Assembly (NCBI RefSeq): GCF_057098645.1 | Contig: NZ_CM169472.1 | Direction: 5' to 3' (one strand) | DNA: 64,000 nt | Shown: in pieces, positions 1-64,000 of the stretch | Layout of the letters: the number at the start of each line of letters is the position of its first letter | How positions within the stretch are numbered: position 1 is the stretch's first letter | Translations under genes and position numbers: made by a program | The notes under the pieces: generated by a model | Told to the model about the DNA's origin: nothing | What the model saw: only the letters and a program-made list of their open reading frames with translations | The model's database searches: none

Positions 1-397
1 GGCGGTAGATGGAGAAAATGGTACCGACAGAGACGTTAACATCGATGTTGGACGAGCCATCCAGTGGGTCCATCAGCACCACGTATTTTGCATGTTCACA
101 GCCTTCAAAGACAACAATCTCATCTTCTTCTTCAGAGGCAATGCCCGCAACGATATCGCGTGCTTTCAGTGCGGCTTTCAGTTTTTCATTAGCGAACAAG
201 TCGAGTTTCTGCTGAACCTCGCCCTGCACGTTCTCAGCACCGCTGGCACCCAGGATATCAACCAGTCCTGCTTTGTTGATATCGCGATGGATAATCTTGG
301 CGCCCAGTTTTATTGCCGACAGCAAAGCAGTGAGCTCACCGGTAGCATGAGAAAACTCGTGCTGCTTTTCGACAATAAATTCACCTAACGTTTTCAT
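1..397 (-). CDS. fbp: fructose-1,6-bisphosphatase class I, N-terminal part (gene continues beyond window start)
   Basis: Reverse-complement translation from the ATG at 395-397 reads [12 protein letters not shown]..., matching the Fbp N-terminus from memory; the + strand ORF 92..388 is the antisense artefact. Confidence 0.85.
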
Positions 398-572
398 AAA
401 ACTTTCCCTGCAATGTTTATGGAGTAAAGCGACCGCAACAATCTTAACAAATAATCTCAATGTTGCGCTCAGGTGAATCGCGCCAGCAAATTACGGATTA
501 TCCTGAAATGCGTTTCTCACTTGCCCGACATATGCGTAAAATGAGCGGCAGATTAAAAAAGGATAGTGACGT

Positions 573-1946
573 ATGCGCATTCATATTTTAGGAATTTGTG
601 GCACGTTTATGGGCGGTCTGGCGATGCTGGCGCGCCAGTTAGGCCATGAAGTAACGGGTTCGGACGCCAATGTGTATCCGCCGATGAGCACCTTACTTGA
701 GAAGCAAGGCATTGAACTGATTCAGGGTTACGATGCCAGCCAGCTCGATCCGCAGCCGGATCTGGTGATTATTGGCAACGCCATGACCCGTGGAAATCCG
801 TGTGTGGAAGCGGTACTGGAAAAAAACATCCCTTATATGTCAGGTCCACAGTGGCTGCACGATTTTGTGCTGCGTGACCGCTGGGTGCTGGCCGTTGCCG
901 GTACACACGGCAAAACTACCACCGCGGGAATGGCGACCTGGATTCTGGAACAGTGCGGTTACAAACCGGGATTTGTGATCGGCGGTGTGCCGGGGAATTT
1001 TGAGGTTTCGGCGCGTCTGGGCGAAAGCGACTTCTTTGTTATCGAAGCGGATGAGTATGACTGCGCCTTCTTCGACAAACGTTCTAAATTTGTTCATTAC
1101 TGCCCGCGTACGCTGATCCTCAACAACCTTGAGTTCGATCACGCCGATATCTTTGACGACCTGAAAGCGATCCAGAAACAGTTCCACCATCTGGTGCGTA
1201 TCGTTCCGGGGCAGGGCCGTATTATCTGGCCGGAAAACGACATCAACCTGAAACAGACCATGGCGATGGGCTGCTGGAGCGAGCAGGAGCTGGTGGGCGA
1301 GCAGGGTCACTGGCAGGCGAAAAAGCTAACCACTGACGCTTCTGAATGGGAAGTCTTGTTGGATGGCGAAAAAGTGGGCGAAGTGAAATGGTCGCTGGTA
1401 GGCGAACATAATATGCACAATGGCCTGATGGCGATTGCAGCGGCTCGCCATGTTGGTGTAGCGCCGGCAGATGCCGCTAATGCGCTGGGTTCGTTTATTA
1501 ATGCTCGTCGCCGTCTGGAGTTGCGTGGTGAAGCGAATGGCGTCACGGTATATGACGATTTTGCCCATCACCCGACGGCGATTCTGGCAACGCTGGCGGC
1601 GCTGCGTGGCAAAGTTGGTGGTACGGCGCGCATTATTGCTGTGCTGGAACCGCGCTCGAATACCATGAAAATGGGGATCTGCAAAGACGATTTGGCACCT
1701 TCATTAGGTCGTGCCGATGAAGTCTTCCTGCTGCAATCGGCGCATATTCCGTGGCAGGTGGCAGAAGTGGCAGAAGCCTGCGTTCAGCCTGCACACTGGA
1801 GTGGCGATGTGGATACGCTGGCAGATATGGTGGTGAAAACCGCTCAGCCTGGCGACCATATTCTGGTGATGAGCAACGGCGGTTTTGGTGGGATCCATCA
1901 GAAACTGCTGGATGGGCTGGCGAAGAAGGCGGAAGCCGCGCAGTAA
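573..1946 (+). CDS. mpl: UDP-N-acetylmuramate:L-alanyl-gamma-D-glutamyl-meso-diaminopimelate ligase (murein peptide ligase)
   Basis: 457-aa ORF with Mur ligase features (GTHGKTTT P-loop), position next to fbp. Confidence 0.9.
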   Translation: MRIHILGICGTFMGGLAMLARQLGHEVTGSDANVYPPMSTLLEKQGIELIQGYDASQLDPQPDLVIIGNAMTRGNPCVEAVLEKNIPYMSGPQWLHDFVLRDRWVLAVAGTHGKTTTAGMATWILEQCGYKPGFVIGGVPGNFEVSARLGESDFFVIEADEYDCAFFDKRSKFVHYCPRTLILNNLEFDHADIFDDLKAIQKQFHHLVRIVPGQGRIIWPENDINLKQTMAMGCWSEQELVGEQGHWQAKKLTTDASEWEVLLDGEKVGEVKWSLVGEHNMHNGLMAIAAARHVGVAPADAANALGSFINARRRLELRGEANGVTVYDDFAHHPTAILATLAALRGKVGGTARIIAVLEPRSNTMKMGICKDDLAPSLGRADEVFLLQSAHIPWQVAEVAEACVQPAHWSGDVDTLADMVVKTAQPGDHILVMSNGGFGGIHQKLLDGLAKKAEAAQ

Positions 1947-1949
1947 TTC

Positions 1950-2060
1950 GGCCTTAGCCAGATATAGTGTGCGTAGGCCGGATAAGGCGTTCACGCCGCA
2001 TCCGGCATTTGAGCATAGTGCCTGATGCGACGCTTGATGCGTCTTATCAGGCCTACAGGT
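1950..2060. repeat. REP/BIME palindromic unit cluster
   Basis: Repeated gcctgatgcgacgct...gcgtcttatcaggcctac and ggccggataaggcg motifs typical of enterobacterial REP elements. Confidence 0.6.
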
Positions 2061-2101
2061 GCACCGTATCCGGCAAACCATACTCACATCAACAACGAAA
2101 A

Positions 2102-2653
2102 TTACCCTTCGTTCTCCGCTAACTCGCGCAGATACTGGAAAATCTGGCGTGCGGATTTCGGCGGCTTATTCCCTTCTTTCTCTTTCTTCGCGTTGCGGAT
2201 CAGAGTACGCAGTTGCTGACGATCGGCATCGGGCCACAGATTTAATACCTCAGCGATGGCGTCATCACCTTGATCGATCAGACGATCGCGCAGGTTTTCC
2301 AGTTTATGGAACAGCACCACCTGCTGGTTGTGACGGTTTTTCAGCTTATCCAGCGCCTGACGAATAGGCTCTACGTCGCGCTGGCGCAGCATCTTACCAA
2401 TGAGCTGCAACTGGCGGCGGCGACCTTCCATCTTAATACGCTGGGCGAGCTCAATAGCCGCGCGCAGATCCGCATCTAACGGGATCTTATCCAGCGCGTT
2501 TTTCCCCAGATCAACAATTTCCGCGCCAAGGCGTTTTAGCTCCTCGGCATCACGTTTAATTTCACTTTTACTGACCCAGATAATTTCATCGTCTTCGTCT
2601 TCGATGTCATCACCGGGAACGTCGTCGAGCCAGTCTTCGGGCTGCTTAGTCAT
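2102..2653 (-). CDS. yjgA: DUF615 ribosome-associated protein YjgA
   Basis: 183-aa acidic/basic ORF in conserved position between mpl and pmbA. Confidence 0.8.
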
Positions 2654-2746
2654 CTCAGGCTCCTTAAAAAAAGAGGCTAATGTTACCAGTTAAGATGCGC
2701 ACTGAAAAACGGTTCTCTGTTAGACTTCAGAGAAACTCTCTACATT

Positions 2747-4099
2747 ATGGCACTTGCAATGAAAGTAATCTCTCAAGTTGAAGCGCAGCGCAAGATTCTG
2801 GAAGAAGCAGTTTCCACTGCGCTGGAGTTGGCCTCAGGCAAATCGGACGGTGCGGAAGTTGCCGTCAGCAAGACCACCGGCATTAGCGTAAGCACGCGTT
2901 ATGGTGAAGTGGAGAATGTTGAATTCAATAGCGATGGCGCGCTGGGGATCACTGTTTATCACCAGAACCGCAAAGGTAGCGCATCATCCACCGATTTAAG
3001 CCCGCAGGCCATTGCCCGTACTGTACAGGCGGCGCTGGATATTGCCCGTTATACCTCGCCAGATCCCTGTGCCGGCGTGGCAGACAAAGAGCTGCTGGCC
3101 TTTGACGCACCAGATCTCGACTTGTTCCACCCTGCGGAAGTTTCCCCGGATGAAGCCATTGAACTGGCGGCCCGCGCAGAACAGGCGGCATTGCAGGCGG
3201 ACAAACGCATCACCAATACCGAAGGTGGCAGCTTTAACAGCCACTACGGTGTCAAAGTTTTTGGCAACAGCCACGGCATGTTGCAGGGTTACTGCTCAAC
3301 GCGTCATTCGCTCTCCAGCTGTGTAATTGCCGAAGAAAATGGCGATATGGAGCGTGATTACGCCTACACCATTGGGCGGGCGATGAGCGATCTGCAAACG
3401 CCAGAGTGGGTCGGGGCCGACTGTGCTCGCCGCACTTTATCGCGCCTGTCACCGCGAAAACTCTCCACCATGAAAGCGCCAGTGATTTTTGCTAATGAAG
3501 TGGCAACCGGGCTGTTCGGTCATCTGGTTGGCGCAATTGCAGGCGGTTCGGTTTACCGTAAATCTACCTTCCTGCTGGATTCGCTGGGTAAACAAATTCT
3601 GCCGGACTGGCTGACCATTGAAGAGCATCCGCATCTGCTGAAAGGGCTGGCGTCGACGCCATTCGACAGCGAAGGTGTGCGCACCGAGCGTCGCGATATT
3701 ATTAAAGATGGCATCCTGACTCAGTGGCTGCTGACCAGCTATTCGGCGCGAAAACTGGGGCTGAAAAGCACCGGACATGCGGGCGGTATTCACAACTGGC
3801 GGATTGCCGGACAAGGTCTAAGCTTCGAGCAGATGCTCAAAGAGATGGGCACCGGGCTGGTGGTGACGGAATTGATGGGCCAGGGCGTGAGTGCAATTAC
3901 CGGTGATTATTCCCGTGGTGCGGCGGGCTTCTGGGTAGAAAACGGCGAAATTCAGTATCCGGTTAGCGAAATCACCATCGCAGGTAATTTAAAAGATATG
4001 TGGCGCAATATTGTCACCGTCGGTAACGATATTGAAACACGCAGTAATATACAGTGTGGTTCTGTGCTGTTGCCGGAGATGAAAATCGCCGGACAGTAA
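2747..4099 (+). CDS. pmbA: metalloprotease PmbA/TldE
   Basis: 450-aa ORF, TldD/PmbA-like sequence, conserved synteny. Confidence 0.85.
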
Positions 4100-4279
4100 A
4101 AAAACTGGCGCGACCTGCCGCGCTATAAACTAAAAAATTACACAAAATCATTCGCACTGCATCGAGACGGAAAGTGAATGAGGGCCGGGGAGCGTACTCG
4201 CAGTACGTGACCCGGTCGAATGAGCGTAGTCGTCGATGAGGCAGTGTGAAGGATGAAGTGTAAATAAAAAAGGAAGTGA

Positions 4280-4669
<390 letters not shown>

Positions 4670-4794
4670 TTCCTTATTGGGCGGTGAAACGTTACCGCCC
4701 AACGCTTTCTTACCCCTCGTAAAATCACCGCCAAATCTCTCTTCACTACGGCATATTTCTGCGTGTCGACGCCATTTTTGCGAGGCGTTTTCCA

Positions 4795-4845
4795 GAAATG
4801 AATGTAATGCATATGTAATGCTATAATACATTACACTTTTCATAA
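4795..4845 (+). promoter_or_regulatory. putative promoter/operator with TGTAATG direct and inverted repeats upstream of the antitoxin-like ORF
   Basis: aatgtaatgcatatgtaatgctataatacattaca contains a -10 like tataat flanked by TGTAATG / CATTACA repeats. Confidence 0.3.
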
Positions 4846-4859
4846 TTACCGGAGGCATA

Positions 4860-5099
4860 ATGGCCACACTTAACGTCCGCCTGGATGACAAACTGAAAAA
4901 TGAGGCTTATGCGGTGCTGGAAAAATTAAATATCACGCCTACTGAAGCAGTGCGGCTGCTGTTTCAGTACGTTGCGGAAAATGGACGAATGCCGGTAAAA
5001 ACGCTCACTGTCAGTGATAGTGAAGAAGCCTTGTTACGCACTGTCAGGGAACGACTGGCCAACCCACAAGAGACCATTAAGGTCCGGCTGGATGAGTGA
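4860..5099 (+). CDS. RelB/DinJ-family antitoxin-like protein (no cognate toxin gene downstream)
   Basis: 79-aa ORF MATLNVRLDDKLKNEAYAVLEKLNITPTEAVRLLFQYVAENG... resembles the ribbon-helix-helix DinJ/RelB N-terminus. Confidence 0.55.
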   Translation: MATLNVRLDDKLKNEAYAVLEKLNITPTEAVRLLFQYVAENGRMPVKTLTVSDSEEALLRTVRERLANPQETIKVRLDE

Positions 5100-5564
5100 T
5101 TAACGCAAATGATGCACCACCTGATTGCTGCTGCCGCGCCAGATCAGGGAAGGGTCTTTTAAATCCTGCACAAATTTGCCGTCGACCAGCACGTTAATCA
5201 AATCAACAACCTGCATTTGCGCAGCGTTGAGTTCGTCGAGTTTATAGCCTGTCCACACCCAGATGTCTTTACCCGGACACTCGGCGCGGATGCGTTGTAC
5301 CAGTTTCAGAATATCCGGCACGTTTTGCGGATGCAGCGGGTCGCCGCCGGAGAGGGAAATACCCTGGCGTTTGATACGAGTGTCATTCAGATCGTTAATG
5401 ATCTGGTCTTCCATTGCTTTGGTAAATGGCTGACCGGAATTTACCCGCCAGGTGCTTTTGTTATAGCAACCGGGGCATTCATGAACACACCCGGAGACAA
5501 ACAGGGTGCAGCGAGTGCCGGGGCCGTTGACGATGTCGACAGGATAGTACTGATGATAATTCAT
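5100..5564 (-). CDS. nrdG: anaerobic ribonucleotide reductase activating protein (radical SAM)
   Basis: 154-aa ORF with radical SAM CxxxCxxC (CVHECPGC) motif; downstream of nrdD on same strand. Confidence 0.9.
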   Translation of the reverse strand: MNYHQYYPVDIVNGPGTRCTLFVSGCVHECPGCYNKSTWRVNSGQPFTKAMEDQIINDLNDTRIKRQGISLSGGDPLHPQNVPDILKLVQRIRAECPGKDIWVWTGYKLDELNAAQMQVVDLINVLVDGKFVQDLKDPSLIWRGSSNQVVHHLR

Positions 5565-5589
5565 TGTTTCGCCTGGCTTATCAGTCCGC

Positions 5590-5745
<156 letters not shown>

Positions 5746-5753
5746 AGTGCAGA

Positions 5754-7892
5754 TCAACCTATCTGCCCATTTCCCAAATGTTTAACGCGGCGCTTAACTT
5801 CTTCCTGCTTACCGGCGTTAAACGGACGTGCATCCGGGCTACCTAAATATCCGCACACGCGGCGAGTTACCGACACACGGGAGGCGTCATGGTTACCACA
5901 TTTCGGGCAAGTGAAGCCTTTGCTGGTGCACTCGAACTCACCGGTAAAGCCACACTCGTAGCACTCATCAATCGGTGTATTGGTGCCGTAATACGGTACA
6001 TGCTGATAGCTGTAATCCCAGACATCTTCCAGCGCCTTCAGGTTGTGCTGAATGTTTGGATACTCGCCGTAGCAAATGAAACCACCGTTCGCCAGCGGCG
6101 GGTAAGGCGCTTCAAAGTCGATCTTGTCGTACGGGTTCACCTTCTTCTCCACATCGAGGTGGAAACTGTTGGTGTAGTAACCTTTATCGGTCACGCCCGG
6201 CACCACGCCAAACTCAGCAGTATCGAGACGGCAGAAGCGATCGCACAGGTTTTCACTCGGCGTGCTGTAGAGACTGAAACCATAACCCGTTTCTTCTTTC
6301 CACTGATCCACTGCCTGACGCAGACGTTCAACAATGGCGATACCTTTCGCGCGAAGCTGCTCGTTGTCGTAAACATGCTCGCCGCCGAACAGCGCGTTAA
6401 TGGTTTCGTGGATGCCGATGTAACCCAGCGAAATAGACGCACGACCGTTTTTGAAGATTTCAGAAACATCATCGTCAGCATTCAGACGCACGCCACAAGC
6501 ACCTTCCATATAGAGGATCGGGGCCACGCGCGCTTTCACGCCTTCGAGACGAGCGATACGGGTCATCAGCGCCTTACGTGCCAGCACCAGACGTTCATCC
6601 AGCAGCTTCCAGAAGGTGGCTTCATCGCCTTTTGCTTCCAGAGCAATACGCGGCAGGTTCAGGCTGATCACGCCGAGGTTGTTACGACCATCGTGGATCT
6701 GCTCGCCGTTTTCATTTTCCCACACGCCGAGGAAGCTGCGGCAGCCCATCGGAGTTTTAAACGAACCGGTGACTTTCACTACCTGATCGTAGTTCAGGAT
6801 ATCCGGATACATGCGCTTGCTTGCGCACTCCAGCGCCAGCTGTTTGATGTCGTAGTTCGGATCGCCTTTTTTATGGTTCAGGCCATCGCGAATCGCAAAC
6901 ACCAGTTTCGGGAACACCGCAGTTTTACGGTTTTTACCGAGGCCTGCGATACGGTTACGCAGGATAGATTCCTGAATCAGGCGCGACTCCCAGCTGGTGC
7001 CCAGACCAAAACCAAAGGTTACAAACGGCGTCTGACCGTTGGCGGTGTGCAGGGTGTTTACTTCGTACTCCAGCGACTGGAAGGCATCGTAGCACTCTTT
7101 AATGGTACGAGAGTTAGCGTAGCCTTCGGCGTCCGGGATGTTCCACTCTTCTGCGGTCTTGCGATGTTTGTTGTAGCTGGCGGTGACAAACGGTGCCAGC
7201 ACTTCATCGATACGGTTAATGGTGGTGCCGCCATAAATATGGCTGGCGACCTGAGCAATAATCTGCGCAGTTACCGCGGTTGCCGTAGAGATCGACTTCG
7301 GCGGTTCAATCTCGGCGTTCCCCATCTTAAAGCCCTGGGTCAGCATGCCTTTCAGGTCGATCAACATGCAGTTGAACATCGGGAAGAACGGCGAGTAATC
7401 GAGATCGTGATAGTGAATATCGCCACGCTCATGTGCCTGCACCACGTCACGCGGCAGCAGGTGCTGACGTGCATAGTGTTTAGCCACGATCCCGGCCAGC
7501 AGGTCGCGCTGGGTTGGAATCACCTTGCTGTCTTTGTTGGCGTTTTCGTTGAGTAACGAGGCGTTGGTCTGCTCGACCAGACCACGGATCTCCTGGTTCA
7601 GGCGACCGCGTTTTTCACGTTCAATGTCGCGATCGTGACGGTACTCGATGTAAGCACGAGCCAGTTGTTTGTATGGACCTGACATCAGCTGGTTTTCAAC
7701 AGCGGTCTGGATCTCATTGATATCCACCTGGTTGCGGCCCTGCATCTGCTCGCTGACAACCGCAGCAACAGTGGCGCAATAATCTGCATCATCGACTTCC
7801 GCTGCTTTAGCTGCACGCAGAATCGCTTCTTTGATGCGCTCTGATTTAAACGGCACTTTGCAGCCGTCTCGTTTCATCACATGCGGTGTCAT
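5754..7892 (-). CDS. nrdD: anaerobic ribonucleoside-triphosphate reductase (class III)
   Basis: 712-aa ORF with C-terminal glycyl radical motif (RVCGYLG) and zinc-ribbon cysteines. Confidence 0.92.
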   Translation of the reverse strand: MTPHVMKRDGCKVPFKSERIKEAILRAAKAAEVDDADYCATVAAVVSEQMQGRNQVDINEIQTAVENQLMSGPYKQLARAYIEYRHDRDIEREKRGRLNQEIRGLVEQTNASLLNENANKDSKVIPTQRDLLAGIVAKHYARQHLLPRDVVQAHERGDIHYHDLDYSPFFPMFNCMLIDLKGMLTQGFKMGNAEIEPPKSISTATAVTAQIIAQVASHIYGGTTINRIDEVLAPFVTASYNKHRKTAEEWNIPDAEGYANSRTIKECYDAFQSLEYEVNTLHTANGQTPFVTFGFGLGTSWESRLIQESILRNRIAGLGKNRKTAVFPKLVFAIRDGLNHKKGDPNYDIKQLALECASKRMYPDILNYDQVVKVTGSFKTPMGCRSFLGVWENENGEQIHDGRNNLGVISLNLPRIALEAKGDEATFWKLLDERLVLARKALMTRIARLEGVKARVAPILYMEGACGVRLNADDDVSEIFKNGRASISLGYIGIHETINALFGGEHVYDNEQLRAKGIAIVERLRQAVDQWKEETGYGFSLYSTPSENLCDRFCRLDTAEFGVVPGVTDKGYYTNSFHLDVEKKVNPYDKIDFEAPYPPLANGGFICYGEYPNIQHNLKALEDVWDYSYQHVPYYGTNTPIDECYECGFTGEFECTSKGFTCPKCGNHDASRVSVTRRVCGYLGSPDARPFNAGKQEEVKRRVKHLGNGQIG

Positions 7893-8127
7893 GATCGCTC
7901 CATATTTTTAAGAACAGGTTATCCACAGAAATTGGGAAAGGCGTTTTCCGGTTTTTTCGTTTCGTTTTCCGGTGCTTTCCGCAATCGCCATCCGCTTATC
8001 CACAACGCCGCACCTTTTTCGTGGGGAGCTGTAGTAGCAATTATAGTCGATTAATACAACATATTGGGTTGGGATGCATTTTAAAGTCTATATATAGTGC
8101 TTTGCATCAAGGATGTTTGAACTTTTT

Positions 8128-8141
8128 TTGATGTAGCTCAA
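8128..8141 (-). promoter_or_regulatory. possible FNR-type half-palindromic site upstream of nrdD
   Basis: ttgatgtagctcaa approximates TTGAT-N4-ATCAA; nrdDG is known to be anaerobically induced. Confidence 0.25.
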
Positions 8142-8285
8142 AGTAAAAAGCAGAGCGTACGGATGACGGGCGCTACAGCGTTATGTAAATTTTTTAATGA
8201 ATTTGCTGGTTGAAAAATCAACAAAAACAACATGCTGACAGACAAAACCCCGGAATGACAGGCATTACCGGGGCTTAGCGAAGAT

Positions 8286-9941
8286 TTACTTCTGTAACCA
8301 CCAGACAGCCTCAAAAGGCCGTAGAGTCATGGCACAGGGTTGTGGTGAGGCTTCTTCGTAGTTATGCATCACAAGCTGCCAGTTGCCGCGCATTTGCCCT
8401 GGCTGCCAGGGTTGGATCTCACGGCTAAGGTTGGCAATGACCAGCAAGGTTTGCCCCTTCCATTCACGGCGATAGCACCACAATACAGGGCTGTTTGGCA
8501 GCAGATCCTGGTAATTGCCCCATGTCAGGATGGCTTCCTGCTTACGCAGTGCGATTAACTTTTGGTAGGTGTAAAACACCGAGGAATCATCGGCCAACGC
8601 GGCTTCTACGTTGATTTGTTGATAGTTATCGCCCAGGCCAATCCACGGTTCGCCAGCCGTAAACCCGGCATTATCGCCGTTGCTCCATTGCATGGGCGTG
8701 CGGCTGTTGTCACGGGATTTACTGGCGAGGATTGCCAATAACTCGTCGGCATCACGCCCATCGTTGCGCAGCTCGGCAAACATATTGAGGCTCTCTACGT
8801 CGCGATAGTCAGTAATGCGCGTGAAATGCGGGTTAGTCATGCCAATCTCTTCGCCCTGGTAGATATACGGCGTTCCCTGCATGCCATGCAGCACCATCGC
8901 CAGCATTTTTGCCGCAGGCACGCGGTATTCACCTTCATCACCAAAGCGAGAAACAATGCGCGGCTGATCGTGGTTACACCAGAACAAGGCATTCCATGCC
9001 ACGTTGTGCATTCCTTGTTGCCAGTGGCGGAACAATGTTTTCAACGCCACAAAGTCAGGTTTAGCCAGCGTCCATTTTTCACCACCGGGATAATCGACCT
9101 TCAGGTGATGAAAATTAAATGTCATCGATAATTCACTGCCTGTCAGTGCCGCGTATCGCTGGCAATGCTCAAGGCTGGTGGAGGACATTTCACCTACGGT
9201 CATTAACCCGCGTGGCGTAAACACATCGCGGTTCATCTCGTGCAAAAACTCGTGTGCTCGTGGCCCGTCGGTGTAGAAGCGACGCCCGTCGCCGTCCAGG
9301 TCTTCAGGGAAACGCGGGTCTTTGGAGATCAGATTCACCACATCCAGGCGCAACCCGTCGACCCCACGATCGGCCCAGAACTCACAGACTTTTTTCAGCT
9401 CTGCGCGTACCGCTGGATTCTCCCAGTTGAGATCCGCCTGTTCTGGTGCAAAGAGATGCAAATAGTACTGTTCGCTTTCCGCATGCCAGCGCCACGCACT
9501 ACCGCCAAATTTTGAACGCCAGTTGTTCGGTGGCGTTTCTGGTTCGCCATCGCGCCAGATATAAAACTGGCGGTAAGGGCTTTCTTTGTTCAGCGCCTCG
9601 CGAAACCAGGCATGTTGGGTAGAGGTATGGTTAAACACCATATCGAGAATGATACGAATCCCGCGCGATTTTGCCTGCGTCACCAGTTCGTCAAAATCGT
9701 CCAGCGTGCCGTAGGTGGGATCAATCGCCGTATAGTTCGCTACGTCGTAACCGTTATCGACCTGGGGAGAGACATAAAAGGGGGTTAGCCAGATGGCATC
9801 AACGCCCAGTTTATGCAGATAGTCCAGGCGTTGGATAACGCCACGTAAATCGCCGGTGCCGCTACCCGTGGTGTCCTGAAAACTCTTTGGATAAATCTGG
9901 TAGATAACGCCGTTTTGCCACCAGTGGGGAAGATTAGTCAT
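8286..9941 (-). CDS. treC: trehalose-6-phosphate hydrolase
   Basis: GH13 alpha-glucosidase sequence starting MTNLPHWWQNGVIYQIYPKSF; the listed ORF extends upstream of the true start. Confidence 0.9.
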   Translation of the reverse strand: MTNLPHWWQNGVIYQIYPKSFQDTTGSGTGDLRGVIQRLDYLHKLGVDAIWLTPFYVSPQVDNGYDVANYTAIDPTYGTLDDFDELVTQAKSRGIRIILDMVFNHTSTQHAWFREALNKESPYRQFYIWRDGEPETPPNNWRSKFGGSAWRWHAESEQYYLHLFAPEQADLNWENPAVRAELKKVCEFWADRGVDGLRLDVVNLISKDPRFPEDLDGDGRRFYTDGPRAHEFLHEMNRDVFTPRGLMTVGEMSSTSLEHCQRYAALTGSELSMTFNFHHLKVDYPGGEKWTLAKPDFVALKTLFRHWQQGMHNVAWNALFWCNHDQPRIVSRFGDEGEYRVPAAKMLAMVLHGMQGTPYIYQGEEIGMTNPHFTRITDYRDVESLNMFAELRNDGRDADELLAILASKSRDNSRTPMQWSNGDNAGFTAGEPWIGLGDNYQQINVEAALADDSSVFYTYQKLIALRKQEAILTWGNYQDLLPNSPVLWCYRREWKGQTLLVIANLSREIQPWQPGQMRGNWQLVMHNYEEASPQPCAMTLRPFEAVWWLQK

Positions 9942-9990
9942 TACGTTATTCCTGCAAATGCGAGGGGGCGCAATTGCGCCCCGAAGAAAA

Positions 9991-11412
9991 TTAAACAATG
10001 TCCAGCGTGCCCAGGCGGTATTTCCGCTGATAGATAAACGAGGTGAGTACAATCGGGATGATGATGGCGATAGCCATTGCCAGCGCAAACACCTGCCAGT
10101 AGCTCGGTTGAATCGAGAGAATTCCCGGCAGGCCGCCTACGCCGATGCCATTCGCCATAACGCCGTTCAGGCCGCATAGCAATCCTGCCAGACCAGAACC
10201 AATCATCGCGCACAGCATCGGGAAGCGATATTTCAGGTTGATGCCGTACATTGCAGGCTCAGTGACCCCAAGCCAGGCGGAGATCGCCGCAGGCACGGAG
10301 ATCTCGCGTTCATTGTGTTTGCGGCTGGAAATGATAATGCCTATCACGGCGGAGCCCTGAGCGATATTCGACAGCGCAATCAGCGGCCACACTGGCGTAC
10401 CACCCATGCTTTGAATCATCTGCAAATCAATAGCAAGCGTGGTCTGGTGTACCCCGGTGATCACCAGCGGGGCGTACAGGAAGCCAAACAATGCCGCGCC
10501 AATCGGAGCAAAGCTGCCGGTCATCAGGTGACGTACCGCAAAGGCAACGCCATCGCCAATCATGCGACCAAACGGACCAATCAGCGCATGGGCGAGGAAC
10601 ACCGCGAGGATCAGCGAACAGACGGGCACCACCACCAGATAGAGGTAATCTGGCACGATGCGTTTAAGGCGAGTTTCAATAACGCCCAGCGCCAGCCCGG
10701 CTAACAGTGCCGGGATCACCTGCGCCTGATAGCCCACTTTGGCGATGCTGAACATGCCAAAGTCCCACACTTCCGGCAGCTGCTGCCCGAGCAGATAAGC
10801 GTTCATCAGCTGGGGGGAAACCAGTGTCACGCCAAGCACGATACCAAGGATCGGCGTGCCGCCCATTTTTTTCACCGCTGACCAGCAAATCCCGACCGGC
10901 AGGTAGAAGAAGATCGCTTCACCGATCAACCACAGAAAATCGTAGATCGTTTGCAGGGAAGGGTACATTTGCGCCAGCGTTTGACCGTTGCTCATGGGCA
11001 AATCGCCGATCACATTGCGAAAACCGAGGATCAAACCGCCGCTGATCAACGCGGGCAGCAACGGGAAGAAGATCTCCGCGAAATGAGAGATCAACTGCTC
11101 ATGCCATTTCATATTCTGCCGGGCGGCTTTTTTTACCTGCTCTTTATCAACCTGCGCCTGTCCGGTTGACGCTATCAGTGCTTGATAGTAATCACCCACG
11201 TTGGTGCCAATCACCACCTGAAATTGCCCGGCATTGGTGAAACAGCCTTTCACCATGGGGAGTTGCTCAATTTCTTTCGGTCTGGCATTGGCCGGTTGGT
11301 TGAGGACAAAGCGCAGGCGAGTAATACAGTGGCTCACCGTCGCAATATTGCCGCGCCCGCCGACCAGTTCAATCAACCGATCGATATCCGTTTGGTTTAT
11401 TTTGCTCATCAT
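9991..11412 (-). CDS. treB: PTS trehalose-specific EIIBC component
   Basis: 473-aa polytopic membrane ORF with N-terminal EIIB cysteine motif (CITRLR). Confidence 0.9.
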   Translation of the reverse strand: MMSKINQTDIDRLIELVGGRGNIATVSHCITRLRFVLNQPANARPKEIEQLPMVKGCFTNAGQFQVVIGTNVGDYYQALIASTGQAQVDKEQVKKAARQNMKWHEQLISHFAEIFFPLLPALISGGLILGFRNVIGDLPMSNGQTLAQMYPSLQTIYDFLWLIGEAIFFYLPVGICWSAVKKMGGTPILGIVLGVTLVSPQLMNAYLLGQQLPEVWDFGMFSIAKVGYQAQVIPALLAGLALGVIETRLKRIVPDYLYLVVVPVCSLILAVFLAHALIGPFGRMIGDGVAFAVRHLMTGSFAPIGAALFGFLYAPLVITGVHQTTLAIDLQMIQSMGGTPVWPLIALSNIAQGSAVIGIIISSRKHNEREISVPAAISAWLGVTEPAMYGINLKYRFPMLCAMIGSGLAGLLCGLNGVMANGIGVGGLPGILSIQPSYWQVFALAMAIAIIIPIVLTSFIYQRKYRLGTLDIV

Positions 11413-11478
11413 AAAGCCCCATGGCAGATGACATTTTTGGTTGGCTGCAGAATATATTGCGCGGAAAAATTTAAAAAC

Positions 11479-11490
11479 GGGAACGTTCCC
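11479..11490. promoter_or_regulatory. perfect palindrome GGGAACGTTCCC, candidate TreR (LacI-family) operator in treB promoter region
   Basis: 12-bp perfect palindrome in the treR-treB intergenic region. Confidence 0.45.
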
Positions 11491-11530
11491 GAAACGCAGC
11501 GAAGATCACAATTTATCGTTCAGGAAACGA

Positions 11531-12478
11531 TCAGGACAGGGTGGCGGGGATGATGATTTGTTGCGGTTCGCTGCGCCCGGTTACCTGCGCGATCAACTGG
11601 CAGGCCGCCTGGCGTCCAGCTTCGGCGTAACCAGGATCTACGGTGACGATCTCCGGATGAAGGAATTTCATTAATGGCGTATTACCGACGCTCGCCAGTT
11701 GCAAGGTGTCGATGCGTTGTTCTTGCAGGTATTTACTTGCGCCAAGTGCCAGCGTGTCGGTTGCGCACAGTAAGGCAGTAGTTTCAGGCGTAATCACTTT
11801 TGCTACGTTCTCATAGCCTTGCTTCATAGCAAGGCCTGGCAGGGCGGCAACGGGATGCAGTTTATGCGCTTTGCAGAACGCCAGGTAGGCTTCGTGACGT
11901 CGCTTCCCGGTCGTCACGTCACTATGCGGCACGCCGAGATAACTGATATTGCGATGCCCCTGGTCATACAGCCGTTGCATCAGGATCTTGATTGCCCCTT
12001 CGTCGTCATAACAGACCGAAGCAAAGCCTTTTGCGTCACGCGCCAACAGAACCAGCGATGACTGCCAGTGGGCTAACATTTCTTCTGTTATGCCGGTAAA
12101 ACCGAACAGCACTACGCCGTCGATATTACGCCGTTTCAGCACCCCCAAATGTTCGGCAACTAATTGCGGGGAAAACTGACTTTCCATCATGATTGGATCG
12201 TAACCTTGTTCATAGAACGCTGGCAGCATGGTTTGAACGGCGAGATTTTCTGACAACGAATCCAGACGGGTGACAATGATGGCGACCACTTTATCGCTTT
12301 GCCCACGCATAGCGCGCGCAGAGCGGGAAGGGGAAAATCCATGCTGATTCATCACTGCTTCAACACGCTCGCGGGTGCGCTGGCTCACGCCGCTTTCGTT
12401 ATTCAGCACCCGGGAAACTGTAGATTTCCCCACGCCGCTTAAGCGCGCGATGTCTTTGATGGTCAGCCGATTTTGCAT
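11531..12478 (-). CDS. treR: trehalose operon repressor, LacI family
   Basis: 315-aa ORF with N-terminal HTH (LTIKDIARLSGVGKSTVSRVLN). Confidence 0.9.
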   Translation of the reverse strand: MQNRLTIKDIARLSGVGKSTVSRVLNNESGVSQRTRERVEAVMNQHGFSPSRSARAMRGQSDKVVAIIVTRLDSLSENLAVQTMLPAFYEQGYDPIMMESQFSPQLVAEHLGVLKRRNIDGVVLFGFTGITEEMLAHWQSSLVLLARDAKGFASVCYDDEGAIKILMQRLYDQGHRNISYLGVPHSDVTTGKRRHEAYLAFCKAHKLHPVAALPGLAMKQGYENVAKVITPETTALLCATDTLALGASKYLQEQRIDTLQLASVGNTPLMKFLHPEIVTVDPGYAEAGRQAACQLIAQVTGRSEPQQIIIPATLS

Positions 12479-12662
12479 CCTGTTGTCCTGTAACGTGTTG
12501 TTTAATTATTTGAGCCTAACTTTACCCGTGCATTCAGCAATGGGTAAAGTCTGGTTTATCGTTGGTTTAGTTGCCAGCAGGTATTATATCGCCATAGATG
12601 CTACGAATATTATTGGATTCTCCTTATTATTTGCGGCGCTTTTTTCACTTACCGGAGGTTAT

Positions 12663-12716
12663 ATGGAACCTGATCCCACGCCTCTCCCTCGACGGAGATT
12701 AAAACTTTTCCGGTAA
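12663..12716 (+). CDS. mgtL: mgtA leader peptide (proline-rich)
   Basis: 17-codon [20 protein letters not shown] in the mgtA 5' leader. Confidence 0.7.
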
Positions 12717-12856
12717 GCCCGTCTTTTCACGGCGTTACCGGATGCGTAAGGCCGTGACGTTTTAACGTCCCTGCTCAGCTTTATTACCTTCAGGTAAGGC
12801 TTCGCCACGCCTGAAGACATTTCTGTACTGTTTCAGACAGTGCGGAGGGACTCCTT

Positions 12857-15553
12857 ATGTTTAAAGAAATTTTTACCCGGCTCATTCGCCATTTACCTTC
12901 CCGTCTGGTTCATCGTGATCCATTGCCTGGCGCGCAGCAGACAGTGAATACGGTGGTCCCGCCGTCCTTAAGTGCGCATTGCCTGAAAATGGCGGTGACG
13001 CCCGAAGAAGAATTGTGGAAAACGTTCGACACTCATCCGGAAGGGTTAAATCAGGCGGAAGTGGAATCTGCCCGCGAACAACATGGTGAAAATAAATTAC
13101 CCGCACAACAACCGTCGCCGTGGTGGGTACATTTATGGGTCTGCTATCGCAACCCCTTTAATATTTTACTCACCATTCTCGGCGCTATTTCTTACGCCAC
13201 GGAAGATTTATTTGCCGCGGGCGTTATCGCGCTAATGGTCGCTATTTCAACGTTGCTGAACTTTATTCAGGAAGCACGTTCCACTAAAGCGGCAGATGCC
13301 CTGAAAGCGATGGTCAGCAATACCGCGACGGTGCTGCGCGTAATTAACGACAAAGGAGAAAATGGCTGGCTGGAGATCCCGATCGACCAGCTGGTGCCCG
13401 GCGATATTATAAAACTGGCGGCGGGAGATATGATCCCGGCAGATTTACGTATCTTGCAGGCGCGGGATCTGTTCGTCGCTCAGGCGTCGTTAACCGGTGA
13501 GTCTCTGCCCGTGGAAAAAGCCGCTACCACTCGCCAGCCGGAGCACAGCAATCCGCTGGAGTGCGACACGCTGTGTTTTATGGGCACCACCGTGGTGAGC
13601 GGCACGGCACAAGCAATGGTGATTGCTACAGGTGCCAATACCTGGTTTGGTCAACTGGCGGGGCGTGTTAGTGAGCAGGAAAGCGAGCCGAATGCCTTTC
13701 AGCAAGGGATCAGCCGCGTCAGTATGCTGCTGATTCGCTTTATGCTGGTGATGGCACCGGTGGTGCTGTTAATCAATGGTTACACCAAAGGCGACTGGTG
13801 GGAAGCGGCGCTGTTTGCGCTTTCGGTCGCGGTAGGCCTAACGCCGGAAATGTTGCCGATGATTGTTACCTCGACGCTGGCGCGCGGCGCAGTAAAGCTG
13901 TCGAAACAGAAAGTGATCGTCAAACATCTGGATGCTATTCAGAACTTTGGCGCAATGGATATTCTGTGCACTGATAAAACCGGCACCCTGACGCAGGATA
14001 AAATTGTGCTGGAGAATCATACCGATATCTCCGGTAAAACCAGCGAACGCGTGCTGCATAGCGCGTGGTTGAACAGTCATTATCAGACCGGACTTAAAAA
14101 CCTGCTCGATACAGCGGTGCTCGAAGGTACGGATGAAGAGTCAGCGCGCTCGCTGGCCAGTCGTTGGCAAAAAATCGATGAGATTCCGTTTGATTTCGAG
14201 CGTCGCCGGATGTCGGTGGTAGTGGCAGAAAATACCGAGCACCATCAGCTGGTTTGCAAAGGTGCATTGCAGGAAATCCTCAATGTGTGTTCGCAGGTGC
14301 GTCACAATGGCGAGATTGTGCCGCTCGATGACATCATGCTGCGTAAGATTAAGCGGGTTACTGATACGCTGAATCGTCAGGGGCTGCGCGTGGTTGCGGT
14401 GGCGACGAAATACCTGCCAGCGCGTGAAGGAGATTACCAGCGGGCGGATGAATCCGACCTGATCCTCGAAGGATATATTGCTTTTCTTGATCCGCCAAAA
14501 GAGACAACCGCTCCGGCACTGAAGGCATTAAAAGCGAGTGGAATTACCGTAAAAATCCTTACTGGCGACAGTGAGTTAGTTGCAGCGAAAGTGTGCCATG
14601 AAGTGGGGCTGGACGCGGGAGAGGTGGTCATTGGTAGTGATATTGAAACGCTATCTGACGACGAACTGGCAAATCTTGCACAGCGCACCACGCTGTTTGC
14701 CCGCCTGACGCCGATGCATAAAGAACGCATTGTGACCTTACTGAAGCGCGAAGGGCATGTGGTTGGCTTTATGGGCGATGGTATTAATGATGCGCCCGCC
14801 TTACGCGCTGCGGATATCGGCATTTCTGTGGACGGCGCGGTAGATATTGCCCGTGAAGCGGCTGATATCATCCTGCTGGAAAAAAGCCTGATGGTGCTGG
14901 AAGAGGGGGTTATTGAGGGACGTCGCACTTTCGCCAACATGCTGAAATACATCAAAATGACGGCGAGCTCTAACTTCGGTAATGTGTTCAGCGTGCTGGT
15001 GGCGAGTGCTTTCTTGCCCTTCCTGCCGATGTTGCCGTTACACTTGCTTATTCAGAACTTGCTGTACGATGTGTCACAGGTGGCGATCCCGTTTGATAAC
15101 GTCGACGACGAGCAAATTCAAAAGCCGCAGCGTTGGAATCCGGCGGATCTGGGGCGCTTTATGATCTTCTTCGGACCGATCAGCTCGATCTTCGATATTC
15201 TGACGTTTTGCCTGATGTGGTGGGTATTCCATGCCAACACGCCGGAAACACAAACGCTGTTCCAGTCGGGATGGTTTGTGGTGGGCTTACTGTCGCAAAC
15301 GCTGATTGTGCATATGATCCGCACCCGCCGTGTGCCGTTTATTCAGAGCTGTGCATCGTGGCCGTTAATGATCATGACCGTGATCGTGATGATTGTCGGG
15401 ATCGCATTGCCGTTTTCACCGCTGGCCAGTTATCTGCAATTACAGGCGCTGCCGTTAAGCTATTTCCCGTGGCTGGTTGCGATTCTGGCAGGGTATATGA
15501 CATTAACCCAGTTGGTGAAAGGGTTCTATAGCCGTCGTTACGGCTGGCAATAA
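12857..15553 (+). CDS. mgtA: Mg2+-importing P-type ATPase
   Basis: 898-aa ORF with P-type ATPase motifs (DKTGTLT, TGD, GDGINDAPAL). Confidence 0.95.
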   Translation: MFKEIFTRLIRHLPSRLVHRDPLPGAQQTVNTVVPPSLSAHCLKMAVTPEEELWKTFDTHPEGLNQAEVESAREQHGENKLPAQQPSPWWVHLWVCYRNPFNILLTILGAISYATEDLFAAGVIALMVAISTLLNFIQEARSTKAADALKAMVSNTATVLRVINDKGENGWLEIPIDQLVPGDIIKLAAGDMIPADLRILQARDLFVAQASLTGESLPVEKAATTRQPEHSNPLECDTLCFMGTTVVSGTAQAMVIATGANTWFGQLAGRVSEQESEPNAFQQGISRVSMLLIRFMLVMAPVVLLINGYTKGDWWEAALFALSVAVGLTPEMLPMIVTSTLARGAVKLSKQKVIVKHLDAIQNFGAMDILCTDKTGTLTQDKIVLENHTDISGKTSERVLHSAWLNSHYQTGLKNLLDTAVLEGTDEESARSLASRWQKIDEIPFDFERRRMSVVVAENTEHHQLVCKGALQEILNVCSQVRHNGEIVPLDDIMLRKIKRVTDTLNRQGLRVVAVATKYLPAREGDYQRADESDLILEGYIAFLDPPKETTAPALKALKASGITVKILTGDSELVAAKVCHEVGLDAGEVVIGSDIETLSDDELANLAQRTTLFARLTPMHKERIVTLLKREGHVVGFMGDGINDAPALRAADIGISVDGAVDIAREAADIILLEKSLMVLEEGVIEGRRTFANMLKYIKMTASSNFGNVFSVLVASAFLPFLPMLPLHLLIQNLLYDVSQVAIPFDNVDDEQIQKPQRWNPADLGRFMIFFGPISSIFDILTFCLMWWVFHANTPETQTLFQSGWFVVGLLSQTLIVHMIRTRRVPFIQSCASWPLMIMTVIVMIVGIALPFSPLASYLQLQALPLSYFPWLVAILAGYMTLTQLVKGFYSRRYGWQ

Positions 15554-15589
15554 AGAATAAACTGGGCACGATAGCCCCGATTCAGATTG

Positions 15590-15745
15590 CAGACAAAGTA
15601 AGCTTTGTTCATGCCGGATGCGGCGTAAATGCCTTATCCGGCCAACAAATTCAATAAATTGCAGGAATCACGTAGGCCTGATAAGCGTAGCGCATCAGGC
15701 GATTTTGCGTTTGTCATCAGACTTAATCCGGGCATGATAGCCCGG
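15590..15745. repeat. REP/BIME cluster downstream of mgtA
   Basis: gccggatgcggcgtaaatgccttatccggcc and aggcctgataagcgtagcgcatcaggc units. Confidence 0.6.
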
Positions 15746-15758
15746 ATTTCCATCAAGA

Positions 15759-16145
15759 TTAGCGACGAACAGCGATCGCTTCGATCTCAATCTTCACGTC
15801 TTTCGGCAGACGGGCAACTTCAACGCAAGAACGTGCCGGGAAGGTGGCGTTGTGTTCGGTGAAGAAGGCTTCGTAAGTGGCGTTTACGGTTGCGAAGTCG
15901 TTCAGATCTTTCACAAACACGGTGGTTTTAACGATGTCGCCCACTTTCAGGCCAGCGGCTTCGACGATCGCTTTTACGTTATCCAGCGACTGACGTGCCT
16001 GTGCAGCGACGTCTGCCGGTACTTCGCCCGTTTTCGGATTTACCGGGATCTGACCGGAGGTGATGATCATATTGCCCAGATCAACGCCCTGTACGTAAGG
16101 ACCGATAGCTGCCGGTGCATTTTCCGTCGCGATAGTTTTGCTCAT
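15759..16145 (-). CDS. ridA: RidA (YjgF) enamine/imine deaminase
   Basis: 128-aa sequence MSKTIATENAPAAIGPYVQG... of the YjgF/RidA family. Confidence 0.9.
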   Translation of the reverse strand: MSKTIATENAPAAIGPYVQGVDLGNMIITSGQIPVNPKTGEVPADVAAQARQSLDNVKAIVEAAGLKVGDIVKTTVFVKDLNDFATVNATYEAFFTEHNATFPARSCVEVARLPKDVKIEIEAIAVRR

Positions 16146-16217
16146 GATTTCTCCTTTATTACAGCGGTAAAAAGTCTGGCTCATTATAGGGAGCCAGACT
16201 TTTATTACCAACCGCAA

Positions 16218-16679
16218 TTAATTGGCCAGCACCACATTATGGGAAAACTCTTTTTCACAGTATTTGCATTTGAGCGCGATATCATTGGCGCGTTTTCGCA
16301 CGGCAAAGCTGGAAGAAACCGGTTCGGCATGGCTGATACAGTTGCTGTTCGGGCAGACCAGCACATTGTCGATGCGCTCCGGCAGACTTGGGCGCGATTT
16401 ACCCACCACTTCATAGTTGTCGATACGGTTAACCGTGGCTTGCGGCGCATACAATGCCAGTTGATCTACTTGATCTTCACTCAAAAAGGTATTTTCGATT
16501 TTGATCAGATCTTTGCGGCCCATCTCGCCAGAAGGCAGGTTCAGACCAATGGTGATGCGCTGATCTGTTTCGGTCAGCTTGAACAGACTCAACAGCTTAA
16601 AACCGATCTGGGCGGGGATATGGTCAATTACCGTGCCGCGTTTAATAGCTTCAACCTGCAATTTATTATCGTGTGTCAT
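16218..16679 (-). CDS. pyrI: aspartate carbamoyltransferase regulatory subunit
   Basis: 153-aa ORF with C-terminal zinc cysteines (CPNSNCISH...CKYCEK). Confidence 0.95.
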
Positions 16680-16691
16680 CTCTATTTCCCC

Positions 16692-17627
16692 TTACAGTAC
16701 CAGATCGCGATTCAGAACCAGTGCCAGTAACGCCTGGCGAGCGAAAATCCCGTTGCCTGCCTGCTGGAAGTACCAGGCGTGTGGCGTTTTATCAACATCC
16801 GTCGCAATCTCATCAACACGCGGCAGCGGATGCAGTACTTTCATATTGGCTTTGGCGTTGTGGAGATCGCTGGCGCGAAGAACAAACTGCGCTTTCACGT
16901 TGGCGTACTCGGACGGGTCCAGACGCTCTTTTTGCACGCGGGTCATGTACAGGATGTCTACTTCCGCCATCACTTCTTCAATAGAGCTGTGCAGACTCCA
17001 TGCGATCCCTTTTTCATCAAGCATATCCAGAATGTATTGCGGCATTGCCAGCGCGTCCGGCGCGATGAAGTAAAAACGGTTGCCGTCGAACTTCGCTAAC
17101 GCCTGAGTCAGGGAGTGAACGGTGCGGCCATATTTCAGGTCACCAACCATTGCGACGTGGAGATTGTCCAGACGCCCCTGGGTTTCCTGAATGGTGAATA
17201 AGTCCAGCAAGGTTTGCGTCGGATGTTGGTTGGAGCCATCACCGGCATTCAGTACCGGTACATTGCCGGAAAACTCGGTGGCCAGGCGCGCCGCACCTTC
17301 CTGCGGATGACGCATCACTATCGCATCGACGTAAGTGCTGATAACCGAAATGGTATCGGCCAGCGTTTCGCCCTTTTTACCCAGTGATGTATTGGCGCTG
17401 TCGGAGAAGCCCACCACGCTGGCACCCAGGCGGTGCATGGAAGTTTCGAAAGAGAGGCGGGTACGGGTAGAGGCTTCGAAGAAACAGCTGGCAATGACTT
17501 TGTGCTTCAACAGCTCTGGTTGCGGGTTTGCTTTCAGTTTCGCCGCTGTCGCCAGCACCAGATTAAGGTCATCGCGACTAAGGTCGTTTATGGAAATGAT
17601 ATGTTTCTGATATAGCGGATTAGCCAT
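16692..17627 (-). CDS. pyrB: aspartate carbamoyltransferase catalytic subunit
   Basis: 311-aa ORF with STRTR and HPLP carbamoyltransferase motifs. Confidence 0.95.
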
Positions 17628-17630
17628 CTT

Positions 17631-17765
17631 TTATCTCCTGACGCCTGGGCAAAAAAAAGCCCCTCGATTGAGGGGCTGGGAATGGGTGATCAACGGGAAG
17701 AAAAACGGCAGGCCAGCGTCTTTTTTCAGACGCGGTAAGACAAAATGTCGAACACACTGAACCAT
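17631..17765 (-). CDS. pyrL: pyrBI operon leader peptide
   Basis: 44-codon ORF MVQCVRHFVLPRLKKDAGLPFFFPLITHSQPLNRGAFFCPGVRR overlapping the attenuator. Confidence 0.8.
   Translation of the reverse strand: MVQCVRHFVLPRLKKDAGLPFFFPLITHSQPLNRGAFFCPGVRR
17651..17676 (-). terminator. pyrBI attenuator (intrinsic terminator)
   Basis: On the minus strand GCCCCTCaatcGAGGGGC hairpin followed by an 8-U run, inside the leader. Confidence 0.8.
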
Positions 17766-17790
17766 ACATCCTCCCGGCAAATTGTCCGGC

Positions 17791-17819
17791 ATTATACTCA
17801 TCGTCAGAAGCGGTGCAAG
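17791..17819 (-). promoter_or_regulatory. pyrBI promoter core (-35 TTGCAC, 17-bp spacer, -10 TATAAT)
   Basis: Minus-strand reading gcTTGCACcgcttctgacgatgagTATAATgccggac, followed by SD GGGAGG and the pyrL ATG. Confidence 0.6.
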
Positions 17820-17918
17820 CATTTGATTAGACTGGCCCCCTGAATCTCCAGACAACCAGTATCACTTAAATAAGTGATAGTCTTAATACTAGTTTTTAGA
17901 CTAGTCATTGGAGAACAG

Positions 17919-18284
17919 ATGATTGATGTCTTAGGGCCGGAGAAACGCAGACGGCGTACCACACAGGAAAAGATCGCAATTGTTCAGCAGAGCTTTGAAC
18001 CGGGGATGACGGTCTCCCTCGTTGCCCGGCAACATGGTGTAGCAGCCAGCCAGTTATTTCTCTGGCGTAAGCAATACCAGGAAGGAAGTCTTACTGCTGT
18101 GGCCGCCGGAGAACAGGTTGTTCCTGCCTCTGAACTTGCTGCCGCCATGAAGCAGATTAAAGAACTCCAGCGCCTGCTCGGCAAGAAAACGATGGAAAAT
18201 GAACTCCTCAAAGAAGCCGTTGAATATGGACGGGCAAAAAAGTGGATAGCGCACGCGCCCTTATTGCCCGGGGATGGGGAGTAA
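17919..18284 (+). CDS. insC: IS2 OrfA (InsC) HTH transposase subunit
   Basis: [40 protein letters not shown]... IS3-family OrfA. Confidence 0.85.
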
Positions 18285-19147
18285 GCTTAGTCAGCCGTTG
18301 TCTCCGGGTGTCGCGTGCGCAGTTGCACGTCATTCTCAGACGAACCGATGACTGGATGGATGGCCGCCGCAGTCGTCACACTGATGATACGGATGTGCTT
18401 CTCCGTATACACCATGTTATCGGAGAGCTGCCCACGTATGGTTATCGTCGGGTATGGGCGCTGCTTCGCAGACAGGCAGAACTTGATGGTATGCCTGCGA
18501 TCAATGCCAAACGTGTTTACCGGATCATGCGCCAGAATGCGCTGTTGCTTGAGCGAAAACCTGCTGTACCGCCATCGAAACGGGCACATACAGGCAGAGT
18601 GGCCGTGAAAGAAAGCAATCAGCGATGGTGCTCTGACGGGTTCGAGTTCTGCTGTGATAACGGAGAGAGACTGCGTGTCACGTTCGCGCTGGACTGCTGT
18701 GATCGTGAGGCACTGCACTGGGCGGTGACTACCGGCGGCTTCAACAGTGAAACAGTACAGGACGTCATGCTGGGAGCGGTGGAACGCCGCTTCGGCAACG
18801 ATCTTCCGTCGTCTCCAGTGGAGTGGCTGACGGATAATGGTTCATGCTACCGGGCTAATGAAACACGCCAGTTCGCCCGGATGTTGGGACTTGAACCGAA
18901 GAACACGGCGGTGCGGAGTCCGGAGAGTAACGGAATAGCAGAGAGCTTCGTGAAAACGATAAAGCGTGACTACATCAGTATCATGCCCAAACCAGACGGG
19001 TTAACGGCAGCAAAGAACCTTGCAGAGGCGTTCGAGCATTATAACGAATGGCATCCGCATAGTGCGCTGGGTTATCGCTCGCCACGGGAATATCTGCGGC
19101 AGCGGGCTTGTAATGGGTTAAGTGATAACAGATGTCTGGAAATATAG
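18242..19147 (+). CDS. insD: IS2 OrfB (InsD) DDE transposase catalytic subunit
   Basis: 301-aa ORF overlapping orfA in another frame, IS3-family arrangement. Confidence 0.85.
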
Positions 19148-19380
19148 GGGCAAATCCATTGATGCAATATTTTGTCAGCGCAAACGGTTTACTTGAATTA
19201 TAAGTCAAAATATATGCATTTTTATTTGATGTGATTCTGCAGGCGACTGTCGTTCGGTATCAATAATTGCAGACATTTCCTGCTTTTTTCTTTTTCACTT
19301 TCACGCAATCAGATATGCATTTTATTCCATTCATCCGACTTATAGGGCGGAGTGTGAAAACGAACGGCTAACACTATTGC

Positions 19381-19776
19381 TTACTGCTCAGGGATGCGCG
19401 CTATCACTTTAATTTCAAAATCAAAGCCTGCCAGCCATGTAACACCCACCGCCGTCCAGTTTGGATAAGGTGGGGTGCTAAATATTTCATTTTTCACCGT
19501 CATGATGTCTTCGAATTGTTTTTCTGGATCGGTATGAAAGCTCGTAATATCAATGATATTGTCAAAAGTGCATCCCGCAGCAGCCAGGGTCGCATGCAAA
19601 TTATCAAATGCCAGTCTGACTTGTTGCTGAAAATCGGGTTCTGGTGTTCCGTCCTCTCGACTTCCTACTTGCCCGGAAACAAACAGCAAATCGCCGGAAC
19701 GAATAGCCGCAGAATAACGATGCTCAGCATACAGTGAATGTCGTCCAGCAGGGAAAACAGCGGTTCTTTCTACCAT
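19381..19776 (-). CDS. yjgH: RidA/YjgF-family protein YjgH
   Basis: 131-aa ORF of the YjgF family in conserved position. Confidence 0.8.
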   Translation of the reverse strand: MVERTAVFPAGRHSLYAEHRYSAAIRSGDLLFVSGQVGSREDGTPEPDFQQQVRLAFDNLHATLAAAGCTFDNIIDITSFHTDPEKQFEDIMTVKNEIFSTPPYPNWTAVGVTWLAGFDFEIKVIARIPEQ

Positions 19777-19906
19777 TTGGTTATCCTCAAGATTTACGAC
19801 ATGAACAGAAGATTTATATTTATCAGGAGCCGCTTTTAGCGGACGACGTGAGTAAACAAAACCCAGACATCATGGATAATGGCTGGGCTTAATTGAGCGT
19901 AGTCGG

Positions 19907-20620
19907 TTATGCGCCAAACGCGCCATCAATGGTATGCATCGCGCCGGTAACAAAACTGGCTTCTGGCCCTGCTAACCATGCGACCATACCAGCGACCTCT
20001 TCCGGTTGCCCATGTCTTTTGATAGCCATAAAACTATGCAACATATCGCGCATTGGCCCGTTGGCGGGATTAGCGTCGGTATCAATTGGCCCTGGCTGGA
20101 CGACGTTGATGGTGATCCCACGCGGTCCGAAATCACGGGCCAGCCCGCGCGCCATGCCTTGCAGGGCAGATTTACTGGCGGCATAAGCAGCCATGCCTGC
20201 AACAGGCATACGATCGCCATTCACGGAGCCGATGATTAAGATGCGCCCGCCTTCGGGCATCTGCCGGGCGGCTTCAACAGAGGCATGGTAAGGAGCATGA
20301 ATATTGATTTTGAAAAGGCGATCAATATCGTCGGCATTTAATTCCAGGGCATCGCCAAAGACGCCAATACCTGCATTTACCACCAGGATATCCAATGCGC
20401 CGCTCTTACGAACGACATCAATGACAGCGTCTCTGTCAGCACTATCTGTGAATACTGCTGTCGCTCCCGTCTCTTGTGCCAGGCGTTCAGCGGCATCTTT
20501 CGACTCCGCATAGGTGAATCGTACATTGGCCCCATCGGTGACGAAACGACGTACGATAGCGGCACCGATTCCACGGCTACCACCGAGGATGAGAACTGTC
20601 TTACCTGTAAAAGCGCCCAT
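19907..20620 (-). CDS. bdcA: short-chain dehydrogenase/reductase, c-di-GMP binding biofilm dispersal mediator
   Basis: 237-aa SDR with TGxxxGxG (GGSRGIGAA) and YxxxK motifs. Confidence 0.85.
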   Translation of the reverse strand: MGAFTGKTVLILGGSRGIGAAIVRRFVTDGANVRFTYAESKDAAERLAQETGATAVFTDSADRDAVIDVVRKSGALDILVVNAGIGVFGDALELNADDIDRLFKINIHAPYHASVEAARQMPEGGRILIIGSVNGDRMPVAGMAAYAASKSALQGMARGLARDFGPRGITINVVQPGPIDTDANPANGPMRDMLHSFMAIKRHGQPEEVAGMVAWLAGPEASFVTGAMHTIDGAFGA

Positions 20621-20690
20621 AAGGACTCCTTGATTTATTATGTAACATGCATTACAAAACTGTTTTAACTTTCTGTCAACAAGTTTTGTA
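20621..20690. promoter_or_regulatory. divergent bdcA/bdcR promoter region with TTGTAA...TTACAA inverted repeats (candidate TetR-family operator)
   Basis: ttgtaacatgcattacaa and caacaagttttgtaatg palindromic elements between divergent genes. Confidence 0.35.
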
Positions 20691-21284
20691 ATGATCACTA
20701 AAAAACAATATCGCGTTCCAGGTCGTCCCAGACGTTTCGCTCCTGAGCAGGCAGTCTCTGCGGCAAAAGTGCTTTTTCACCAAAAAGGTTTCGATGCTGT
20801 CAGTGTTGCTGAAGTTACTGATTATCTTGGTATTAACCCCCCGAGCCTCTACGCGGCTTTTGGCAATAAGGCTGGGTTATTTAGCCGTGTACTCAATGAA
20901 TATGTCGGCACGGAAGCTATTCCGCTTGCCGATATTCTTCGTGATGATCGTCCGGTAGGGGAGTGCCTGGCTGAGGTATTAAAAGAAGCGGCGCGCAGAT
21001 ATAGCCAAAACGGCGGCTGCGCTGGCTGTATGGTTCTTGAAGGCATTCATAGTCATGATCCACAAGCGCGTGATATTGCCGTTCAATATTATCACGCCGC
21101 AGAAACGGCCATTTATGACTATATCGCCAGGCGGCATCCACAAAGCGCACAATGTGTGACTGATTTTATGAGTACCGTGATGTCAGGGCTTTCTGCGAAG
21201 GCACGGGAGGGGCACTCCATCGAACAACTCTGTGCAACAGCTGCACTGGCGGGGGAAGCGATAAAAACTATTCTCAAGGAGTGA
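20691..21284 (+). CDS. bdcR: TetR-family transcriptional regulator
   Basis: 197-aa ORF with N-terminal TetR HTH. Confidence 0.85.
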   Translation: MITKKQYRVPGRPRRFAPEQAVSAAKVLFHQKGFDAVSVAEVTDYLGINPPSLYAAFGNKAGLFSRVLNEYVGTEAIPLADILRDDRPVGECLAEVLKEAARRYSQNGGCAGCMVLEGIHSHDPQARDIAVQYYHAAETAIYDYIARRHPQSAQCVTDFMSTVMSGLSAKAREGHSIEQLCATAALAGEAIKTILKE

Positions 21285-21416
21285 TGCGGGCCTTGACCCG
21301 AAAGGCGGGAACGCGCCTGCCGATAAGTTGTGATAAGACAATAATTCACGCGTTAAGGCTAGCGGAATTGATCATCTTTTCGTATAACGATAGAAATGAA
21401 ACGTTGTTTTAATTAA

Positions 21417-21881
<465 letters not shown>

Positions 21882-22003
21882 TGACTTTTCGCCGTAAATA
21901 ACTCCAGGTTTACGGCGAGTTTGTGAAAAGAGCGTTTTTTGATATTTTTTTGTGAGTAAAATTTGTAATGCTTAGACGTTCTTATTAACTCAAGGAGTTC
22001 GTC

Positions 22004-35252: not shown

Positions 35253-36578
35253 CTACCTCTTTCCCTTTCGCGGGGGATTATTTTGCTGCTCGGTACTGGC
35301 CTGAAAGCCTTTTTGCAACATCTCATAGGCGGATTCCCGGTCCACGTCATCCTCGTACTTGCCATACACCGGAGAGTGATTAATCAAGCCATTGCGCTCA
35401 TCTTCCGTCACCGGTCCCATCCGCGAACAAGGCGCAATCACCATCGCCCGTTCCACCACAGAAGGACTTCCTTTTGCATCGAGAAACGAGATCAACGCTT
35501 CGCCCGTCCCCAGTTCCTGGATTGCCTTTTCGGTATCAAACGCCGGATTAGCCCGCATGGTTTGCGCCGCTGCCTTCACTGCTTTCTGATCTTTTGGCGT
35601 AAAAGCCCGCAAAGCGTGCTGAACGCGATTACCGAGCTGGCCGAGCACATTATCTGGAATATCAGACGGGTTTTGCGAAACGAACCAGACGCCCACGCCT
35701 TTTGAGCGAATAAGCCTTATCACCTGCTCAATCTTATCCAGCAGTACCTGCGGTGCATCGTTAAACAGCAGATGTGCTTCGTCGAAGAAAAACACCAGTT
35801 TTGGCTTCTCCAGATCGCCCGCTTCCGGCAATTGTTCATACAACTCTGAAATCATCCACAGCAGGCTGGCGGCGTACAGTTTCGGCATCTGATAAAGCTT
35901 CTCGGCGCTGAGGATATTAATAACGCCTTTACCGTTGGCATCGGTGCGCATCCAGTCTTTGATATCCAGCATCGGCTCACCAAAGAAGTGTGCTGCGCCT
36001 TGCTGTTCCAGCGACAACAGCCCGCGCTGGATGGCACCAACCGATGCGCTACTGATATTACCGTACTGATTCTGGAAAGATTTGGCGTTATCGCCGATGT
36101 ACTGGGTAATTGCCCGTAGATCTTTAAAGTCGAGCAGTAACAGCCCCTGATCGTCAGCAATGCGGAAAATGATATTCAGCACGCCAGATTGCACATCGTT
36201 GAGATTCAACAGCCGCGCCAGCAACAGCGGCCCCAGATCCGAAACCGTCGCCCGCACCGGGTGGCCTTTCTCGCCAAAGATATCCCACACCACCACCGGA
36301 TTGGCATGCGGTTGCCAGTCATTGACGCCGATATTTTTAAGCCTTGTGAGCAGTTTTTCCGACGCCGTTCCTGCCTGCGCGATACCGGTCAGATCGCCTT
36401 TCACATCAGCCATAAACACCGGAACACCGATTTCCGATAGAGACTCCGCCAGTTTTTGCAGCGTGACAGTTTTACCCGTCCCCGTTGCGCCAGTAATCAG
36501 CCCGTGACGGTTAGCCATTCCCGGCAGTAAAAATAGTTCTGTGTCCGGCGTGCGGGCAATTAACAGGGGTTCGCTCAT
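35253..36578 (-). CDS. yjgR: DUF853 P-loop NTPase YjgR, apparently frameshifted near the 3' end (C-terminal 58 codons continue in another frame to 35077)
   Basis: Walker A GATGTGKT; start assumed at [10 protein letters not shown]; the region 35077-35252 encodes a plausible C-terminus ...[12 protein letters not shown] in a different frame. Confidence 0.75.
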
Positions 36579-36707
36579 GAGATTTCCTCCAGTTTCCTGC
36601 CTGGAGTATAGGCAACGGCTGCGCACTCTTCACCGCTAAATTCAGCAGATTGCGAGACGCCTTCCAAAGAGATTTAAGTGCCGGGCGACAGGCACCCGGC
36701 AAAGGGA

Positions 36708-37727
36708 TCAGAAGTCGGCTTTCAGGACCACTCGGTAGCGCGCTTTACCATCGCGTACATGCTGAATGGCGTCGTTAATTTTCGACATCGGGAACAGTTC
36801 GGTAGTCGGCACAACCTTGCTGCGGGCGGCAAAGCGCATCAGCTTACGCAACTCATAAGGTGTACCGGTAGCAGAGCCAGAGACACTGCGATCGCCCGCA
36901 ATCAGCGTAAAGGCCGGAACCGGCAACGGCGTGAGAACCGCACCGATTGTATGGAAATTACCGCCATAGGTCAGCGCCTCAAAATAAGGCTGCCAGTCGA
37001 GGCTGACGTTGACGGTGTTGATAATGAGATCAAACTGCCCCGCCAGTGCTTTCAGTGCCTGTGGATCGCGGCTATTCACCACTTTATCGGCACCCATCGC
37101 CAGTACTTCCTGCTCTTTCGCCGGATTAGAACTAAAGGCTGTCACCTCGCATCCCATTGCGTGCAGAAGTTTTATAGCGATATGCCCCAGCCCGCCAATA
37201 CCAATTACCCCAACGCGGCTGGTAGCAGTGATATGGTGCATCAACAGTGGTTTAAAGACCGTGATACCGCCGCACAACAGCGGCCCGGCGGACTCGATAT
37301 CAATATTTTCTGGCAGTGGAATCACCCATTGCCAGTCCGCACGCAACTTCTCGGCAAAGCCACCGCGATTCATAATCGTCGGCACCGCACCTTGCTCGCA
37401 GTTGATCTGATTACCGCTAATACAGGCATCGCAATGCCCGCAGCTGCGTGCCGTCCAGCCAATCCCGACACGCTGACCGACCTGCAAACCTTTATCCTGC
37501 GCGGCGCTCCCGAGCGCCACCACGCGACCAATCACCTCATGCCCGGCAACCAGCGGATATTGCGAAAATCCCCATTCGTTATCGATCATCGACAGATCGG
37601 AATGGCAGATCCCGCAGTAATCCACCTGCACTTCAACATCTTGTGGCTTCAGCTCACCGGGATCGTACTCATAAACTTCCAGTTCGCCGCCCGCTTCTTT
37701 TGCGGCATAGCTTTTTATCATCGACAT
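36708..37727 (-). CDS. ahr: NADPH-dependent aldehyde reductase (zinc alcohol dehydrogenase family)
   Basis: 339-aa MDR with zinc motif GHEVIG and Rossmann GIGGLGH. Confidence 0.9.
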
Positions 37728-37922
37728 TTTTTGGTCCTTCTCTGGTGTTGTCTGGGAAGTGTAGAGCATGGCAGGGCGGGGTGCCTGGAGTGTGACAAAG
37801 GTTACACATCGCTGAGTGTAATGCTGAAAATTTCAACACTTAGCGAGGTGCGAGCAAGCTGGCGCTTGCATGGTGGCGTGCGACAGGTATAATCCACAAC
37901 GTTTTCCGCATACCTCTTCAGT

Positions 37923-38007
37923 GCCGAAGTGGCGAAATCGGTAGACGCAGTTGATTCAAAATCAACCGTAGAAATACGTGCCGGTTCGAGTCCGGCCTTC
38001 GGCACCA
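37923..38007 (+). tRNA. leuX: tRNA-Leu (anticodon CAA)
   Basis: 85-nt sequence GCCGAAGTGGCGAAATCGGTAGACGCAGTTGATTCAAAATCAACCGTAGAAATACGTGCCGGTTCGAGTCCGGCCTTCGGCACCA with long variable arm. Confidence 0.95.
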
Positions 38008-38171
38008 TTATTACTTCCAAGTCCATCCGAGTAAGTCCGATTATCCATTAAAAATCAATACTTTCAGCGATTTCTACGATCTTGGATCGTCCGAGGTTGT
38101 CCGTTGAAATCCGGATGTCATTGGGGGCATAATTGGGGGCATCTTAACTTCGATTAGAAATGTGCCCCCAA

Positions 38172-39446
38172 ATGAAGCTCAATGCTAGACAAGTCGAGAC
38201 AGCAAAGCCAAAAGACAAAAGCTACAAAATGGCCGATGGCGGCGGTTTGTATCTCGAGGTTTCGGCCAAGGGGTCTAAATACTGGCGCATGAAATACCGA
38301 CGCCCCTCTGACAAAAAAGAGGATCGCCTCGCTTTTGGTGTTTGGCCGACCGTGACGCTTGCTGAAGCTAGAACGAGGAGGGATGAAGCGAAAAAGTTGC
38401 TGGCGCAAGGTATAGATCCAAAAGCAGTACAGAAAGAGGCTCAAGCAGAGAATGCTGGTGCTTATAATTTTGAAACTATTGCTCGTGAATGGCACGCCAG
38501 CAACAAACGTTGGAGTGAGGATCATCGGGCGCGTGTTCTTCGCTATCTAGAGCTGTATATCTTTCCTTATATTGGCTTGTCTGATATCCGACAGCTTAAA
38601 ACTAGCCATCTTTTAGCACCGATAAAAAAAGTTGATGCCAGTGGTAAGCATGATGTGGCGCAGCGTCTTCAGCAACGTGTTACTGCTATTATGCGCTATG
38701 CCGTACAGAACGATTATATAGATTCAAATCCTGCAAGTGATATGGCTGGTGCGTTATCGACAGCTAAAACGCGGCACTATCCAGCTCTACCATCACATCG
38801 TTTTCCTGAGTTCTTAGCACGTCTTGCTGCATATCGTGGTCGTATGATGACGAAAATTGCGGTTGAACTTTCTTTATTAACATTTGTTCGTTCCAGTGAG
38901 CTACGTTTCGCTCGCTGGGATGAATTCGACTTCGATAAATCTCTATGGCGTATACCTGCAAAACGCGAGGAAATTAAAGGCGTACGTTACTCATATAGAG
39001 GAATGAAGATGAAGGAAGAGCATCTCGTTCCACTTAGTAGGCAAGCGATAGGGTTGTTGGAGCAGTTAAAGCAGATTAGTGGTGATAAGACGCTGCTTTT
39101 CCCTGGGGATCATGACGCAACTAAGGTTATGAGTGAGAACACTGTTAATAATGCATTGCGTGCGATGGGCTATGATACGAAAACAGAAGTTTGCGGACAT
39201 GGTTTTAGGACAATGGCACGTGGTGCGTTAGGAGAGTCAGGATTATGGAGTGATGATGCTATTGAACGCCAATTGAGCCATTCGGAACGTAATAATGTGC
39301 GAGCTGCGTATATTCATACGTCTGAGCATTTAGATGAGCGCAGACTAATGGTCCAATGGTGGGCAGATTATCTTTATTCCAACAGAGAGAAGCATATCTC
39401 TGCTTTTGAATTTGCAAATAAACTTAATAAAAATAGCCTTGATTAA
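38172..39446 (+). CDS. intB: P4-type tyrosine integrase
   Basis: N-terminus MKLNARQVETAKPKDKSYKMADGGGLYLEV... typical of P4-family integrases, directly downstream of tRNA-Leu. Confidence 0.9.
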   Translation: MKLNARQVETAKPKDKSYKMADGGGLYLEVSAKGSKYWRMKYRRPSDKKEDRLAFGVWPTVTLAEARTRRDEAKKLLAQGIDPKAVQKEAQAENAGAYNFETIAREWHASNKRWSEDHRARVLRYLELYIFPYIGLSDIRQLKTSHLLAPIKKVDASGKHDVAQRLQQRVTAIMRYAVQNDYIDSNPASDMAGALSTAKTRHYPALPSHRFPEFLARLAAYRGRMMTKIAVELSLLTFVRSSELRFARWDEFDFDKSLWRIPAKREEIKGVRYSYRGMKMKEEHLVPLSRQAIGLLEQLKQISGDKTLLFPGDHDATKVMSENTVNNALRAMGYDTKTEVCGHGFRTMARGALGESGLWSDDAIERQLSHSERNNVRAAYIHTSEHLDERRLMVQWWADYLYSNREKHISAFEFANKLNKNSLD

Positions 39447-39613
39447 GTCTCCGCTTAGTTTGAACTAGCCTTCATCAACAGCAATGCTTGTGTCTTTTTA
39501 ACCTTCACTTAACAACTTCTTAGGCAATTATTCCATTGCTTTTAAAAACTAAGTATTCCTTAGTAATTTCGAGTGTAAAAAGTGCAAACCTACCTCCAAA
39601 AAGAGGATTTTCG

Positions 39614-39817
39614 ATGCTTCCAATTAGGTTAAAAAAAGCCCGATTGAATGCTGGGTTAACTCAAGAACAGTTGGGAATACTTGTTGGCATTGATGAATGC
39701 TCTGCCAGTGCTCGCATGAATCAATATGAGAAAGGTAAACATATGCCCGATTTTTCACTTACTAAAAAAATCGCTGATTTATTAAATGTCCCTGTCTCAT
39801 ATTTTTACACACCCTAA
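39614..39817 (+). CDS. XRE-family HTH protein, candidate restriction-modification controller (C protein)
   Basis: 67-aa ORF LKKARLNAGLTQEQLGILVGIDECSASARMNQYEKG..., SD aagagga upstream; precedes a putative R gene. Confidence 0.55.
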   Translation: MLPIRLKKARLNAGLTQEQLGILVGIDECSASARMNQYEKGKHMPDFSLTKKIADLLNVPVSYFYTP

Positions 39818-39911
39818 GATGACTTGGCAGAAATTATTTTGTTGATTAATAAACTAGACAAAAAACAGCGGTTAATTTTATTAAAAAATTTATCAGATGG
39901 ATTTATAAGTC

Positions 39912-40730
39912 ATGAATAAGCAAGAAGTTATACTTAAAGTGCAGGAGTGTGCTGCGTGGTGGATTTTGGAGAGACAAAGTAAACTAACAAAGTTAATGTC
40001 AGAAACAATGTCCATAAATCCGTTTATGACCCCTTTTATTTTTGATTATCATTCCCTTAATGATTTTGATGAACTAGTTGAAGCAATAATTGCTAAGCAT
40101 TTAATGACTGGGCATGATACTGGCTTTGGAAAATTGATTGATGAAAAAATACTTCCTAGAGTGTTTGGTGCATATAAATTAGATAAAAGTTATAGAGCTG
40201 CCAACGAGCCTTTTATACACCCTTGCTTTGATGAAATAGATCATGTAATACAAAGGGATGATGGTAGAATTGAGCTTTTATCTCTTAAGGCAGGGAAATG
40301 GACTATTCAATTGACGATGGCTGTCCAACTAAATAAAGCATTTCACGAAATCATAAATAATTATCCTGGAGTGGCTGACAATATAGTGGTTGGGGTTTTT
40401 TATGGAAATAGCCATGGATTAACTGATAAGTATAGAATCTTACGAGGTATCAATACTGGTGCAAACCACAATGTGATTGATATTCGTGACAAAGTGCATG
40501 TATATGCTGGTAAAGAATTTTGGTCATGGCTTAACAATGGTGAGGCTGAAACCCAGCATTGGGTACTTGAAGGTATAGAACGTGCTGTAAAAGAAGCAGA
40601 TATAAAAGAAAAAAATAAAGATCTTATTGAAAAATTCAAAGAACATGTTGCAAAGAAGTACAATGAGCAAGTTCTAAATGCTGATGGCACAGCTCAATGG
40701 CACAAATTACTTGAAATGATTAATGAATAA
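39912..40730 (+). CDS. uncharacterised protein, candidate type II restriction endonuclease (by context)
   Basis: 272-aa AT-rich ORF convergent with a C5-MTase and preceded by a C-protein-like HTH; possible PD-(D/E)xK-like segment DEIDHVIQRDDGRIELLSLK. Confidence 0.4.
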   Translation: MNKQEVILKVQECAAWWILERQSKLTKLMSETMSINPFMTPFIFDYHSLNDFDELVEAIIAKHLMTGHDTGFGKLIDEKILPRVFGAYKLDKSYRAANEPFIHPCFDEIDHVIQRDDGRIELLSLKAGKWTIQLTMAVQLNKAFHEIINNYPGVADNIVVGVFYGNSHGLTDKYRILRGINTGANHNVIDIRDKVHVYAGKEFWSWLNNGEAETQHWVLEGIERAVKEADIKEKNKDLIEKFKEHVAKKYNEQVLNADGTAQWHKLLEMINE

Positions 40731-40767
40731 AAAACTGGCCTAAGGGCCAGTTTTTTTATGACTAATT

Positions 40768-42021
40768 CTAAACTTCTTCTTCAAGGTCGTAGTAAGAAAC
40801 ATCTCCACTATATGCTTGACCATTTTTAAAGAAAGATCTGGTTCTAATATGCGGTCTAATATGGGTTTCTATATAATCTGGAGTTACTAAATCAGCAACC
40901 TTATTTTCTTGTATACGATGAAGAAGTTCCATAGCAGCTTCCCCTGCAACTTTACCTAACCGGACAGGAACTGCGTTACCTATCTGTCTGAATTTTTCTG
41001 TAGTTGTACCTTCAAATTTCCAGTAATCAGGAAACTCTTGTATCGCGGCAGCTTCACCAACAGAAATAGCTCTAAGTTCAGTTGGGTGGCACATACTTGT
41101 TCCCGCATGATTTGGCATTGTTACTACTGTGGGTGAAGGAAACTGGAAAGATAGTTTCCTCCAGTAAGCACTTCTTCCTCCTTTAAGATACCAGCTTTTT
41201 CCCATAGATTCTTTTTGCATTTCTTCTGGCATGCTTCTCCAGTTTCCGCCAGGTGGAACCATTGAAAGATATTTCAGTTTTCTTGGCGAAAAATTCATGA
41301 CTTCTGGATATTTATCAACAAAACCGCTCTCTGGGCCAATTACATCCCCCAGCGTTTTGAATGGCGGAAGATTATCTTCTACTCTATTGCTGAATAAAGG
41401 GGAGGCGAAATTGGCTATCATTCCGAAGCGATTACCAATTAAAATAACACGCTCCCTAATTTGTGGGGCTCCATAGTTGGCAGCATTAACTACAAAGCAA
41501 TCCACATGATAACCTAGTTTATTGAATTCGTTAGCTACCCTTTTTATTAGAGAGCCTTTTTCGAAAGCAGATGCTGCGATTGTGCCTGATAGCTCCTTCT
41601 TTTTAGAAGCTGGAACTATAGACATTGATAATAAACCGCGTACGTTTTCCATTACGAAAACTTTTGGGTTTAATTCTTTAATCATTCGAACGTATTCGAA
41701 AATAAGCTGCCCTCTGGCATCTTCTAGCCCTAACCTATTTCCAAAAACACTAAATGCTTGGCACGGTGGACCGCCAGCAACTAAATCTATTTCTTCTTTA
41801 TCATTCACTCCGGCTAGTGCTAATAATTCAGAGCCAGTGCAGTCAACAATACTACCTTCGAATACAGCAAGATTTGGCTTATTAGTTTTAATTGTTTTTA
41901 GAGCTGCCTTATCTTGTTCAACGCAAGCTACGAGCTCAAAGCCAGCCTCTTCGAGACCTAAGTCTAACCCCATTGCGCCACTAAATAGCGAAATAAACTT
42001 TTTACTAGACAAAATAATCAC
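40768..42021 (-). CDS. DNA (cytosine-5)-methyltransferase
   Basis: 417-aa ORF with motif I FSGAMG, motif IV GGPPCQAFS, motif VI ENV. Confidence 0.85.
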   Translation of the reverse strand: MIILSSKKFISLFSGAMGLDLGLEEAGFELVACVEQDKAALKTIKTNKPNLAVFEGSIVDCTGSELLALAGVNDKEEIDLVAGGPPCQAFSVFGNRLGLEDARGQLIFEYVRMIKELNPKVFVMENVRGLLSMSIVPASKKKELSGTIAASAFEKGSLIKRVANEFNKLGYHVDCFVVNAANYGAPQIRERVILIGNRFGMIANFASPLFSNRVEDNLPPFKTLGDVIGPESGFVDKYPEVMNFSPRKLKYLSMVPPGGNWRSMPEEMQKESMGKSWYLKGGRSAYWRKLSFQFPSPTVVTMPNHAGTSMCHPTELRAISVGEAAAIQEFPDYWKFEGTTTEKFRQIGNAVPVRLGKVAGEAAMELLHRIQENKVADLVTPDYIETHIRPHIRTRSFFKNGQAYSGDVSYYDLEEEV

Positions 42022-42337
42022 CTACATACTTAGCAGCCAAATACTAGGATATTGTAAAGGATTAACACTAATCCTCAACTCAAGTTTCAGGGATCTTAGC
42101 AGAATCTGCTTTGCAAGGATTCTATGAATGTAAATTAATAGATACTGGCGCGCAGTGCTTTCCCCGCCTCGCCCGCCCGCTTTGCAGGGCGGTTTTAATG
42201 CAGTTGCACAGTCACGCTCAGGCTGCGCCGGGAATGGCGCGGTCTGCAGAGAATGAGGCAGGAAAACGCATGCAAAGCCATGCACCTTATCGATGCATGG
42301 CTTTTTTCAGTAAAAACGGGAGGATTTTCGGGGAATT

Positions 42338-42910
42338 TTACACAGACTGACGTGATGCCAGTTGCGCACTTTTACGCGAAAAAATCATGTTCTGCGCAGG
42401 GGTGAATTTTTCACGGCTGTCATCCACCGAAGCCGCGTCAGGCCTGAATCCGATGGTCGTTAAAATGTCGCTATCCTGTGCGGAATAATTAATTTTTTCA
42501 CCCTTCGCAAGCCAGGACAGGAGGGCTTCACGCAGGGCATCTGTGGCACGCTGTATGGCACAGTTTCGGGCAATGGCCGTCAGCTCACTGTAGCCCATCA
42601 GCTCCGGTGCCAGTGCCGCCGCCAGTGCTGTGCCGTGCTGCTGCATAAAATCATTCAGCCGATCGCGGATGCTGATGTGCTGAACGGCTTCATGCGAACG
42701 AATATAACGACCGGCGGCCTGATTCACCTGCCATTTTCTGACTTCGATAATATTGCGTAATTCGTCCAGGCGACTGACGTTTCTGCCTTCTCCTGACAGA
42801 AGCCGCAGATATTCCTGTTCGGCCGCAGCCAGCTCATTTTTGCGTTGCAGCCATGCTGCTTTGTTATTCTGACAGGTGTCAAAGGCCTGCTGTAAGGCTG
42901 TGCTTTCCAT
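42338..42910 (-). CDS. psu: P4-like polarity suppression protein Psu
   Basis: 190-aa ORF at the end of the sid-delta-psu operon, length and position as in P4. Confidence 0.7.
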   Translation of the reverse strand: MESTALQQAFDTCQNNKAAWLQRKNELAAAEQEYLRLLSGEGRNVSRLDELRNIIEVRKWQVNQAAGRYIRSHEAVQHISIRDRLNDFMQQHGTALAAALAPELMGYSELTAIARNCAIQRATDALREALLSWLAKGEKINYSAQDSDILTTIGFRPDAASVDDSREKFTPAQNMIFSRKSAQLASRQSV

Positions 42911-42983
42911 CGTTATCTCTTTCTCATCATGCTGAAGAATAAAAATACGGTGTGCGGCGACGGCCGGGGTTAACCGGCAGCCC

Positions 42984-43484
42984 TCATTCCAGACGCAGCG
43001 AATATGATTGTGTTTTTAACCGTACTGGCGGCAGTTCCTGTTTTTCATGCAGGCTTTCTGCCAGTTCGTCCGGCGTGACCGGGCGGACAATGAAGCGGTT
43101 GATGGTCTGAAGCGTTTTAAACACCAGACCACAGCCCGGATCCGTGCACACATAAAAACGCTCGGTGACTTCCTGAGACAGACGCCGCGATGTTCTTGAC
43201 AGCGCAAGGCCTTTACATCTCCGACAACAATATCCGGTAACAAGCATTCTTTTCGGGCGCTTCATGCTACCGGAGGCTGACGTCAGTGAATCGCGGTATC
43301 TCTGTTTGCCTGAAATGTATTCCATTCCTGAATCTTTACAGTCAGAGAAAAAGCTTTCACTCGCTTCAAATGTCGCAGAGCAATAAATATTCCGGCACTG
43401 TGCAATCATTATCTTGGTGCCATCGTCCATGAAATGTGCGCGACGGGTGTGAGCAACATGTCCACACGACGGGCAGTAAATCAT
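42984..43484 (-). CDS. delta: P4-like Delta late-gene activator (tandem Ogr-type zinc finger)
   Basis: 166-aa ORF with two CxxC...CxxxxC zinc-finger units (CPSCGH...CRNIYC and CCRRC...CTDPGC). Confidence 0.8.
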   Translation of the reverse strand: MIYCPSCGHVAHTRRAHFMDDGTKIMIAQCRNIYCSATFEASESFFSDCKDSGMEYISGKQRYRDSLTSASGSMKRPKRMLVTGYCCRRCKGLALSRTSRRLSQEVTERFYVCTDPGCGLVFKTLQTINRFIVRPVTPDELAESLHEKQELPPVRLKTQSYSLRLE

Positions 43485-44215
43485 GACAGCAGTCCTCTGG
43501 CCTTAAGCACTGCTCCCTGCTGGTCTATTTTGTCCTGCCACACCTTGCGCTGTGCCGGTGTGCCTGCCACCTCATAATCCATGTGCGGGAGTGTTGCCGC
43601 TGACAGTCCGGTCAGCCGGAGAACCGGCTCGCCGGTGAGGCTGATTTGCATCTGTTTTATTTTCTGTTCCAGCGATGATTTCACCTGCTGCATGACAGCT
43701 TTATCGGGTGCGACGTAGCCCTGATGCCCGGTGGTGTTGGCGAGCGGATTTTCCTGTACCAGAATGCTCAGATGCATTGCCCGGACAAGCGCCTCACAGG
43801 TTTCATTCAGGGCGTGTTCCAGCTCATGCTCTGCATACAGACTCAGAAGGTGATGATGTGCCTTCCGGTAGGCGGTGGCCGTGCTGTCACACGCCCCTTT
43901 CAGGCGTTCACGTTCGAAATTCAGCACCACGGCCAGATTGTCATATTCCTGTACCAGCTCCCGGCGTGCCACGCGCTCAATGTGGCGCTGTTTCAGCTCG
44001 TCGCTCAGGACACCACCGGCTGCACGAAAGGCCGTGCGCCAGTCGTCAGCGTCGTTTCCGTCGGCCTGCGCCAGCGCATTTTTTTCCTGCTCTGCCCGTT
44101 CAATGGCCGTGACGGTCTCATCCATCAGTCGGGCGTTCTCAAGGTGGGCGGCTCTGGCCTTTTCCAGTTGTGCCAGTGCGGGTTGCAGATATTCAGGGAT
44201 GGTGTTGTCAGACAT
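43481..44215 (-). CDS. sid: P4-like Sid capsid size determination protein
   Basis: About 244-aa coiled-coil ORF upstream of delta; start assumed at MSDNTIPEYL. Confidence 0.7.
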   Translation of the reverse strand: MSDNTIPEYLQPALAQLEKARAAHLENARLMDETVTAIERAEQEKNALAQADGNDADDWRTAFRAAGGVLSDELKQRHIERVARRELVQEYDNLAVVLNFERERLKGACDSTATAYRKAHHHLLSLYAEHELEHALNETCEALVRAMHLSILVQENPLANTTGHQGYVAPDKAVMQQVKSSLEQKIKQMQISLTGEPVLRLTGLSAATLPHMDYEVAGTPAQRKVWQDKIDQQGAVLKARGLLS

Positions 44216-44287
44216 TTTCCGGCTCCTCGTCACTTCAGGTTAAGAAAATTGTGACGTACACCGGACAACAACACGACGCATTGCAGA

Positions 44288-44305
44288 TGTGCCAGCCCTG
44301 ACACA
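44288..44305 (-). promoter_or_regulatory. TGT-N12-ACA dyad, candidate Ogr/Delta activator site of the sid late promoter
   Basis: tgtgccagccctgacaca about 70-90 bp upstream of the sid start, matching the P2/P4 late promoter activator-site pattern. Confidence 0.45.
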
Positions 44306-44384
44306 GGAGACTCATCCTCAGACCGGCAAGCCAGGAAAAGGTCGCAGGAAAAACCGGCTTACTGTTTGTTTTTTTATATTTTAC

Positions 44385-44478
44385 TGTTCACCTCTGTTCA
44401 CCATAAGAAAAAAGATAAGTAATACAGTAAGTTAAATGGTGAACAATCGCAGTAATGACTGTTCACCGTCTGTTCACC
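44385..44478. repeat. P4 ori-like cluster of TGTTCACC iterons (alpha-binding type I repeats)
   Basis: Five TGTTCACC/GGTGAACA octamers within 95 bp. Confidence 0.6.
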
Positions 44479-44804
44479 CGTTGATGGACTTTTTGTGCTG
44501 TTTACTACTGTTTATTTTTATTAATTCACTGAAATAAATAAGAAAAAACAATTTGTATTTCACTATAATTTTTTCCAGCTCCTTCCAGAGCGTTTTAAAG
44601 CTATCTGGCGCTGATATACAAAAAATGCACAGCCATTGTAAGGCTGCCGGAACAAATCCCCCCTGTTGCGTCTGCCAAAAATATTCACAAAATAAAGCGC
44701 TACCCGAAGCCGGACGGACTTATCCGGTGCTGTATGGACATTAACGAGGTAGCCCGATGCAAGCTGTTTTTTCTTCCCCGTCTCCCGCCCCTGTGACGCC
44801 ACTG

Positions 44805-45023
44805 ATGCCGCTGCCGGACATCACGCAGGAGCGTTTTTTACGTCTGCCGGAAGTGATGCACCTGTGCGGCCTGTCACGCTCGACCATCTATGAACTCATC
44901 CGTAAGGGGGAATTTCCGCCGCAGGTGAGTCTTGGCGGTAAAAATGTGGCCTGGCTGCACTCTGAAGTCACCGCATGGATGGCCGGACGCATTGCCGGAC
45001 GCAAACGGGGGTACGACGCATGA
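44805..45023 (+). CDS. AlpA/Vis-family phage transcriptional regulator
   Basis: [51 protein letters not shown] matches AlpA-type HTH. Confidence 0.75.
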
Positions 45024-45412
45024 TAGTGCCCGCTCTGCAAAAACTCCCTTTTTCTGGCTTGCCTTTTTCCGGCATTTGCGGATATAGTTTTTCCGCTGCC
45101 GCAAAATCGGCAGCCGGGCGTGAGAACCCGTGTAGCTCGAAGGCGACATATGACGCGCCATGCGTCTTTTTTTGTGTCGCAATCAACGCCACAGAGCGCC
45201 AGATTATGGTGTGGCGTGTGGTTTGCCGTGCAGGTATGATCCTGTTCGCAATCGCATGTTATGCCACTGAGTCAATGGTAGCTCAGGCGGGGCAGCCTCC
45301 GGGCTGGCCGGTATTCTTCGAGGCCGGTATTCTCACCCCCGTCTGGGCTATCGCCATCGAGCGTGAGAACTCCGGCGATAGCAGTTATTTGCTACTCGAA
45401 GGAGGCTGCCTT

Positions 45413-45610
45413 ATGGCTACAACCCTTACCCCCTCACACCCTGAATTTGTCTTTGTGTTTGCGGCTGTCCGTCGCGCAGACCGTCATCCCCGTATCTGCA
45501 TGCTTCGCACCGTCGCCGGTGATGAACGCAGCGCCCGCCGTTCCCTTGTCCGTGACTATGTGCTCTCCCTTGCTGCCCGTCTGCCGGTGGTGGAGGTGTC
45601 CCGTGCGTAA
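45413..45610 (+). CDS. small hypothetical protein of the P4-like early region
   Basis: 65-codon ORF with strong SD ggagg 8 nt upstream; the longer listed ORF 44975..45610 is rejected. Confidence 0.35.
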
Positions 45611-45915
45611 TAAAAGCCCCTCAGACCGTCTCAGCGCGTCATGACGCCCGTGAACACCTCAGCATTGAGGCTTACCATAAGCTCAACCGCGCCAGCGCCG
45701 TATCCCGGTTTGTTGCAAAATGGCATCTGAATCGATCGCAGTTTGGCATTCGAATCGATCATGATTTGGCATCCATCTCCGATCACAGTTTGGCATCACA
45801 ATCGATCACGATTTGGCATGCTTCCGATCATTGATTGGCATCCTGCCAGTCACTCCGGGAATTAACTCTTTTCACCACAGTCTCCATTGCCGTGTTTAAA
45901 CCAGTGGAGACGTCA

Positions 45916-47481
45916 ATGTCCAGAAAGAGAAAATCCAGGAGCACTATGGAAACCTGTTTTAAGATCCTTCAGCTCAAGTTCGACAAGAAGCTGACTAACC
46001 GTTGTATCGGACTGACGTTACACATCAGCGCCTCAACCGTTTTTGAGGTTCTTGCCCGCTTCAAAGCCTCTTCTCTGTCATGGCCATTACCTGCTGATAT
46101 ATCCCATGACACGCTGGAGAAACTCATTTTTCCGCCCAAAGACACCTTTGCATCAGAGCTTGTAATGCCTGACATGTTGTACTTCGATACGGAAATGAGA
46201 AAACCAGGTGTGACGCGGCAACTGTTGTGGATGGAATACAAGGCACAGGCGGGTAACAAAGCGATGGGATACTCGCACTTCTGCCGTTGCTACCGGGAGT
46301 GGAAAAAAACGCGACGTCTCTCCATGCGCCAGGAGCATCGTGCCGGCGAAAAGCTTTTTATCGACTTCTGTGGTCCTACGGTTCCTGTTATTAATCCGGA
46401 CACCGGTGAGATACGCCGCGTGGCAATCTTCGTGGCCGTAATGGGGGCGTCCAACTATACCTACGTTGAAGCGTGCGAAGGTCAGGACATGATGTCATGG
46501 TTAAATGCCCACAGCCGTTGCCTGACCTTCCTGGGCGGCGTACCGAAGCTGCTCATCCCCGATAACCTCAGAAGCGCAGTGAAAAAGGCCGATCGATATG
46601 AGCCTGTCATCAACGACAGTTATCAGGCACTGGCTGAGCACTATGGCACGGTTATCATCCCGGCCCGACCACGCAAACCTAAAGATAAACCAAAAGCAGA
46701 AAACGGCGTCCTCATCGTTGAACGATGGCTTCTTGCCCGCATCCGTAATGAAACCTTCCACACGCTCAGGGCGCTGAATGCGCGCCTTAGGGAGTTACTG
46801 ACAGACATGAATAACCGGCCAATGAAGGGGTACGGCAATCAAACCCGTGCAGAACGCTTCCGCATACTGGATGCGCCAGCACTCTCTCCGCTGCCTCTGG
46901 CACCTTATGAATACACGGAATACAAAGCTGTGAAGGTTGGCCCTGACTACCACGTTGAATATGCCCGTCACTGGTACTCCGTTCCACACGAACTGGTCGG
47001 TCAGCGTCTGTCACTGAAGGCGGGGCAGTCGGTGGTACAGCTCTGGCACAAGGGGCAGTGTGTGGCGCAACATCCGCGCAGCACACATGAATATAAACAC
47101 ACAACCAATCCGCTTCACATGCCAGAGCGCCACCGGCAGCACGGGACATGGACACCGGAACGCCTGATCGAGCAGGGAAAACGTACGGGCCCGTCCACAG
47201 GCCGGGTGGTTGAATCCATGCTGAAGGCAAAACCCCATCCGGAACTGGCTTATCGTGCAGTTCTGGGGCTGCTGGCACTTCAGAAAAAATACGGCCCGGA
47301 ACGGCTGGAAAAGGCCTGTTACGTTGCCCTGCACTATAACGCCCCTGACAGACGCTTTATCGACAATCTGCTGCGTCACCATCGGGAGAACCTGGAGCTT
47401 CCATTATCCCGCCAGGGCGAACAACATCCGGCATATGCTTCAGAGCATGAAAACCTGCGTGGTCCGGGCTACTACCACTGA
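45916..47481 (+). CDS. istA: IS21-family transposase IstA
   Basis: About 520-aa ORF with N-terminal HTH and DDE-type core, followed by istB. Confidence 0.75.
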   Translation: MSRKRKSRSTMETCFKILQLKFDKKLTNRCIGLTLHISASTVFEVLARFKASSLSWPLPADISHDTLEKLIFPPKDTFASELVMPDMLYFDTEMRKPGVTRQLLWMEYKAQAGNKAMGYSHFCRCYREWKKTRRLSMRQEHRAGEKLFIDFCGPTVPVINPDTGEIRRVAIFVAVMGASNYTYVEACEGQDMMSWLNAHSRCLTFLGGVPKLLIPDNLRSAVKKADRYEPVINDSYQALAEHYGTVIIPARPRKPKDKPKAENGVLIVERWLLARIRNETFHTLRALNARLRELLTDMNNRPMKGYGNQTRAERFRILDAPALSPLPLAPYEYTEYKAVKVGPDYHVEYARHWYSVPHELVGQRLSLKAGQSVVQLWHKGQCVAQHPRSTHEYKHTTNPLHMPERHRQHGTWTPERLIEQGKRTGPSTGRVVESMLKAKPHPELAYRAVLGLLALQKKYGPERLEKACYVALHYNAPDRRFIDNLLRHHRENLELPLSRQGEQHPAYASEHENLRGPGYYH

Positions 47482-47497
47482 CAGAAGGAACAACAGT

Positions 47498-48253
47498 ATG
47501 AGTGATAACCTGTTAAACAAACTGACCCAACTGAAACTCCCGGCGATGGCCGGGAGCCTGATACGGCAGCGGGAAACGCCTCAGACCTACGACGAACTGT
47601 CGTTCGAGGAAAGGCTGACGCTGCTGGTTGATGACGAGCTTCTGAGCAGGGAAAACAGCCGTGTGGCACGGTTGAGAAAAAATGCCGGCCTGAAATACCA
47701 GGCAACACCGGAAGGGCTGCGCTATCCGGCCTCAAGAGGTCTGCGGGCTGAACAGATGAGAGAACTGCTGAACGGCCACTACATAACCCACAGGAAAAAC
47801 CTGCTGATAACCGGTCCGACAGGATGTGGCAAGAGCTGGATAGCCAATGCGCTGGGCGAACAGGCATGTCGACAGAAACACAGCGTCCGGTACTGTAGAA
47901 CCGGGCGATTACTGGAACAACTGGCTCAGGGACGTGTTGATGGCAGCTGGCTGAAATATCTGAAACAGTTGCAAAAAATACAGGTTCTAATCCTGGACGA
48001 TCTGGGGCTGGAACAGTTAAGTAACGCCCAGTGTAATGACCTTCTGGAGCTCATAGAGGATCGTTACGGACAAAGCAGCACGATAGTGGTAAGCCAGTTC
48101 CCGGTAGATAAATGGCATGGTCTGATGGAGAACCCAACAACAGCAGATGCCATCCTGGACAGACTGGTACATAACTCACACCGAGTGGTCCTTCAGGGAG
48201 AGTCACTGAGGAAAAATCCCCCGGTAGTGGAAAGCAGCGAAAAAACGCGTTAA
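47498..48253 (+). CDS. istB: IS21-family ATP-binding helper IstB
   Basis: Walker A GPTGCGKS, Walker B ILDDLG, C-terminal ILDRLVHNSHRVVLQGESLR as in IstB. Confidence 0.8.
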   Translation: MSDNLLNKLTQLKLPAMAGSLIRQRETPQTYDELSFEERLTLLVDDELLSRENSRVARLRKNAGLKYQATPEGLRYPASRGLRAEQMRELLNGHYITHRKNLLITGPTGCGKSWIANALGEQACRQKHSVRYCRTGRLLEQLAQGRVDGSWLKYLKQLQKIQVLILDDLGLEQLSNAQCNDLLELIEDRYGQSSTIVVSQFPVDKWHGLMENPTTADAILDRLVHNSHRVVLQGESLRKNPPVVESSEKTR

Positions 48254-48525
48254 AAAGCGGTAGAAAAAGTTAAGTTCCCGGTTGATCGAATGGATGCGAA
48301 TCGCTGATCGGACTTCGATGCCAATCCGTGATCGAATAGAGCGGAATACGCAGTTTGTTGGGGGTGATTTGATTCACCGTGAACTCTCCGGCCTGCATCA
48401 GCTCTACATTCCGCATATTTTCAGTTACCTGAATGAAGATATTGATTTTGTGCTGAATGAACTGAAAGCCAAAGGCCTGTGCCGCGATTTTCTCGCCCAG
48501 CAGAAAGACCGGGGAGACAGGACGC

Positions 48526-48981
48526 ATGTTTGATTTTCCCCAGCCCGGTGAGATTTACCGTTCTGCCGGTTTTCCCGATGTGGCCGTGGTCGGCATTCTG
48601 GAAGACGGTATTCCGTGGGAAATGCCGTACCGCTGCCCGGACATTGTCTGGAACCCGTACCGCCGTAAATTCAGTATCCTTGTGCGTATCCTCGCTGACG
48701 GGCGCACCACAGACATCCCGCTGGGGCGTTTTCTGCGGGAATTTACCTGTGACCGTCCTGACCTGTTTAAACGCAGCCCCGTAAACCGGCATGCGGTACT
48801 GAAAGAAATGGCCGGAGACCCGGAATTACAGAAATGGCGGGAGAAATATCTGGATATTTACCCGCAGGACCCTGTTCCGGTCAGCCGGGCGGCACCGGTG
48901 GCGCGGGAATGGCGGGAAATTCCCCGCACGGAGCCTGACCCGGAAATCACCCCGGATAACAGTTACCGCAATTATCTGTAA
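48526..48981 (+). CDS. P4-like early-region protein (orf151 equivalent)
   Basis: 151-aa ORF upstream of alpha in the same orientation. Confidence 0.5.
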   Translation: MFDFPQPGEIYRSAGFPDVAVVGILEDGIPWEMPYRCPDIVWNPYRRKFSILVRILADGRTTDIPLGRFLREFTCDRPDLFKRSPVNRHAVLKEMAGDPELQKWREKYLDIYPQDPVPVSRAAPVAREWREIPRTEPDPEITPDNSYRNYL

Positions 48982-49116
48982 TTAAAAAACGACACCCGAA
49001 AAATTAAATGTGCGTATTCGCGCAGGGATACGCACGTCTTCAGGAGACGCAGATATGCCTTATCAGTTAATGCAACCGGCACGGAATGCAGTCATCTGTC
49101 ACAGGGAGGAAAACAA

Positions 49117-49437
49117 ATGAAAACACCCTTACCGCCCGTCTTACGCGCTGCCCTTTACCGTCGCGCTGTCGCCTGTGCCTGGCTGACCGTGTGCGAACGT
49201 CAGCACCGCTACCCGCATCTCACCCTTGAGTCACTGGAAGCGGCCATCGCCGCTGAGCTGGAAGGCTTTTATCTGCGCCAGCACGGTGAGGAAAAAGGGC
49301 GTCAGATAGCCTGTGCCCTGCTGGAAGATTTAATGGAATCCGGCCCCCTGAAGGCCGCGCCGTCGCTGTCCTTTCTCGGGCTGGTTGTGATGGATGAACT
49401 CTGTGCCCGTCACATAAAAGCGCCGGTACTGCACTGA
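49117..49437 (+). CDS. P4-like early-region protein (orf106 equivalent)
   Basis: 106-aa ORF immediately upstream of alpha. Confidence 0.5.
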
Positions 49438-49451
49438 AGGAGAACAACACC

Positions 49452-51785
49452 ATGAAAATGAACGTAACCGCCACCGTCAGCCATGCGCTCGGCCACTGGC
49501 CGCGTATTCTCCCGGCGCTGGGGATTCAGGTGCTGAAAAACCGTCATCAGCCCTGTCCGGTCTGTGGCGGGAGTGACCGCTTCCGTTTTGATGACAGGGA
49601 GGGGCGCGGCACCTGGTACTGCAATCAGTGTGGTGCCGGTGACGGCCTGAAACTGGTTGAAAAGGTGTTTGGTGTCTCCCCGTCCGACGCGGCCGCAAAG
49701 GTGGCTGCCGTGACCGGCAGCCTGCCCCCGGCTGACCCGGCAGTGACGGCTGCCGCCGGTGCTGAAACAGACGCTGCCCGGAAGAACGCCGCCGCACTGG
49801 CACAAACCCTGATGGCGAAAACCCGTCCCGGAACCGGTAACGCCTACCTGACCCGCAAGGGCTTTCCCGGCCGGGAATGCCGGATGCTGACCGGCACACA
49901 CAGATCCGGTGGCGTGAGCTGGCGTGCCGGTGACCTTGTGGTGCCACTGTATGACGACAGCGGCGAACTGGTTAACCTTCAGTTAATCAGTGCTGACGGC
50001 CGTAAGCGCACCCTGAAAGGCGGACAGGTCAGGGGCACCTGTCACACCCTTGAAGGACAGAATCAGGCCGGAAAACGTCTGTGGATAGCGGAGGGATACG
50101 CGACCGCACTTACCGTACATCACCTGACCGGTGAAACGGTGATGGTGGCGCTTTCTTCCGTGAACCTCCTTTCTCTGGCCAGCCTTGCCCGGCAGAAGCA
50201 TCCGGCCTGTCAGATTGTCCTTGCCGCAGACCGTGACCTCAGCGGTGACGGCCAGAAAAAAGCCGCCGCAGCCGCAGATGCGTGTGAGGGCGTTGTTGCC
50301 CTGCCGCCGGTCTTCGGTGACTGGAATGATGCCTTCACGCAGTACGGCGGGGAGGCCACCCGTAAGGCCATTTACGATGCCATCCGGCCACCGGCTGAAA
50401 GCCCGTTCGACACCATGAGCGAAGCAGAGTTTTCCGCCATGAGTACCAGCGAAAAGGCCATGCGTATCTATGAGCATTACGGCGAGGCGCTCGCGGTTGA
50501 TGCCAACGGCCAGCTTCTGTCCCGTTATGAAAATGGTGTCTGGAAGGTGCTGCCGCCACAGGACTTTGCCCGGGATGTGGCCGGGCTGTTTCAGCGTCTG
50601 CGCGCGCCGTTCTCCTCCGGGAAGGTGGCCTCCGTGGTGGACACCCTGAAGCTGATTATTCCGCAGCAGGAAGCCCCCTCCCGCCGCCTGATTGGCTTTC
50701 GTAACGGCGTGCTCGACACGCAGAACGGCACGTTCCACCCGCACAGTCCGTCACACTGGATGCGCACCCTGTGCGATGTGGATTTCACCCCGCCGGTGGA
50801 CGGTGAAACGCTGGAGACCCACGCCCCCGCGTTCTGGCGCTGGCTTGACCGTGCCGCCGGTGGCCGTGCGGAAAAACGCGACGTGATTCTGGCCGCACTG
50901 TTTATGGTGCTGGCAAACCGCTATGACTGGCAGCTCTTTCTGGAGGTGACCGGTCCCGGCGGCAGCGGCAAAAGTATCATGGCCGAAATAGCCACCCTGC
51001 TGGCCGGTGAGGATAACGCCACGTCGGCCACTATTGAGACGCTGGAATCCCCGCGTGAACGTGCCGCGTTAACTGGCTTCTCACTGATACGCCTGCCGGA
51101 CCAGGAAAAATGGAGCGGCGACGGTGCCGGACTCAAGGCCATCACCGGCGGCGATGCGGTGTCCGTGGACCCGAAATACCGGGATGCGTACTCCACGCAT
51201 ATCCCGGCGGTGATTCTGGCCGTGAACAATAACCCGATGCGCTTCACCGACCGCAGCGGCGGCGTGTCACGCCGGCGGGTGATTATTCACTTCCCGGAAC
51301 AGATAGCCCCGCAGGAGCGCGACCCGCAACTTAAGGACAAAATCACCCGCGAGCTGGCGGTCATCGTGCGTCACCTGATGCAGAAGTTCAGCGACCCGAT
51401 GCTCGCCCGGTCACTGCTTCAGTCCCAGCAGAACTCAGACGAGGCACTGAACATCAAACGGGATGCCGACCCGACGTTTGATTTTATCGGCTATCTGGAA
51501 ACCCTGCCGCAGACCAGCGGCATGTATATGGGGAACGCCAGTATCATCCCGCGTAATTACCGTAAATACCTCTATCACGCCTATCTGGCCTACATGGAGG
51601 CAAACGGCTACCGGAATGTACTCAGTCTGAAAATGTTCGGGCTGGGGCTGCCGGTGATGCTGAAGGAATACGGGCTGAATTACGAGAAGCGCCATACCAA
51701 ACAGGGGATACAGACCAACCTGACGCTGAAAGAGGAAAGCTACGGCGACTGGCTGCCAAAATGTGACGACCCTGCAACAACCTGA
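49452..51785 (+). CDS. alpha: P4-like alpha primase-helicase
   Basis: 777-aa ORF with N-terminal zinc-binding primase motif (CPVCGG...CNQCG), Walker A GPGGSGKS, P4 position. Confidence 0.85.
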   Translation: MKMNVTATVSHALGHWPRILPALGIQVLKNRHQPCPVCGGSDRFRFDDREGRGTWYCNQCGAGDGLKLVEKVFGVSPSDAAAKVAAVTGSLPPADPAVTAAAGAETDAARKNAAALAQTLMAKTRPGTGNAYLTRKGFPGRECRMLTGTHRSGGVSWRAGDLVVPLYDDSGELVNLQLISADGRKRTLKGGQVRGTCHTLEGQNQAGKRLWIAEGYATALTVHHLTGETVMVALSSVNLLSLASLARQKHPACQIVLAADRDLSGDGQKKAAAAADACEGVVALPPVFGDWNDAFTQYGGEATRKAIYDAIRPPAESPFDTMSEAEFSAMSTSEKAMRIYEHYGEALAVDANGQLLSRYENGVWKVLPPQDFARDVAGLFQRLRAPFSSGKVASVVDTLKLIIPQQEAPSRRLIGFRNGVLDTQNGTFHPHSPSHWMRTLCDVDFTPPVDGETLETHAPAFWRWLDRAAGGRAEKRDVILAALFMVLANRYDWQLFLEVTGPGGSGKSIMAEIATLLAGEDNATSATIETLESPRERAALTGFSLIRLPDQEKWSGDGAGLKAITGGDAVSVDPKYRDAYSTHIPAVILAVNNNPMRFTDRSGGVSRRRVIIHFPEQIAPQERDPQLKDKITRELAVIVRHLMQKFSDPMLARSLLQSQQNSDEALNIKRDADPTFDFIGYLETLPQTSGMYMGNASIIPRNYRKYLYHAYLAYMEANGYRNVLSLKMFGLGLPVMLKEYGLNYEKRHTKQGIQTNLTLKEESYGDWLPKCDDPATT

Positions 51786-51792
51786 CCCACCT

Positions 51793-51818
51793 GACCGGCA
51801 TCTGCCGGTCTTTTTTTA
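51793..51818 (+). terminator. intrinsic terminator downstream of alpha
   Basis: ccggcatctgccgg hairpin followed by a T7 run. Confidence 0.6.
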
Positions 51819-51825
51819 TCCCGAC

Positions 51826-52115
51826 ATCCCCCGAAGGTGAACAATCCACTGTTCACCCTTCACCGTATATTCACCCGTTATCACACTGAAATTAAAAGAG
51901 AAAAACGAAAGGTGAACAGTGTGAACAATCAAATCAAAAAAAACTTTTTTCTCCCTGCGTGATTTTCAGTGCAGGGGACTAATCGCCGGTATGAGTCACA
52001 CCGGCAGAATACCGGAGGTGAAGAATCGAATGTTCACCCTTCACCCATTATTCACCACCTATCATACTGAAATAAAAGGAGAAAAAAGAAAGGTGAACAG
52101 TGTGAACAGTTCTTT
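51826..52115. repeat. crr-like cis replication region: two direct repeats of about 105 bp, each carrying TGTTCACC/GGTGAACA iterons
   Basis: Copies at about 51831-51935 and 52005-52110, near-identical. Confidence 0.65.
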
Positions 52116-52320
52116 CGAAAAAAAATTTTTTATGTGGATAAAAGATGCACTGGTTTGGATCCGAGCTACGGATCCAAACTTACTGATTAAAAATGATTTA
52201 ACTTTCCGATTTATTGATGGGCTGAAAATAGATTGGTCAGAAAAACAGTGGGGGCACAAAAGGGGGCATATTTCATTGTTGTGTTTTATTATTTGTTTTT
52301 TATCATTAACTTATTTTGAT

Positions 52321-52344
52321 GTTTGAGTCCGGCCTTCGCACCAC
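52321..52344 (+). repeat. degenerate direct repeat of the tRNA-Leu 3' end (attR-like island boundary)
   Basis: gtttgagtccggccttcgcaccac versus tRNA 3' end gttcgagtccggccttcggcacca. Confidence 0.55.
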
Positions 52345-53020
52345 ACCGTATGCAAATCGAGTCGCTCAAGGGCGGCTTTTTTTGTGTCTGAAATCACCCA
52401 TATCCGTGCAGTATATAGGCCTGCCAGAAAAGCAGTTCAGTATTCTTCATTTTGTAGTCGATGGTCCCAAGTTTGCTCTGGCTGGAAGCTGCATCGTCCA
52501 CATTACGTGGGCAGGGTGGTTTCGCTATGCTACTTGAACGTTTTGACCATGTGGCTCAGGTAGCTAATATCAAAAGACGTCATTTTGTCTCCACGCCCAC
52601 CTTGGTGAACATTCAATAAATAGTTTCGGTCGAGAGCAGTTATGTAGGGCTAGCAGACGAGATGCGCAGACATCTTGTTGAAGACAATTATACTGACCAC
52701 CTGAGAACGCTATTCTACCGAATAATATTTATTATCTTGGCGAATAATGATGATTACCTGTGTAACTATGGTTTTATGCTGATGGGACCGGCAGTACAAT
52801 TTCTGTAGTGTACTCGCAATTTCAGATCTCTGGCGTTTATTCTGGTGCAAAGGAGGTATGTGATGAAAACTTTGCTACCATGCCATTAAATGCGACCAAT
52901 ATCGGATTATCCATCAGTTGCTTGTCGTAGATTTCATTGGTTATAAAAATGCAAGGTGTAAAAGATGAAATTTATAATTATTAGTTAAGTGGCTAGTTTT
53001 ATAGTAATTTAGACAATAGG

Positions 53021-55069
53021 ATGTATGGAAAAATGGAAAAAGTTTATGATACCACTAGAATTAGTAATCTTGCTAACGACCCGAAACAGTTTTGTTCTTT
53101 TTTTTGTGAGTACATAAAAAGAGATGATATTAGTATAGATATCGCCTTGGATGTGCTGAGAATATCTTCCATCTATTATAATAGATTTTCAGTTCAGACT
53201 GAAGTTGAGTATAACAATACATTCAAAAAATGTATTAATGAGCTAGTAAACTCATTTCCTGATAACATTGAACTAATTTCTGAGTTCGAGAGTCAATGTA
53301 AAATTATGCATGATATAAATAATTCTTTCTTTGCGGCTACAAAATGTGCTGGTATTTGGCGTGAAAATACAAAAAAATCACATGCATTAATACTTAATCT
53401 CATCATGTTTTGTGAGATGTTTTTATCATCATTATCATCCTTGGTTGTGGTCAATGATCCTAAAAAAATGAAGAGGATTTTTCCATTATTTATCGTTTCT
53501 GAAAATATTAATATTCATGCTGAACCTGATATCGAATATTTTCGAGTTATCGATAGGGCATTTGATGAGGTAGCCAATTACACCGGAAGAATATTTTCTT
53601 ATTTACGGACTCATGAGCCATTGAAACTAACTTCTTGTGTGAATAAACAAACCTTGCTTTCAATGGGAGGGTACCTTAATGAGTGGAATGTTTTTGACTC
53701 ATTAAGCAGAGTAAGAGACTTTTTCAGACTAAGTAGTGCAGTATTTACAAAATTGGATAATAACATTTACTCTCTTGAGGTTGATAGTTTTTGTTTATAC
53801 CGAGATTATGAGATTGCAAGAAATAGACTAATGATGAGAGCGTCACATCTATATAGCGAAGTTCATGAATTTAGTAACAAACATTTTCATCTAAATAGTT
53901 GGGTAAAGGATCATATGCCATCTTACTTAAATTCTGATGGCGTTTTTAGCTCATTTCATCTAAGCGAGTTGGAAAATATGTCTCCTGATGACCTTCATGA
54001 AGAATATGGGAATATATCATTATTTAATTGGGTGCACGCTTATCAATGTTTAGTCGAGTTATCTAAAGAAGAAATGAGCAAAAGATTTTCATCGACAAAA
54101 CCTATACCCCTACAGTTGGATCGCTGGCTGATCATAAAAAGCCGTGAGAGTTGGTTATCATTCTTTCAACGTAAGGGGATTGCAGCAGATGCAGCAAAAA
54201 AACTGATAGATTATTTTACCTTCAATTCAAAATCACATGATCTTAATGATTGCCCATTTATTCCCTGTATGGACGGTTTATGCTTAATGCCTGCATTCAT
54301 AGCAAATAGCTCAGTGACTCGCTCTCTAATGTCATTATTTGGTTCCAAAAAAATTTCTCAAGCAAGTAAAGGGCGATTTCATGAGCAACAATTTATAAAA
54401 CAAGTTCGTGATGCGGGGATTAAAGCTTCTCCAATTGATGCTCATGCTAATTATCAGTGCGATTGCGTGATTCTCCTGGATGATTGTTTGATTTTTACAG
54501 AACTAAAATCAAATGGTCAACCAATATATTATGGTAAGTACTATCAGCAAGTGTGTAACATCGTTGGAGATAGCTCATTAATACATGATCATAATAATAA
54601 ATTTATGCGTTCTTATTTTCAACAAATAAATCGAACTTCTGAACATTATCTTAATCATCTTGATGTGATCATTAAAGAATTCGAACTACCATCAACATGG
54701 CAACCCAAAGGTGTGTATAAGCTTATTGTTACTACAACTATGCTCGGTGGGAAATATCATGTGGATGATACATATGTAGCGGACAAATATGCATTATCTA
54801 GTTTTTTTCAACGAATACCTGGAGTGATATATCAAACAAATGAAAATGGAGAAATGGCGAAAAATATCATTGATGGGTTTGAGTGTTGCGAAGGGGAAAT
54901 CACTATCGATAAGTTTATAGATTATCTTTCCTCTTTGCCCGGTATTAATGCTGTACGTAAAAATATACAAAAATTAACTTATAGTGTTCGATTTAATGAA
55001 AAACTAGTCCATCACCCTTATTATGATTCTTGGGCTTTTGGCCCATATATTCGTAAGGGAAATGATTAG
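53021..55069 (+). CDS. large AT-rich hypothetical protein, no recognisable motif
   Basis: 682-codon uninterrupted ORF in an island of low GC; standalone gene flanked by long noncoding regions. Confidence 0.55.
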   Translation: MYGKMEKVYDTTRISNLANDPKQFCSFFCEYIKRDDISIDIALDVLRISSIYYNRFSVQTEVEYNNTFKKCINELVNSFPDNIELISEFESQCKIMHDINNSFFAATKCAGIWRENTKKSHALILNLIMFCEMFLSSLSSLVVVNDPKKMKRIFPLFIVSENINIHAEPDIEYFRVIDRAFDEVANYTGRIFSYLRTHEPLKLTSCVNKQTLLSMGGYLNEWNVFDSLSRVRDFFRLSSAVFTKLDNNIYSLEVDSFCLYRDYEIARNRLMMRASHLYSEVHEFSNKHFHLNSWVKDHMPSYLNSDGVFSSFHLSELENMSPDDLHEEYGNISLFNWVHAYQCLVELSKEEMSKRFSSTKPIPLQLDRWLIIKSRESWLSFFQRKGIAADAAKKLIDYFTFNSKSHDLNDCPFIPCMDGLCLMPAFIANSSVTRSLMSLFGSKKISQASKGRFHEQQFIKQVRDAGIKASPIDAHANYQCDCVILLDDCLIFTELKSNGQPIYYGKYYQQVCNIVGDSSLIHDHNNKFMRSYFQQINRTSEHYLNHLDVIIKEFELPSTWQPKGVYKLIVTTTMLGGKYHVDDTYVADKYALSSFFQRIPGVIYQTNENGEMAKNIIDGFECCEGEITIDKFIDYLSSLPGINAVRKNIQKLTYSVRFNEKLVHHPYYDSWAFGPYIRKGND

Positions 55070-55092
55070 AGCAATTTATTATATAGTCCATG

Positions 55093-55134
55093 TTATTCAC
55101 TGATTATATTATTGATAATATAATCAGTGAATAA
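55093..55134. promoter_or_regulatory. 42-bp perfect inverted repeat (20-bp arms, 2-nt centre)
   Basis: ttattcactgattatattat tg ataatataatcagtgaataa, 24 bp downstream of the 682-aa ORF stop. Confidence 0.4.
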
Positions 55135-55467
55135 CTCTAATTTTTTTAATGTTGGGGGGTAGCCTGAAATTGAAATTGGTACTACGGAACGGTATGATCA
55201 TATCGCATCAAAATATCAAGGTAGTGATGATTTTCTACGCAACGATCCAGAAACGTGGATTTTATCATCACCATAAGCAATGGCAGCGACAACACCATCA
55301 ATTTCTATATCAAAGGTGGTGAAATGAATTAGAAAATTGTTTATTTAATCCATTAGCGATAAGTTTTATTGTTATTTAGCCGAGATATATTCCATTGAAA
55401 AAAGTAAATTGGCACTGATATTATATCAAATGGGAATAATCCTTTTGTAAATAAGCTGAGGAATGTG

Positions 55468-55650
55468 TTAATTCACATCCAGCGCCTTATAAACCGCATC
55501 AACCGGTTCTGAGTAAAAACTTACCTGAAACTTGGTAAACAACTCTGCCGGAACTGTTGGAATATCCATAGCCGAGGATATCGGCAACAGAACACGTTTT
55601 GCGCCGCTATCGAAGGCGAGTTGTAAACTAGCGGCAAGATCCTGCACTGA
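55468..55650 (-). pseudogene. C-terminal remnant of a Lon-like (S16) protease gene
   Basis: 60-codon open frame without start: ...AKRVLLPISSAMDIPTVPAELFTKFQVSFYSEPVDAVYKALDVN resembles the Lon protease domain C-terminus; truncated at the 5' side. Confidence 0.3.
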
Positions 55651-55691
55651 TTATGTCAGCAATATTGAACATACTGCGATAGTTATCAACC

Positions 55692-64000: not shown

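Follow-up and report, generated by a model that had tools for sequence, protein, structure and literature searches.

The window, by which we mean the whole 64,000-nucleotide stretch of DNA that was analysed, carries between cybC and nrdG a small rightwards-transcribed open reading frame that runs from an ATG at position 4860 to a TGA at 5097–5099 (+ strand) and encodes a protein of 79 residues. The gene order is yjgA (–), pmbA (+; 2747–4099), cybC (+; 4283–4669), the open reading frame (+), nrdG (–; 5100–5564), nrdD (–; 5754–7892) and treC, and these surroundings are ordinary E. coli core DNA; 3 kb of the window is 100% identical to 24 complete O145:H28-type genomes, such as RM9872 and RM13514. 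A Shine-Dalgarno sequence, GGAGG, can be read at 4851–4855 (+), 4 nt 5' of the ATG. RefSeq lists the product of this RelB-family antitoxin gene (4860–5099, +) as WP_000212717.1 with the label RelB/DinJ family antitoxin, and it corresponds to the commonest protein of loci that carry the antitoxin without a toxin (hereafter solo loci) plus the change A72T. Three protein forms of the antitoxin are each present on at least 1,000 public contigs.

The antitoxin TGA directly adjoins the complement of the nrdG stop codon (5100–5102), and the TAA stop of this convergent neighbour touches that of the antitoxin. The preliminary description of this DNA had the antitoxin stop abutting nrdG on the opposite strand with no room for a toxin gene, and both points hold, as the stops touch and no nearby open reading frame has a Pfam match. 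A toxin in an unusual position, upstream or antisense, was considered and rejected, because the four small open reading frames within 4646–5077 lack Pfam matches; the Pfam search of all other reading frames in 4646–5099 covered both strands and gave none. An RNA antitoxin or other RNA element was also rejected, as Rfam gives no family match inside the antitoxin gene and only REP-derived naRNA4 matches at 5584–5738, outside it. To the left, a cybC terminator hairpin (4677–4702, +) lies just inside the left end of a segment of approximately 430 bp that is missing from K-12-type genomes.

By its sequence the 79-residue product is a member of the RelB/DinJ family, with a predicted ribbon-helix-helix (RHH) domain and a predicted C-terminal toxin-binding segment made up of helix alpha3, loop L4 and the terminal strand, in agreement with its first description as an RHH antitoxin-like protein. 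All of the family profiles score above their curated cut-offs, which argues against membership of a non-antitoxin family: Pfam RelB PF04221 (E 1.9e-15, 57 bits against a cut-off of 22.4, residues 1–74), the NCBIfam equivalog NF008412 for RelB/DinJ antitoxins (128.2 bits against 96, residues 1–79) and TIGR02384 RelB_DinJ (73.7 bits against 45.65, residues 1–79). Along its whole length the protein shares 47% of its residues with K-12 RelB, and it matches the RelB structure 4FXE (E 3.9e-20, with the alignment reaching residue 79) and the RelB RHH domain 2K29 (E 3.2e-13, residues 1–48); with this degree of identity to a solved structure we regard the fold as settled. The K-12 RelB residues needed for operator binding are R7, I8, D9, K13, S28, R32 and L33 (Overgaard et al., PMC2812701), and among the predicted DNA-contact residues R7, D9, K13, R32 and L33 are identical here, with the substitutions I8L and S28T.

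The putative promoter and operator-like region (4799–4836, +) contains repeats, an extended -10 element and an inverted repeat copy. As was first noted, TGTAATG occurs here in direct and inverted orientation, and the three copies are located at 4803–4809 (+), 4814–4820 (+) and 4829–4835 (–, reading CATTACA on the + strand). The direct copies are part of a 9 nt sequence, ATGTAATGC, at 4802–4810 and 4813–4821, 11 bp apart, a phasing that would set them on one face of the helix. An inverted TGTAATG pair flanks a perfect TATAAT at 4822–4827, which forms part of an extended -10, TGcTATAAT (4819–4827). Our promoter assignment is based on this extended -10, read by hand from the sequence; a sigma-70 promoter scan makes no call, since it requires at least four of six matches in the -35 hexamer and the best -35 (ATGAAT, 18-bp spacer) matches at three. 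A cluster of three TGTAATG copies within 40 bp did not arise once when the 64-kb window was simulated 2,000 times with a first-order Markov model. The heptamer is also over-represented in the window as a whole (17 copies against 8.8 expected, with no shuffle reaching 17), although it is clustered and phased only at the antitoxin's own promoter and the other copies are single. K-12 RelB dimers bind hexads [A/T]TGT[A/C]A that overlap the promoter, and the antitoxin repeats have a TGTAA core in common with this K-12 relO hexad (PMC2812701). The base preceding the inverted copy (4828) is A in the window and G in every other allele examined.

Comparison of this locus across strains, proposed with the first description, shows what the window lacks. 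Using the 441-bp stretch from the cybC stop to nrdG as a query against 5,426 complete E. coli genomes, we find the antitoxin between cybC and nrdG in 454 (~8%), always on the chromosome, and the reading frame is therefore a conserved one. In most of these the match ends 15 bp before the end of the query, and the annotation places a RelE-family toxin gene next. Strain 7/2, for example, has an 80-residue antitoxin, the final 11 bp of whose gene are overlapped by the gene for a 96-residue toxin (WP_001105433), and the toxin stop abuts nrdG; the toxin is 65% identical to K-12 RelE and passes the TIGR02385 RelE/StbE profile. DNA of the toxin gene is present in 394 of the 5,426 genomes searched, in every case at the nrdG site and with no copy on a plasmid, and the antitoxin lies directly against nrdG in about 59 genomes among the matches listed, including all 24 of the O145 type, a number that fits the difference between 454 and 394. 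The co-located toxin gene is thus absent from the window and present at the orthologous locus in 394 other genomes, and the window holds the remnant of a type II toxin-antitoxin module, not a complete one. That the gene might be the remnant of a deleted pair was one of the possibilities raised at the outset, and it is the one that the comparison of the 454 genomes bears out.

K-12-type genomes have neither gene, with 35 bp between cybC and nrdG. The nrdG stop codon is TGA in these genomes and TAA in those with the module, so that the module's right-hand boundary falls at the final nrdG codon. Contigs with antitoxin variants named for E. fergusonii and E. marmotae have the module in the same position between cybC and nrdG, and the module therefore appears to be old in the genus; it also appears to decay repeatedly, usually losing the toxin first.

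We searched for a partner toxin elsewhere with a chimeric query made of 3 kb of the window, the reverse-complemented toxin gene and K-12 relBE (blastn, distant mode), which ranks the O145 records first and reveals any extra copies by the number of matching places. All 24 O145-type chromosomes gave one matching place, with neither a second toxin copy nor a K-12-type relBE at the DNA level (at least ~65–70% identity). When both toxins were used as tblastn queries, neither the 64-kb window nor the 87-kb plasmid pO145-13514 yielded a RelE homologue; vapBC is the only toxin-antitoxin pair annotated on that plasmid. The absence of a toxin partner, claimed from the locus alone in the preliminary description, thus extends to the 24 chromosomes searched by blastn and to the window and plasmid searched by tblastn.

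Alignment of solo and intact loci reveals a single gap of 283 columns bounded by an 11-bp repeat, CG(A/G)CTGGATGA, which is present at the 3' ends of both the antitoxin and the toxin genes, 283 bp apart. The antitoxin copy is CGACTGGATGA (...K V R L D E L stop) and the toxin copy is CGGCTGGATGA (...T K R L D E stop); both encode Arg-Leu-Asp-Glu, a C-terminal sequence common to the two proteins, and in the intact strain GF4-3 the copies match at all 11 positions. The window retains one CG(A/G)CTGGATGA copy at the deletion junction (5085–5095, +). A repeat search of intact loci identifies a further copy of the 11-bp repeat, the first in the gene, as CGCCTGGATGA at 4878–4888 (+) in codons 7–10 (RLDD), and the segment 4870–4888 is a 19-nt near-repeat of the gene's own 3' end (5077–5095). 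Because the toxin frame is +1 relative to that of the antitoxin and 283 is 3×94+1, the antitoxin frame is joined to the toxin's final GAG-TGA. The solo product is the ancestral antitoxin minus Leu80 only. K-12 RelB without residues 70–79 keeps both RelE neutralisation and repression (PMC12301738), so that removal of a single residue from the end should be of no consequence. The promoter, the operator-like repeats and the ribosome-binding site are untouched. In the O145:H28 lineage, then, one clean deletion of 283 bp between 11-bp direct repeats took out the toxin gene, probably through replication slippage or short-homology recombination. Slippage during replication and RecA-independent recombination are classical ways in which E. 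coli loses DNA between short direct repeats, and the lacI deletions of Albertini and Miller and the work of Lovett are said to be examples of such short-repeat deletions.

The deletion probably arose more than once, as judged from the sequences around the junction. We compared 17 loci (12 solo and five intact), and the basis for this conclusion is a table of their variable sites near the junction; neighbour-joining trees of the 1.4-kb and 1.15-kb flanks are distorted by REP-element indels, which make the alignment longer than the sequences. The junction is identical in all 12 solo loci, including those of Escherichia sp. E1V33 and SCPM-O-B-8794, two Escherichia genomes that serve as separate species representatives. 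This same junction is found on at least three flanking haplotypes, each of which is also known in the intact form: solo Z142-6 is nearly identical to intact 7/2 on both sides of the junction, solo O145 is nearly identical to intact GF4-3, and solo E600003 and 2013C-4282 have right-flank variants in common with intact KOr019. In the 400 bp to the left of the junction many sites distinguish the 7/2-like from the GF4-3-like background, and on the right a differing site lies only 11 bp away. Solo alleles vary in the junction base (CGA or CGG), and so do even E600003 and 2013C-4282, which are closely related. If the deletion had a single origin, recombination would have had to break within the 11 bp on the right, and at least two or three independent deletions are therefore the more economical account; that a single deletion spread by short-patch recombination is nonetheless conceivable.

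The toxin has also been lost by other routes. In an O158:H23 strain IS100 lies within the toxin gene, and in strain E69 the toxin is frameshifted to 86 residues; the antitoxin is intact in both. Contigs with the E. marmotae-named antitoxin variant, and one with the E. fergusonii-named variant, have an A8 to A7 frameshift such that the toxin ends after 26 codons, and at these loci the 80-residue antitoxin, the promoter and the repeats are intact. SCPM-O-B-7615 has the same A8 to A7 frameshift and is also missing the 5' half of the antitoxin. Loss of the toxin first would be the expected order, because losing the antitoxin while the toxin persists would be harmful.

We therefore interpret the gene in the window as the antitoxin half of a chromosomal relBE-type module that lost its toxin by a repeat-mediated deletion, probably a recurrent one, and that is now likely a harmless remnant (a probability of roughly 85%). 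The orphan is probably still made, to judge from its sequence, and by analogy with K-12 RelB its RHH dimer would be expected to contact the TGTAA-core repeats that overlap the gene's own -10. Without RelE, RelB has a lower affinity for its operator than the RelB-RelE complex does (PMC2812701, PMC12301738), and RelE increases the operator affinity and cooperativity of RelB more than 10-fold (PMC2812701); with the RelE co-repressor gone, the orphan would autorepress only weakly. Lon degrades K-12 RelB (PMC2812701), and by homology we assume that it would turn over the orphan too. With no cognate toxin in the genome the protein would have no partner to neutralise, and at most it might incidentally shield the cell if the same RelE, or one very like it, were to enter again. 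Most likely it is now a harmless leftover of toxin-first loss, the one order in which such a pair can safely decay.

That the remnant is neutral is the least secure step in this account, and the pattern of variation bears on whether anything more is involved. The solo reading frame is intact in every genome seen, and 10 of the 12 solo loci encode an identical protein. Mean pairwise divergence among 16 loci is 1.06% for the antitoxin, 3.7% for cybC and 2.6% for nrdG; relative to the E. marmotae-named variant loci it is 2.1% for the antitoxin against 7.0% for cybC, 8.4% for nrdG and ~7% for the toxin, with synonymous codon changes in 3–4 of 80 antitoxin codons, 24 of 129 in cybC and 35 of 155 in nrdG. 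The antitoxin gene and its promoter are thus markedly less diverged than all of their surroundings, which could reflect continuing selection, short-patch recombination, or chance in a 240-bp gene. The promoter/operator region is invariant in all five intact alleles, whereas three solo lineages have lesions in it: AF3 lacks one repeat owing to an 11-bp deletion, WP8-S18 has TATAAT changed to TAGAAT together with E55D and D78N, and O145 has the G to A change beside the inverted repeat together with A72T. These promoter and operator lesions and amino acid changes look like relaxed constraint, with numbers too small for statistics.

The strongest alternative, which we nevertheless consider unlikely, is that selection maintains the orphan as an anti-addiction or immunity factor against RelE-type toxins of plasmids or phages, which would allow the host to shed such elements unharmed or to withstand a phage RelE, a role listed among those proposed for orphan antitoxins in reviews (PMC7354431, PMC10790755) and raised in the preliminary description. 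Potential targets exist: RelE homologues are found in 3,937 plasmid records, 1,678 of them from Escherichia, with identities of ~64–67% and none above 67%; E. coli phage PhiR42_1 carries a RelE that is 65% identical, and one Salmonella record in the phage collection has a RelE homologue with up to 69% identity. The intactness and near-invariance of the solo reading frame across lineages and its unusually low synonymous divergence are also in keeping with selective retention. However, close matches on mobile elements are lacking: plasmid antitoxins are no more than ~55% identical, with three exceptions (one of 98% in an E. coli record of 4.9 Mb, and two of 80% in Klebsiella, of which one is in a record of 5.4 Mb and the other on a plasmid of 550 kb), and neutralisation of, or cross-talk with, non-cognate partners is reported to be rare (PMC12301738, PMC7354431). 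The three lesion-bearing solo lineages also argue against a retained function, and the solo-specific changes found (A72T, E55D and D78N) all fall in two of them; moreover, a gene of 240 bp can stay intact for a long time without selection.

An extended form of this proposal would have the triplicated CGNCTGGATGA repeat acting as a hotspot that repeatedly ejects the toxin in frame, with the orphan RelB then selected as immunity against plasmid or phage RelE. Selective retention of the orphan would explain both the near-invariant protein and its low synonymous divergence, and if the whole scheme were true the locus would be a natural case of an addiction module turning repeatedly into an anti-addiction gene, but we hold the combination to be decidedly doubtful.

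It is very improbable that the antitoxin has been co-opted to control the transcription of other genes through TGTAATG-type sites elsewhere in the genome. Orphan antitoxins have been proposed as regulators (PMC10790755), and the over-representation of TGTAATG in the window could be taken as a sign of dispersed sites, but the confinement, within the window, of clustered, phased copies to the gene's own promoter and the weaker operator binding of RelB without RelE both speak against it. Chances are slimmer again for a split toxin-antitoxin system, with the cognate toxin elsewhere in the O145:H28 genome: such systems are known in other species (PMC10790755), but the chimeric query found its single place on the O145-type chromosomes, the tblastn searches of the window and pO145-13514 were negative, and among the 5,426 genomes the toxin DNA is confined to the nrdG site. 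Finally, the notion of a stand-alone RHH gene that never had a toxin, with the toxin-bearing loci derived from it, fits the wide distribution of the solo form, which extends to divergent Escherichia, but is contradicted by the junction anatomy and barely credible, since the last complete codon (GAG) and the stop of the solo allele belong to the toxin gene, one copy remains at the junction of the repeat that intact loci carry twice, the solo alleles fall within intact haplotype groups, and the antitoxin-toxin order with its start/stop overlap is the canonical relBE layout of K-12.

The interpretation of the gene as a toxin-less remnant of a relBE-type module invites comparison with known systems, of which the closest is K-12 RelB-RelE (Qin prophage relBE; 4FXE, 2K29). 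The two resemble each other in their protein families, the 79-residue length of the antitoxin, the gene order with overlapping stop and start codons, the level of identity (47% for the antitoxin and 65% for the toxin), the RHH DNA-contact residues and a TGTAA-core repeat operator over the -10, which is predicted here. Unlike K-12 relBE, the gene in the window is a separate paralogue at the cybC–nrdG position and not part of a prophage, and its toxin gene is deleted; the K-12 relBE copy is itself absent from the O145-type chromosomes in the DNA-level search. The repeat layouts also differ, with two direct copies 11 bp apart and one inverted copy flanking the -10 in the window, and two abutting 12-bp palindromic half-sites in K-12. 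DinJ-YafQ is similar in belonging to the TIGR02384 subfamily and in having an RHH antitoxin whose C-terminus wraps a RelE-fold toxin, but the window protein scores as a RelB equivalog and DinJ is much more distant; DinJ and RelB are ~25% identical, and DinJ needs its last nine residues whereas RelB tolerates their loss (PMC12301738).

Orphan antitoxins are abundant in E. coli according to a survey of 950 genomes (PMC10790755), and in the Klebsiella pneumoniae complex they are mostly degraded from formerly intact pairs, as recounted in a review (PMC7354431). The gene in the window resembles the orphans of these sources in being an antitoxin gene with no adjacent toxin, and differs in that its decay is resolved to the base pair and is seen on several haplotypes. 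The same review cites the chromosomal CcdA of Erwinia chrysanthemi as an anti-addiction module against the CcdB of the F plasmid (PMC7354431), which is a parallel in so far as a chromosomal antitoxin could in principle neutralise a related mobile toxin; in that example, however, the pair is intact and cross-neutralisation is demonstrated, whereas the window has neither a toxin nor a close mobile counterpart. Among the papers searched we found no description of the cybC–nrdG module or of its repeat-mediated toxin loss. The element is of a known kind and already annotated, and the base-pair detail is a small addition that introduces no new kind of system.

The RefSeq label 'type II toxin-antitoxin system antitoxin' should accordingly not be equated with a working toxin-antitoxin system in O145:H28. 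Although of modest importance, the locus provides a base-pair-resolved example of the decay of a chromosomal toxin-antitoxin module in which the toxin goes first and the antitoxin survives, and in which a short-repeat deletion appears to have recurred beside the frameshift and IS routes taken in sister lineages. It could also serve as a natural test case for whether orphan antitoxins are leftovers or give protection from the toxins of plasmids and phages.

The toxin gene of the antitoxin–toxin module located between cybC and nrdG has been inactivated independently in other lineages (L014, L015, L023 and L025–L027 among the compared loci), mostly with retention of the antitoxin gene. In L025–L027, contigs whose antitoxins are the variants named after E. 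marmotae and E. fergusonii, the toxin is frameshifted by shortening of an A8 run to A7, strain E69 has a frameshift giving an 86-aa truncated product, and an O158:H23 strain has an IS100 insertion in the toxin gene. In SCPM-O-B-7615 the toxin is frameshifted and the 5’ half of the antitoxin gene is also gone.

The antitoxin gene contains an internal 19-nt near-repeat (window 4870–4888 and 5077–5095), with 17 of the 19 positions identical in intact loci, that encodes LNVRLDD at the N-terminus of the protein and IKVRLDE at its C-terminus. Because the gene repeats its own segment in this way, the intact module contains three copies of the CGNCTGGATGA motif; the sole deletion observed among these is between copies 2 and 3, which lie at the 3’ ends of the antitoxin and toxin genes respectively.

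Comparison of window 4670–5102 with K-12 (L016) shows that cybC and nrdG are separated by only 35 bp in K-12-type genomes, and that the terminator hairpin there differs from that in the window. The nrdG stop codon is TGA in K-12-type genomes and TAA in the window, which places the module's right-hand edge inside the last codons of nrdG. Neither a target duplication nor mobile-element ends are visible in this comparison, and insertion and deletion of the module are thus indistinguishable. The adjacent cybC gene (cytochrome b562; window 4283–4669) is intact and encodes 128 aa; the K-12 MG1655 copy is annotated as a pseudogene. On the other side, the nrdG–nrdD intergenic region contains two REP-type palindromic elements (window 5584–5738), one of which scores 60.3 bits as naRNA4, where the Rfam gathering threshold is 59.5. 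The intergenic region is highly variable among strains and distorted alignments of the flank.

Two plasmid-collection records that match the module are of chromosome size, NZ_CP134663.1 (4.9 Mb) and CP125156.1 (5.4 Mb). The first of these, from E. coli, is presumably a mislabelled chromosome with the usual module next to nrdG. In Klebsiella pneumoniae, a homologue whose antitoxin is 80% identical is present on CP125156.1 and on a 550-kb plasmid.

Elsewhere in the window, seven of the 17 copies of TGTAATG lie within ~3.6 kb (19109–22727), around bdcA, tabA, a 555-aa hypothetical gene (20668–22335) and argF, a grouping that probably reflects just AT-rich sequence. In the region from 36588 to 50000 and beyond, a tRNA-Leu gene (36588–36672) is followed downstream by an apparent defence island, which includes two large hypothetical genes, a restriction endonuclease that binds phosphorothioated DNA (40021–40893), type II Zorya zorE/zorB2/zorA2 (41433–44906), an STY4851/ECs_5259 family protein (45118–48477) and a DEAD/DEAH helicase.

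The antitoxin gene and its promoter (window 4799–5099) are far less diverged than their neighbours, synonymous sites included, both in comparison with L024–L027 and among 16 E. coli loci. Mean pairwise divergence among the 16 is 1.06% for the antitoxin gene, compared with 3.7% for cybC and 2.6% for nrdG, and relative to the loci with the E. marmotae-named variant there are synonymous changes in 3–4 of 80 antitoxin codons against 24 of 129 for cybC and 35 of 155 for nrdG. The low divergence of the antitoxin gene and promoter may reflect selection, short-patch recombination or chance.

Follow-up and report, generated by a model that had tools for sequence, protein, structure and literature searches.

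An essentially strain-private IS2 insertion at position -45 of the pyrBI promoter in O145:H28-type Escherichia coli

IS1 and IS5 elements inserted upstream of bgl, flhDC and glpFK activate these loci by disrupting upstream silencing, and such insertions are recurrent and selected; IS2, for its part, is polar in one orientation. The IS2 insertion at pyrBI that we describe here resembles the IS1 and IS5 cases in that the element leaves the core promoter intact, lies upstream of it and displaces the DNA further upstream, but it has been seen once only, and we know of no upstream silencing at pyrBI. IS2 is defined by imperfect inverted repeats of 42 bp on the left (IRL, 5'-TAG...TTAA) and 41 bp on the right (IRR, 5'-TGG...TTAA), and its IRL holds a weak, inward-facing extended -10 promoter, PIRL, together with an OrfA operator (PMC3299598). 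The strong minicircle promoter Pjunc combines a -35 from IRR with a -10 from IRL (PMC3299598, PMC12095673), and the fusion promoters formed by IS2, with ampC, acrEF and neoR as examples, are credited to an outward -35 in IRR (PMC9330008). In these fusions (for ampC::IS2, Jaurin & Normark 1983) the element lies in or beside the promoter of a chromosomal operon, as it does at pyrBI, and its right end supplies a -35 that replaces the resident one. At pyrBI, in contrast, it is the left end that is turned toward the operon, and the resident -35 stays in place, with the boundary 31 bp upstream of the -10. A literature search returned no paper linking pyrBI with IS2.

The element occupies positions 17828-19158 (+ strand) of a 64-kb stretch of E. 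coli DNA, hereafter the window, and extends over 1,331 bp from TAGACTGGCCCCCTG to GGGGCAAATCCA, with its transposase genes pointing away from pyrBI. IRL (42 bp, TAGACTGG...TTAA; 17828-17869, + strand) adjoins the pyrBI promoter, while IRR (41 bp, TTAAGTG...CAAATCCA; 19118-19158, + strand) faces the 3' end of yjgH; the two repeats can be aligned over 42 and 41 nt with one gap. The OrfA docking sequence TAAATAA is at 17867 (+ strand) and PIRL lies just inside IRL, following the anatomy in PMC3299598. Two overlapping reading frames follow on the same strand: orfA (insC), encoding 121 amino acids at 17919-18284 (Pfam HTH_Tnp_1, 1.8e-19), and, in the -1 frame, orfB (insD), encoding 301 amino acids at 18242-19147 (Pfam HTH_21 and the DDE domain rve, the latter at 1.1e-18). 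The programmed -1 frameshift window A6G is present as AAAAAAG at 18236-18242 (+ strand), a sequence match to the site given in PMC3299598.

Comparison with IS2A of K-12 MG1655 revealed differences at 4 of 1,331 nucleotides (99.7% identity), including position 32 of IRL, and InsC and InsD proteins identical to InsC1 and InsD1. The two copies share their 1,331-bp length, 42/41-bp inverted repeats, orfA/orfB arrangement with the A6G window and 5-bp target site duplication (TSD), and differ only in these four SNPs and in the insertion site, the TSD of IS2A being ATTAC. Its length, repeats, reading frames with the frameshift window, TSD and near-identity to the reference make the element a complete, canonical IS2, as the initial annotation had it, and the copy is probably competent for transposition. 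An IS2-annotated copy in E. coli FDAARGOS_943 is 100% identical, and 4,058 of the 5,426 complete E. coli genomes searched contain copies covering 80% or more of the element's length. Elsewhere in the 64-kb window, no repeats of at least 150 bp were found.

Copies of the pentamer TTGAT lie directly outside both repeats, at 17823-17827 (left, corresponding to -44 to -40 of pyrBI promoter P2) and at 19159-19163 (right, outside IRR). To reconstruct the empty site, we built a 218-nt query from the left flank, the right flank and a single TTGAT between them. Of 5,426 complete E. coli genomes, 4,822 contain this sequence without interruption, and O145:H28 strains match it at 100% identity; the query matched 5,426 places in 5,424 records, so that a split match is possible in at most two records. 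When the empty alleles of relatives were set against the two flanks of the window, exactly five query bases overlapped, and this overlap, together with the fully identical reconstructed site in O145:H28, identifies TTGAT as a genuine target duplication. The flanks themselves show 100% identity to O145:H28 genomes, the match extending for 17.8 kb on the left side and for 7.8 kb on the right side. A Shigella origin, considered in view of the IS2, was rejected because of this identity and because the window contains no further repeat of 150 bp or more. Since the empty site is found in most complete genomes and exactly in the flank-matching O145:H28 strains, the empty state is ancestral and the IS2 insertion is derived. 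The initial annotation had named an ancestral insertion as an outcome that would refute its reading; the empty site in all close relatives examined shows that this is not the case.

The occupied allele is rare. Its left junction, GCATTTGAT joined to TAGACTGG, is absent from the 5,426 complete E. coli genomes, from GTDB species representatives and from metagenome contigs, the last searched with two patterns; the right junction is likewise absent from the 5,426 complete genomes, and two open reading frames spanning the junctions have no exact-protein record. Among 54 contigs with the exact YjgH or MgtA alleles of this lineage, 53 have the empty arrangement, including all of those with the MgtA allele, and the remaining one breaks off at the insertion site; the PyrB allele is too widespread to be informative. 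The draft genome GCA_012249965.1 (contig AASAWH010000017.1) has the identical YjgH allele and a single SNP in 4.6 kb; its contig carries zero IS bases and ends at the equivalent of window position 19162, 3 bp from the IRR boundary of IS2. This suggests that the isolate has a repeat at the same site, possibly the same insertion. The insertion is essentially private to one strain and is an ordinary IS2 polymorphism: a new site for a very well known element, revealing no new mechanism, which could serve as a strain marker or in sub-typing within an O145:H28-type STEC background.

IS2 prefers sites at or beside intrinsically curved DNA, as found upstream of promoters (PMC3299598). The yjgH-pyrL spacer is richer in A+T (61%, and 63% within 50 bp of the target in both directions) than the whole window (52%). 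One complete genome, that of E. coli 2018-02-2CC (NZ_AP021896.1), appeared at first sight to be a further occupied match and was rejected as a different, IS2-like insertion (3417-4747 of the extracted locus) 238 bp away, at the equivalent of window positions 19396-19400. It shares the intergenic neighbourhood, the orientation and a 5-bp TSD with the window allele, but is a variant 95.7% identical to the present element and lies 238 bp further upstream, where it truncates yjgH and, unlike the window allele, spares the entire upstream region of pyrBI. This independent event indicates that the neighbourhood has been hit at least twice, insertions there still being rare. In 2018-02-2CC, yjgH is annotated as a pseudogene.

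pyrL, pyrB, pyrI and yjgH all lie on the minus strand, so that sequences upstream of the promoter have higher window coordinates. P2 comprises a weak -35 hexamer, TTGCAC (17813-17818; 3/6 consensus match), a 16-bp spacer and a -10 hexamer TATAAT (17791-17796), and leads into the start region AATTTG (17778-17783, with +1 at 17783), a site of UTP-sensitive reiterative transcription (PMC7039003, PMC6524683). Downstream on the same strand are the 44-codon leader peptide gene pyrL (17631-17765; Pfam PyrBI_leader, 3.1e-34), the attenuator hairpin followed by its T-run (17658-17677), pyrB (16692-17627) and pyrI (16218-16679), and no Rfam families were found within 17.6-19.4 kb. On the other side of IS2, yjgH (19381-19776, minus strand; RidA/RutC family) is transcribed in the direction of IS2 and pyrBI. 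IS2 starts at -45 of P2, 9 bp from the -35 hexamer and 31 bp upstream of the -10. The geometry bears out the view of the initial annotation that IS2 separates the promoter core from its native upstream DNA, with two adjustments: the range given for the element, 17823-19163, takes in both TSD copies in addition to IS2 proper, and the distance of 4 bp to the -35 holds for the duplicated target, whereas IS2 itself begins 9 bp away.

What lies downstream of the boundary is nearly that of K-12. From -44 to the start of pyrB there is a single difference, in the -35 hexamer (TTGCAC here, TTGCGC in K-12), and from -30 to pyrB the two are identical. TTGCAC is also found in several other E. coli, and two diverged alleles, L013 and L017, have TTGATC. 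All parts of a P2 promoter with a UTP-sensitive leader are present: TATAAT, AATTTG, pyrL with its 44 codons and, ahead of pyrB, an intrinsic attenuator. The UTP sensors of pyrBI map to +1 to +6 and to the leader (PMC7039003, PMC6524683, PMC5021804); reiterative transcription at AATTTG accounts for an effect of ~7-fold (PMC6524683), and read-through of the attenuator requires coupled translation of pyrL (PMC5021804). Because both sensors, AATTTG and pyrL with its attenuator, lie downstream of the -10 and are identical to K-12, the change in pyrimidine-mediated regulation that the initial annotation had raised is unlikely; judged from these sequences, UTP-dependent regulation of pyrBI should be kept in the occupied allele.

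Upstream of the boundary, the native DNA (19164-19380, minus strand) is now displaced from P2 by 1,336 bp. In the empty allele, the sequence upstream of -45 reads ...AGTAAACCGTTTGCGCTGACAAAATATTGC and is followed directly by ATCAA. Its A/T-rich tract AAAATATT takes up -54 to -47, where the occupied allele has instead the GC-rich tip of IRL, ...CAGGGGGCCAGTCTA, and the A+T content over -65 to -45 falls from 62% to 43% through the insertion. Scored by eye, the tract matches the distal UP consensus at 7 of 11 positions, and it may contribute to transcription from P2, with its weak -35, through the alpha-CTD of RNA polymerase; a literature search returned no description of a pyrBI UP element. A minor pyrBI promoter, P1, contributing little, was reportedly described by Donahue and Turnbough in 1990, and presumably lies within the displaced DNA, 19164-19380. 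Natively, yjgH is followed only by a weak terminator-like hairpin (19283-19269), which also lies in this DNA, as does a PurR-box-like palindrome, AGTAAACCGTTTGCGC (GTAAAC-C-GTTTGC; 19178-19193, minus strand), at -59 to -74 of the empty allele. The palindrome is imperfect, having an additional base at its centre when compared with the canonical PurR palindrome, and matches the PurR consensus at 11 of 16 positions and, by eye, the purHD operator listed in PMC3159470 at 13 of 16. In L013 and L017, genes for OTCase, a DcuC-family transporter and an ArgR-like protein stand upstream of pyrL in place of yjgH, bdcA and bdcR, and the sequence becomes homologous to the usual allele again from ~80 bp upstream of the P2 start.

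We consider it likely that this is a recent, strain-private and simple IS2 insertion that leaves the start site and the UTP response of pyrBI as they were and has at most a modest effect on basal expression. A complete IS2 would recently have transposed into the A/T-rich yjgH-pyrL spacer of an O145:H28-type E. coli, at -45 of the main promoter P2. With everything from -44 downward untouched (-35, -10, GC-rich discriminator, AATTTG, pyrL and attenuator), transcription would be expected to begin at the same site and to keep its response to UTP, and since the promoter in IRL points inward and no outward -35 is known for that end, IS2 would not be expected to drive pyrBI. Exchanging the A/T tract at -47 to -54 for the GC-rich tip of IRL would probably be neutral or lower basal P2 activity modestly, the latter the more so because the P2 -35 is weak, at 3/6. 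Sequences further upstream, including the minor P1 and the conserved PurR-like palindrome, would be uncoupled from P2, and 1.3 kb of IS2, antisense and untranslated, would block read-through from yjgH. The anatomy of the insertion, its derived state and its rarity are shown by the sequences; what is said of expression is prediction, the most likely outcome being no change or a modest decrease in the basal activity of P2. The upstream block is conserved to about -75 in divergent alleles, which suggests some function, and the effect could on that account exceed a modest one. We found no account in the searchable literature of whether the DNA upstream of -45, with its A/T tract, P1 and PurR-like palindrome, contributes to pyrBI expression; if expression of aspartate transcarbamoylase is lowered or rewired in this strain, the insertion would offer a natural allele with which to probe the question.

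The fusions at ampC, acrEF and neoR (PMC9330008) invite a different reading, in which an outward or hybrid IS2 promoter activates or de-regulates pyrBI, in the manner of ampC::IS2 and acrEF::IS2. The provision of outward promoter elements had indeed been suggested for this insertion, and a lenient scan returned one junction candidate, TTGTCT-18-TCTAAT (17855-17826), a 9/12 match spanning IRL and the target; yet the essential -11A is missing from this candidate, its spacer measures 18 bp, and the transcript it would yield would still cross the attenuator. The outward route is disfavoured because it is IRL that adjoins pyrBI while the documented outward -35 of IS2 sits in IRR, here at the far end and pointing away from the operon toward the 3' end of yjgH. 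A standard promoter scan found nothing reading out of the left end of IS2, and a consensus scan of the left 300 bp for outward sigma-70 promoters (at least 9/12, with -11A and -7T), which weak promoters can escape, found none; the criterion that an outward promoter lie within ~150 bp of the IS end comes from PMC12095673, a study that left the left end of IS2 out. Nor do the features of a hybrid promoter appear at this junction: IRR is not beside pyrBI, no IS-borne -35 stands 16-18 bp from the resident -10, and the native -35 is intact and needs no replacement. On the IRR side, direct reading of the sequence shows TGATGC as the hexamer 17 bp downstream of TGGAAA, which is no -10. Taken together, these observations make activation by IS2 very improbable.

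A loss of upstream input is easier to entertain, though still unlikely. Here IS2 would displace an upstream operator, so that PurR repression, input from P1 or both are lost while UTP control is kept. PurR ChIP-chip recorded a signal at the pyrL-pyrB-pyrI promoter together with repression dependent on PurR and adenine, without assigning a motif (PMC3159470). Within the native DNA, the palindrome AGTAAACCGTTTGCGC is the sole 16-mer resembling a PurR box and lies on the displaced side, with none scoring at least 10/16 on the retained side, and its core, AACCGTTTGC, is conserved in the otherwise diverged alleles L013 and L017. The published ChIP interval, however, U00096.2 4470473-4470609, corresponds to window positions 17682-17818 when mapped through the pyrL coordinates and a 1,977-bp offset between genome versions, and so falls entirely on the retained side. 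The candidate box, moreover, with its extra central base and 11/16 score, is of a quality for which ~0.1-0.3 chance matches are expected (binomial estimate), -59 to -74 is an unusual place from which to repress P2, and the effects of PurR on pyr genes are typically ~2-fold. An extension of this reading is quite improbable: pyrBI would keep UTP control and be uncoupled from PurR and P1, and PIRL, standing back-to-back with the strongly pyrimidine-regulated P2 (the two starts diverge from ~120 bp apart), could make the transposase responsive to pyrimidine starvation through local supercoiling. Finally, the absence of the insertion from all other complete genomes would also be expected of an assembly artefact or an IS-mediated rearrangement in place of simple transposition. 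The perfect 5-bp TSD, the element of exactly 1,331 bp and the contiguity of the flanks in relatives, with their exact 5-bp overlap, all speak against this, as does the independent same-lineage draft GCA_012249965.1, whose contig stops 3 bp short of this boundary, as a repeat there would cause, and we regard such an origin as extremely improbable.

The palindrome at 19178-19193 may be connected with the PurR ChIP signal at pyrLBI, for which no motif was given.

Several further features of the window lie outside the insertion neighbourhood. Within 37923-64000, a tRNA-Leu(CAA) gene (leuX, 37923-38007) is followed by a large open reading frame (38160-39446), which we take to be a possible integrase, and then by a genomic island. 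The best partial matches of the island are annotated as type II Zorya (zorA2, zorE), a DNA cytosine methyltransferase, a primase-helicase and an STY4851/ECs_5259 family protein, and matches to C4 antisense RNA and isrK lie at ~45.1-45.4 kb. The segment 39001-64000 reaches a maximum coverage of 78% in any complete E. coli genome (98.9% identity, in Z1323HEC0399/0422 and in O157:H7 strains). Rfam matches in the window include Ysr276 at 31715-31909, four copies of naRNA4 (REP-type), with matches at 1976-2053, 5668-5738 and 30710-30881, and the Mg riboswitch upstream of mgtA at 12648-12763.

Follow-up and report, generated by a model that had tools for sequence, protein, structure and literature searches.

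The three genes between the integrase and psu of a P4-like satellite in the window (the whole 64,000-nt stretch of DNA that was analyzed) are those of the EcoO109I type IIP restriction-modification (R-M) system. We put the probability at roughly 60% that the system is methylation-proficient here, with restriction lost or strongly reduced. A nonsense substitution in the controller gene shortens the C protein from 101 to 67 aa, and full-length C.EcoO109I is absent. The original prediction had placed three genes between a P4-type integrase and psu: one for an HTH protein, one for a 272-aa protein and, convergent to them, one for a C5-methyltransferase. All three are present, with coordinates slightly corrected (Table 1), and they match three PADLOC type II RM models, Control_protein, REase_II and MTase_II.

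Table 1. Features of the EcoO109I locus and its satellite surroundings (window coordinates)
Feature	Position	Strand	Basis or remark
tRNA-Leu(CAA) (leuX)	37923..38007	+	ARAGORN; integration target of the P4-like element
attL core GTTCGAGTCCGGCCTTCG	37984-38001		18-nt direct repeat; attR copy at 52321-52338
P4-type tyrosine integrase	38160..39446	+	ORF listing; RefSeq-equivalent start 38172 gives 424 aa
Imperfect upstream C-box half-operator, candidate, TTAAC-N5-CTTAG	39509..39523	.	2 mismatches; perfect box follows 25 nt downstream
Perfect C-box ACTAAG-TATTC-CTTAGT, operator of C.EcoO109I	39548..39564	.	Pattern scan and published consensus
ecoO109IC controller, truncated allele, 67 aa	39614..39817	+	Ancestral 101-aa ORF 39614-39919
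G to T nonsense substitution, GAA (Glu68) to TAA	39815..39815	+	Comparison with complete genomes
ecoO109IR, type IIP endonuclease R.EcoO109I, 272 aa	39912..40730	+	Intact ORF
Bidirectional intrinsic terminator hairpin, predicted	40729..40756	.	Between convergent R and M; stem flanked by A-run and T-run
C5-cytosine DNA methyltransferase, probable M.EcoO109I, 417 aa	40768..42021	-	Intact ORF
Sigma-70-like promoter candidate for the methyltransferase (TTGAGG-16-TACAAT)	42051..42078	-	Consensus scan; weak
P4/P2 cos 19-mer GGCGAGGCGGGGAAAGCAC	42155..42173	-	Identical to P4 record bases 1-19
psu (polarity suppression / capsid decoration protein)	42338..42910	-	96% DNA identity to P4

The host element has the hallmarks of a P4-like satellite: int, cos, psu, delta, sid, an alpha primase, crr repeats (120 nt) and an att duplication (18 nt) at a tRNA gene. 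Three blocks match phage P4 at 95–98% DNA identity, while the int region matches at 83% over 37984-39371, P4 attP-region homology beginning at 37984. In identical loci of other genomes, int is annotated as a tyrosine-type recombinase/integrase and psu as a phage polarity suppression protein. Homology on the int side ends at P4 2715 and returns at the cos 19-mer, which forms the right edge of the variable cargo, P4 homology restarting at 42174; a search of the window for sequence homology to P4 bases 20-2714 found none. As predicted, the P4 record holds gop-beta-cII in this slot, from the int 3' end to cos, at P4 coordinates 247-2540; like the other systems of the psu-int interval, these share the location with the trio and differ from it in gene content. 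The predicted AT-richness was also borne out, GC of the cargo being 0.30-0.41 vs about 0.5 in the flanks. By these homology boundaries, the trio is cargo: it sits in the int-cos/psu hotspot, and the P4-like satellite prophage around it is integrated at leuX. The prediction that this interval is a variable hotspot agrees with the literature, in which the psu-int slot is known with more than 300 gene arrangements; EcoO109I is listed among them with a citation of Kita 1999 (Rousset et al. 2022), the year in which its int-psu location in a P4-like prophage was published. An IS21-family insertion is also present in the host satellite.

The 272-aa protein had been described as of unknown fold, possibly a divergent restriction endonuclease. 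It is an endonuclease, and it is not divergent: a PDB sequence search gave 272/272 identity to 1wtd/1wte 'EcoO109IR', a PD-(D/E)XK structure (E 1.9e-187), the UniProt entry Q9RPJ3 'EcoO109IR' matched exactly, and the PADLOC REase_II model (PDLC03471) matched at 653.7 bits. The crystal structure is reportedly that of Hashimoto et al., 2005. Without a structure database the protein looks unknown, because an NCBIfam search found no family model for it and Pfam gave only a weak match (PF14511, E 2.4e-4); yet a solved structure and a commercial enzyme stand behind it. R.EcoO109I is a PD-(D/E)XK enzyme that cuts RG^GNCCY (PMC7337904), and the same cleavage would be expected of the identical protein encoded here. 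Both it and AvaII (G^GWCC) have the PD-(D/E)XK core, leave a 3-nt 5' stagger and hold A-like DNA in their complexes, but sequence similarity between the two is weak, and the outer R:Y pairs are read by a W130 wedge that AvaII lacks (PMC7337904). W130 is present in the translation of the 272-aa gene.

The methyltransferase scored 199.5 bits with TIGR00675 dcm (cut-off 100.65) and 350 bits with PADLOC MTase_II (PDLC03378), and HaeIII and HhaI methyltransferase structures matched it at 1e-31 to 1e-24. The canonical C5-methyltransferase motifs that had been predicted can be read in its translation as FSGAMG, GGPPCQ, ENV, QIRER and GNAVPV (motifs I, IV, VI, VIII and X). Its DNA is identical in the other carriers of the cassette, and from this invariance we infer that it matches the H709c sequence and is M.EcoO109I. 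A solitary Dcm-like enzyme, which the original prediction had held open, was rejected: NF007772 gave 42.8 bits against a cut-off of 710, and the intact R.EcoO109I ORF adjoins the gene, its stop 37 nt from this convergent partner. The predicted terminator hairpin between R and M folds at -17.3 kcal/mol (z = -5.4, with 0 of 200 shuffles as stable); it was revealed by RNA folding after a consensus terminator scan had overlooked it. Sigma-70-like matches in the region, among them the candidate upstream of the methyltransferase gene, were not above shuffled sequence. On the + strand the consensus scan returned no promoter for C or R, and, having missed the C promoter too, it is too insensitive to count against an internal promoter for R.

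The small HTH protein was correctly recognized as such, and it is an HTH controller; what the prediction missed is that it is a nonsense truncation of a 101-aa form. The mechanical ORF (39536-39817, 93 aa) opens at a TTG. The real start is the ATG at 39614, preceded by AAAGAGGA and in agreement with the RefSeq-annotated start in other genomes. PADLOC Control_protein (PDLC03667) matched at E 3.5e-45 over profile positions 1-67 of 101. Read through the stop, the translation aligns residue for residue to C.Csp231I (3lfp; E 7.7e-33), with YTP*DDLAEII here vs YTPEDDLAQII there, and the 101-aa form is an exact match to UniProt Q9RPJ4 'Eco0109IREP'. The R ATG overlaps the ancestral C stop (ATGAATAA at 39912-39919) and is preceded by a weak GGA only. 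C and R are co-oriented, and the consensus scan showed no terminator-like site between their starts.

The inverted repeat upstream of the controller gene, predicted to be a C-box, matched the published C.EcoO109I consensus CTAAG-N5-CTTAG, or motif 8 (PMC6765115; PMC4824078), and lies one base to the left of the estimated position. Its core CTAAGNNNNNCTTAG, at 39549-39563, is 51 nt upstream of the C ATG and unique in the 64 kb with one mismatch allowed. Chance alone would yield about 1 such match to the core in the window at up to one mismatch, so what gives the box weight is where it lies and that it equals the published operator, rather than the statistics. The EcoO109I operator spacer is given as 7 bp longer than the 18 nt of Csp231I (PMC3115060), and the 25-nt distance of the imperfect candidate half-operator would fit it.

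The EcoO109I system of E. coli H709c was described by Kita et al. (1999, J Bacteriol 181:6822; 2002, NAR 30:3558), whose content we take as relayed in PMC9122126, PMC4824078, PMC3115060 and PMC6765115. The two loci agree in R (272/272 residues), in the C-box, in C over residues 1-67 and, downstream, in a frame identical to the 101-aa Q9RPJ4. Gene order is alike (C and R forward, M convergent), as is location (the int-psu interval of a P4-like prophage at leuX). They differ in controller codon 68, TAA here and GAA there, and in the IS21-family insertion in the satellite here. Csp231I of Citrobacter sp. RFL231 (C.Csp231I, PDB 3lfp/3lis/4jcx) has a controller of the same motif-8 class that is ~70% identical, with seven helices, the same residue numbering and the same CTAAG-N5-CTTAG half-operators, but its R and M enzymes are different. 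By contrast with EcoO109I, in which the C and R genes overlap, the operator spacer is 25 nt and R is reported to be C-dependent, Csp231I separates C from R by 152 nt containing two R promoters, and has an operator spacer of 18 nt and R expression independent of C.

In the intact system, the methyltransferase would be transcribed alone from the opposite strand, and its C5-methylation would protect RGGNCCY. Dimers of C.EcoO109I would bind the CTAAG-N5-CTTAG boxes upstream of their own gene and drive the C-R transcript. Because C drives this transcript, on which the R start overlaps the C stop, the endonuclease would arrive only once C had built up, and would then cut unmethylated incoming DNA at RG^GNCCY. 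[quoted passage not shown] The most probable state is an R-M system in decay, in which neither the R nor the M reading frame has yet been damaged. Truncation of C, taken together with the reported dependence of R on C, suggests that the locus is probably M+ with R silenced or reduced; C function and R expression are both inferred to be lost. If R is silent, the methyltransferase may behave as an orphan. With R and M 100% intact, a sequence sign of relaxed selection is not yet seen.

The strongest alternative, possible at odds well short of even, is that EcoO109I is still fully restriction-proficient here, either because the 67-aa core suffices to occupy the C-box and switch on transcription or because R is translated, by ribosome binding of its own, from a basal or other transcript. 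The truncated protein retains the five-helix HTH core (helices 1-5), the TQE activation patch and the Ser62/Thr66 inter-subunit contact, and smaller C proteins such as C.AhdI, which consist entirely of the five-helix core, are functional (PMC3115060). Independence of R from C has its precedent in Csp231I, and both the R and the M ORF are undamaged, with the same sequence as in other strains. Yet 75% of the dimer interface of C.Csp231I is contributed by residues 67-98, and its five-helix core on its own accounts for just 310 Å2 of buried surface (PMC3115060). For EcoO109I itself, inactivation of the C gene is reported to abolish endonuclease production, and the overlap of C and R leaves no spacer for separate promoters of the Csp231I kind. 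Translational coupling would also be broken. Some residual DNA-assisted dimerization and activation by the retained HTH core is possible.

Readthrough was also considered. The neighboring leuX is the supP locus. Suppression of the stop by this tRNA was rejected: its anticodon is the wild-type CAA, and the stop is ochre.

We found the EcoO109I cassette, at >99.7% identity, in 68 of 5,426 complete E. coli genomes, the three genes forming a fixed cassette throughout. All 68 carriers have G at 39815: a 61-nt probe centered on this position differed from the window by one base in each. Compared with three complete genomes over the C, R and M genes, position 39815 was the sole difference. A lone base apart from every complete carrier might be put down to sequencing or assembly error at a locus that is really wild-type EcoO109I, but this is very improbable. 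The T allele was found on 14 contigs and in about a dozen independent assemblies, GCA_053268055.1 and GCA_029357705.1 among them; the 67-aa product occurs in several NCBI assemblies, in Logan assemblies of separate sequencing runs and in an ENA assembly. Six T-allele loci were compared and were base-for-base identical to the window over 0.9-12.6 kb, and the allele is therefore real and clonal, not an error. One of the contigs returned for the 67-aa protein was a contig-end artefact, not the nonsense allele, and was left out. Scarcely credible at all is the remaining option raised by the original prediction, a non-RM effector of unknown fold beside an orphan Dcm-like methyltransferase: the poor family-model matches of the 272-aa protein would suit it, but its identity to the crystallized R.EcoO109I excludes it, and both the fixed three-gene cassette in 68 genomes and the C-box and controller that accompany the 272-aa gene speak against it.

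Returning to a silenced or reduced endonuclease as the preferred reading, we tentatively propose, at somewhat under even odds, that the T allele marks a clonal E. coli lineage with a natural controller-null (C E68*), in which R has been silenced safely while methylation goes on, and what is left in the IS21-hit satellite is effectively an orphan RGGNCCY m5C methyltransferase. A selective reason for losing C might lie in toxic cross-talk between C proteins of this class and RacR, the Rac prophage repressor (PMC6765115). A low number of RGGNCCY sites was considered as a mark of selection by EcoO109I and rejected: the depletion is shared by P4 and by a K-12 control region and is therefore mostly general to E. 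coli. A literature search for RGGNCCY methylome data gave nothing of use.

EcoO109I itself has been published, along with its structure, controller, operator and position in P4-like satellites, and the discovery value of the locus is therefore small. The nonsense allele has a modest value of its own, as a natural experiment on the need for the C-terminal helices of motif-8 controllers. It also bears on the question of how toxic R-M systems are rendered harmless without triggering post-segregational killing. Gene presence alone may mislead in such cases; where this locus is counted as active defence in the T-allele lineage, the count may be wrong.

The HTH controller gene (C), the 272-aa gene (R) and the convergent C5-methyltransferase gene (M) together are almost certainly the EcoO109I restriction-modification system, which is already known. 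The R protein matched the protein deposited as EcoO109IR (PDB 1wtd/1wte) at 272/272 residues (E 1.9e-187) and the PADLOC profile REase_II (PDLC03471) at 653.7 bits; an exact-sequence look-up returned the UniProt name "EcoO109IR" (Q9RPJ3). EcoO109I belongs to the PD-(D/E)XK enzymes; it cleaves RG^GNCCY, leaving a 3-nt stagger, and wedges W130 into the DNA (PMC7337904). W130 is kept in the window. This contradicts the original prediction of an unknown fold lacking a nuclease motif. Automated annotation under-describes the R gene: Pfam PF14511 (RE_EcoO109I), named after the enzyme, matches the prototype weakly (E 2.4e-4, 21.3 bits), NCBIfam is without a model for the 272-aa protein, and the RefSeq product at three loci is 244 aa, starting 84 nt downstream of the crystal-structure start. 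The M protein scored 199.5 bits against the NCBIfam dcm model (cut-off 100.65) and 350 bits against PADLOC MTase_II, matched the HaeIII and HhaI methyltransferase structures, and contains FSGAMG, GGPPCQ, ENV, QIRER and GNAVPV, in keeping with the convergent C5 methyltransferase with canonical motifs originally called. The reading of the trio as a restriction-modification system with a C-box holds, but the trio is not new and the fold is not unknown.

Features of the EcoO109I-bearing element and its surroundings
Feature	Coordinates	Strand	Remarks
yjgR ORF	35253-36626	-	HerA-like helicase; left of ahr
tRNA-Leu(CAA)	37923-38007
18-nt direct repeat	37984-38001 and 52321-52338		bounds element of 14.3 kb
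P4 block 1	37984-39371		P4 4101-2715; att and int; 83% identity
P4-type integrase	38160-39446		from ORF list and raw sequence
Second C-box, imperfect	39509-39523		TTAAC-N5-CTTAG; 25 nt upstream of C-box
C-box CTAAGTATTCCTTAG	39549-39563		39548-39564 with flanking A and T
C	39614 (ATG) to 39815-39817 (stop)		mechanical start TTG 39536; real start ATG
R	39912-40730		272 aa
M	40768-42021	-	417 aa; convergent to R
P4 cos 19-mer GGCGAGGCGGGGAAAGCAC	42155-42173
P4 block 2	42174-45715		P4 11624-8061; psu, delta, sid, left operon; 96%
psu	42338-42910		beyond the 417-aa minus-strand ORF
IS21-family element	45716-48352		istA 45835-47481, istB to ~48253
P4 block 3	48353-52343		P4 8068-4078; orf151, orf106, alpha, crr, att; 98%
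682-aa ORF, uncharacterised	53021-55069	+	between attR and PT-dependent endonuclease
Defence island	55692-60634		directly right of attR
PT-dependent HNH restriction endonuclease	55692-56720		phosphorothioated-DNA-binding; NF045808, 437.7 bits
ZorE	57104-58207		type II Zorya; above NCBIfam equivalog cut-off
ZorB2	58211-58918		type II Zorya; above NCBIfam equivalog cut-off
ZorA2	58925-60634		type II Zorya; above NCBIfam equivalog cut-off

Judged by homology in three blocks (megablast against phage records and direct blastn against P4), the element hosting the trio is a P4-like satellite. P4 20-2714 (gop, beta and cII), for which blastn against P4 found no counterpart in the window, is replaced by window 39372-42154, and this cargo is AT-rich (GC 0.30–0.41, versus ~0.5 in the flanks). 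The trio had been predicted to sit where P4 carries gop-beta-cII, in an interval known to be variable; the first point agrees with the alignment, the second with a survey that describes a hotspot between psu and int in P4-like satellites, with 5,251 loci and >300 gene arrangements (Rousset et al. 2022, PMC9122126). That survey names EcoO109I (citing Kita et al., 1999) among psu-int systems that "had previously been reported". We found the full cassette in 68 of 5,426 complete E. coli genomes, always chromosomal and often O157:H7, and at all three loci examined it lay between a leuX-adjacent integrase and psu. The 1999 work of Kita et al. reportedly located the EcoO109I genes in a leuX-integrated P4 prophage, in the interval from int to psu.

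The IS21-family element is inserted at P4 coordinate 8061-8068, within epsilon, the helper derepression gene, which precedes orf151-orf106-alpha in one operon; the insertion may have crippled the satellite. The 8-bp overlap of the two P4 homology blocks at this site suggests a target-site duplication; the left junction was found in no complete E. coli genome of the collection. The defence island beyond attR is AT-rich (GC 0.38). The 682-aa ORF gave no PADLOC or NCBIfam match at E <= 0.001.

The C-box is the sole match to CTAAG-N5-CTTAG in the window, even at one mismatch, and is identical to motif 8, the binding consensus of C.EcoO109I and the homologous controller C.Csp231I (PMC6765115, PMC4824078, PMC2632904). 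Its original assignment as a possible operator was correct, and the operator is a published one. At 25 nt, the distance between the two boxes agrees with a remark that the 18-nt operator spacer of Csp231I is 7 bp shorter than that of EcoO109I (PMC3115060).

The C gene, whose ATG follows the Shine-Dalgarno sequence AAAGAGGA, is truncated in the window. Its product matched PADLOC Control_protein (PDLC03667, E 3.5e-45) over profile positions 1-67 of 101 only; in three carrier loci the gene has 306 nt and specifies 101 aa. Window 39614-39919 translates in frame as ...VSYFYTP*DDLAEIILLINKLDKKQRLILLKNLSDGFISHE*, and C.Csp231I reads YTPEDDLAQIIL at the position of the premature stop. The change, G to T at 39815 (GAA to TAA), is the only C, R or M difference from three complete genomes by ungapped comparison; a 61-nt probe centred on it hit each of the 68 carriers with a single mismatch (98.4%) and was exact in none. 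The nonsense allele is not an artefact: several NCBI, Logan and ENA assemblies record the 67-aa product, and six of the loci retrieved match the window at every base over 0.9–12.6 kb, so the allele marks a clonal lineage including the window's strain. A seventh locus, on contig L006, was discounted, its gene being merely cut by the contig end. Separately, yjgR is 457 aa in the ORF list, with its product called as 441 aa in the window-identical contigs L005, L007 and L008 and 500 aa in the divergent L006; it could be frameshifted or truncated in the window's lineage.

Because C proteins occupy their palindromic boxes as dimers, the truncated C would be expected to hold its operator much more weakly. 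C.EcoO109I is ~70% identical to C.Csp231I, with the same residue numbering, and in the C.Csp231I crystal 75% of the dimer interface of 1,410 Å2 comes from helices 6 and 7 (residues 67-98), the five-helix core burying only 310 Å2 (PMC3115060). Termination at codon 68 deletes exactly the region equivalent to helices 6 and 7. Inactivating the EcoO109I C gene reportedly abolishes endonuclease production. In Csp231I, two R promoters lie in a 152-nt C-R spacer and R expression does not need C; EcoO109I lacks such a spacer, its ancestral C stop codon and R start codon overlapping (ATGAATAA). With the premature stop, translation ends 95 nt short of the R ATG, and only a weak GGA precedes that ATG. M runs convergent to R, with a strong bidirectional hairpin between the two genes (-17.3 kcal/mol, z = -5.4), and a sequence scan gives M a promoter-like site of its own, so methylation should continue unaffected. 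We infer an M+ state for the window copy, with R lost or strongly reduced (probability 0.6–0.65). The main rival, which we regard as possible, is that the HTH core left after truncation is still active enough.

C.Csp231I is reported to be toxic through repression of RacR, the repressor of the Rac prophage, and C.Csp231I/EcoO109I-like genes seldom co-occur with racR/ydaS/ydaT (PMC6765115). Such cross-talk is a possible selective reason for a loss of C function; rac lies outside the window.

RGGNCCY occurs twice in the 64-kb window (29630 and 48866); dinucleotide shuffles give 38 ± 6 sites, and a 4th-order Markov model predicts ~10. Depletion is also seen in a K-12 control region (7 sites in 50 kb) and in P4 (0 sites in 11.6 kb), so the rarity mostly reflects E. 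coli in general, with its rare AGG/GGG/CCY codons and GGNCC avoidance; it is perhaps slightly stronger in the window. So few sites would curb self-toxicity as well as anti-phage power. The probable controller-null allele adds a minor but testable point to a known system.

Follow-up and report, generated by a model that had tools for sequence, protein, structure and literature searches.

Upstream of sid, the DNA analyzed here (a stretch of 64,000 nucleotides, called the window) carries two TGT-N12-ACA dyads, which raises the question of whether they are activator binding sites of a P4-type late promoter, whether a helper phage could still act through them, and how far such activation would extend. 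A preliminary description of this DNA had placed the dyads at 44250-44267 and 44288-44305. A pattern scan of the window returned exactly these coordinates, with TGTGACGTACACCGGACA at the first and TGTGCCAGCCCTGACACA at the second position on the plus strand. The TGT-N12-ACA pattern is its own reverse complement and thus gives the same reading on the minus strand, which encodes sid. Counted from the sid ATG (44215, minus strand), the proximal dyad starts 52 nt and the distal dyad 90 nt upstream, and their centers lie 43.5 and 81.5 nt before the ATG, respectively.

The frequency of the motif was evaluated at two scales. No enrichment of TGT-N12-ACA was present in the window, where 17 matches were found as compared with 14.94 ± 3.89 in shuffled sequences, and 17 or more matches were reached in 32 of 100 shuffles. 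With 17 matches against 14.9 expected, the window-wide count was dropped as evidence. The 541-bp intergenic region between vis and sid contains three exact dyads where about 0.13 would be expected, corresponding to a Poisson P of about 3e-4 by our own arithmetic for a region picked post hoc. The density in the vis-sid region, identity to P4, and conservation of the distal dyad together place the dyads above chance.

The comparison with the sid promoter of phage P4 gave 100% identity over both dyads, and the alignment remained free of differences over the 190 bp or so that precede the sid ATG. A 701-nt query containing the promoter was 91.6% identical to P4. P4 Psid (X51522/NC_001609, 9493-9548, with sid at 9583) has the same dyads, -10-like hexamer, Shine-Dalgarno sequence, and upstream stretch, and is followed by the same operon of sid, delta, and psu. 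Judged by this identity, the region represents the late promoter Psid in a P4-like satellite prophage, and both dyads are elements of P4 Psid. BLAST against the complete P4 genome yielded three collinear blocks with 83-98% identity. Whereas the promoter is without difference from P4, the element as a whole has an EcoO109I cargo in place of gop, beta, and cII, and an IS21-family element in epsilon. The features are listed in Table 1. As a side observation, a contig labeled "uncultured Clostridiales bacterium" (URND01000141.1) has a P4 sid-delta region that shares 99% identity with the window; this contig probably represents Enterobacteriaceae DNA that was mis-binned into a metagenome-assembled genome.

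Table 1. Features of the P4-like prophage and of its sid promoter region, in window coordinates
Feature	Position	Strand	Basis or remark
tRNA-Leu(CAA)	37923-38007		carries first att repeat
Whole P4-like prophage, att repeat to att repeat	37984-52338	.	tRNA, repeats, P4 collinearity
att 18-nt direct repeats	37984-38001 and 52321-52338
int	38160-39446
Variable cargo	about 39447-42154
Small helix-turn-helix ORF upstream of R, probable controller (C) protein	39614-39817	+	ORF list; position
R.EcoO109I endonuclease	39912-40730	+	full-length match to PDB 1WTD EcoO109IR, E=1.9e-187; PADLOC REase_II, E=5.5e-198
C5 cytosine DNA methyltransferase	40768-42021	-	Pfam DNA_methylase, E=7e-65; PADLOC MTase_II, E=3.5e-105
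Sigma-70-like promoter TTGAGG-16-TACAAT	42051-42078	-	just upstream of methylase gene; consensus scan, pattern match only
cos cohesive-end sequence GGCGAGGCGGGGAAAGCAC	42155-42173	-	read from sequence
Hairpin after psu	42274-42304	-	13-bp stem, 5-nt loop, then UUUGCAUGCGUUUU; RNA fold; possible weak intrinsic terminator
psu, polarity suppression/capsid decoration, 190 aa	42338-42910	-	Pfam Psu, full-length, E=1.3e-88; P4-collinear
delta, tandem Ogr-like zinc-finger activator, 166 aa	42984-43484	-	98% identical to P4 Delta
sid, capsid size-determination scaffold, 244 aa	43481-44215	-	99% identical to P4 Sid
Shine-Dalgarno GAGGAG	44223-44228	-	7 nt before sid ATG
Predicted Psid transcription start	44238-44242	-	inferred: 6-10 nt downstream of CACAAT
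-10-like hexamer CACAAT	44248-44253	-	read from sequence; CAGAAT in single-Delta lineages
Proximal dyad, TGTCCGGTGTACGTCACA on sid strand	44250-44267	-	overlaps -10 hexamer, about -17/-18; candidate second Delta site
Conserved block CAATGCGTCGTGTTGTTGT	44265-44283	-	between distal dyad and -10 hexamer, roughly -24 to -42
Distal dyad, TGTGTCAGGGCTGGCACA on sid strand	44288-44305	-	inferred Ogr/Delta activator site of Psid, about -55
ori repeats	about 44385-44620
Third exact dyad, P_LL activator site by homology	44637-44654	+	centered 111.5 nt upstream of vis/ORF88 ATG
vis/ORF88	44757-45023
cI region, then start of epsilon	about 45190-45715
IS21-family element (istA, istB)	45716-48352	+	Pfam rve, Mu-transpos_C_2, IstB_IS21
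Remainder of epsilon, orf151, orf106, alpha	48353-51785

The core elements of the promoter were then read against this frame. CACAAT is the only -10-like element on the sid strand, and the CA-AAT positions were invariant in an alignment of four lineages. A consensus scan of the minus strand between 44216 and 44330 found no sigma-70-like site, and the hexamer at the -35 position with 17-bp spacing, TCGTGT, matches TTGACA at 2 of 6 bases. The lack of a consensus sigma-70 promoter fits an activator-dependent promoter. Between the distal dyad and the -10 hexamer, the block CAATGCGTCGTGTTGTTGT was nearly invariant across lineages and genera and more conserved than the spacer of the dyad, and it bears no resemblance to a -35 hexamer. 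At the place homologous to the Shine-Dalgarno sequence, the P4 record X02534 likewise annotates a potential Shine-Dalgarno sequence. The "-10 consensus" of that record lies inside the distal dyad, bears no resemblance to a -10 hexamer, and was set aside as an early guess made from sequence.

The spacing between activator site and start could be compared with that in P2. The center of the distal dyad (44296.5) lies 48.5 nt from the last base of CACAAT and would lie 55-58 nt from the predicted transcription start. In the P2 reference record, the activator sites are annotated 55-58 nt from the annotated late start sites, and with this spacing Psid would start 6-10 nt past CACAAT. The P4 sid start site is said to have been mapped by Dale et al. 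in 1986. The distance of the distal dyad from sid, which had been called plausible, fits this geometry: the dyad would be located about 55 nt from the start implied by CACAAT, as the P2 sites are from theirs.

In the Ogr-dependent late promoters PP/PO, PV, and PF of P2, the activator site occupies the place relative to the start that is predicted for the distal dyad, and these promoters answer to the same activator family (PMC3152322). Ogr binds inverted repeats whose center lies at about -55 and works via the alpha subunit of RNA polymerase (PMC3152322); a mutational analysis of a P4 late promoter is among the work cited in that source. The P2 late promoters differ in that their dyads are imperfect and that their annotation includes no second site over the -10. 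An exact TGT-N12-ACA is absent from all three activator sites annotated in P2 (NC_001895: 3057-3087, 10239-10266, 17555-17583), and the five exact matches in the P2 genome are all located outside annotated activator sites. Because no annotated P2 site matches, the exact pattern is poorly suited to detecting such sites outside P4.

Conservation of the distal dyad was analyzed in sid loci gathered without regard to the promoter. A DNA search supplied three divergent E. coli elements, and an alignment of Sid proteins supplied 12 loci from other genomes, with Cedecea, Citrobacter, Tatumella, Enterobacter, Edwardsiella, Pantoea, and Chimaeribacter included. Sid identity in these 12 loci went down to 27-30%, and to 30% among the loci with an exact distal dyad. 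An exact distal dyad centered 81.5 nt from the sid ATG (82.5 nt in Edwardsiella) was present in 14 of 16 sequences: P4, the window, and 12 of 14 loci analyzed for comparison. These 12 loci were the three divergent E. coli elements, one near-identical contig, and eight loci from Cedecea, Citrobacter, Tatumella, Enterobacter, and Edwardsiella. The Pantoea locus had no exact dyad at the distal position, and in the Chimaeribacter locus the sid start was not placed. With the conserved block downstream of the distal dyad as anchor, a scan of IMG/VR added 120 loci, about 100 of which were sid promoters, and all of these had the same pattern of fixed half-sites with a variable spacer. Altogether, 11 distinct distal sequences were obtained. 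TGT and ACA were kept in every one of them and the extended half-site was close to TGTG(C/T)CA, while the 12-base spacer varied (GTCAGGGCTGGC, GCCATTTTTGCC, GCCAGCACTCTG, GCCATCCCTGCG, and others). This pattern of substitution at the distal dyad is the clean phylogenetic footprint left by a dyad to which protein binds. When the window was scored with a matrix of the extended half-sites, the distal dyad was the top-scoring 18-mer in the whole 64 kb, a test that is partly circular in that the dyad of the window is among the 11 training sequences.

Satellites whose Delta has a single domain (among them E. coli CP151161 and CM170101 as well as loci of Citrobacter, Cedecea, Tatumella, and Edwardsiella) share with the window the distance of the distal dyad, the conserved block, and the CA-AAT hexamer. 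They differ from it in a proximal TGT-N12-AGA, in a Delta of 65-86 aa versus 166 aa, and in the distal spacers. Two IMG/VR loci from one sample, L063 (6235-8899) and L064 (4188-6852), carry an approximately 2.6-kb tandem duplication of a segment comprising orf106, cI, vis, ori, and the sid promoter. Each has two sid promoters, whose distal spacers differ (GAACTG versus GCACTG) and whose half-sites are the same.

Considered as a whole, the region is best explained, with a probability of roughly 0.88, as P4 Psid with the distal dyad as activator site and the proximal dyad as most likely a damping Delta site. Identity to P4, geometry, conservation pattern, and intact coding regions come from the sequence comparison itself, and protein binding, start site, activation, and repression are carried over from published P4 and P2 work. 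The distal dyad would be bound by the zinc-finger proteins Ogr, supplied by a P2-type helper, and Delta, supplied by the satellite itself. From its position about 55 bp upstream of the start, the bound activator would contact the alpha subunit of RNA polymerase and recruit the enzyme to a promoter with only a weak -10 (CACAAT) and no recognizable -35, and sid, delta, and psu would be switched on. The proximal dyad would most likely serve as a second Delta site of lower affinity that damps the operon as Delta accumulates.

The third exact dyad of the vis-sid intergenic region belongs, by homology, to P_LL. P4 has a dyad at the same position, with three differences in the spacer and both half-sites intact, and no exact dyad was seen at this position in the single-Delta lineages. 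P_LL is described as a P4 late promoter that is additionally activated by P2 Cox (PMC3936717). It resembles Psid in possessing an exact TGT-N12-ACA dyad within the same intergenic region; it differs from Psid in its opposite direction, in flanks that match the distal consensus poorly, and in its activation by Cox.

The same intergenic region also accommodates the replication origin, and the dyads might be regarded as part of that origin rather than of a promoter. The rep_origin annotated in X51522 (9086-9809) does cover the positions homologous to the dyads. However, the annotated type 1 and type 2 repeats of ori are all located further upstream (P4 9176-9413, equivalent to about 44385-44620 of the window), and in every lineage the spacing of the dyads from both the sid ATG and the -10 hexamer is constant, which is how promoter elements behave. 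With the annotated repeats lying upstream of the dyads, the assignment to the origin was rejected as highly improbable.

Within the promoter, the proximal dyad differs from the distal dyad in its relation to the -10 hexamer. Its center (44258.5) would lie 17-20 nt upstream of the predicted start, and its ACA is identical with the central three bases of CACAAT. Because of this overlap, a protein bound there would compete with RNA polymerase, and the proximal dyad is not a second activator site. Of the likeness to Ogr/Delta sites proposed for both dyads in the preliminary description, the part concerning the distal dyad stood, supported by identity to P4 and by the P2-like distance of 55-58 nt, whereas the proximal dyad had to be withdrawn as an activator site. 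A role in repression, which we take over from earlier P4 work, is suggested by a study of Julien and Calendar from 1995. In each of the six late promoters of P2 and P4, Delta reportedly gave a footprint at about -55, with a second DNase footprint near -18 of Psid, and mutation is said to have shown that the latter site is repressive.

The sequence TGTCCGGTGTACGTCACA is identical in P4, and the proximal dyad was invariant in 41 of 41 P4-type loci. As a tentative alternative, only the distal dyad would bind protein and the proximal dyad would be coincidental, with no regulatory role of its own. It could be a by-product of two neighboring elements, with TGT contributed by the end of the conserved block, GTGTTGTTGT, which is kept in all lineages, and ACA contributed by CACAAT. 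Consistent with this, the promoter is kept in the single-Delta lineages even though all of them have AGA (CAGAAT) at the proximal place; TGT-N12-AGA was present in 59 of 59 loci in which Delta has one domain (65-86 aa). In its flanks, the proximal dyad is unlike the distal consensus and scored as background in the half-site matrix (P=0.2), with four chance dyads of the window scoring higher, and its invariance among P4-type elements is in line with how little this clade has diverged overall (979/1038 E. coli genomes with a match at least 95% identical). The flank test, however, cannot reject a function, because the P_LL dyad fails it too and nevertheless belongs to a described P4 late promoter. 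The reported footprint near -18 and the reported mutational evidence for repression likewise speak for a Delta site.

The exact proximal dyad was found only together with the 166-aa tandem Delta, that is, in 31 of 31 IMG/VR loci in which Delta was found and in P4, contig URND01000141.1, and the window, an association that comes from one clade and counts as one evolutionary event. It is possible, although we consider it doubtful, that the exact dyad at -18 is a derived character, gained in the P4 clade along with the duplication of Delta in tandem. If so, a single G-to-C change from CAGAAT to CACAAT would have created a perfect operator. The two-domain Delta could then bind at both sites and thereby turn off the operon that encodes it, and satellites with a single-domain Delta would be without this feedback.

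We further determined whether the genes governed by the promoter are complete. A 250-aa ORF with a GTG start at sid represents an upstream extension, the P4 Sid protein having 244 aa. In Delta, the Pfam domain Ogr_Delta was matched in two stretches and the cysteines are kept. P2 Ogr trans-activates the expression of P4 delta, psu, and sid (PMC7552001). The ORF list of the window contained no P2-type helper genes. Since Sid, Delta, and Psu are intact, activation of the operon by a helper is plausible from the sequence. The preliminary description had called helper-dependent activation intact, which is upheld for this operon, with its unaltered promoter and its intact sid, delta, and psu genes, and is not upheld for the element overall, in which an IS21-family element splits epsilon.

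It had further been proposed that late activation drives read-through into the cargo of the hotspot. On the evidence of the protein matches, the cargo between int and cos (39536-42021) is the EcoO109I type II restriction-modification system; the small ORF upstream of the endonuclease gene presumably corresponds to C.EcoO109I. We take the 19-mer GGCGAGGCGGGGAAAGCAC to be the P2/P4 cohesive end, and homology to P4 stops at 42174, equivalent to P4 position 11624. The first report of EcoO109I, by Kita et al. 1999 as cited in PMC9122126, already concerned a P4-like prophage. According to Rousset et al. (PMC9122126), hotspot systems, EcoO109I among them, occur in either orientation and are active from native promoters.

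For Psid transcription to run past psu and cos and raise methylase expression upon late activation, several features of the sequence would be favorable. The methylase gene is located on the psu strand 317 nt downstream of psu, the U tract of the post-psu hairpin is poor and missed the T-run criterion of the terminator scan, and Psu suppresses Rho-dependent termination (PMC11718236). On the other hand, the 13-bp hairpin immediately 3' of psu is identical in P4 and is followed by cos, and a separate sigma-70-like promoter (a pattern match) precedes the methylase gene. C and R are encoded on the other strand and are convergent with the methylase gene, so that read-through would be sense for M only and antisense to C and R. 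Moreover, cargo of this hotspot works from native promoters in either orientation, and a restriction-modification system would have to be expressed in the lysogen with or without a helper. Read-through as a driver of the cargo is unlikely, and this part of the preliminary description finds no support in the form proposed; some partial read-through into the methylase gene is possible given the weak U tract. Dependence of EcoO109I cargo expression on the late promoter should not be assumed.

The insertion in epsilon concerns the opposite side of the promoter. The IS21-family element is flanked by an 8-bp target duplication, GTTTGTTG, at 45708-45715 and 48353-48360, and collinearity with P4 breaks at P4 8061-8068, within epsilon. 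It separates vis, cI, and P_LL/P_LE from orf151, orf106, and alpha, and the prophage measures about 14.35 kb versus 11.6 kb for P4. A search of 5,426 complete E. coli genomes with the IS/epsilon junction found no place covering at least 80% of the query in any of them. The disruption of epsilon and the length of 14.35 kb may cast doubt on replication and packaging of the satellite.

The finding itself is already known biology, which the preliminary description had recognized correctly. The comparative analysis adds to it modestly: the family universally has the distal site, whereas an exact proximal site is confined to elements with a tandem Delta. What changes is the annotation of this DNA rather than the biology, in that the window contains a prophage whose P4 late promoter is unaltered and whose sid, delta, and psu genes are intact. 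With promoter and genes in this state, a P2-type helper should still be able to switch on capsid-size redirection.

Follow-up and report, generated by a model that had tools for sequence, protein, structure and literature searches.

Replication of phage P4 starts from ori1, where the alpha protein, as helicase and primase, initiates bidirectional theta replication. Both ori1 and crr contain the type I iteron TGTTCACC, to which the C-terminal winged-helix domain of P4 alpha binds. Replication also depends on crr in cis, and copy number is kept down by Cnr. P4 alpha is not known to need DnaA, DnaB, or DnaG. An iteron-controlled plasmid origin with a distant cis partner site is also known from R6K, in the gamma ori with its pi protein. 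In both systems, clusters of short direct and inverted initiator-binding repeats lie beside an AT-rich segment, and another iteron cluster, kilobases away, acts in cis, presumably by looping. However, the P4 initiator is itself helicase and primase, and there is no sequence relationship between the systems. In P4 alpha, the Toprim, SF3 helicase, and winged-helix parts are combined in one protein (PMC2777425).

A P4-like prophage at leuX

We analyzed a 64,000-nt stretch of contig NZ_CM169472.1 (assembly GCF_057098645.1), referred to below as the window. A P4-like prophage of about 14.3 kb occupies positions 37988 to 52343 of the window at the tRNA-Leu gene leuX of E. coli, with the following boundaries.

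37923-38007, + strand: tRNA-Leu(CAA) gene leuX (ARAGORN)
37988-38007, + strand: attL core of 20 nt, the last 20 nt of leuX, identical in sequence to the P4 attP core GAGTCCGGCCTTCGGCACCA
52325-52343, + strand: attR core, the 19-nt variant GAGTCCGGCCTTCGCACCA, at the right end of the prophage

Between attL and attR, the genes int, psu, delta, sid, alpA/vis, epsilon (as a pseudogene), and alpha are all present in the P4 order. Core genes in this order, a tRNA gene, and att repeats mark the element as a P4-like satellite prophage (core-gene definition in PMC8628076). At the nucleotide level it is 96 to 98% identical to phage P4, and megablast against P4 (X51522) gave 97% identity on either side of a 2.6-kb insertion. 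It differs from P4 in its integrase gene, which is 83% identical in nucleotides, and in a type II restriction-modification (R-M) cassette that replaces the cII-beta-gop region. The cassette has a Pfam match to RE_EcoO109I. EcoO109I has reportedly been described from a P4 prophage that sits at leuX and has an IS21 element in sid. We did not equate the cassette with EcoO109I, because the Pfam match is weak (1e-5) and the insertion here is in epsilon.

The closest relatives are two leuX prophages that are free of the insertion sequence, in E. coli TUM9757 (NZ_CP128931) and strain 7784 (NZ_CP018247). They are 98.3 to 98.7% identical to this prophage over the whole element, and the attachment site, integrase, R-M cassette, 19-nt attR variant, and crr are common to all. 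These sister prophages differ in having six ori1 iterons and an intact epsilon and in lacking the insertion element. The attR core, shorter by 1 nt, was considered as a private excision defect and rejected, since the sisters carry the same 19-nt core.

The ori1 and crr iterons lie on either side of an intact alpha gene

The gene order sid-ori-vis...cnr-alpha-crr-att is that of the P4 replicon (X51522, X05623), as are the octamer TGTTCACC and the positions and orientations of the iterons. The elements of the replicon are as follows.

44385-44478: ori1 iteron cluster with five type I iterons; labeled "ori type 1 repeat" at the homologous sites of P4
44403-44437: AT-rich spacer of 35 bp (17% G+C) between iterons 2 and 3
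49117-49437, + strand: cnr (orf106, DUF5375), copy-number regulator; the protein is identical to P4 ORF106
49452-51785, + strand: alpha, primase-helicase-origin-binding initiator; full-length ORF of 777 aa
51793-51817, + strand: alpha terminator, with a T run after a G+C-rich hairpin; "talpha" in the P4 annotation
51831-51950: crr direct repeat 1 of 120 bp, with iterons at 51836-, 51850+, 51868+, 51911-, and 51920-; "crr 120bp direct repeat" in P4
52012-52131: crr direct repeat 2 of 120 bp, with iterons at 52017-, 52031+, 52049+, 52092-, and 52101-

The two octamer clusters, with the alpha gene between them, are 94 to 98% identical to the corresponding P4 sites, and the homologous positions in X51522 and X05623 carry annotations for ori type 1 repeats, for crr, and for the crr 120bp direct repeat. 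On the strength of this sequence identity, the clusters are the ori (ori1) and crr of P4, that is, the bipartite origin of a P4-type satellite prophage, which is an already known and ordinary feature. The initial annotation had recognized the P4 organization around alpha and the octamer cluster at 44385 to 44478, and both observations held. In that cluster, which lies between sid and the left operon, five exact copies fall within 94 bp (44385+, 44395+, 44438-, 44460+, and 44471+) and align with P4 sites. The two direct repeats described 3' of alpha are likewise present and bear the octamer, but their length is 120 bp rather than about 105 bp. Five exact octamers (51836-, 51850+, 51911-, 52031+, and 52092-) and five sites with one mismatch (51868, 51920, 52017, 52049, and 52101) occur there, giving five iterons per repeat in agreement with the P4 annotation. 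The repeats are 83% identical to each other, and their starts are 181 bp apart, compared to 180 bp in P4. The region as a whole is 98% identical to P4 crr; every iteron is that of P4, and all 12 TTCAC-core sites are identical.

The alpha gene differs from that of P4 by 38 scattered substitutions in 2,334 nt. No inactivating mutation was found: the frame is intact, with 7 substitutions over the full 777 aa (770/776 residues identical by BLASTP). Zinc-ribbon, Toprim, D5_N, and Pox_D5 domains were detected, covering primase and SF3 helicase, and residues 671 to 770, the C-terminal origin-binding domain, are 100% identical to PDB 1KA8. The cnr gene lies directly upstream of alpha.

In contrast to crr, ori1 is not complete. 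It has five iterons compared to six in P4; one 10-bp unit is missing through a deletion between the last two iterons, with the junction near 44469/44470, so that the regularly spaced set of six around the 35-bp AT-rich segment is reduced by one. The segment itself is present, with three substitutions relative to P4, and is presumably the unwinding region of ori1. In place of the P4 "type 2 repeat" sequence (about 44569 to 44618), the prophage has a divergent allele that is frequent in E. coli. We rejected decay as its cause, because the same allele is found in other apparently intact P4-like elements; it is thus a common variant, and conservation does not extend to the type 2 repeats.

ISSso4 divides the left operon

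The left operon differs from that of P4 in that epsilon is both frameshifted and split by an insertion sequence. The relevant features are as follows.

45059-45088, + strand: sigma-70-like promoter match TTGCCT-18-TATAGT, from a consensus scan; sequence conserved with P4
45603-45713, + strand: 5' remnant of epsilon (ash), a pseudogene, frameshifted and then split by ISSso4
45714-48352, + strand (istA, istB): ISSso4 (IS21 family), 2,639 bp, inserted in epsilon
48526-48981, + strand: orf151, intact, with 2 amino acid differences from P4

The insertion initially annotated as IS21 proved to be the IS21-family element ISSso4: its 2,639 bp match, at 100% identity, copies on plasmids that bear the annotation IS21-like ISSso4. 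It fits the family, which is defined by an istA DDE transposase with an istB AAA+ helper, multiple repeats at the termini, ends of the form TG...CA, and a short duplication of the target. The rve, Mu-transpos_C_2, and IstB_IS21 domains and terminal multi-repeats were found, and the 6-bp duplication GTTTGT is present at 45708 to 45713 and 48353 to 48358. None of 5,426 complete E. coli genomes shared the ISSso4 junction, the best matches ending exactly at the insertion boundary. The frameshift in epsilon is a 2-bp deletion in an A-run at 45612 to 45615, which reads AAAA here compared to AAAAAA in P4 and the four P4-like prophages compared (including both IS-free sisters), and leads to a stop after 13 codons.

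The match at 45059 to 45088, just past orf88/vis and upstream of ISSso4, was the only sigma-70-like match in 44200 to 52400. It lies at the place of the P4 early left-operon promoter PLE. ISSso4 therefore separates the left-operon promoter region from orf151-cnr-alpha, and the operon in which alpha would be transcribed as one unit with epsilon, orf151, and cnr from PLE/PLL is cut. No promoter-like site was found between ISSso4 and alpha, although the scan was a crude consensus match whose negatives are weak evidence. No + strand terminator-like site was found between ISSso4 and alpha either, and read-through from PLE/PLL or from istAB could therefore still express alpha.

Functional state of the replicon

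The initial annotation favored a replication module that still functions in the satellite in spite of the IS21 insertion. Part of this view stands, in that alpha, cnr, and crr are intact. However, it is probably too optimistic, because ori1 is one iteron short of six and because ISSso4 parts the promoter region from orf151-cnr-alpha, with no promoter-like site downstream. As judged from sequence, the replicon is probably impaired, and it is doubtful that the module works as in P4.

The 96-bp origin segment was matched over its full length in 957 complete E. coli genomes, of which 7 carry the short allele and about 950 (about 99%) the 106-bp six-iteron allele. The five-iteron allele is also present in E. 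coli UTAK-1, in an otherwise intact-looking P4-like element, indicating that it may be tolerated. Furthermore, the 10-bp deletion is close to one turn of the helix and thus leaves the other iterons in phase. Deletion mapping by Tocchetti and colleagues (J Virol, 1999) reportedly found ori1 to be inactive after the loss of one iteron. The five-iteron ori1 might nevertheless be a natural, still functional origin variant, recurring in at least 7 complete E. coli genomes including one otherwise intact element, but we regard this as unlikely. If it were, P4-type origins would tolerate iteron loss in vivo, contrary to what plasmid deletion mapping reportedly showed, and iteron number might tune satellite copy number.

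A fully functional ori-alpha-crr module, to which the insertion and the origin variant make no difference, would fit the intact alpha ORF with its 1KA8-identical origin-binding domain, the conserved crr iterons, the identical Cnr, the occurrence of the short allele in UTAK-1, and the lack of a terminator-like site before alpha. We consider such a module improbable, since the missing iteron is retained in nearly all E. coli copies and its loss reportedly inactivates ori1, ISSso4 stands between alpha and the only promoter-like site, and the closest relatives have none of the three lesions, namely the lost iteron, the epsilon frameshift, and the ISSso4 insertion.

A second P4 origin, ori2, is reported to lie inside alpha and to work with crr, and it could bypass ori1. 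The role of this oriII replicon in natural P4 propagation is reportedly limited. Even with ori1 dead, the prophage might thus still replicate through ori2 and crr, given expression of alpha. Both crr and alpha are intact, and with only scattered substitutions in alpha the 36-bp internal site is likely conserved. However, the problem of alpha expression applies equally to this route, which together with its limited natural role makes replication through oriII a rather remote prospect.

We favor an impaired replicon. The cluster between sid and orf88/vis and the crr 3' of alpha are the two halves of the origin of a prophage at leuX in which crr, cnr, and alpha are essentially those of P4 and ori1 is one iteron short by a 10-bp deletion. 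The prophage would be in early decay, with ori1-dependent replication probably weakened or lost and alpha expression presumably now reliant on read-through across ISSso4. Taken as a whole, this explanation, a P4-type bipartite origin at leuX in early decay with replication probably weakened or lost, is in our view likely to be correct.

Alternative roles of the octamer

The iterons could also be mainly transcriptional operators rather than an origin, the ori cluster lying between divergent sid and left-operon promoters. Its intergenic position between sid (43481-44233, - strand) and orf88/vis (44757-45023, + strand) would suit such a role. However, the same octamer is repeated in crr, past the alpha terminator, where there is nothing to regulate; the sites are annotated as origin repeats in the P4 records; and no evidence in support of operators was found, which makes this role very unlikely.

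The octamer is enriched over background, with 13 exact matches in the whole window compared to 1.72 ± 1.26 expected. The matches outside ori1 and crr, at 23961, 52604, and 56500, are isolated and consistent with the chance level. Although the short length of the motif speaks for chance or low-complexity repeats without a specific role, this origin of the clusters is ruled out by the shuffles (0/100 reached 13), by the Poisson probability of at least five copies in 94 bp (9e-16), and by the position-for-position match to annotated P4 sites.

Implications for the prophage and for P4-type origins

As a P4-type origin, the locus adds little beyond annotation, being a textbook origin whose parts were sequenced and annotated in 1987 to 1990. 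The practical value lies in the correct reading of the prophage as a P4-like leuX satellite with a type II R-M cassette. The count of six iterons is nearly invariant across about 950 genomes and is also that of the closest IS-free sisters; at the population level, this near-invariance confirms in a small way that iteron number is constrained. At 14.3 kb, the prophage exceeds the roughly 12 kb that a P4-size capsid holds (PMC9122126). Its three lesions are private to it, being absent from its closest relatives. Given these lesions and its size over the capsid limit, the prophage looks like a satellite that is turning into a fixed, defense-carrying remnant and not like a mobile element.

The element is a P4-like prophage

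The region 44000-52400 is 97% identical to phage P4 (X51522) in two pieces split by an insertion, and direct BLAST against P4 aligned 42174-45715 at 96.0% and 48353-52343 at 98.4% identity. The P4 GenBank feature tables label the homologous positions "ori type 1 repeat", with six in ori, and, downstream, "crr (cis required region for replication)" and "crr 120bp direct repeat", with five type 1 repeats each. In pairwise alignments, the ori and crr sites of the window and of P4 are homologous position for position. On this evidence, the recognition of P4 ori and crr in the initial annotation is correct, and the element is a P4-like prophage carrying the known P4 ori/crr/alpha replicon. It is about 14.3 kb long, in the order int, variable region, cos, psu, delta, sid, ori, orf88/vis, epsilon, orf151, cnr, alpha, and crr, with the following landmarks:

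37988-38007, attL, 3' end of tRNA-Leu(CAA)
38160-39446, int
about 42174, cos
52325-52343, attR

The gene set matches the P4-like core set as defined in PMC8628076, where such elements are reported from almost half of E. coli genomes. There is nothing new in the architecture; the five-iteron origin allele and the insertion of ISSso4, an IS21-family element, are strain-level variants. Two features considered as signs of decay, the variant attR core and the divergence of the "type 2 repeat" region, were rejected as such because other elements share them. P4 is annotated with three 10-bp 'ori type 2 repeats'; at 44569-44618 these are absent, and a diverged sequence in which no periodicity is obvious takes their place. 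Other P4-like elements of E. coli (L003 and L004) carry this allele too, which suggests that conservation of the origin does not extend to the type 2 repeats.

Between int and cos/psu, a region known as a P4 defence hotspot (PMC9122126), a type II restriction-modification (R-M) cassette at 39536-42021 replaces P4 cII-beta-gop:

39536-39817, C (control) protein
39912-40730, restriction endonuclease, weak Pfam match to RE_EcoO109I
40768-42021, minus strand, m5C methyltransferase

This cassette was also found in 68 complete genomes of E. coli. An 87-aa open reading frame (ORF) without a family match in the gap between methyltransferase and cos (42022-42285, minus strand) may not be a gene. In E. 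coli S3 (NZ_CP010228, 16032-17616), the same leuX prophage with its cassette is ended inside sid by an IS3-family element, and ori through crr is entirely missing. Insertion elements have thus damaged this lineage along more than one independent route, with the R-M genes kept.

Defence genes also lie beyond attR, where a type II Zorya anti-phage system occupies 57104-60634:

58925-60634, minus strand, ZorA2
58211-58918, minus strand, ZorB2
57104-58207, minus strand, ZorE

Just past attR, a 682-aa ORF (53021-55069, plus strand) had no match in Pfam or PADLOC; 99.9% identical genomes of E. coli O145 label it 'hypothetical protein'. It adjoins an HNH-domain protein (55692-56720, minus strand) whose annotation reads phosphorothioated-DNA-binding restriction endonuclease. 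Because it lies in a defence island, the 682-aa ORF is a candidate for an as yet unrecognised defence gene.

Iteron clusters and replication proteins

The type I octamer TGTTCACC has 13 exact sites in the 64-kb window, both strands counted; dinucleotide-preserving shuffles predict 1.72 ± 1.26, and 0 of 100 shuffles reached 13. The octamer clusters noticed initially were therefore borne out:

44385 (plus), 44395 (plus), 44438 (minus), 44460 (plus), 44471 (plus), five exact ori1 octamers in 94 bp
51836 (minus), 51850 (plus), 51911 (minus), 52031 (plus), 52092 (minus), five exact octamers 3' of alpha
51831-51950 and 52012-52131, crr direct repeats, 120 bp each, 83% identical, spacing 181 bp

The Poisson estimate for at least five exact octamers in 94 bp is 9e-16. 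With one mismatch permitted, each block 3' of alpha has five sites. The two crr repeats are present as initially annotated but measure 120 bp, rather than about 105 bp at 51831-51935 and 52005-52110. At 44438-44467, inverted iterons 3 and 4 form an 11-pair hairpin flagged on the minus strand by a terminator scan; the hairpin probably just reflects how the iterons are oriented, and not a terminator.

The alpha gene (49452-51785) was checked for inactivating mutations and is a complete 777-aa ORF with 7 substitutions relative to P4 over its full length (770/776 identical by BLASTP). It has zinc-ribbon, Toprim, D5_N, DUF5906, and Pox_D5 domains, and residues 671-770 are 100% identical to 1KA8, the solved P4 alpha fragment. 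Cnr is identical to P4 Cnr, all 12 crr sites with a TTCAC core agree with P4 in sequence, position, and strand, and the alpha terminator is present. The cis and trans replication parts, as far as their sequences indicate, are recognisably those of P4. Under the scheme established for P4, alpha would bind the type I iterons of ori1 and crr via its C-terminal domain and would unwind and prime the DNA, starting bidirectional replication at ori1; crr would be required in cis, and copy number would be held down by Cnr.

The five-iteron origin

The origin has five iterons versus six in P4, the right-hand triplet being short by one 10-bp unit; a 35-bp spacer of 17% G+C lies between iterons 2 and 3. 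Deletion mapping reportedly gave a minimal ori1 of 123 bp for P4, comprising a 35-bp AT-rich region together with six iterons, and deletion of one iteron is said to inactivate it. A second origin, ori2, reportedly lies inside alpha and works with crr. Of 5,426 complete E. coli genomes, 957 matched the 96-bp origin segment over its full length. The six-iteron allele (106-bp aligned span) was found in about 950 of these and the five-iteron allele (95-96 bp) in only 7 (H90-H96). Six iterons are nearly fixed in E. coli, which independently supports a constraint on their number. The leuX prophages of strains TUM9757 and 7784, the closest relatives free of the insertion, share the R-M cassette, are 98.3-98.7% identical, and carry six iterons. 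UTAK-1 carries a five-iteron element at a tRNA-Thr gene that is otherwise intact in appearance, indicating that the allele recurs and may be tolerated.

ISSso4 insertion and functional state

The insertion splitting the P4 homology is as follows:

45714-48352, ISSso4, 2,639 bp, matched at 100% identity by copies on plasmids with the annotation IS21-like ISSso4 element

Its genes for IstA and IstB are on the plus strand, its ends have the multiple terminal repeats typical of the IS21 family, and a 6-bp duplication, GTTTGT, flanks it on both sides. Epsilon is broken by ISSso4 at about codon 38 and has, in addition, lost 2 bp from an A-run, a private change that leads to a stop after 13 codons. 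The ISSso4-epsilon junction is shared by none of the 5,426 complete E. coli genomes. ISSso4 separates orf151-cnr-alpha from the left-operon promoter region. The sole sigma-70-like match in 44200-52400 is upstream of it, at 45059-45088, which we take to be the position of PLE, the P4 early left-operon promoter. Sequence scans between ISSso4 and alpha found neither a promoter-like site nor a plus-strand terminator-like site. For its expression, alpha is therefore predicted to depend on transcription reading through 2.6 kb of foreign DNA.

The initial annotation held that the replication module remains functional despite the insertion. Intact alpha, Cnr, and crr favour this claim, but the five iterons and ISSso4 upstream of alpha count against it, and it seems rather unlikely that the module works as in P4. 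Judged from its sequence, this is a copy with three private lesions, in which ori1 replication, alpha expression, or both are probably impaired.

Follow-up and report, generated by a model that had tools for sequence, protein, structure and literature searches.

An IS21-family insertion sequence within the epsilon gene of a P4-like satellite prophage at leuX

An istA-istB element stands in the early region of a P4-like satellite prophage on contig NZ_CM169472.1 (NCBI RefSeq assembly GCF_057098645.1), and its position raises the question of what the satellite has lost: a derepression gene, its immunity control or the ability to leave the chromosome. The original prediction, made from the letters of the window (the whole stretch of DNA analysed, 64,000 nucleotides), placed the element between an AlpA-like gene region and the alpha operon and suggested that any of the three might have been affected. 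The best explanation, and a highly probable one, is that an IS21-family element transposed into the epsilon gene of the satellite and left the immunity RNA and the other genes unharmed.

The satellite prophage at leuX

In the window, leuX is occupied by a P4-like satellite prophage that runs from attL at 37988 to attR at 52343. Its present length is 14,337 bp, which falls to 11,692 bp once the insertion sequence and one copy of its target duplication are subtracted. The core set of int, psu, delta, sid, alpA/vis, epsilon and alpha is present in the order known from P4, with six of these genes at full length and epsilon in two fragments. The parts of the satellite outside epsilon and the RNA immunity circuit are the following.

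37923-38007, plus strand: tRNA-Leu(CAA) gene leuX, the P4 integration target (ARAGORN)
37988-38007: attL core GAGTCCGGCCTTCGGCACCA, the same letters as the P4 attP core (reverse complement of P4 4078-4097)
38172-39446, plus strand: satellite integrase, intact; 424/424 aa identical to WP_000772662.1 of E. coli O157:H7 BB24-1, with a PRK09692 integrase domain
39614-42021: cargo of the int-psu hotspot, a type II restriction-modification system
39614-39919: HTH gene of the cargo, with a premature stop at codon 68
39996-40730, plus strand: restriction endonuclease of the cargo, intact
40768-42021, minus strand: C5 methyltransferase of the cargo, intact
42159-42198: cos region, with exact 15-mers of the P4 cos junction
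42338-42910, minus strand: psu, full length
42984-43484, minus strand: delta, full length
43481-44215, minus strand: sid, full length
44757-45023, plus strand: vis/alpA, intact; aligned to P4 ORF88, 88/88 aa identical to WP_001149160.1
45020-45610, plus strand: Ash/Icd-like ORF (the old P4 'cI ORF'), full length and overlapping the immunity region; PF10554 at 76.7 bits, 196-aa full-length match to the relative
48526-48981, plus strand: orf151, full length
49117-49437, plus strand: cnr/orf106, full length
49452-51785, plus strand: alpha primase-helicase, full length
52325-52343, plus strand: attR core GAGTCCGGCCTTCGCACCA, 19 nt, of the same form in the O157 relative

The closest relative is the leuX satellite of E. 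coli O157:H7 BB24-1 (NZ_CP038402.1; locus L008). Compared with it, all of int, vis, psu, delta, sid, orf151, cnr and alpha are intact and of full length; cos and the two att cores are intact as well. In tblastn comparisons with this relative, psu, delta and sid align over their full length and free of gaps at 97.5-98.9% identity, and the three genes also align to those of P4. The stretch from orf151 through cnr to alpha (48526-51785) is 99% identical to P4 at the DNA level and 98-100% identical to the O157 relative at the protein level, with a match to DUF5375. The two satellites share site, cargo and gene set and are 98.4-98.8% identical over the whole element; however, the O157:H7 copy is IS-free and has an intact 95-aa epsilon (WP_001244670.1), a run of six A residues in that gene and an intact HTH gene. 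The attR core, shorter by one base, was considered as a defect that might lock the element in place and was rejected, since the IS-free O157 relative carries an identical attR.

Phage P4 itself (NC_001609 / X51522) shows the same order, psu-delta-sid on one side and vis, immunity region, epsilon, orf151, orf106 (cnr) and alpha on the other, together with the same attP core and the same leuX target. Identity to P4 at the DNA level is 92.8% from sid to epsilon and 99% from epsilon codon 37 to alpha. The differences are that epsilon is intact in P4, that P4 has gop-beta-cII where the element described here has a type II restriction-modification system, and that the P4 genome is 11.6 kb long as opposed to 14.3 kb.

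The insertion sequence and the gene it splits

The insertion sequence, its target duplication and the two parts of epsilon are arranged as follows.

45603-45713, plus strand: epsilon codons 1-38, the 5' fragment (aligned with P4 and a pair of E. coli relatives)
45708-45713: left copy of the target-site duplication GTTTGT, which is single-copy in P4 and the relatives
45714-48352, plus strand: IS21-family insertion sequence (ISSso4 family according to PGAP), 2,639 bp, TG...CA termini
45734-45841, plus strand: five direct terminal repeats (GATCNNNGWTTGGCAT) with a period of about 23 nt, left end of the insertion sequence
45946-47481, plus strand: istA, transposase, 511 aa; NF033546 at 284.6 bits (cutoff 160), zero differences from WP_045147483.1
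47498-48253, plus strand: istB, AAA+ helper ATPase, 251 aa; NF038214 at 257.8 bits (cutoff 200), zero differences from WP_001282653.1
48294-48333, minus strand: two inverted copies of the terminal repeat, right end of the insertion sequence
48353-48358: right copy of the target-site duplication GTTTGT
48353-48533, plus strand: 3' fragment of epsilon, codons 37-95 and stop (P4 epsilon alignment; PF25738 positions to 95)

The istA-istB identification made from the sequence alone is confirmed by both profile matches, which lie above their cutoffs. A long istA is followed directly by a short, co-oriented istB, the gene layout of the IS21 family, in which istA encodes a DDE transposase with an N-terminal HTH; a Walker A motif (GPTGCGKS) and a Walker B motif (VLILDD) can be read in the translation. 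The ends, TGCAAAATGGC...GAATACGCA, conform to the family pattern of TG...CA termini with imperfect inverted repeats and were placed where five copies, namely this one and four independent E. coli copies, cease to be similar. These boundaries leave the interior of the predicted element (45711-48533) standing and correct its limits: the predicted start lies 3 bp too early and the predicted end, which is that of a fused reading frame, 181 bp too far. The length of 2,639 bp and the 6-bp duplication fall within the ranges used for the family (about 2-2.7 kb and 4-8 bp, respectively). The repeated terminal motif noticed at the outset, ...TTTGGCAT, holds up in its extended form GATCNNNGWTTGGCAT, which occurs seven times in the window with one mismatch allowed, against 0.2 occurrences expected, and exclusively within the ends of the insertion sequence. 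These repeats are presumed to be IstA binding sites.

The element is common in E. coli: copies in many records are 99.7-100% identical, and the query was matched in 2,344 of 5,426 genomes. ISSso4-family copies on plasmid pGF60-C of E. coli GF60 and in the GPEC1040 chromosome have the same length, TG...CA ends, terminal repeats, 6-bp duplication and identical IstA (WP_045147483.1) and IstB (WP_001282653.1) proteins; the insertion site is the sole difference, and insertion into epsilon was found only here among the records searched. The present copy is intact and, judging from its intact ends and the identity of its proteins to those of many dispersed copies, apparently active.

When the sequence is aligned with P4 and IS-free relatives, the insertion falls between codons 37 and 38 of epsilon, a gene of 95 codons. 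The left flank corresponds to P4 8063-9596 and the right flank to P4 6921-8068, with a 6-bp overlap (8063-8068) inside the epsilon coding sequence (7888-8175). The duplication is perfect, and 6 bp are also duplicated at three other copies of the same insertion sequence. Apart from a 2-bp deletion, the healed sequence from which the insertion has been removed is colinear with the P4 sequence and those of two E. coli satellites lacking the insertion, and the uninterrupted site was found in 959 E. coli genomes. An early gene of the satellite is thus interrupted, as had been proposed, and it is epsilon; the element lies inside the operon and within a coding sequence, neither between the AlpA-like region and the operon nor in a nonessential spacer beside wholly intact early genes. 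The same insertion was absent from 5,426 complete E. coli genomes, from GTDB species representatives and from JGI metagenomes, and within these collections the event is private to its source.

Epsilon carries a second lesion. Four A residues (45612-45615) replace the six of the A-run at codons 4-5, and the resulting frame, read from the GTG start, terminates at 45642-45644. Among the 975 E. coli genomes in which the segment is present, not one has this deletion, and no in-frame ATG, GTG or TTG that could rescue the frame lies between the upstream stop and the insertion sequence. Owing to its position in a homopolymer run, the deletion could be a sequencing error. Intact relatives match the Derepression family PF25738 over positions 1-95 at 170 bits; here a single frame covers about positions 37-95 at 106 bits, the frameshifted 5' part lies 2.6 kb away, and a single epsilon frame of about 95 aa that matches the profile end to end is absent. 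Epsilon is thus dead twice over, split by the insertion sequence and shifted out of frame by a private deletion.

RNA immunity and the mobility of the satellite

The immunity circuit occupies the region upstream of epsilon and comprises the following elements.

45059-45088, plus strand: P_LE-like promoter (TTGCCT-18-TATAGT) at the position of P4 P_LE, conserved with P4
45082-45172, plus strand: immunity leader with seqA target and isrK-like hairpins; Rfam c4-a1b1 at 50.4 bits (GA 46.7), isrK at 69.2 bits (GA 50)
45115-45127: seqA core, complementary to CI
45152-45166: leader terminator
45271-45358, plus strand: CI immunity RNA of the C4 antisense family, intact; Rfam RF01695 at 74.3 bits (GA 45), full model 1-87
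about 45326-45341: seqB
45358-45370, plus strand: seqC, the downstream target of CI RNA, repeating seqA in direct and the CI loop in inverted orientation

CI RNA acts together with seqA and seqC to cause premature termination and thereby blocks the expression of the replication genes (PMC4825925). The complementarity among seqA, seqB and seqC is preserved, the P_LE-like promoter is the sole sigma-70-like site found in 44200-49600, and the whole circuit lies upstream of the insertion sequence, at least 340 bp away from it. The suggestion that immunity control had been inactivated is not supported by this comparison, in which every part of the circuit proved intact: the P_LE-like promoter, the isrK-like leader, CI RNA, seqA and seqC. 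The suspected loss of derepression, on the other hand, does hold in the sense of helper derepression, because the interrupted gene is epsilon.

These observations bear directly on the idea that the insertion disrupted the satellite's own immunity or derepression control and locked it in the chromosome. It is true that the element sits past the immunity region, in the early (left) operon, that polarity on alpha would block replication after excision, and that the satellite is oversized by 2.6 kb. Nevertheless, the idea is very unlikely to be correct, given that the circuit is intact and lies 5' of the insertion, that int, vis/alpA and both att cores are likewise intact, and that epsilon targets the repressor of the helper and not the excision of the satellite (PMC2995052), for which it has no known role. 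The only grounds for supposing impaired mobility are a possible polar effect on alpha and the size of 14.3 kb.

The fusion frame, remaining readings and consequences

Downstream of the insertion, epsilon contributes to a further open frame.

48282-48533, plus strand: chimeric frame of 83 codons, made up of 24 codons of the right end of the insertion sequence and epsilon codons 37-95

This frame begins 71 nt inside the right end and continues into the flanking DNA, in agreement with its initial description as insertion-sequence DNA joined to a disrupted early gene; the partner is the 3' part of epsilon, whose stop overlaps the start of orf151 (ATGTTTGA). Its existence invites a reading in which the insertion has rewired the operon. 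Transcripts that start in or pass through the insertion sequence would lack seqA and seqC and escape termination by CI RNA, giving low, immunity-independent expression of the epsilon remnant, orf151, cnr and alpha, and the chimeric frame might encode a truncated antirepressor. Consistent with this, istAB is co-oriented with the operon, plus-strand terminator-like sites are absent from the left end of the insertion sequence to orf151, and the open frame retains epsilon residues 37-95, its 106-bit match to PF25738 and the overlap with orf151. However, a scan recognised no promoter in or at the right end, and no Shine-Dalgarno sequence precedes either TTG 48282 or ATG 48294. Furthermore, the PF25738 profile covers 95 residues, of which the 36 conserved N-terminal ones are missing, and the istA promoters of single-copy IS21-type elements are weak. 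An exact look-up of four possible products of the frame in public assemblies returned no record, and a search for a solved structure of epsilon from which the dispensability of residues 1-36 could be judged found none. Rewiring is very unlikely; the frame itself is an accidental by-product of the insertion and not a gene.

A selective reading holds that the loss of epsilon was favoured as domestication, sparing the host the lethal induction of a helper prophage while the restriction-modification cargo was kept. It would account for two independent private lesions in epsilon beside otherwise full-length satellite genes and for the intact endonuclease and methyltransferase. Neutral decay after a first hit predicts two lesions in one gene equally well, though, the event is known from a single source, no helper prophage was identified within the 64-kb window, and the HTH gene of the cargo carries a nonsense codon; domestication is very unlikely. 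Even taken together, the two alternatives, an uncoupling of the replication genes from RNA immunity, possibly with a truncated antirepressor, or a selected domestication of a defence-carrying satellite, are improbable. An artefact, in which the assembler misplaced a copy of an element that is multi-copy in E. coli genomes, as might be suspected from a junction absent from the other collections searched, or in which the 2-bp deletion is a homopolymer error, is extremely improbable. The perfect duplication of the usual length and the exact rejoining of the flanks into an uninterrupted gene indicate real transposition and confine the argument from artefact to the deletion in the A-run.

Under the preferred explanation, an intact and common E. 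coli IS21-family element transposed into epsilon and generated its usual 6-bp duplication. The epsilon product, antirepressor E, binds P2 C (PMC2995052), and epsilon derepresses the P2 prophage (PMC7552001). An engineered P4 in which epsilon has been knocked out stays silent until epsilon is supplied (PMC12239096). The present satellite would be unable on its own to derepress a resident P2-like prophage, but a helper that infects the cell or is induced independently could still activate it via Cox and delta. Epsilon mutants of P4 can make use of a P2 prophage even so, by delta transactivation, and the phenotypic cost of the loss may therefore be modest.

Two further effects would stem from the inserted DNA. 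The co-oriented 2.6-kb insert probably exerts polarity on orf151, cnr and alpha. P_LE and P_LL are the only promoters that serve these genes in P4, and replication after activation is thus likely reduced; since no plus-strand intrinsic terminator was found in the insertion sequence and istAB is co-oriented, read-through into orf151-cnr-alpha is possible. The 14.3-kb genome is probably too large for the small capsid determined by Sid, which fits 11.6 kb (PMC7552001). A literature search for the largest DNA that a P4-sized capsid can hold found no figure, and the one study consulted on this point states just a minimum of about 5 kb (PMC2231350).

A functional parallel is the engineered P4-EKORhE (PMC12239096), in which native epsilon was likewise inactivated, the rest was kept and propagation needs epsilon from elsewhere; there, however, the knockout is a small deliberate deletion, without an insertion sequence or a gain in size, and no polarity is expected. 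The natural event described here is ordinary mobile-element decay, part of known biology and unsurprising to a specialist. Among the cryptic prophages of E. coli K-12, CP4-6, CP4-44, CP4-57 and KpLE2 (at leuX) are islands with P4-type integrases at tRNA genes that bear IS insertions and gene losses. They are far more degraded, whereas the element at hand has lost one core gene only.

For annotation, the value of the analysis lies in the corrected boundaries of the insertion sequence and in the naming of the interrupted gene as epsilon, encoding antirepressor E. It also calls for caution, as surveys that use PF10554 (Ash) as a marker of epsilon would score this element as complete: that profile misleads because it matches the neighbouring ORF, the true epsilon being PF25738. 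For the P4 family, the locus offers a natural example of the onset of decay in a near-complete satellite, in which the helper-induction gene went first, through an insertion sequence and a frameshift.

Insertion of an IS21-family element into epsilon

The original prediction held that an IS21-type element disrupts an early gene of the P4-like satellite, with derepression as a candidate lost function. Both points are borne out by alignment to P4 and IS-free satellites, which identifies the interrupted gene as epsilon (encoding the antirepressor E) and locates the insertion at codons 36–38, with GTTTGT as the target duplication. The left flank (44200–45713) aligns to P4 8063–9596 with 92.8% identity and the right flank (48353–49500) to P4 6921–8068 with 99.0% identity, the six bases P4 8063–8068 being common to both matches. 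P4 epsilon, annotated as "helper derepression protein" (95 aa), occupies 7888–8175 on the strand of these matches. Joining the flanks minus one GTTTGT copy yields a sequence colinear with P4 epsilon, where the duplication spans the third position of codon 36, all of codon 37 and the first and second positions of codon 38 (...S R F V G G...). A 2-bp deletion aside, the healed gene aligns without gaps to the IS-free satellites of E. coli CNREC_004-43 and O157:H7 BB24-1. Because the flanks rejoin into an uninterrupted gene of P4 and these relatives, the alignments place the IS inside the epsilon coding sequence, and neither in a spacer nor in the immunity determinant. The 6-bp duplication marks genuine transposition and speaks against misassembly.

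Features of the insertion
45714–48352: IS, 2,639 bp, TG...CA termini as in the family, ends from a five-copy comparison
45734–45841: IS terminal repeats, direct, five copies, ~23-nt period
48294–48333: IS terminal repeats, inverted, two copies
48282–48533: fusion frame, 83 codons, from the ORF listing

The ORF listing shows two consecutive plus-strand genes within 45.8–48.3 kb. IstA (511 aa, identical to WP_045147483.1) matches the NCBIfam equivalog NF033546 for the IS21 transposase (284.6 bits; cutoff 160), and IstB (251 aa, identical to WP_001282653.1) matches NF038214 for the IS21 helper ATPase (257.8 bits; cutoff 200). The ends were fixed by lining up the window copy with four independent fetched copies, and similarity runs from TGCAAAATGGC to GAATACGCA in all five. 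Direct repeats of 6 bp flank three of the four other copies; the fourth lacks flanking repeats and joins two different phage genes. The repeated tttggcat motif noted earlier is real and specific, as GATCNNNGWTTGGCAT, one mismatch allowed, has seven occurrences in the 64 kb of the window (0.2 expected). The IS is present once in the window. In two of the four copies with target duplications, the window copy (45700–45713 and 48353–48380) and that on the E. coli GF60 plasmid pGF60-C, the target DNA resembles the element's own GATTTGGC terminal motif, an anecdotal likeness which could hint at a target preference.

A megablast search with 45500–48800 found matches in 2,344 of 5,426 complete E. coli genomes, and in the best records the copies of the central ~2.64 kb, assigned to the ISSso4 family in PGAP naming, are 99.7–100% identical. 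The IS is already described, and its proteins are identical to many copies. No record among the 5,426 genomes exceeded 80% query coverage, and hence none carries the IS between these flanks. The insertion is absent from these genomes, GTDB representatives and JGI metagenomes, and the uninterrupted epsilon site was found in 959 complete E. coli genomes; judged from these searches, the insertion event is strain-private.

The fusion frame and a second lesion in epsilon

The 83-codon frame was indeed created by the insertion: it starts with a TTG located 71 nt inward from the right end of the IS, comprises 24 IS-derived codons followed by in-frame epsilon codons 37–95, and terminates at epsilon's own stop codon, which overlaps the start of orf151 (ATGTTTGA). 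It scores 106 bits against Pfam PF25738 (Derepression family), covering the C-terminal part of the profile only, vs. 170 bits for intact epsilon (positions 1–95). Neither a promoter-like site nor a Shine-Dalgarno sequence was found ahead of the frame, and a look-up revealed no record of its product in any public assembly. The frame is interpreted as an accident of the insertion.

Epsilon starts with GTG CGT AAT AAA AAA GCC in all three reference sequences and with GTG CGT AAT AAA AGC in the window, which has A4 instead of A6 at 45612–45615. Translation from the annotated GTG start (45603) therefore ends after 13 codons (stop 45642–45644), and the stretch from the upstream stop to the IS has no ATG, GTG or TTG in the correct frame. 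A 154-nt query across the deletion matched 975 E. coli genomes, all in the 95–99% identity band, and among the matches listed every best one exceeds the query length by two bases, indicating that the deletion is private to this source. As the site is a homopolymer run, a sequencing error is possible.

Immunity circuit, satellite genes and neighbouring loci

A loss of immunity control, proposed earlier, is contradicted by the position of the immunity RNA and its targets, which lie untouched upstream of the IS; all three Rfam matches there exceed gathering scores.

RNA elements and att and cos sites
45082–45134: a1/b1 target of C4 RNA (seqA), Rfam
45095–45172: isrK-like leader, Rfam
45271–45358: C4 antisense RNA family (P4 CI RNA), Rfam, 74.3 bits, full length
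37988–38007: copy of the P4 attP core (attL)
52325–52343: attR core, 19-nt copy, GAGTCCGGCCTTCGCACCA, lacking one G present in attL and the P4 attP core
42159–42198: cos 15-mers

The CI loop (about 45326–45341) is complementary to CGGGCGTGAGAAC at 45115–45127 (seqA) and CGAGCGTGAGAAC at 45358–45370 (seqC), and the sole sigma-70-like site in 44200–49600 (45059–45088) has the position of P_LE in P4. These elements are those of the published immunity circuit, where CI RNA pairs with seqA and seqC and transcription stops before the replication genes (PMC4825925).

A tblastn search with the protein set annotated in the O157:H7 BB24-1 relative shows int, the restriction enzyme, the methyltransferase, psu, delta, sid, vis, the Ash/Icd-like ORF, orf151, cnr and alpha to be full length and gapless; the sole exception is epsilon, present as two fragments that lie in different frames. 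The satellite, integrated at leuX, measures 14,337 bp, or 11,692 bp minus the IS and one duplication copy. The attR missing G was rejected as a lesion, the IS-free O157 relative having the same form, which marks a lineage trait. Locking of the satellite in the chromosome, also suggested originally, does not follow: the satellite retains intact int, vis and att sites, and epsilon has its effect on the helper rather than on excision.

The int-psu interval is a known hotspot for defence cargo in P4-like satellites (PMC8628076), and the window satellite is typical in this respect. Its type II restriction-modification cargo includes a controller-like HTH gene (39614–39919) whose codon 68 is an in-frame TAA in the window and GAA in the O157:H7 relative; the restriction endonuclease (39996–40730) and C5 methyltransferase (40768–42021, minus strand) are 100% identical to the proteins of that relative.

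Loci beyond attR
53021–55069: 682-aa ORF in a 32–34% GC stretch just outside attR
55692–56720, minus strand: HNH-domain protein

The 682-aa ORF, which has no match in Pfam or PADLOC, occupies the place of a partial integrase and transposase in the O157 relative; as it adjoins defence genes, it is a candidate uncharacterised defence gene. The colinear O157 counterpart of the HNH gene carries the annotation phosphorothioated-DNA-binding restriction endonuclease, and the genes that follow (region 55692–60634) are colinear with type II Zorya zorE, zorB2 and zorA2. The HNH and Zorya-like genes and the satellite make up a defence island adjoining leuX. In the holC-pepA intergenic region (30655–30950), blast against the O157 locus gave ~100-bp tandem repeated matches (93% identity, ~98 bp offset); these mark an array of intergenic repeats with no relation to the IS insertion.

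Consequences for the satellite

An intact copy of a widespread IS has transposed into epsilon, which cannot be made, while the rest of the satellite is structurally intact. The antirepressor E has the C repressor of P2 as its binding target and brings about derepression of the helper prophage (PMC2995052, PMC7552001), and an engineered P4 without native epsilon is quiescent until epsilon is supplied (PMC12239096). The window satellite would be unable on its own to awaken a resident P2-like prophage. Polarity of the 2.6-kb insert on the replication genes is likely, because orf151, cnr and alpha lie downstream and in P4 are not known to be transcribed from promoters other than P_LE and P_LL. Read-through from the IS into orf151-cnr-alpha is possible, since the IS genes and the operon are co-oriented and no plus-strand terminator-like site was found between the IS and orf151. 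The replication genes, or a truncated antirepressor, might be expressed from the IS independently of immunity, or domestication of the satellite by its host might have been selected; both readings are improbable. The 14.3-kb satellite probably exceeds the capacity of the Sid-determined capsid, which "fits the 11.6 kb genome" (PMC7552001); no published upper DNA size limit for this capsid was found.

The finding is already-known biology, namely a described IS in a typical P4-like satellite; inactivation of prophage and satellite genes by IS elements is commonplace. PF10554 (Phage_ASH), which served as the "epsilon" marker in a survey of P4-like satellites (PMC8628076), matches the ORF upstream of epsilon (45020–45610), and true epsilon (45603–48533, including the IS) belongs to PF25738. 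A survey by PF10554 would count this epsilon-dead satellite as complete.

Follow-up and report, generated by a model that had tools for sequence, protein, structure and literature searches.

The tRNA-linked hypervariable regions and defence hotspots, such as those at leuX of E. coli and Salmonella, share a common layout in which a P4-like element is followed by alternative low-GC cassettes. Low GC content is also the composition that H-NS prefers in the xenogeneic silencing described for E. coli and Salmonella. Two further described systems bear on the locus studied here. Intrinsic terminators that follow tRNA genes consist of a GC-rich hairpin and a T-run, and are conserved across E. coli. 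HipA-family kinases belong to the hipBA type II toxin-antitoxin modules, in which the classic arrangement is a gene for a helix-turn-helix (HTH) protein followed by a HipA_C gene. A paper devoted to the leuX hypervariable region of Salmonella is cited in PMC3401170. No paper linking leuX with a hipA relic was found in the literature, and the RefSeq protein accessions concerned were not mentioned in any.

Here, a stretch of 64,000 nucleotides (contig NZ_CM169472.1 of RefSeq assembly GCF_057098645.1; ‘the window’) was analysed with a focus on the interval 52345-53020. The window contains a single tRNA gene, for tRNA-Leu(CAA), at 37923-38007, and an 801-bp query taken around the interval matched an E. 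coli chromosome record with 100% identity. Because the matching record places the tRNA after lptF, lptG, yjgR and ahr, the gene can be identified as leuX. In the same record the genes lying 3′ of leuX encode an integrase, Psu, an Ogr/Delta-like protein, an Icd-like protein and a 777-aa primase-helicase, a gene set that describes a P4-like satellite prophage. Indeed, the element at leuX displays int, psu, delta, alpha, ori and the crr iterons of such a satellite. The window thus represents the leuX locus of E. coli, in which a P4-like satellite has inserted at leuX and occupies 38008-52344.

The original prediction had placed the interval at an island junction next to a degenerate tRNA repeat, and both statements are correct. 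A blastn comparison showed that the repeat is a copy of the leuX 3′ end (37984-38007) with 22 of 24 bases identical, and in satellite-free strains (strain D10, L003) the intact tRNA directly abuts the interval DNA. The position assigned to the interval, between this degenerate copy and the large ORF at 53021-55069, was likewise borne out.

Taken as a whole, the interval is best read, with a probability of roughly 85%, as a composite intergenic region at a hypervariable leuX hotspot and not as one functional unit. Read from its left end, it is made up of five parts (Table 1): a copy of the leuX 3′ end (attR) left by the P4-like satellite, the leuX terminator, approximately 90 bp of leuX flank, a hipA relic, and an AT-rich spacer. 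The only working parts would be the terminator and the promoter/ribosome-binding region of the downstream 678-aa gene, the latter being expected in the last ∼ 100 bp.

Table 1. Features at and around the interval, with identity to the diverged allele L010 where it was calculated.
Feature	Coordinates	Strand	Evidence or remarks	Identity, window versus L010
EcoO109I-like endonuclease	39912-40730	+	PADLOC REase_II, E = 5.5e-198	
C5 cytosine methyltransferase	40768-42021	-	Pfam, E = 6.9e-65	
attR of the P4-like satellite (degenerate repeat of the 24 nt at the leuX 3′ end)	52321-52343	+	blastn	
Intrinsic terminator of leuX	52359-52386	+	Terminator scan: hairpin 52359-52378, then TTTTTTT	
Conserved leuX flank, left of the variable cassette	52396-52482		Homology to other genomes	
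Left flank (comparison with L010)				84%
Variable cassette: hipA relic, spacer, 678-aa gene, hairpin tail	52483-55682		blastn versus L004	
Dead hipA-family toxin kinase fragment (hipA relic)	52483-52808 (about)	+	Pfam, phmmer, tblastn, custom HMM	77.5%
AT-rich spacer upstream of the 678-aa gene	52809-53032	+	∼ 225 bp, GC about 0.32	82% and 77% (two halves)
AGGAGG and 8-codon ORF MKTLLPCH	52851-52889	+	AGGAGG 52851-52856, ATG 52863, stop 52887-52889	
Uncharacterised 678-aa gene (682 aa from 53021), 33% GC	53033-55069	+	ORF list, RefSeq	DNA 90%; protein 91%; third codon positions 82%; four-fold degenerate sites 73%

The interval had been described as a strongly AT-rich, noncoding region without any ORF of 60 codons or more, and each part of this description holds within limits. 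The overall GC content of 0.41, compared with 0.484 for the window, makes the interval moderately and not strongly AT-rich; the segment values are 0.46 (52345-52700), 0.39 (52701-52850) and 0.32 (52851-53020), and the description fits the right-hand third only. No ORF of at least 60 codons lies wholly inside the interval, which holds a 59-codon GTG ORF (52384-52563), but a 73-codon TTG ORF (52316-52537), which spans the tRNA remnant and the terminator, overlaps the left edge. The DNA is noncoding today but it is not featureless, as approximately 300 bp represent a recognisable gene relic. Finally, the length given for the interval is real, but the gene-free stretch extends to 53032, because the downstream gene probably starts at 53033 (MEKVYD...) and not at 53021. 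This start is chosen because RefSeq gives a protein of 678 aa, and because the L010 product and the distant homologues begin at the equivalent Met. The RefSeq annotation is consistent with position 53033, where the gene should start.

The GC-rich hairpin of the leuX terminator begins 15 nt past the tRNA 3′ end. Hairpin and T-run abut the intact tRNA in strain D10 and are conserved among strains, as expected for a rho-independent terminator, and the tRNA end together with the terminator is the part of the query found in the majority of the E. coli genomes matched (1762 in all). What sets this terminator apart from others that follow tRNA genes is that the satellite insertion puts 14.3 kb between it and the functional leuX gene, and the displaced terminator now follows the crr end of the satellite. 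In the conserved flank to its right no feature was recognised, and no Pfam match was obtained in any frame.

The reading frame in register with position 52347, as it appears in a six-frame translation of the interval, contains ...GFAMLLERFDHV...RRHFVS...YVGLADEMRRHL...LFYRIIFIILANNDDYLCNYGFML... and matched Pfam HipA_C (PF07804) with E = 9.3e-8 and 32.4 bits, against a gathering cut-off of 30.5. The match was confined to this frame, and the other five frames of the interval gave no Pfam match. When 1.8 billion representative proteins were searched exhaustively with phmmer, the frame retrieved an intact 446-aa protein (P0097; E = 5.8e-23), as well as dozens of HipA-like proteins of 400-450 aa; a word-index protein search with the relic retrieved E. 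coli ORF fragments only. P0097 has a HipA_C domain of its own, and its gene lies directly behind an HTH gene (Pfam HTH_31/HTH_3) in L009. When P0097 was used as a tblastn query, its residues 233-325 aligned to 52509-52784 with 59% identity over 93 residues (E = 4e-30). Similarly, a custom HMM constructed from 18 full-length HipA proteins scored 73 bits, its positions 229-317 of 415 matching 52521-52787. No N-terminal, C-terminal or other hipA piece was detected, either by the HMM in all frames of 52300-53100 or by tblastn with P0097 across 52100-53300. Moreover, the plasmid sequences matched by tblastn are annotated as HipA family toxins, and in at least one GenBank E. coli record automated annotation has given a read-through variant of the relic ORF the name ‘HipA domain-containing protein’.

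Together, these searches establish that the relic derives from a hipA-family kinase gene and is truncated to the central kinase core, covering only the middle of the HipA_C domain with its ...ERFD... strand and its catalytic-loop region, ...NNDDxLxN.... Its left end, 52483, was set by the cassette breakpoint and by the HMM match in L010, which extends slightly further. A suitable annotation of the relic would be that of a hipA pseudogene fragment.

The original prediction had suggested that the interval might hold decayed remnants of an integrase gene. A decayed coding remnant does exist, but its identity is that of a hipA-family kinase and not of an integrase. A derivation of the interval from the integrase gene of an older island once resident at leuX is very unlikely. 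The spot immediately after a tRNA gene is the normal site of an island integrase, and some RefSeq records call the neighbouring ORF (51991-52326) ‘integrase’, though this ORF lies inside the satellite, to the left of attR. However, six-frame Pfam scans at E <= 10 returned HipA_C only, and a search for integrase similarity, carried out by tblastn with the window's own 428-aa P4-type integrase, gave nothing beyond a best hit of E = 0.33 over 19 residues. An integrase relic was rejected on the strength of these two results. In addition, a blastn comparison of the attR side with the attL/int side recovered the 24-nt tRNA repeat only.

The relic cannot make a kinase, because it combines a nonsense codon with a ruined catalytic loop. 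The nonsense codon is an in-frame TAA at 52617-52619, at which position L010 and P0097 have Glu and the E. coli variant P0001 has Gln. The loop reads NN-DDYLCN in the window compared with NNDDDHLRN in P0097, one codon being gone and the His and Arg residues being replaced by Tyr and Cys, respectively, and thus departs from the pattern D-D-H-x-[KR]-N of the relatives aligned here. The frame is closed by a TAG at 52806-52808. What is left amounts to ∼ 90-100 of ∼ 430 codons, the middle fifth of the gene, with neither the N-terminal half nor the C-terminal quarter, and so falls well short of a complete, uninterrupted HipA ORF of ∼ 400-450 aa. As regards a hipB/HTH antitoxin gene, the six-frame Pfam scans returned no HTH family, and only 100 bp separate the leuX terminator from the relic. 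In comparison with working HipA-family kinases, therefore, the fragment is without the N-terminal domain, the C-terminal helices, hipB and any coding constraint, and is a pseudogene relic. As such the interval is ordinary, and the toxin family from which its pseudogene derives is well known. A sensitive blastn search with 52400-53020 across 5426 complete E. coli genomes revealed no intact hipA here, the matches being either to the same relic (332 genomes, >= 98.9% identity) or to the first 83 bp only.

In order to judge how the interval evolves, it was compared with diverged alleles, namely L010 (from an SRA assembly), which overlaps it fully, and L011, which overlaps it in part. L010 has the same layout, comprising terminator, a relic ending in ...QFL and a stop, spacer, and a gene of 681 aa; the partial third copy, L011, has additional indels. 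One genome per species was also scanned with a DNA pattern, which yielded no further diverged allele, only a 99%-identical E. coli-like contig. This 4.2-kb contig (L015, SFGN01000178.1), 99% identical to the E. coli region, is filed under a Lachnospiraceae MAG, and was probably misassigned during binning in the public entry.

The overall DNA identity between L010 and the window is about 80%, a level within which short conserved regulatory sites could hide. The noncoding DNA has diverged approximately as much as the silent sites of the 678-aa gene, given that identities of 77-84% stand beside 82% at third codon positions and 73% at four-fold degenerate sites. By codon position, the identity to L010 is 0.79, 0.75 and 0.82 in the relic and 0.94, 0.96 and 0.82 in the live gene. 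Third positions of the relic are thus not the most diverged, as they should be if purifying selection acted on its protein, and the flat profile implies that the pseudogene was already dead when the two alleles split. These comparisons establish that the relic is free of coding constraint and that the whole interval has diverged at a near-neutral rate, which indicates neutral drift. Conservation as a neutral spacer only, the outcome that had been named as counting against a function, is essentially what the L010 comparison shows.

Some observations would fit a hipA fragment that is still used, either as a short protein or as an exapted promoter/regulatory module for the downstream gene. The relic frame is open in L010 (116 aa) and in the E. 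coli variant P0001 (111 aa), the linkage of relic and gene is kept in two alleles about 20% apart, and a promoter-like TTGACC-16-TAATAT lies inside the relic at 52543-52570. Continued use is nevertheless highly unlikely, since the TAA interrupts the frame in the window and in most E. coli copies, the divergence is flat across codon positions, the kinase is truncated at both ends and mutated in its catalytic loop, and the promoter-like -10 element is destroyed in L010 (TAATAT to TAATCC). There is likewise only a slim chance that the relic has been co-opted as the control region (a promoter, an H-NS nucleation site or an anti-silencing site) of a new single-gene, nuclease-like anti-phage cassette. 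Co-option, if true, would account for the joint presence of relic and gene in two alleles ∼ 20% apart, and the linkage could mean co-option, though linkage alone explains it.

To the right of the relic, the spacer gave no Pfam, Rfam or structure signal and no match in plasmids. The 678-aa gene must be transcribed either from a promoter in the spacer or by read-through, and its promoter and 5′ UTR would be expected to lie there. No good sigma-70 site emerged from a consensus scan of 52809-53032; a looser scan picked out TATAAT at 52973 and TATAGT at 53000. Of these candidates, the TATAAT at 52973 is not kept in L010. The one block shared with that allele is TTTTATA(G/T)TAATTTAGA, located 27 nt ahead of the ATG and containing TATAGT in the window and TATATT in L010. 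The regions upstream of the homologues in Salmonella, Pectobacterium and a metagenomic contig are AT-rich as well, with the exception of Izhakiella (gene GC 0.53, upstream region GC 0.61), and in none of the four could the upstream DNA be aligned with the spacer.

The original prediction had also raised the possibility of promoters silenced by H-NS. That the right-hand, AT-rich part is such a promoter region has about an even chance of being true, judging from its composition, and is compatible with the composite reading, of which it would be the functional half. The GC content falls to 0.28-0.36 from about 52800 to 55400 (0.28-0.33 as far as the end of the 678-aa gene), compared with 0.48 for the window, and an extended AT-rich tract of the H-NS type is present, restricted to the right-hand third of the interval. 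Against this, the left 450 bp, at 46% GC, would be an atypical H-NS target, and no conserved promoter was pinned down in the spacer by either the consensus or the looser scan. Under the composite reading, H-NS would be likely to bind and damp the very AT-rich promoter region, as it does other foreign DNA.

The spacer contains the 8-codon ORF with a strong Shine–Dalgarno (SD) sequence to which the original prediction had drawn attention, and which is real in the sequence. The AGGAGG stands at ideal spacing from the ATG, and the gene that follows 170 bp downstream of the mini-ORF has only a weak SD. Both observations would suit a spacer encoding a leader-peptide (uORF) switch for the 678-aa gene, or a small RNA, with the SD and MKTLLPCH at its core, but such a role is highly improbable. 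The pattern AGGAGG-N4-9-ATG is not enriched over chance, occurring four times in the window compared with 2.1 expected, a count reached by 15 of 100 shuffles. In L010, AGGAGG is replaced by TAGAAA and the ATG by ACA, and so neither the SD nor the start that a leader peptide should retain in related alleles is conserved; the identity to L010 at 52840-52879, 75%, is among the lowest in the interval. The SD and its ORF are judged, from these sequence comparisons, to be a chance feature.

A small RNA finds no better support. Rfam 15 gave no match at E <= 1 in 51000-54000, the terminator scan found no terminators other than that of leuX, and no attenuator hairpin was present. The folding z-scores of the spacer, -0.39 and +0.29 for the two strands, show a minimum free energy no better than that of shuffled sequence, and the DNA diverges at the neutral rate. 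On the evidence of the sequence, the more exciting readings of the interval (small RNA, leader peptide, integrase relic) are removed. The gap left unannotated by RefSeq in about 330 complete E. coli genomes can be described instead as a tRNA terminator, a toxin-gene relic and the upstream region of a foreign gene, and is of little importance on its own.

The relic lies at the edge of a larger variable unit. In other E. coli (L004), homology to the window covers 52319-52482 (89.6%), stops exactly at 52482 and is found again from 55683 onwards, a short distance ahead of the stop codon of the gene for a phosphorothioate-dependent HNH endonuclease. The DNA between these points is replaced in L004 by a 1.2-kb cassette of the PDDEXK nuclease family (L004 5165-6400). 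The fixed breakpoints imply that 52483-55682 is one of several alternative cassettes, with the relic at its left edge; no flanking repeats were found at the breakpoints. Among the 5426 complete E. coli genomes, 332 carry the full interval together with the 678-aa gene (>= 98.9% identity), with the interval unannotated there. A third arrangement was observed in L010, in which an allele of the hipA-relic cassette, 15% diverged, is joined to BREX genes; the downstream DNA of L010 matches E. coli BREX genes at 99%.

Compared with the leuX hotspots outlined above, there is nothing unusual in this organisation, and the interval is the seam between the conserved flank and one cassette. The hotspot neighbours here are the gene for the phosphorothioate-dependent HNH endonuclease and, as far as the source strain is concerned, those of a Zorya II system. 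At 52482/52483, the seam forms the left boundary of a cassette that can be exchanged, and the hotspot to which it belongs, between leuX and the nan/fim genes, is rich in defence functions. Towards the other end of the cassette, 23 nt past the stop codon of the 678-aa gene, lies a perfect hairpin (55092-55135) whose 21-bp arms enclose a loop of 2 nt. It is followed by a T-run and is likely to be a strong terminator. A decayed copy of one arm of this hairpin occurs at 55645-55664.

The 678-aa gene is horizontally acquired, and lies between the P4-like satellite and the phosphorothioate-dependent HNH endonuclease gene. Its product belongs to no Pfam family. The few homologues, which come from Salmonella, Izhakiella, Xenorhabdus, Pectobacterium, Pantoea and one metagenomic contig, are solitary genes in surroundings unrelated to one another; the Salmonella homologue (73% identity) is situated at the end of a conjugative element. 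Residues D477, D483, E490 and K492 are invariant. Searches with Pfam, PADLOC and PDB profiles produced weak hints only, to NERD (E = 0.036), DUF4143 (0.0021) and PDC-M29B (0.0011), and the NERD and DUF4143 matches came from single members only. The D...ExK residues suggest that the protein may contain a PD-(D/E)xK or NERD-like nuclease core. Given the invariant D...D...ExK residues and the defence-rich neighbourhood, the gene is a candidate single-gene anti-phage nuclease, and as a nuclease-like gene it is a more promising object than the interval itself. A role for hipA as its conserved partner was considered and rejected, there being no hipA neighbour in Salmonella, Izhakiella, Pectobacterium or the metagenomic contig. 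Because no homologue examined has such a neighbour, the hipA relic is regarded as a passenger and not as a partner.

Further observations concern the satellite. The P4 iteron TGTTCACC is present in 13 copies in the window, where 1.7 would be expected. Clusters of it form an ori-like group (44385-44478) and a crr-like pair of 120-nt direct repeats (51831-52131), which are 83% identical, 181 bp apart, and located immediately 3′ of the 777-aa primase-helicase gene, as in P4 crr. A lone copy lies on the minus strand inside the hipA relic (52604-52611); it is not kept in L010 and is probably there by chance. The plus-strand ORF at 51991-52326 encodes 111 aa, spans the second crr repeat and ends a few bases before attR. 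RefSeq labels it ‘hypothetical protein’ or ‘integrase’ depending on the record, and since it has no Pfam match the latter label looks like an annotation artefact.

An IS21-type pair lies within the satellite at 45835-48253, upstream of the primase gene. Its members are a 548-aa IstA-like transposase, with rve and Mu-transposase C domains, and a 332-aa IstB-like ATPase; the pair is missing from an otherwise similar element in L001. The satellite slot between the integrase gene and psu (39912-42021) is occupied by a type II restriction-modification pair, for which the endonuclease and methyltransferase are listed in Table 1, and strain Z1323HEC0422, which matches the query at 100%, carries other genes in this integrase-psu slot.

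Follow-up and report, generated by a model that had tools for sequence, protein, structure and literature searches.

A stand-alone NERD-type nuclease in the leuX hotspot of Escherichia coli as a candidate single-gene anti-phage defence protein

Several described systems come close to the gene considered here. ZwsA (Zowangsin) of P. aeruginosa, a stand-alone endonuclease of some 80 kDa, has the arrangement VHS-DUF647-NERD-S4 and the catalytic residues E535, D567, E580 and K582, and is reported to cleave selectively the genomes of ssRNA phages (bioRxiv 10.64898/2026.04.06.716636). Upx is a single-protein PD-(D/E)xK defence of 1212 aa (PDB 9wuf; PMC13099982), and BREX loci reportedly take on auxiliary nucleases, some of them of the NERD type (PMC12839542). 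The setting has also been described: hotspot #37 of Hochhauser et al. (2023), a site at tRNA_Leu_CAA with nanS and yjgB on its flanks, is filled in 97% of genomes and harbours 31 types of defence system (PMC10121019).

The window analysed here, 64,000 nucleotides of contig NZ_CM169472.1 (assembly GCF_057098645.1), contains a gene whose 678-residue product shares with NERD (PF08378) proteins both the fold of the core and the motif G-x3-E ... D-x12-E-x-K. It differs from them in that the protein itself is below Pfam detection and the nuclease accounts for only about 155 of the 678 residues; the conserved 320-aa helical N-terminus, the block around D403 and D406 and the C-terminal domain fall outside any described family. 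Like ZwsA, the E. coli protein is encoded by a single island-borne gene, has a mass of about 80 kDa, and carries its NERD core towards the C-terminus, followed by a small C-terminal domain. ZwsA, which we compared by its published description, also has a D-x12-E-x-K spacing identical to that of the family, but its catalytic residues are numbered some 90 positions higher than those of the E. coli protein, and none of the 150 family representatives listed has E535, D567, E580 and K582 at those positions. Neither the query nor any of 60 family members matches the S4, VHS or DUF647 models of Pfam. In the C-terminal domain, hhalign and a PDB profile search detected neither S4 nor any other family: hhalign gave a probability of 0.1% against Hsp15 (an approximate sequence), and the PDB search returned chance-level matches only. 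Since there is no positional match of residues and the likeness of the C-terminal domain to S4 is unsupported, we have not adopted an identity with ZwsA.

Upx carries a further nuclease, of atypical kind, within its N-terminal domain, and we found no sequence similarity between Upx and the E. coli protein. Shedu (SduA, DUF4263) is about 400 aa long, as against 678 aa, its N-terminal fold is unrelated, and the PADLOC Shedu models gave no match. Cleavage domains of the FokI and BspD6I type are 10-11% identical, with no similarity detected outside the nuclease core. Unlike type II and IIS restriction-modification systems, the gene has no methyltransferase in its cassette (52396-55184) or as an adjoining gene in the RefSeq loci, and neither end of the protein gave a match to a known modified-DNA reader (SRA, EVE/YTH, SBD, DUF3427-like).

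The gene and its immediate surroundings

The open reading frame list gives one unbroken frame of 682 aa at 53021..55069 (+), as the preliminary description had reported, and RefSeq annotates the same gene as WP_000416999.1, a 'hypothetical protein' that starts at 53033. Because every homologue aligns from the second methionine and RefSeq uses the same start, translation probably begins at the second ATG (53033), which yields 678 aa. With stop codons expected at about 7.6% per codon for this base composition, the chance of an open frame of 682 codons is about 1e-24; this long AT-rich frame is a genuine, unbroken gene. The AT bias noted earlier is also borne out, GC being 32-34% over the frame (two 1-kb bins span it, at 0.316 and 0.341) versus 0.55-0.62 in the adjoining P4-like element. 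No paper found by literature search mentions WP_000416999, and those on OI-172 do not cover the gene. The features of the locus are as follows.

52321..52344, + strand: last 24 nt of tRNA-Leu(CAA), a copy that forms the attR of the P4-like satellite (blastn, ARAGORN)
52359..52378, + strand: native leuX intrinsic terminator (terminator scan: 8-bp stem, 4 GC pairs, T run)
52396..53032, + strand: cassette-specific upstream region, with no gene annotated by RefSeq
53033..55069, + strand: coding sequence of the 678-aa stand-alone NERD-type nuclease (open reading frame list, RefSeq, homologue alignment, AF2 model)
53033..53992, + strand: N-terminal domain, aa 1-320, all-helical and more variable than any other part
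53098..53105, + strand: T8 homopolymer, codons 22-25 of the 678-aa form (pairwise blastn of alleles)
53993..54352, + strand: conserved middle region, aa 321-440, with a helix-helix-beta-hairpin layout
54353..54817, + strand: PD-(D/E)xK (NERD-type) nuclease core, aa 441-595
54818..55066, + strand: variable C-terminal alpha/beta domain, aa 596-678 (family alignments, conservation profile)
55092..55135, + strand: hairpin and T run, 22 nt past the stop codon, with perfect 21-nt arms at 55092-55112 and 55115-55135
55185..55467, - strand: PLD-like gene remnant (megablast and blastn against O111:H8 and other strains)
55468..55647, - strand: BrxL pseudogene fragment, the last 58 residues of the BREX Lon-like protease (PADLOC, RefSeq)
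55692..56564, - strand: phosphorothioated-DNA-binding HNH restriction endonuclease (RefSeq product name; PADLOC)

In loci L021 and L002, blastn matches positions 52321-52395 of the window to the 3' end of the tRNA and what lies downstream of it, and in O145 strains the tRNA directly abuts this sequence. From the tRNA-Leu copy and its terminator (52321-52378) to the start codon, about 650 bp, there is no annotated gene, in keeping with the roughly 675 bp of noncoding AT-rich DNA described earlier. The cassette-specific part, in which AT content rises towards the frame, is common to APEC O1 and O145 and missing (blastn) in the O111:H8 version of the island. We take 52396..53032 to hold a putative promoter and 5' leader; within it only weak sigma-70-like matches occur, at background frequency, and no Rfam family matches it. 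Downstream, what had been called a perfect 42-bp palindrome is a perfect inverted repeat, not a continuous 42 bp, its arms and loop (21+2+21 nt) spanning 44 bp. Its RNA fold has an energy of -26.3 kcal/mol (z = -5.4). In all likelihood the hairpin serves as the gene's intrinsic terminator. An RNA element in either the upstream region or the palindrome was considered and rejected, Rfam having returned only sub-threshold, miRNA-like chance matches for the hairpin.

A nuclease core in a divergent family

Conventional searches say little about this protein. Pfam and NCBIfam gave only a chance match to PHB depolymerase, PHROGs and a PDB sequence search gave nothing, and the query itself does not match the NERD (PF08378) HMM. 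In PADLOC-DB v2.0.0, whose library predates systems described after 2023, the only match was a local one to the candidate model PDC-M29B (E = 1.1e-3), covering aa 466-515 in the nuclease core. Among 60 family members there are weak matches to the Pfam families NERD, Mrr_cat, Card1 and Hjc, the NERD HMM being matched by two at E <= 1e-3 and by nine at E <= 0.1, and relatives in AFDB carry the UniProt name 'NERD domain-containing protein'. Remote homology and structure searches, proposed with the preliminary description, led to a NERD-type nuclease core with 372 structural relatives in AFDB (full-length TM 0.7-0.97 among the full-length matches listed). We rejected a phage structural, adhesin or metabolic protein, since no such homology appeared and the protein is absent from phage genomes.

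The AF2 model (pLDDT 91.5, pTM 0.90) contains the restriction-endonuclease-like alpha-beta-beta-beta-alpha-beta core fold, with the D...(D/E)-x-K signature of the PD-(D/E)xK superfamily on strands 2 and 3 and an acidic residue on helix 1. The candidate catalytic residues are E451, D477 (54461-54463), E490 (54500-54502) and K492 (54506-54508), and Q531 is also conserved. In a 60-sequence alignment that extends to about 16-20% identity with the query, D477, E490 and K492 are invariant and E451 is nearly so; D-x12-E-x-K is kept in nearly all family representatives. We infer that E451, D477, E490 and K492 form a putative metal-dependent active site that would cleave nucleic acid. The earlier statement that the frame has no recognisable motifs therefore does not hold, given this D-x12-E-x-K PD-(D/E)xK/NERD core.

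The N-terminal domain (aa 1-320) is presumed to be a sensor or specificity module. The middle region (aa 321-440), which may be winged-helix-like, contains the most conserved block of the family, S-x-D403-L-x-D406-C-P408, and the C-terminal domain (aa 596-678) carries a conserved [YF]-E-G-x-I-T-x-x-K-L motif. At 50% identity the family forms at least 223 clusters in Firmicutes and Proteobacteria, almost all of proteins 600-700 aa long. The family alignment and conservation profile reveal an N-terminal half that is highly divergent at constant length and a conserved nuclease half, a combination that, by analogy, is the pattern of other sensor-effector defence proteins.

In the contexts inspected, the distant homologues are always solitary genes without a conserved partner. 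Their neighbours include a type I RM system with a Cap4 nuclease in one case, a Gabija-like OLD/UvrD pair within Tn7-like cargo in another, and an integrase island with KAP NTPase, Mrr and PIN genes in a third; two homologues lie at prophage ends directly after the lysis genes, one of them adjoining pPIWI-RE, and AbiJ-like and HigBA-like genes occur near others. No recognisable defence gene was found near the homologues on an Izhakiella chromosome and three Bacillales plasmids. We found no phage genome that encodes the protein.

The hotspot, its turnover and the spread of the gene

The leuX tRNA lies at 37923-38007 (ARAGORN), and a P4-like satellite is inserted between it and the 2.8-kb AT-rich cassette (52396-55184), which holds this gene alone. 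A type II RM pair at 39912-42021 is part of that separate satellite. The location of the gene is that of the published hotspot #37, at tRNA-Leu(CAA) between nanS and yjgB/ahr, which is the busiest anti-phage defence hotspot of E. coli. ZorE, ZorB and ZorA are encoded in the window, with Zorya II and Druantia III among the neighbours, and Zorya is succeeded by DruH/DruE-like genes in L001 and L002, two RefSeq loci almost identical to this one. In O111:H8 the slot of the gene is taken by AbiE, a PLD protein and BREX-1.

The gene debris reported downstream is present and can be named. The segment 55185..55467 is an 85% match to the end of the PLD-like gene plus the intergenic DNA downstream of brxL in strains with intact BREX-1, and 55468..55647 matches the PADLOC BrxL profile at E = 1.7e-19 over positions 623-680 of 680, a 58-residue tail that RefSeq labels an incomplete pseudogene. 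Beyond it stands the HNH endonuclease (PADLOC HNH 5.6e-25, mREase_IV 7e-8). In O111:H8, which lacks the frame, a 97.6% identical HNH endonuclease adjoins BREX-1; the enzyme is a conserved right-hand anchor in several versions of the island and is not specific to this gene. Because it is equally present beside BREX-1 in strains without the frame, we rejected a two-gene system with the PT-dependent HNH endonuclease as partner.

Some 6% of complete E. coli genomes have the gene (334 of 5426), its carriers including O145:H28 EHEC and UPEC 536. Search patterns drawn from the Enterobacterales alignment only found just three loci among 100,044 species representatives, and a profile search for homologous proteins returned essentially the same E. 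coli set. The frame is broken in 15 of 56 sampled E. coli carriers (about 27%), at several independent positions, and about 73% keep it. The T8 tract is one such position, reduced to T7 with a resulting frameshift in APEC O1; UTI89 and IMT5155 have 2048-nt alleles, a loss of one nucleotide by length. The T7 frameshift also occurs in a 98% identical contig labelled as a Lachnospiraceae MAG, which is probably a mis-binned E. coli contig. Within E. coli, pN/pS exceeds 1 in some pairs, on so few substitutions that the value carries little weight. The broken frames in some 27% of sampled carriers indicate that the gene is dispensable, and its patchy spread, AT-richness and independent frameshifts fit a horizontally moving, costly accessory gene. 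Evidence of a pseudogene in relatives, which the preliminary description said would speak against its reading, exists in part, for this minority; most copies have an unbroken frame, and the protein keeps its full-length architecture from one phylum to another.

A candidate function and its rivals

We think it probable that the gene encodes a stand-alone defence protein against phage, in which a sensor and a nuclease are joined. The hotspot, the exchange with AbiE, PLD and BREX-1 in the same slot, the scar of a diverged allele next to an intact brxL in two other replicons, the nuclease fold and the solitary homologues beside defence genes all support this reading, so that the earlier proposal of a single-protein defence or abortive-infection factor gains strong circumstantial support even as its premise of a motif-free protein falls away. 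Against it stand the lack of any PADLOC, Pfam, NCBIfam or PHROG model fitting the protein, the homologues with no recognisable defence gene nearby, and the frames broken in about 27% of sampled carriers. We propose that the 2.8-kb cassette (52396-55184) entered the leuX hotspot, replacing part of an earlier AbiE/PLD/BREX-1 array, and that the gene would be transcribed from its own upstream region, with transcription ending at the hairpin. The helical N-terminal domain could recognise a cue of infection or confer target specificity; on infection, the nuclease would then cut phage nucleic acid, or cut indiscriminately and bring about abortive infection, and in either case phage propagation would be stopped by the cutting. 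The defence function and catalytic activity, the sensing role of the N-terminus, and the trigger, substrate and oligomeric state are what we infer from the sequence, the predicted structure and the genomic setting. As to substrate, our guess leans somewhat towards DNA, with a sizeable share left to RNA because ZwsA, a stand-alone NERD protein, is reported to cut the genomes of RNA phages. The broader proposition, that this widespread unnamed family is a new single-gene anti-phage system in which a helical sensor fold not described before is combined with an invariant acidic D-x2-D-C-P element gating a NERD nuclease, seems to us plausible at slightly less than an even chance.

Two rival readings keep a role in defence and alter the mechanism. 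The protein could be a solitary restriction endonuclease of type IV or IIS-like kind with no abortive component, its N-terminal and middle domains reading a DNA feature (a modified base or a sequence) and a FokI-like domain cutting incoming DNA. Such an enzyme would still be a defence protein, with a particular mechanism, and we consider it unlikely: no known modification-reader fold was detected at either end of the protein, the PADLOC models for type II and type IV restriction enzymes gave no match, and the extreme divergence of the N-terminus at constant length is more suggestive of the sensing of a protein under an arms race than of the reading of a DNA modification. An RNA-targeting effector of the ZwsA type, directed at ssRNA phages (here those of the F pilus, e.g., MS2 and Qbeta), draws support from the shared layout of long helical N-terminus, NERD core and small C-terminal domain and from the D-x12-E-x-K spacing that is strictly conserved in the family. 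That spacing may be general to NERD domains, however, and the missing positional match in all 150 listed representatives, together with the lack of S4, VHS or DUF647 matches in the searches above, makes this reading quite unlikely.

The remaining rivals would detach the gene from defence in its own right. It might be an accessory 'back-up' nuclease of a neighbouring system, originally BREX-1, orphaned here by the BREX deletion. Next to the cassette are remnants of brxL and of the PLD-like gene found after brxL in other strains. In strain 4621 and on plasmid C of strain S30, 98 bp of a diverged allele survive as a scar some 150 bp away from an intact brxL, with the same convergent arrangement; and NERD-type enzymes are among the auxiliary nucleases recruited by BREX loci, as cited above. 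Against this, the intact gene is without BREX in all carriers inspected (the window and these carriers hold BrxL/PLD remnants or no BREX), BREX genes are absent from the distant homologue contexts inspected, which adjoin many different systems or none, and the adjacency can be explained by co-location in the hotspot alone; we regard an accessory role as very improbable. It is also improbable that the gene has no part in defence at all, as a mobile-element nuclease serving maintenance or competition, a toxin lacking any recognised antitoxin, or a passenger in decay that no longer has a function in E. coli. The broken frames at several independent positions (15 of the 56) and the homologues on plasmids or between IS elements without defence neighbours speak for such a reading, and foreign genes of high AT content commonly go untranscribed in E. 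coli. The full-length architecture and catalytic residues, conserved from Firmicutes to Proteobacteria, point to a function under selection and speak against it, as do the absence of any antitoxin, recombinase or transposase travelling with the gene, the lack of a phage genome encoding the protein, and the frame kept in about 73% of sampled E. coli copies.

Even if the gene is inert, the locus records the stepwise turnover of one hotspot, in the insertion of a P4 satellite, the deletion of BREX and the insertion of Zorya/Druantia into nanM. If our preferred reading of a sensor-nuclease defence protein is true, a compact (2 kb) one-gene nuclease defence would be added for E. coli, present in about 6% of complete genomes, and an unannotated gap would be filled in the best-studied defence hotspot (#37, the leuX/OI-172 region). 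In carrier strains, such an overlooked neighbour could confound experiments on host range and synergy. The frameshifted alleles found in nature provide ready-made isogenic controls, the gene being inactivated by a 1-nt deletion in the ST95 strains UTI89 and APEC O1, and the pairing of a conserved nuclease half with a hypervariable N-terminal half makes the protein tractable for finding a new phage trigger. By analogy with ZwsA, the family might also extend NERD-based immunity against RNA phages to Enterobacteria.

The reading frame and the leuX locus

The open frame at 53021-55069 (+) runs through 682 codons without a stop in the ORF listing of the window, at a GC content of 0.32-0.34 against 0.55-0.62 in the adjacent upstream DNA. 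At this composition about 7.6% of random triplets are stops, so that a frame of this length (probability about 1e-24) is no chance event, and the intact ORF in AT-rich DNA of the preliminary description is real, with a correction to its start. In RefSeq the gene is annotated, across hundreds of E. coli genomes, as a 678-aa 'hypothetical protein', WP_000416999.1, which begins at the second ATG (window 53033); because the alignments of all homologues start at this second Met, 53033 is a likelier start codon than 53021, and residue numbers here follow the 678-aa form. The literature searched makes no mention of accession WP_000416999. Upstream, in keeping with the description of that stretch as noncoding, no annotated gene lies between the tRNA-Leu 3′-end copy and terminator (52321-52378) and the start codon, and no Rfam match was found in the region upstream of the ORF. 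Downstream, the reported 42-bp palindrome is a perfect repeat, although its geometry is 21-nt arms around a 2-nt centre. Its stable fold (-26.3 kcal/mol, z = -5.4) and the T run that follows make it an intrinsic-terminator-like element of the + strand. The gene debris beyond it could be identified as the BrxL C-terminus and the end of a PLD-like gene (55185-55647).

Features around the ORF
37923-38007: tRNA-Leu(CAA), leuX
52321-52344: copy of the last 24 nt of tRNA-Leu(CAA)
55092-55135: perfect inverted repeat, 22 nt after the stop
55185-55467: PLD-like gene end and spacer remnant, 85% identical to the DNA after brxL where BREX-1 is intact
55468-55647, - strand: 58-residue C-terminal end of BrxL, the BREX protease (PADLOC E = 1.7e-19)

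The ORF lies in hotspot #37, the E. coli leuX defence hotspot between nanS and yjgB at tRNA_Leu_CAA, which 97.3% of E. coli genomes have filled, in 97.4% of these cases with one or more known defence systems, the total being 31 system types (Hochhauser et al. 2023, PMC10121019). A P4-like satellite with integrase, psu, delta and alpha primase genes (49452-51785) fills the 14.3 kb between the tRNA copies; O145:H28 strains lack it, and there leuX is 690 bp upstream of the ORF. The block 52321-56637 is continuous in APEC O1 at 98.7%, followed directly by nanS′, nanM, nanC and fimB, with neither Zorya nor Druantia. Both the window and O145 carry Zorya II and Druantia III as an insertion in nanM. 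In the window the insertion point is marked by pieces of this N-acetylneuraminate epimerase gene at 56637-56914; APEC O1 and ETEC1738 have whole copies of nanM and nanC and lack both Zorya and Druantia.

O111:H8 strains fill this slot with an integrase remnant, AbiEi/AbiEii, a PLD-like protein and an entire BREX-1, after which comes the phosphorothioate-dependent HNH endonuclease also found in the window. Given this other content, the ORF-specific DNA is 52396-55184, a cassette that has taken the place of part of an older defence array. Set against the intact O111:H8 version, the scars at 55185-55647 document system turnover by deletion and replacement. The HNH endonuclease was rejected as a partner of the ORF, because its position next to BREX-1 in O111:H8 makes it a shared anchor. 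Its maximal ORF (55692-56720, - strand) has 342 aa and the RefSeq call (55692-56564) 290 aa; the extra 52 N-terminal codons are probably untranslated. No dnd or PT-modification genes were seen in the inspected parts of the window.

The nuclease core and its family

Direct family searches of the protein (PADLOC, Pfam, NCBIfam, PHROGs, PDB sequence) were essentially empty, and PADLOC v2 has no model for it. An exhaustive phmmer search yielded at least 223 clusters at 50% identity, nearly all of 600-700 aa, and many of these relatives, of the same length, align only from about residue 300 onwards. Residues P408, G447, D477, E490, K492, Q531 and D584 are invariant in a 60-sequence alignment; D-x12-E-x-K is kept in virtually all family representatives, and a G-x3-E helix lies 26-35 residues ahead of motif D. 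Together these elements read as the PD-(D/E)xK signature in its NERD form, and the claim that the ORF has no recognisable motifs must be withdrawn. Weak Pfam matches of family members are to NERD (9 of 60 at E <= 0.1), Card1_endonuc, Mrr_cat and Hjc. In AFDB50, Foldseek found 372 relatives at E <= 1e-3. The full-length matches listed have TM-scores of 0.7-0.97, nearly all bear the name 'NERD domain-containing protein', and among their sources are Bacillus, Paenibacillus, Listeria, Streptococcus, Salmonella, Xenorhabdus, Legionella and Agrobacterium. A comparison list gives FokI 10.8, Upx 10.0, AF1548 9.9, BspD6I 9.6, Hna 8.8, Can2 8.1, McrC 8.0 and SduA 7.5.

Conservation along the protein (information in bits)
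aa 1-320: helical N-terminal domain, 1.3-1.5
aa 321-440: middle region, 1.94
aa 401-420 (window 54233-54292): S-x-D-L-x-D-C-P block just before a beta-hairpin, the peak, 2.56
aa 441-595: nuclease core, 2.11
aa 596-678: C-terminal domain, 1.4

This uneven profile gives a four-part architecture: a variable helical domain, a conserved linker that may be winged-helix-like, the NERD nuclease and a small variable alpha/beta domain. The family's most conserved block, S-x-D403-L-x-D406-C-P408, is acidic and lies outside the canonical nuclease core; it might contribute additional metal ligands, act as an autoinhibitory plug or form an interface.

Distribution and neighbourhoods

The distribution of the gene is patchy: of 5426 complete E. 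coli genomes 334 carry it, with an identity that is almost always at least 99%, and sequenced phages lack it. Among 56 carriers sampled evenly down the ranking, comparison of alignment spans found a frame-breaking indel or interruption in 15, some of which may be sequencing errors in long-read-only assemblies. The aligned lesions are mutually independent.

Aligned lesions
53098-53105: T8 to T7, frameshift, APEC O1 and a contig labelled Lachnospiraceae MAG
53720: T5 to T4, strain Combat11I9
54968: C deletion, ETEC1738

Alignment spans also give 2048-nt alleles (1-nt loss) in UTI89 and IMT5155. The early T8 tract may be a mere mutational hotspot or a slip-strand on/off switch. Pairwise pN/pS is mostly 0.1-0.45 among seven alleles (window and six loci), values behind which stand very few substitutions.

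Distant homologues are single genes in every case, with no conserved partner, and their neighbours are recurrently defence or mobile-element genes.

Neighbours of distant homologues
Metagenome contig: type I RM and Cap4 nuclease
Tn7-like cargo: Gabija-like OLD/UvrD pair and SLFN_AlbA_2 protein
Integrase island: KAP NTPase, Mrr and PIN genes
Two Firmicute prophages: position directly behind the lysis genes, in one case beside pPIWI-RE
Metagenome contig: AbiJ-like gene
Metagenome contig: HigBA-like pair
Metagenome contig: DUF4365 protein
Izhakiella chromosome and three Bacillales plasmids: no evident defence gene

Two of these distant loci have a small gene upstream, encoding a 325-aa HTH_17 protein (L007 7020-7997, 3-nt gap) and a 176-aa hypothetical protein (L023 7480-8010, 13-nt overlap); with no counterpart at other homologue loci, these could be regulators or partners particular to their lineages. 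Both the E. coli 4621 chromosome (L029 9001-9098) and plasmid C of strain S30 (L028 4001-4098) carry a 98-bp fragment that matches ORF nt 1113-1212 at 85% identity, flanked by a degraded IS3 on one side and by an intact brxL on the other, and convergent with brxL as in the window. This scar is a remnant of a diverged NERD-gene allele beside BREX-1, and it links the gene independently, for a second time, to the brxL end of such islands; the description comes from two inspected records of the 19 in the 80-90% identity band.

Proposed function

We think it fairly probable that the product of the ORF is a stand-alone defence protein in which a sensor is joined to a nuclease. In its conserved half, E451, D477, E490 and K492 would form a metal-dependent PD-(D/E)xK active site, and the fast-diverging N-terminal domain, perhaps helped by the C-terminal domain, would recognise an infection cue or target. 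What the analysis established is the fold with its motif, the single-gene arrangement, the place in the hotspot, the patchy occurrence and the recurring defence or mobile-element surroundings; defence, cleavage, substrate and trigger are inferred. The single-protein defence factor first proposed finds partial support in a solitary gene with a nuclease fold in hotspot #37 and in recurrent defence neighbourhoods, although the motif-free premise behind it falls. Shedu, Upx, Hna-like proteins and ZwsA form a growing class of single-polypeptide PD-(D/E)xK defence proteins that the E. coli protein resembles by analogy, but none of them demonstrably includes it. Its resemblance to all of them is confined to the nuclease core.

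We favour DNA as the substrate because the protein has structural matches of the FokI type, may contain a winged-helix element and lacks the methyltransferase that type II and IIS systems possess; a type IV-like mode of action is possible. RNA is also a possible substrate, since ZwsA (Zowangsin), a stand-alone multidomain NERD protein of Pseudomonas aeruginosa, cuts RNA-phage genomes (bioRxiv 10.64898/2026.04.06.716636) and has the same D-x12-E-x-K spacing as the E. coli protein's family. The S4, VHS and DUF647 domains reported for ZwsA, which we compared by its published description, were not detected in the protein or the 60-member set by Pfam and C-terminal profile searches.

One more nuclease in hotspot #37 will not surprise the specialist. 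Its family, however, is a large and entirely uncharacterised one that lends itself to testing, and strains with the gene currently serve to dissect Zorya/Druantia/ARMADA synergy.
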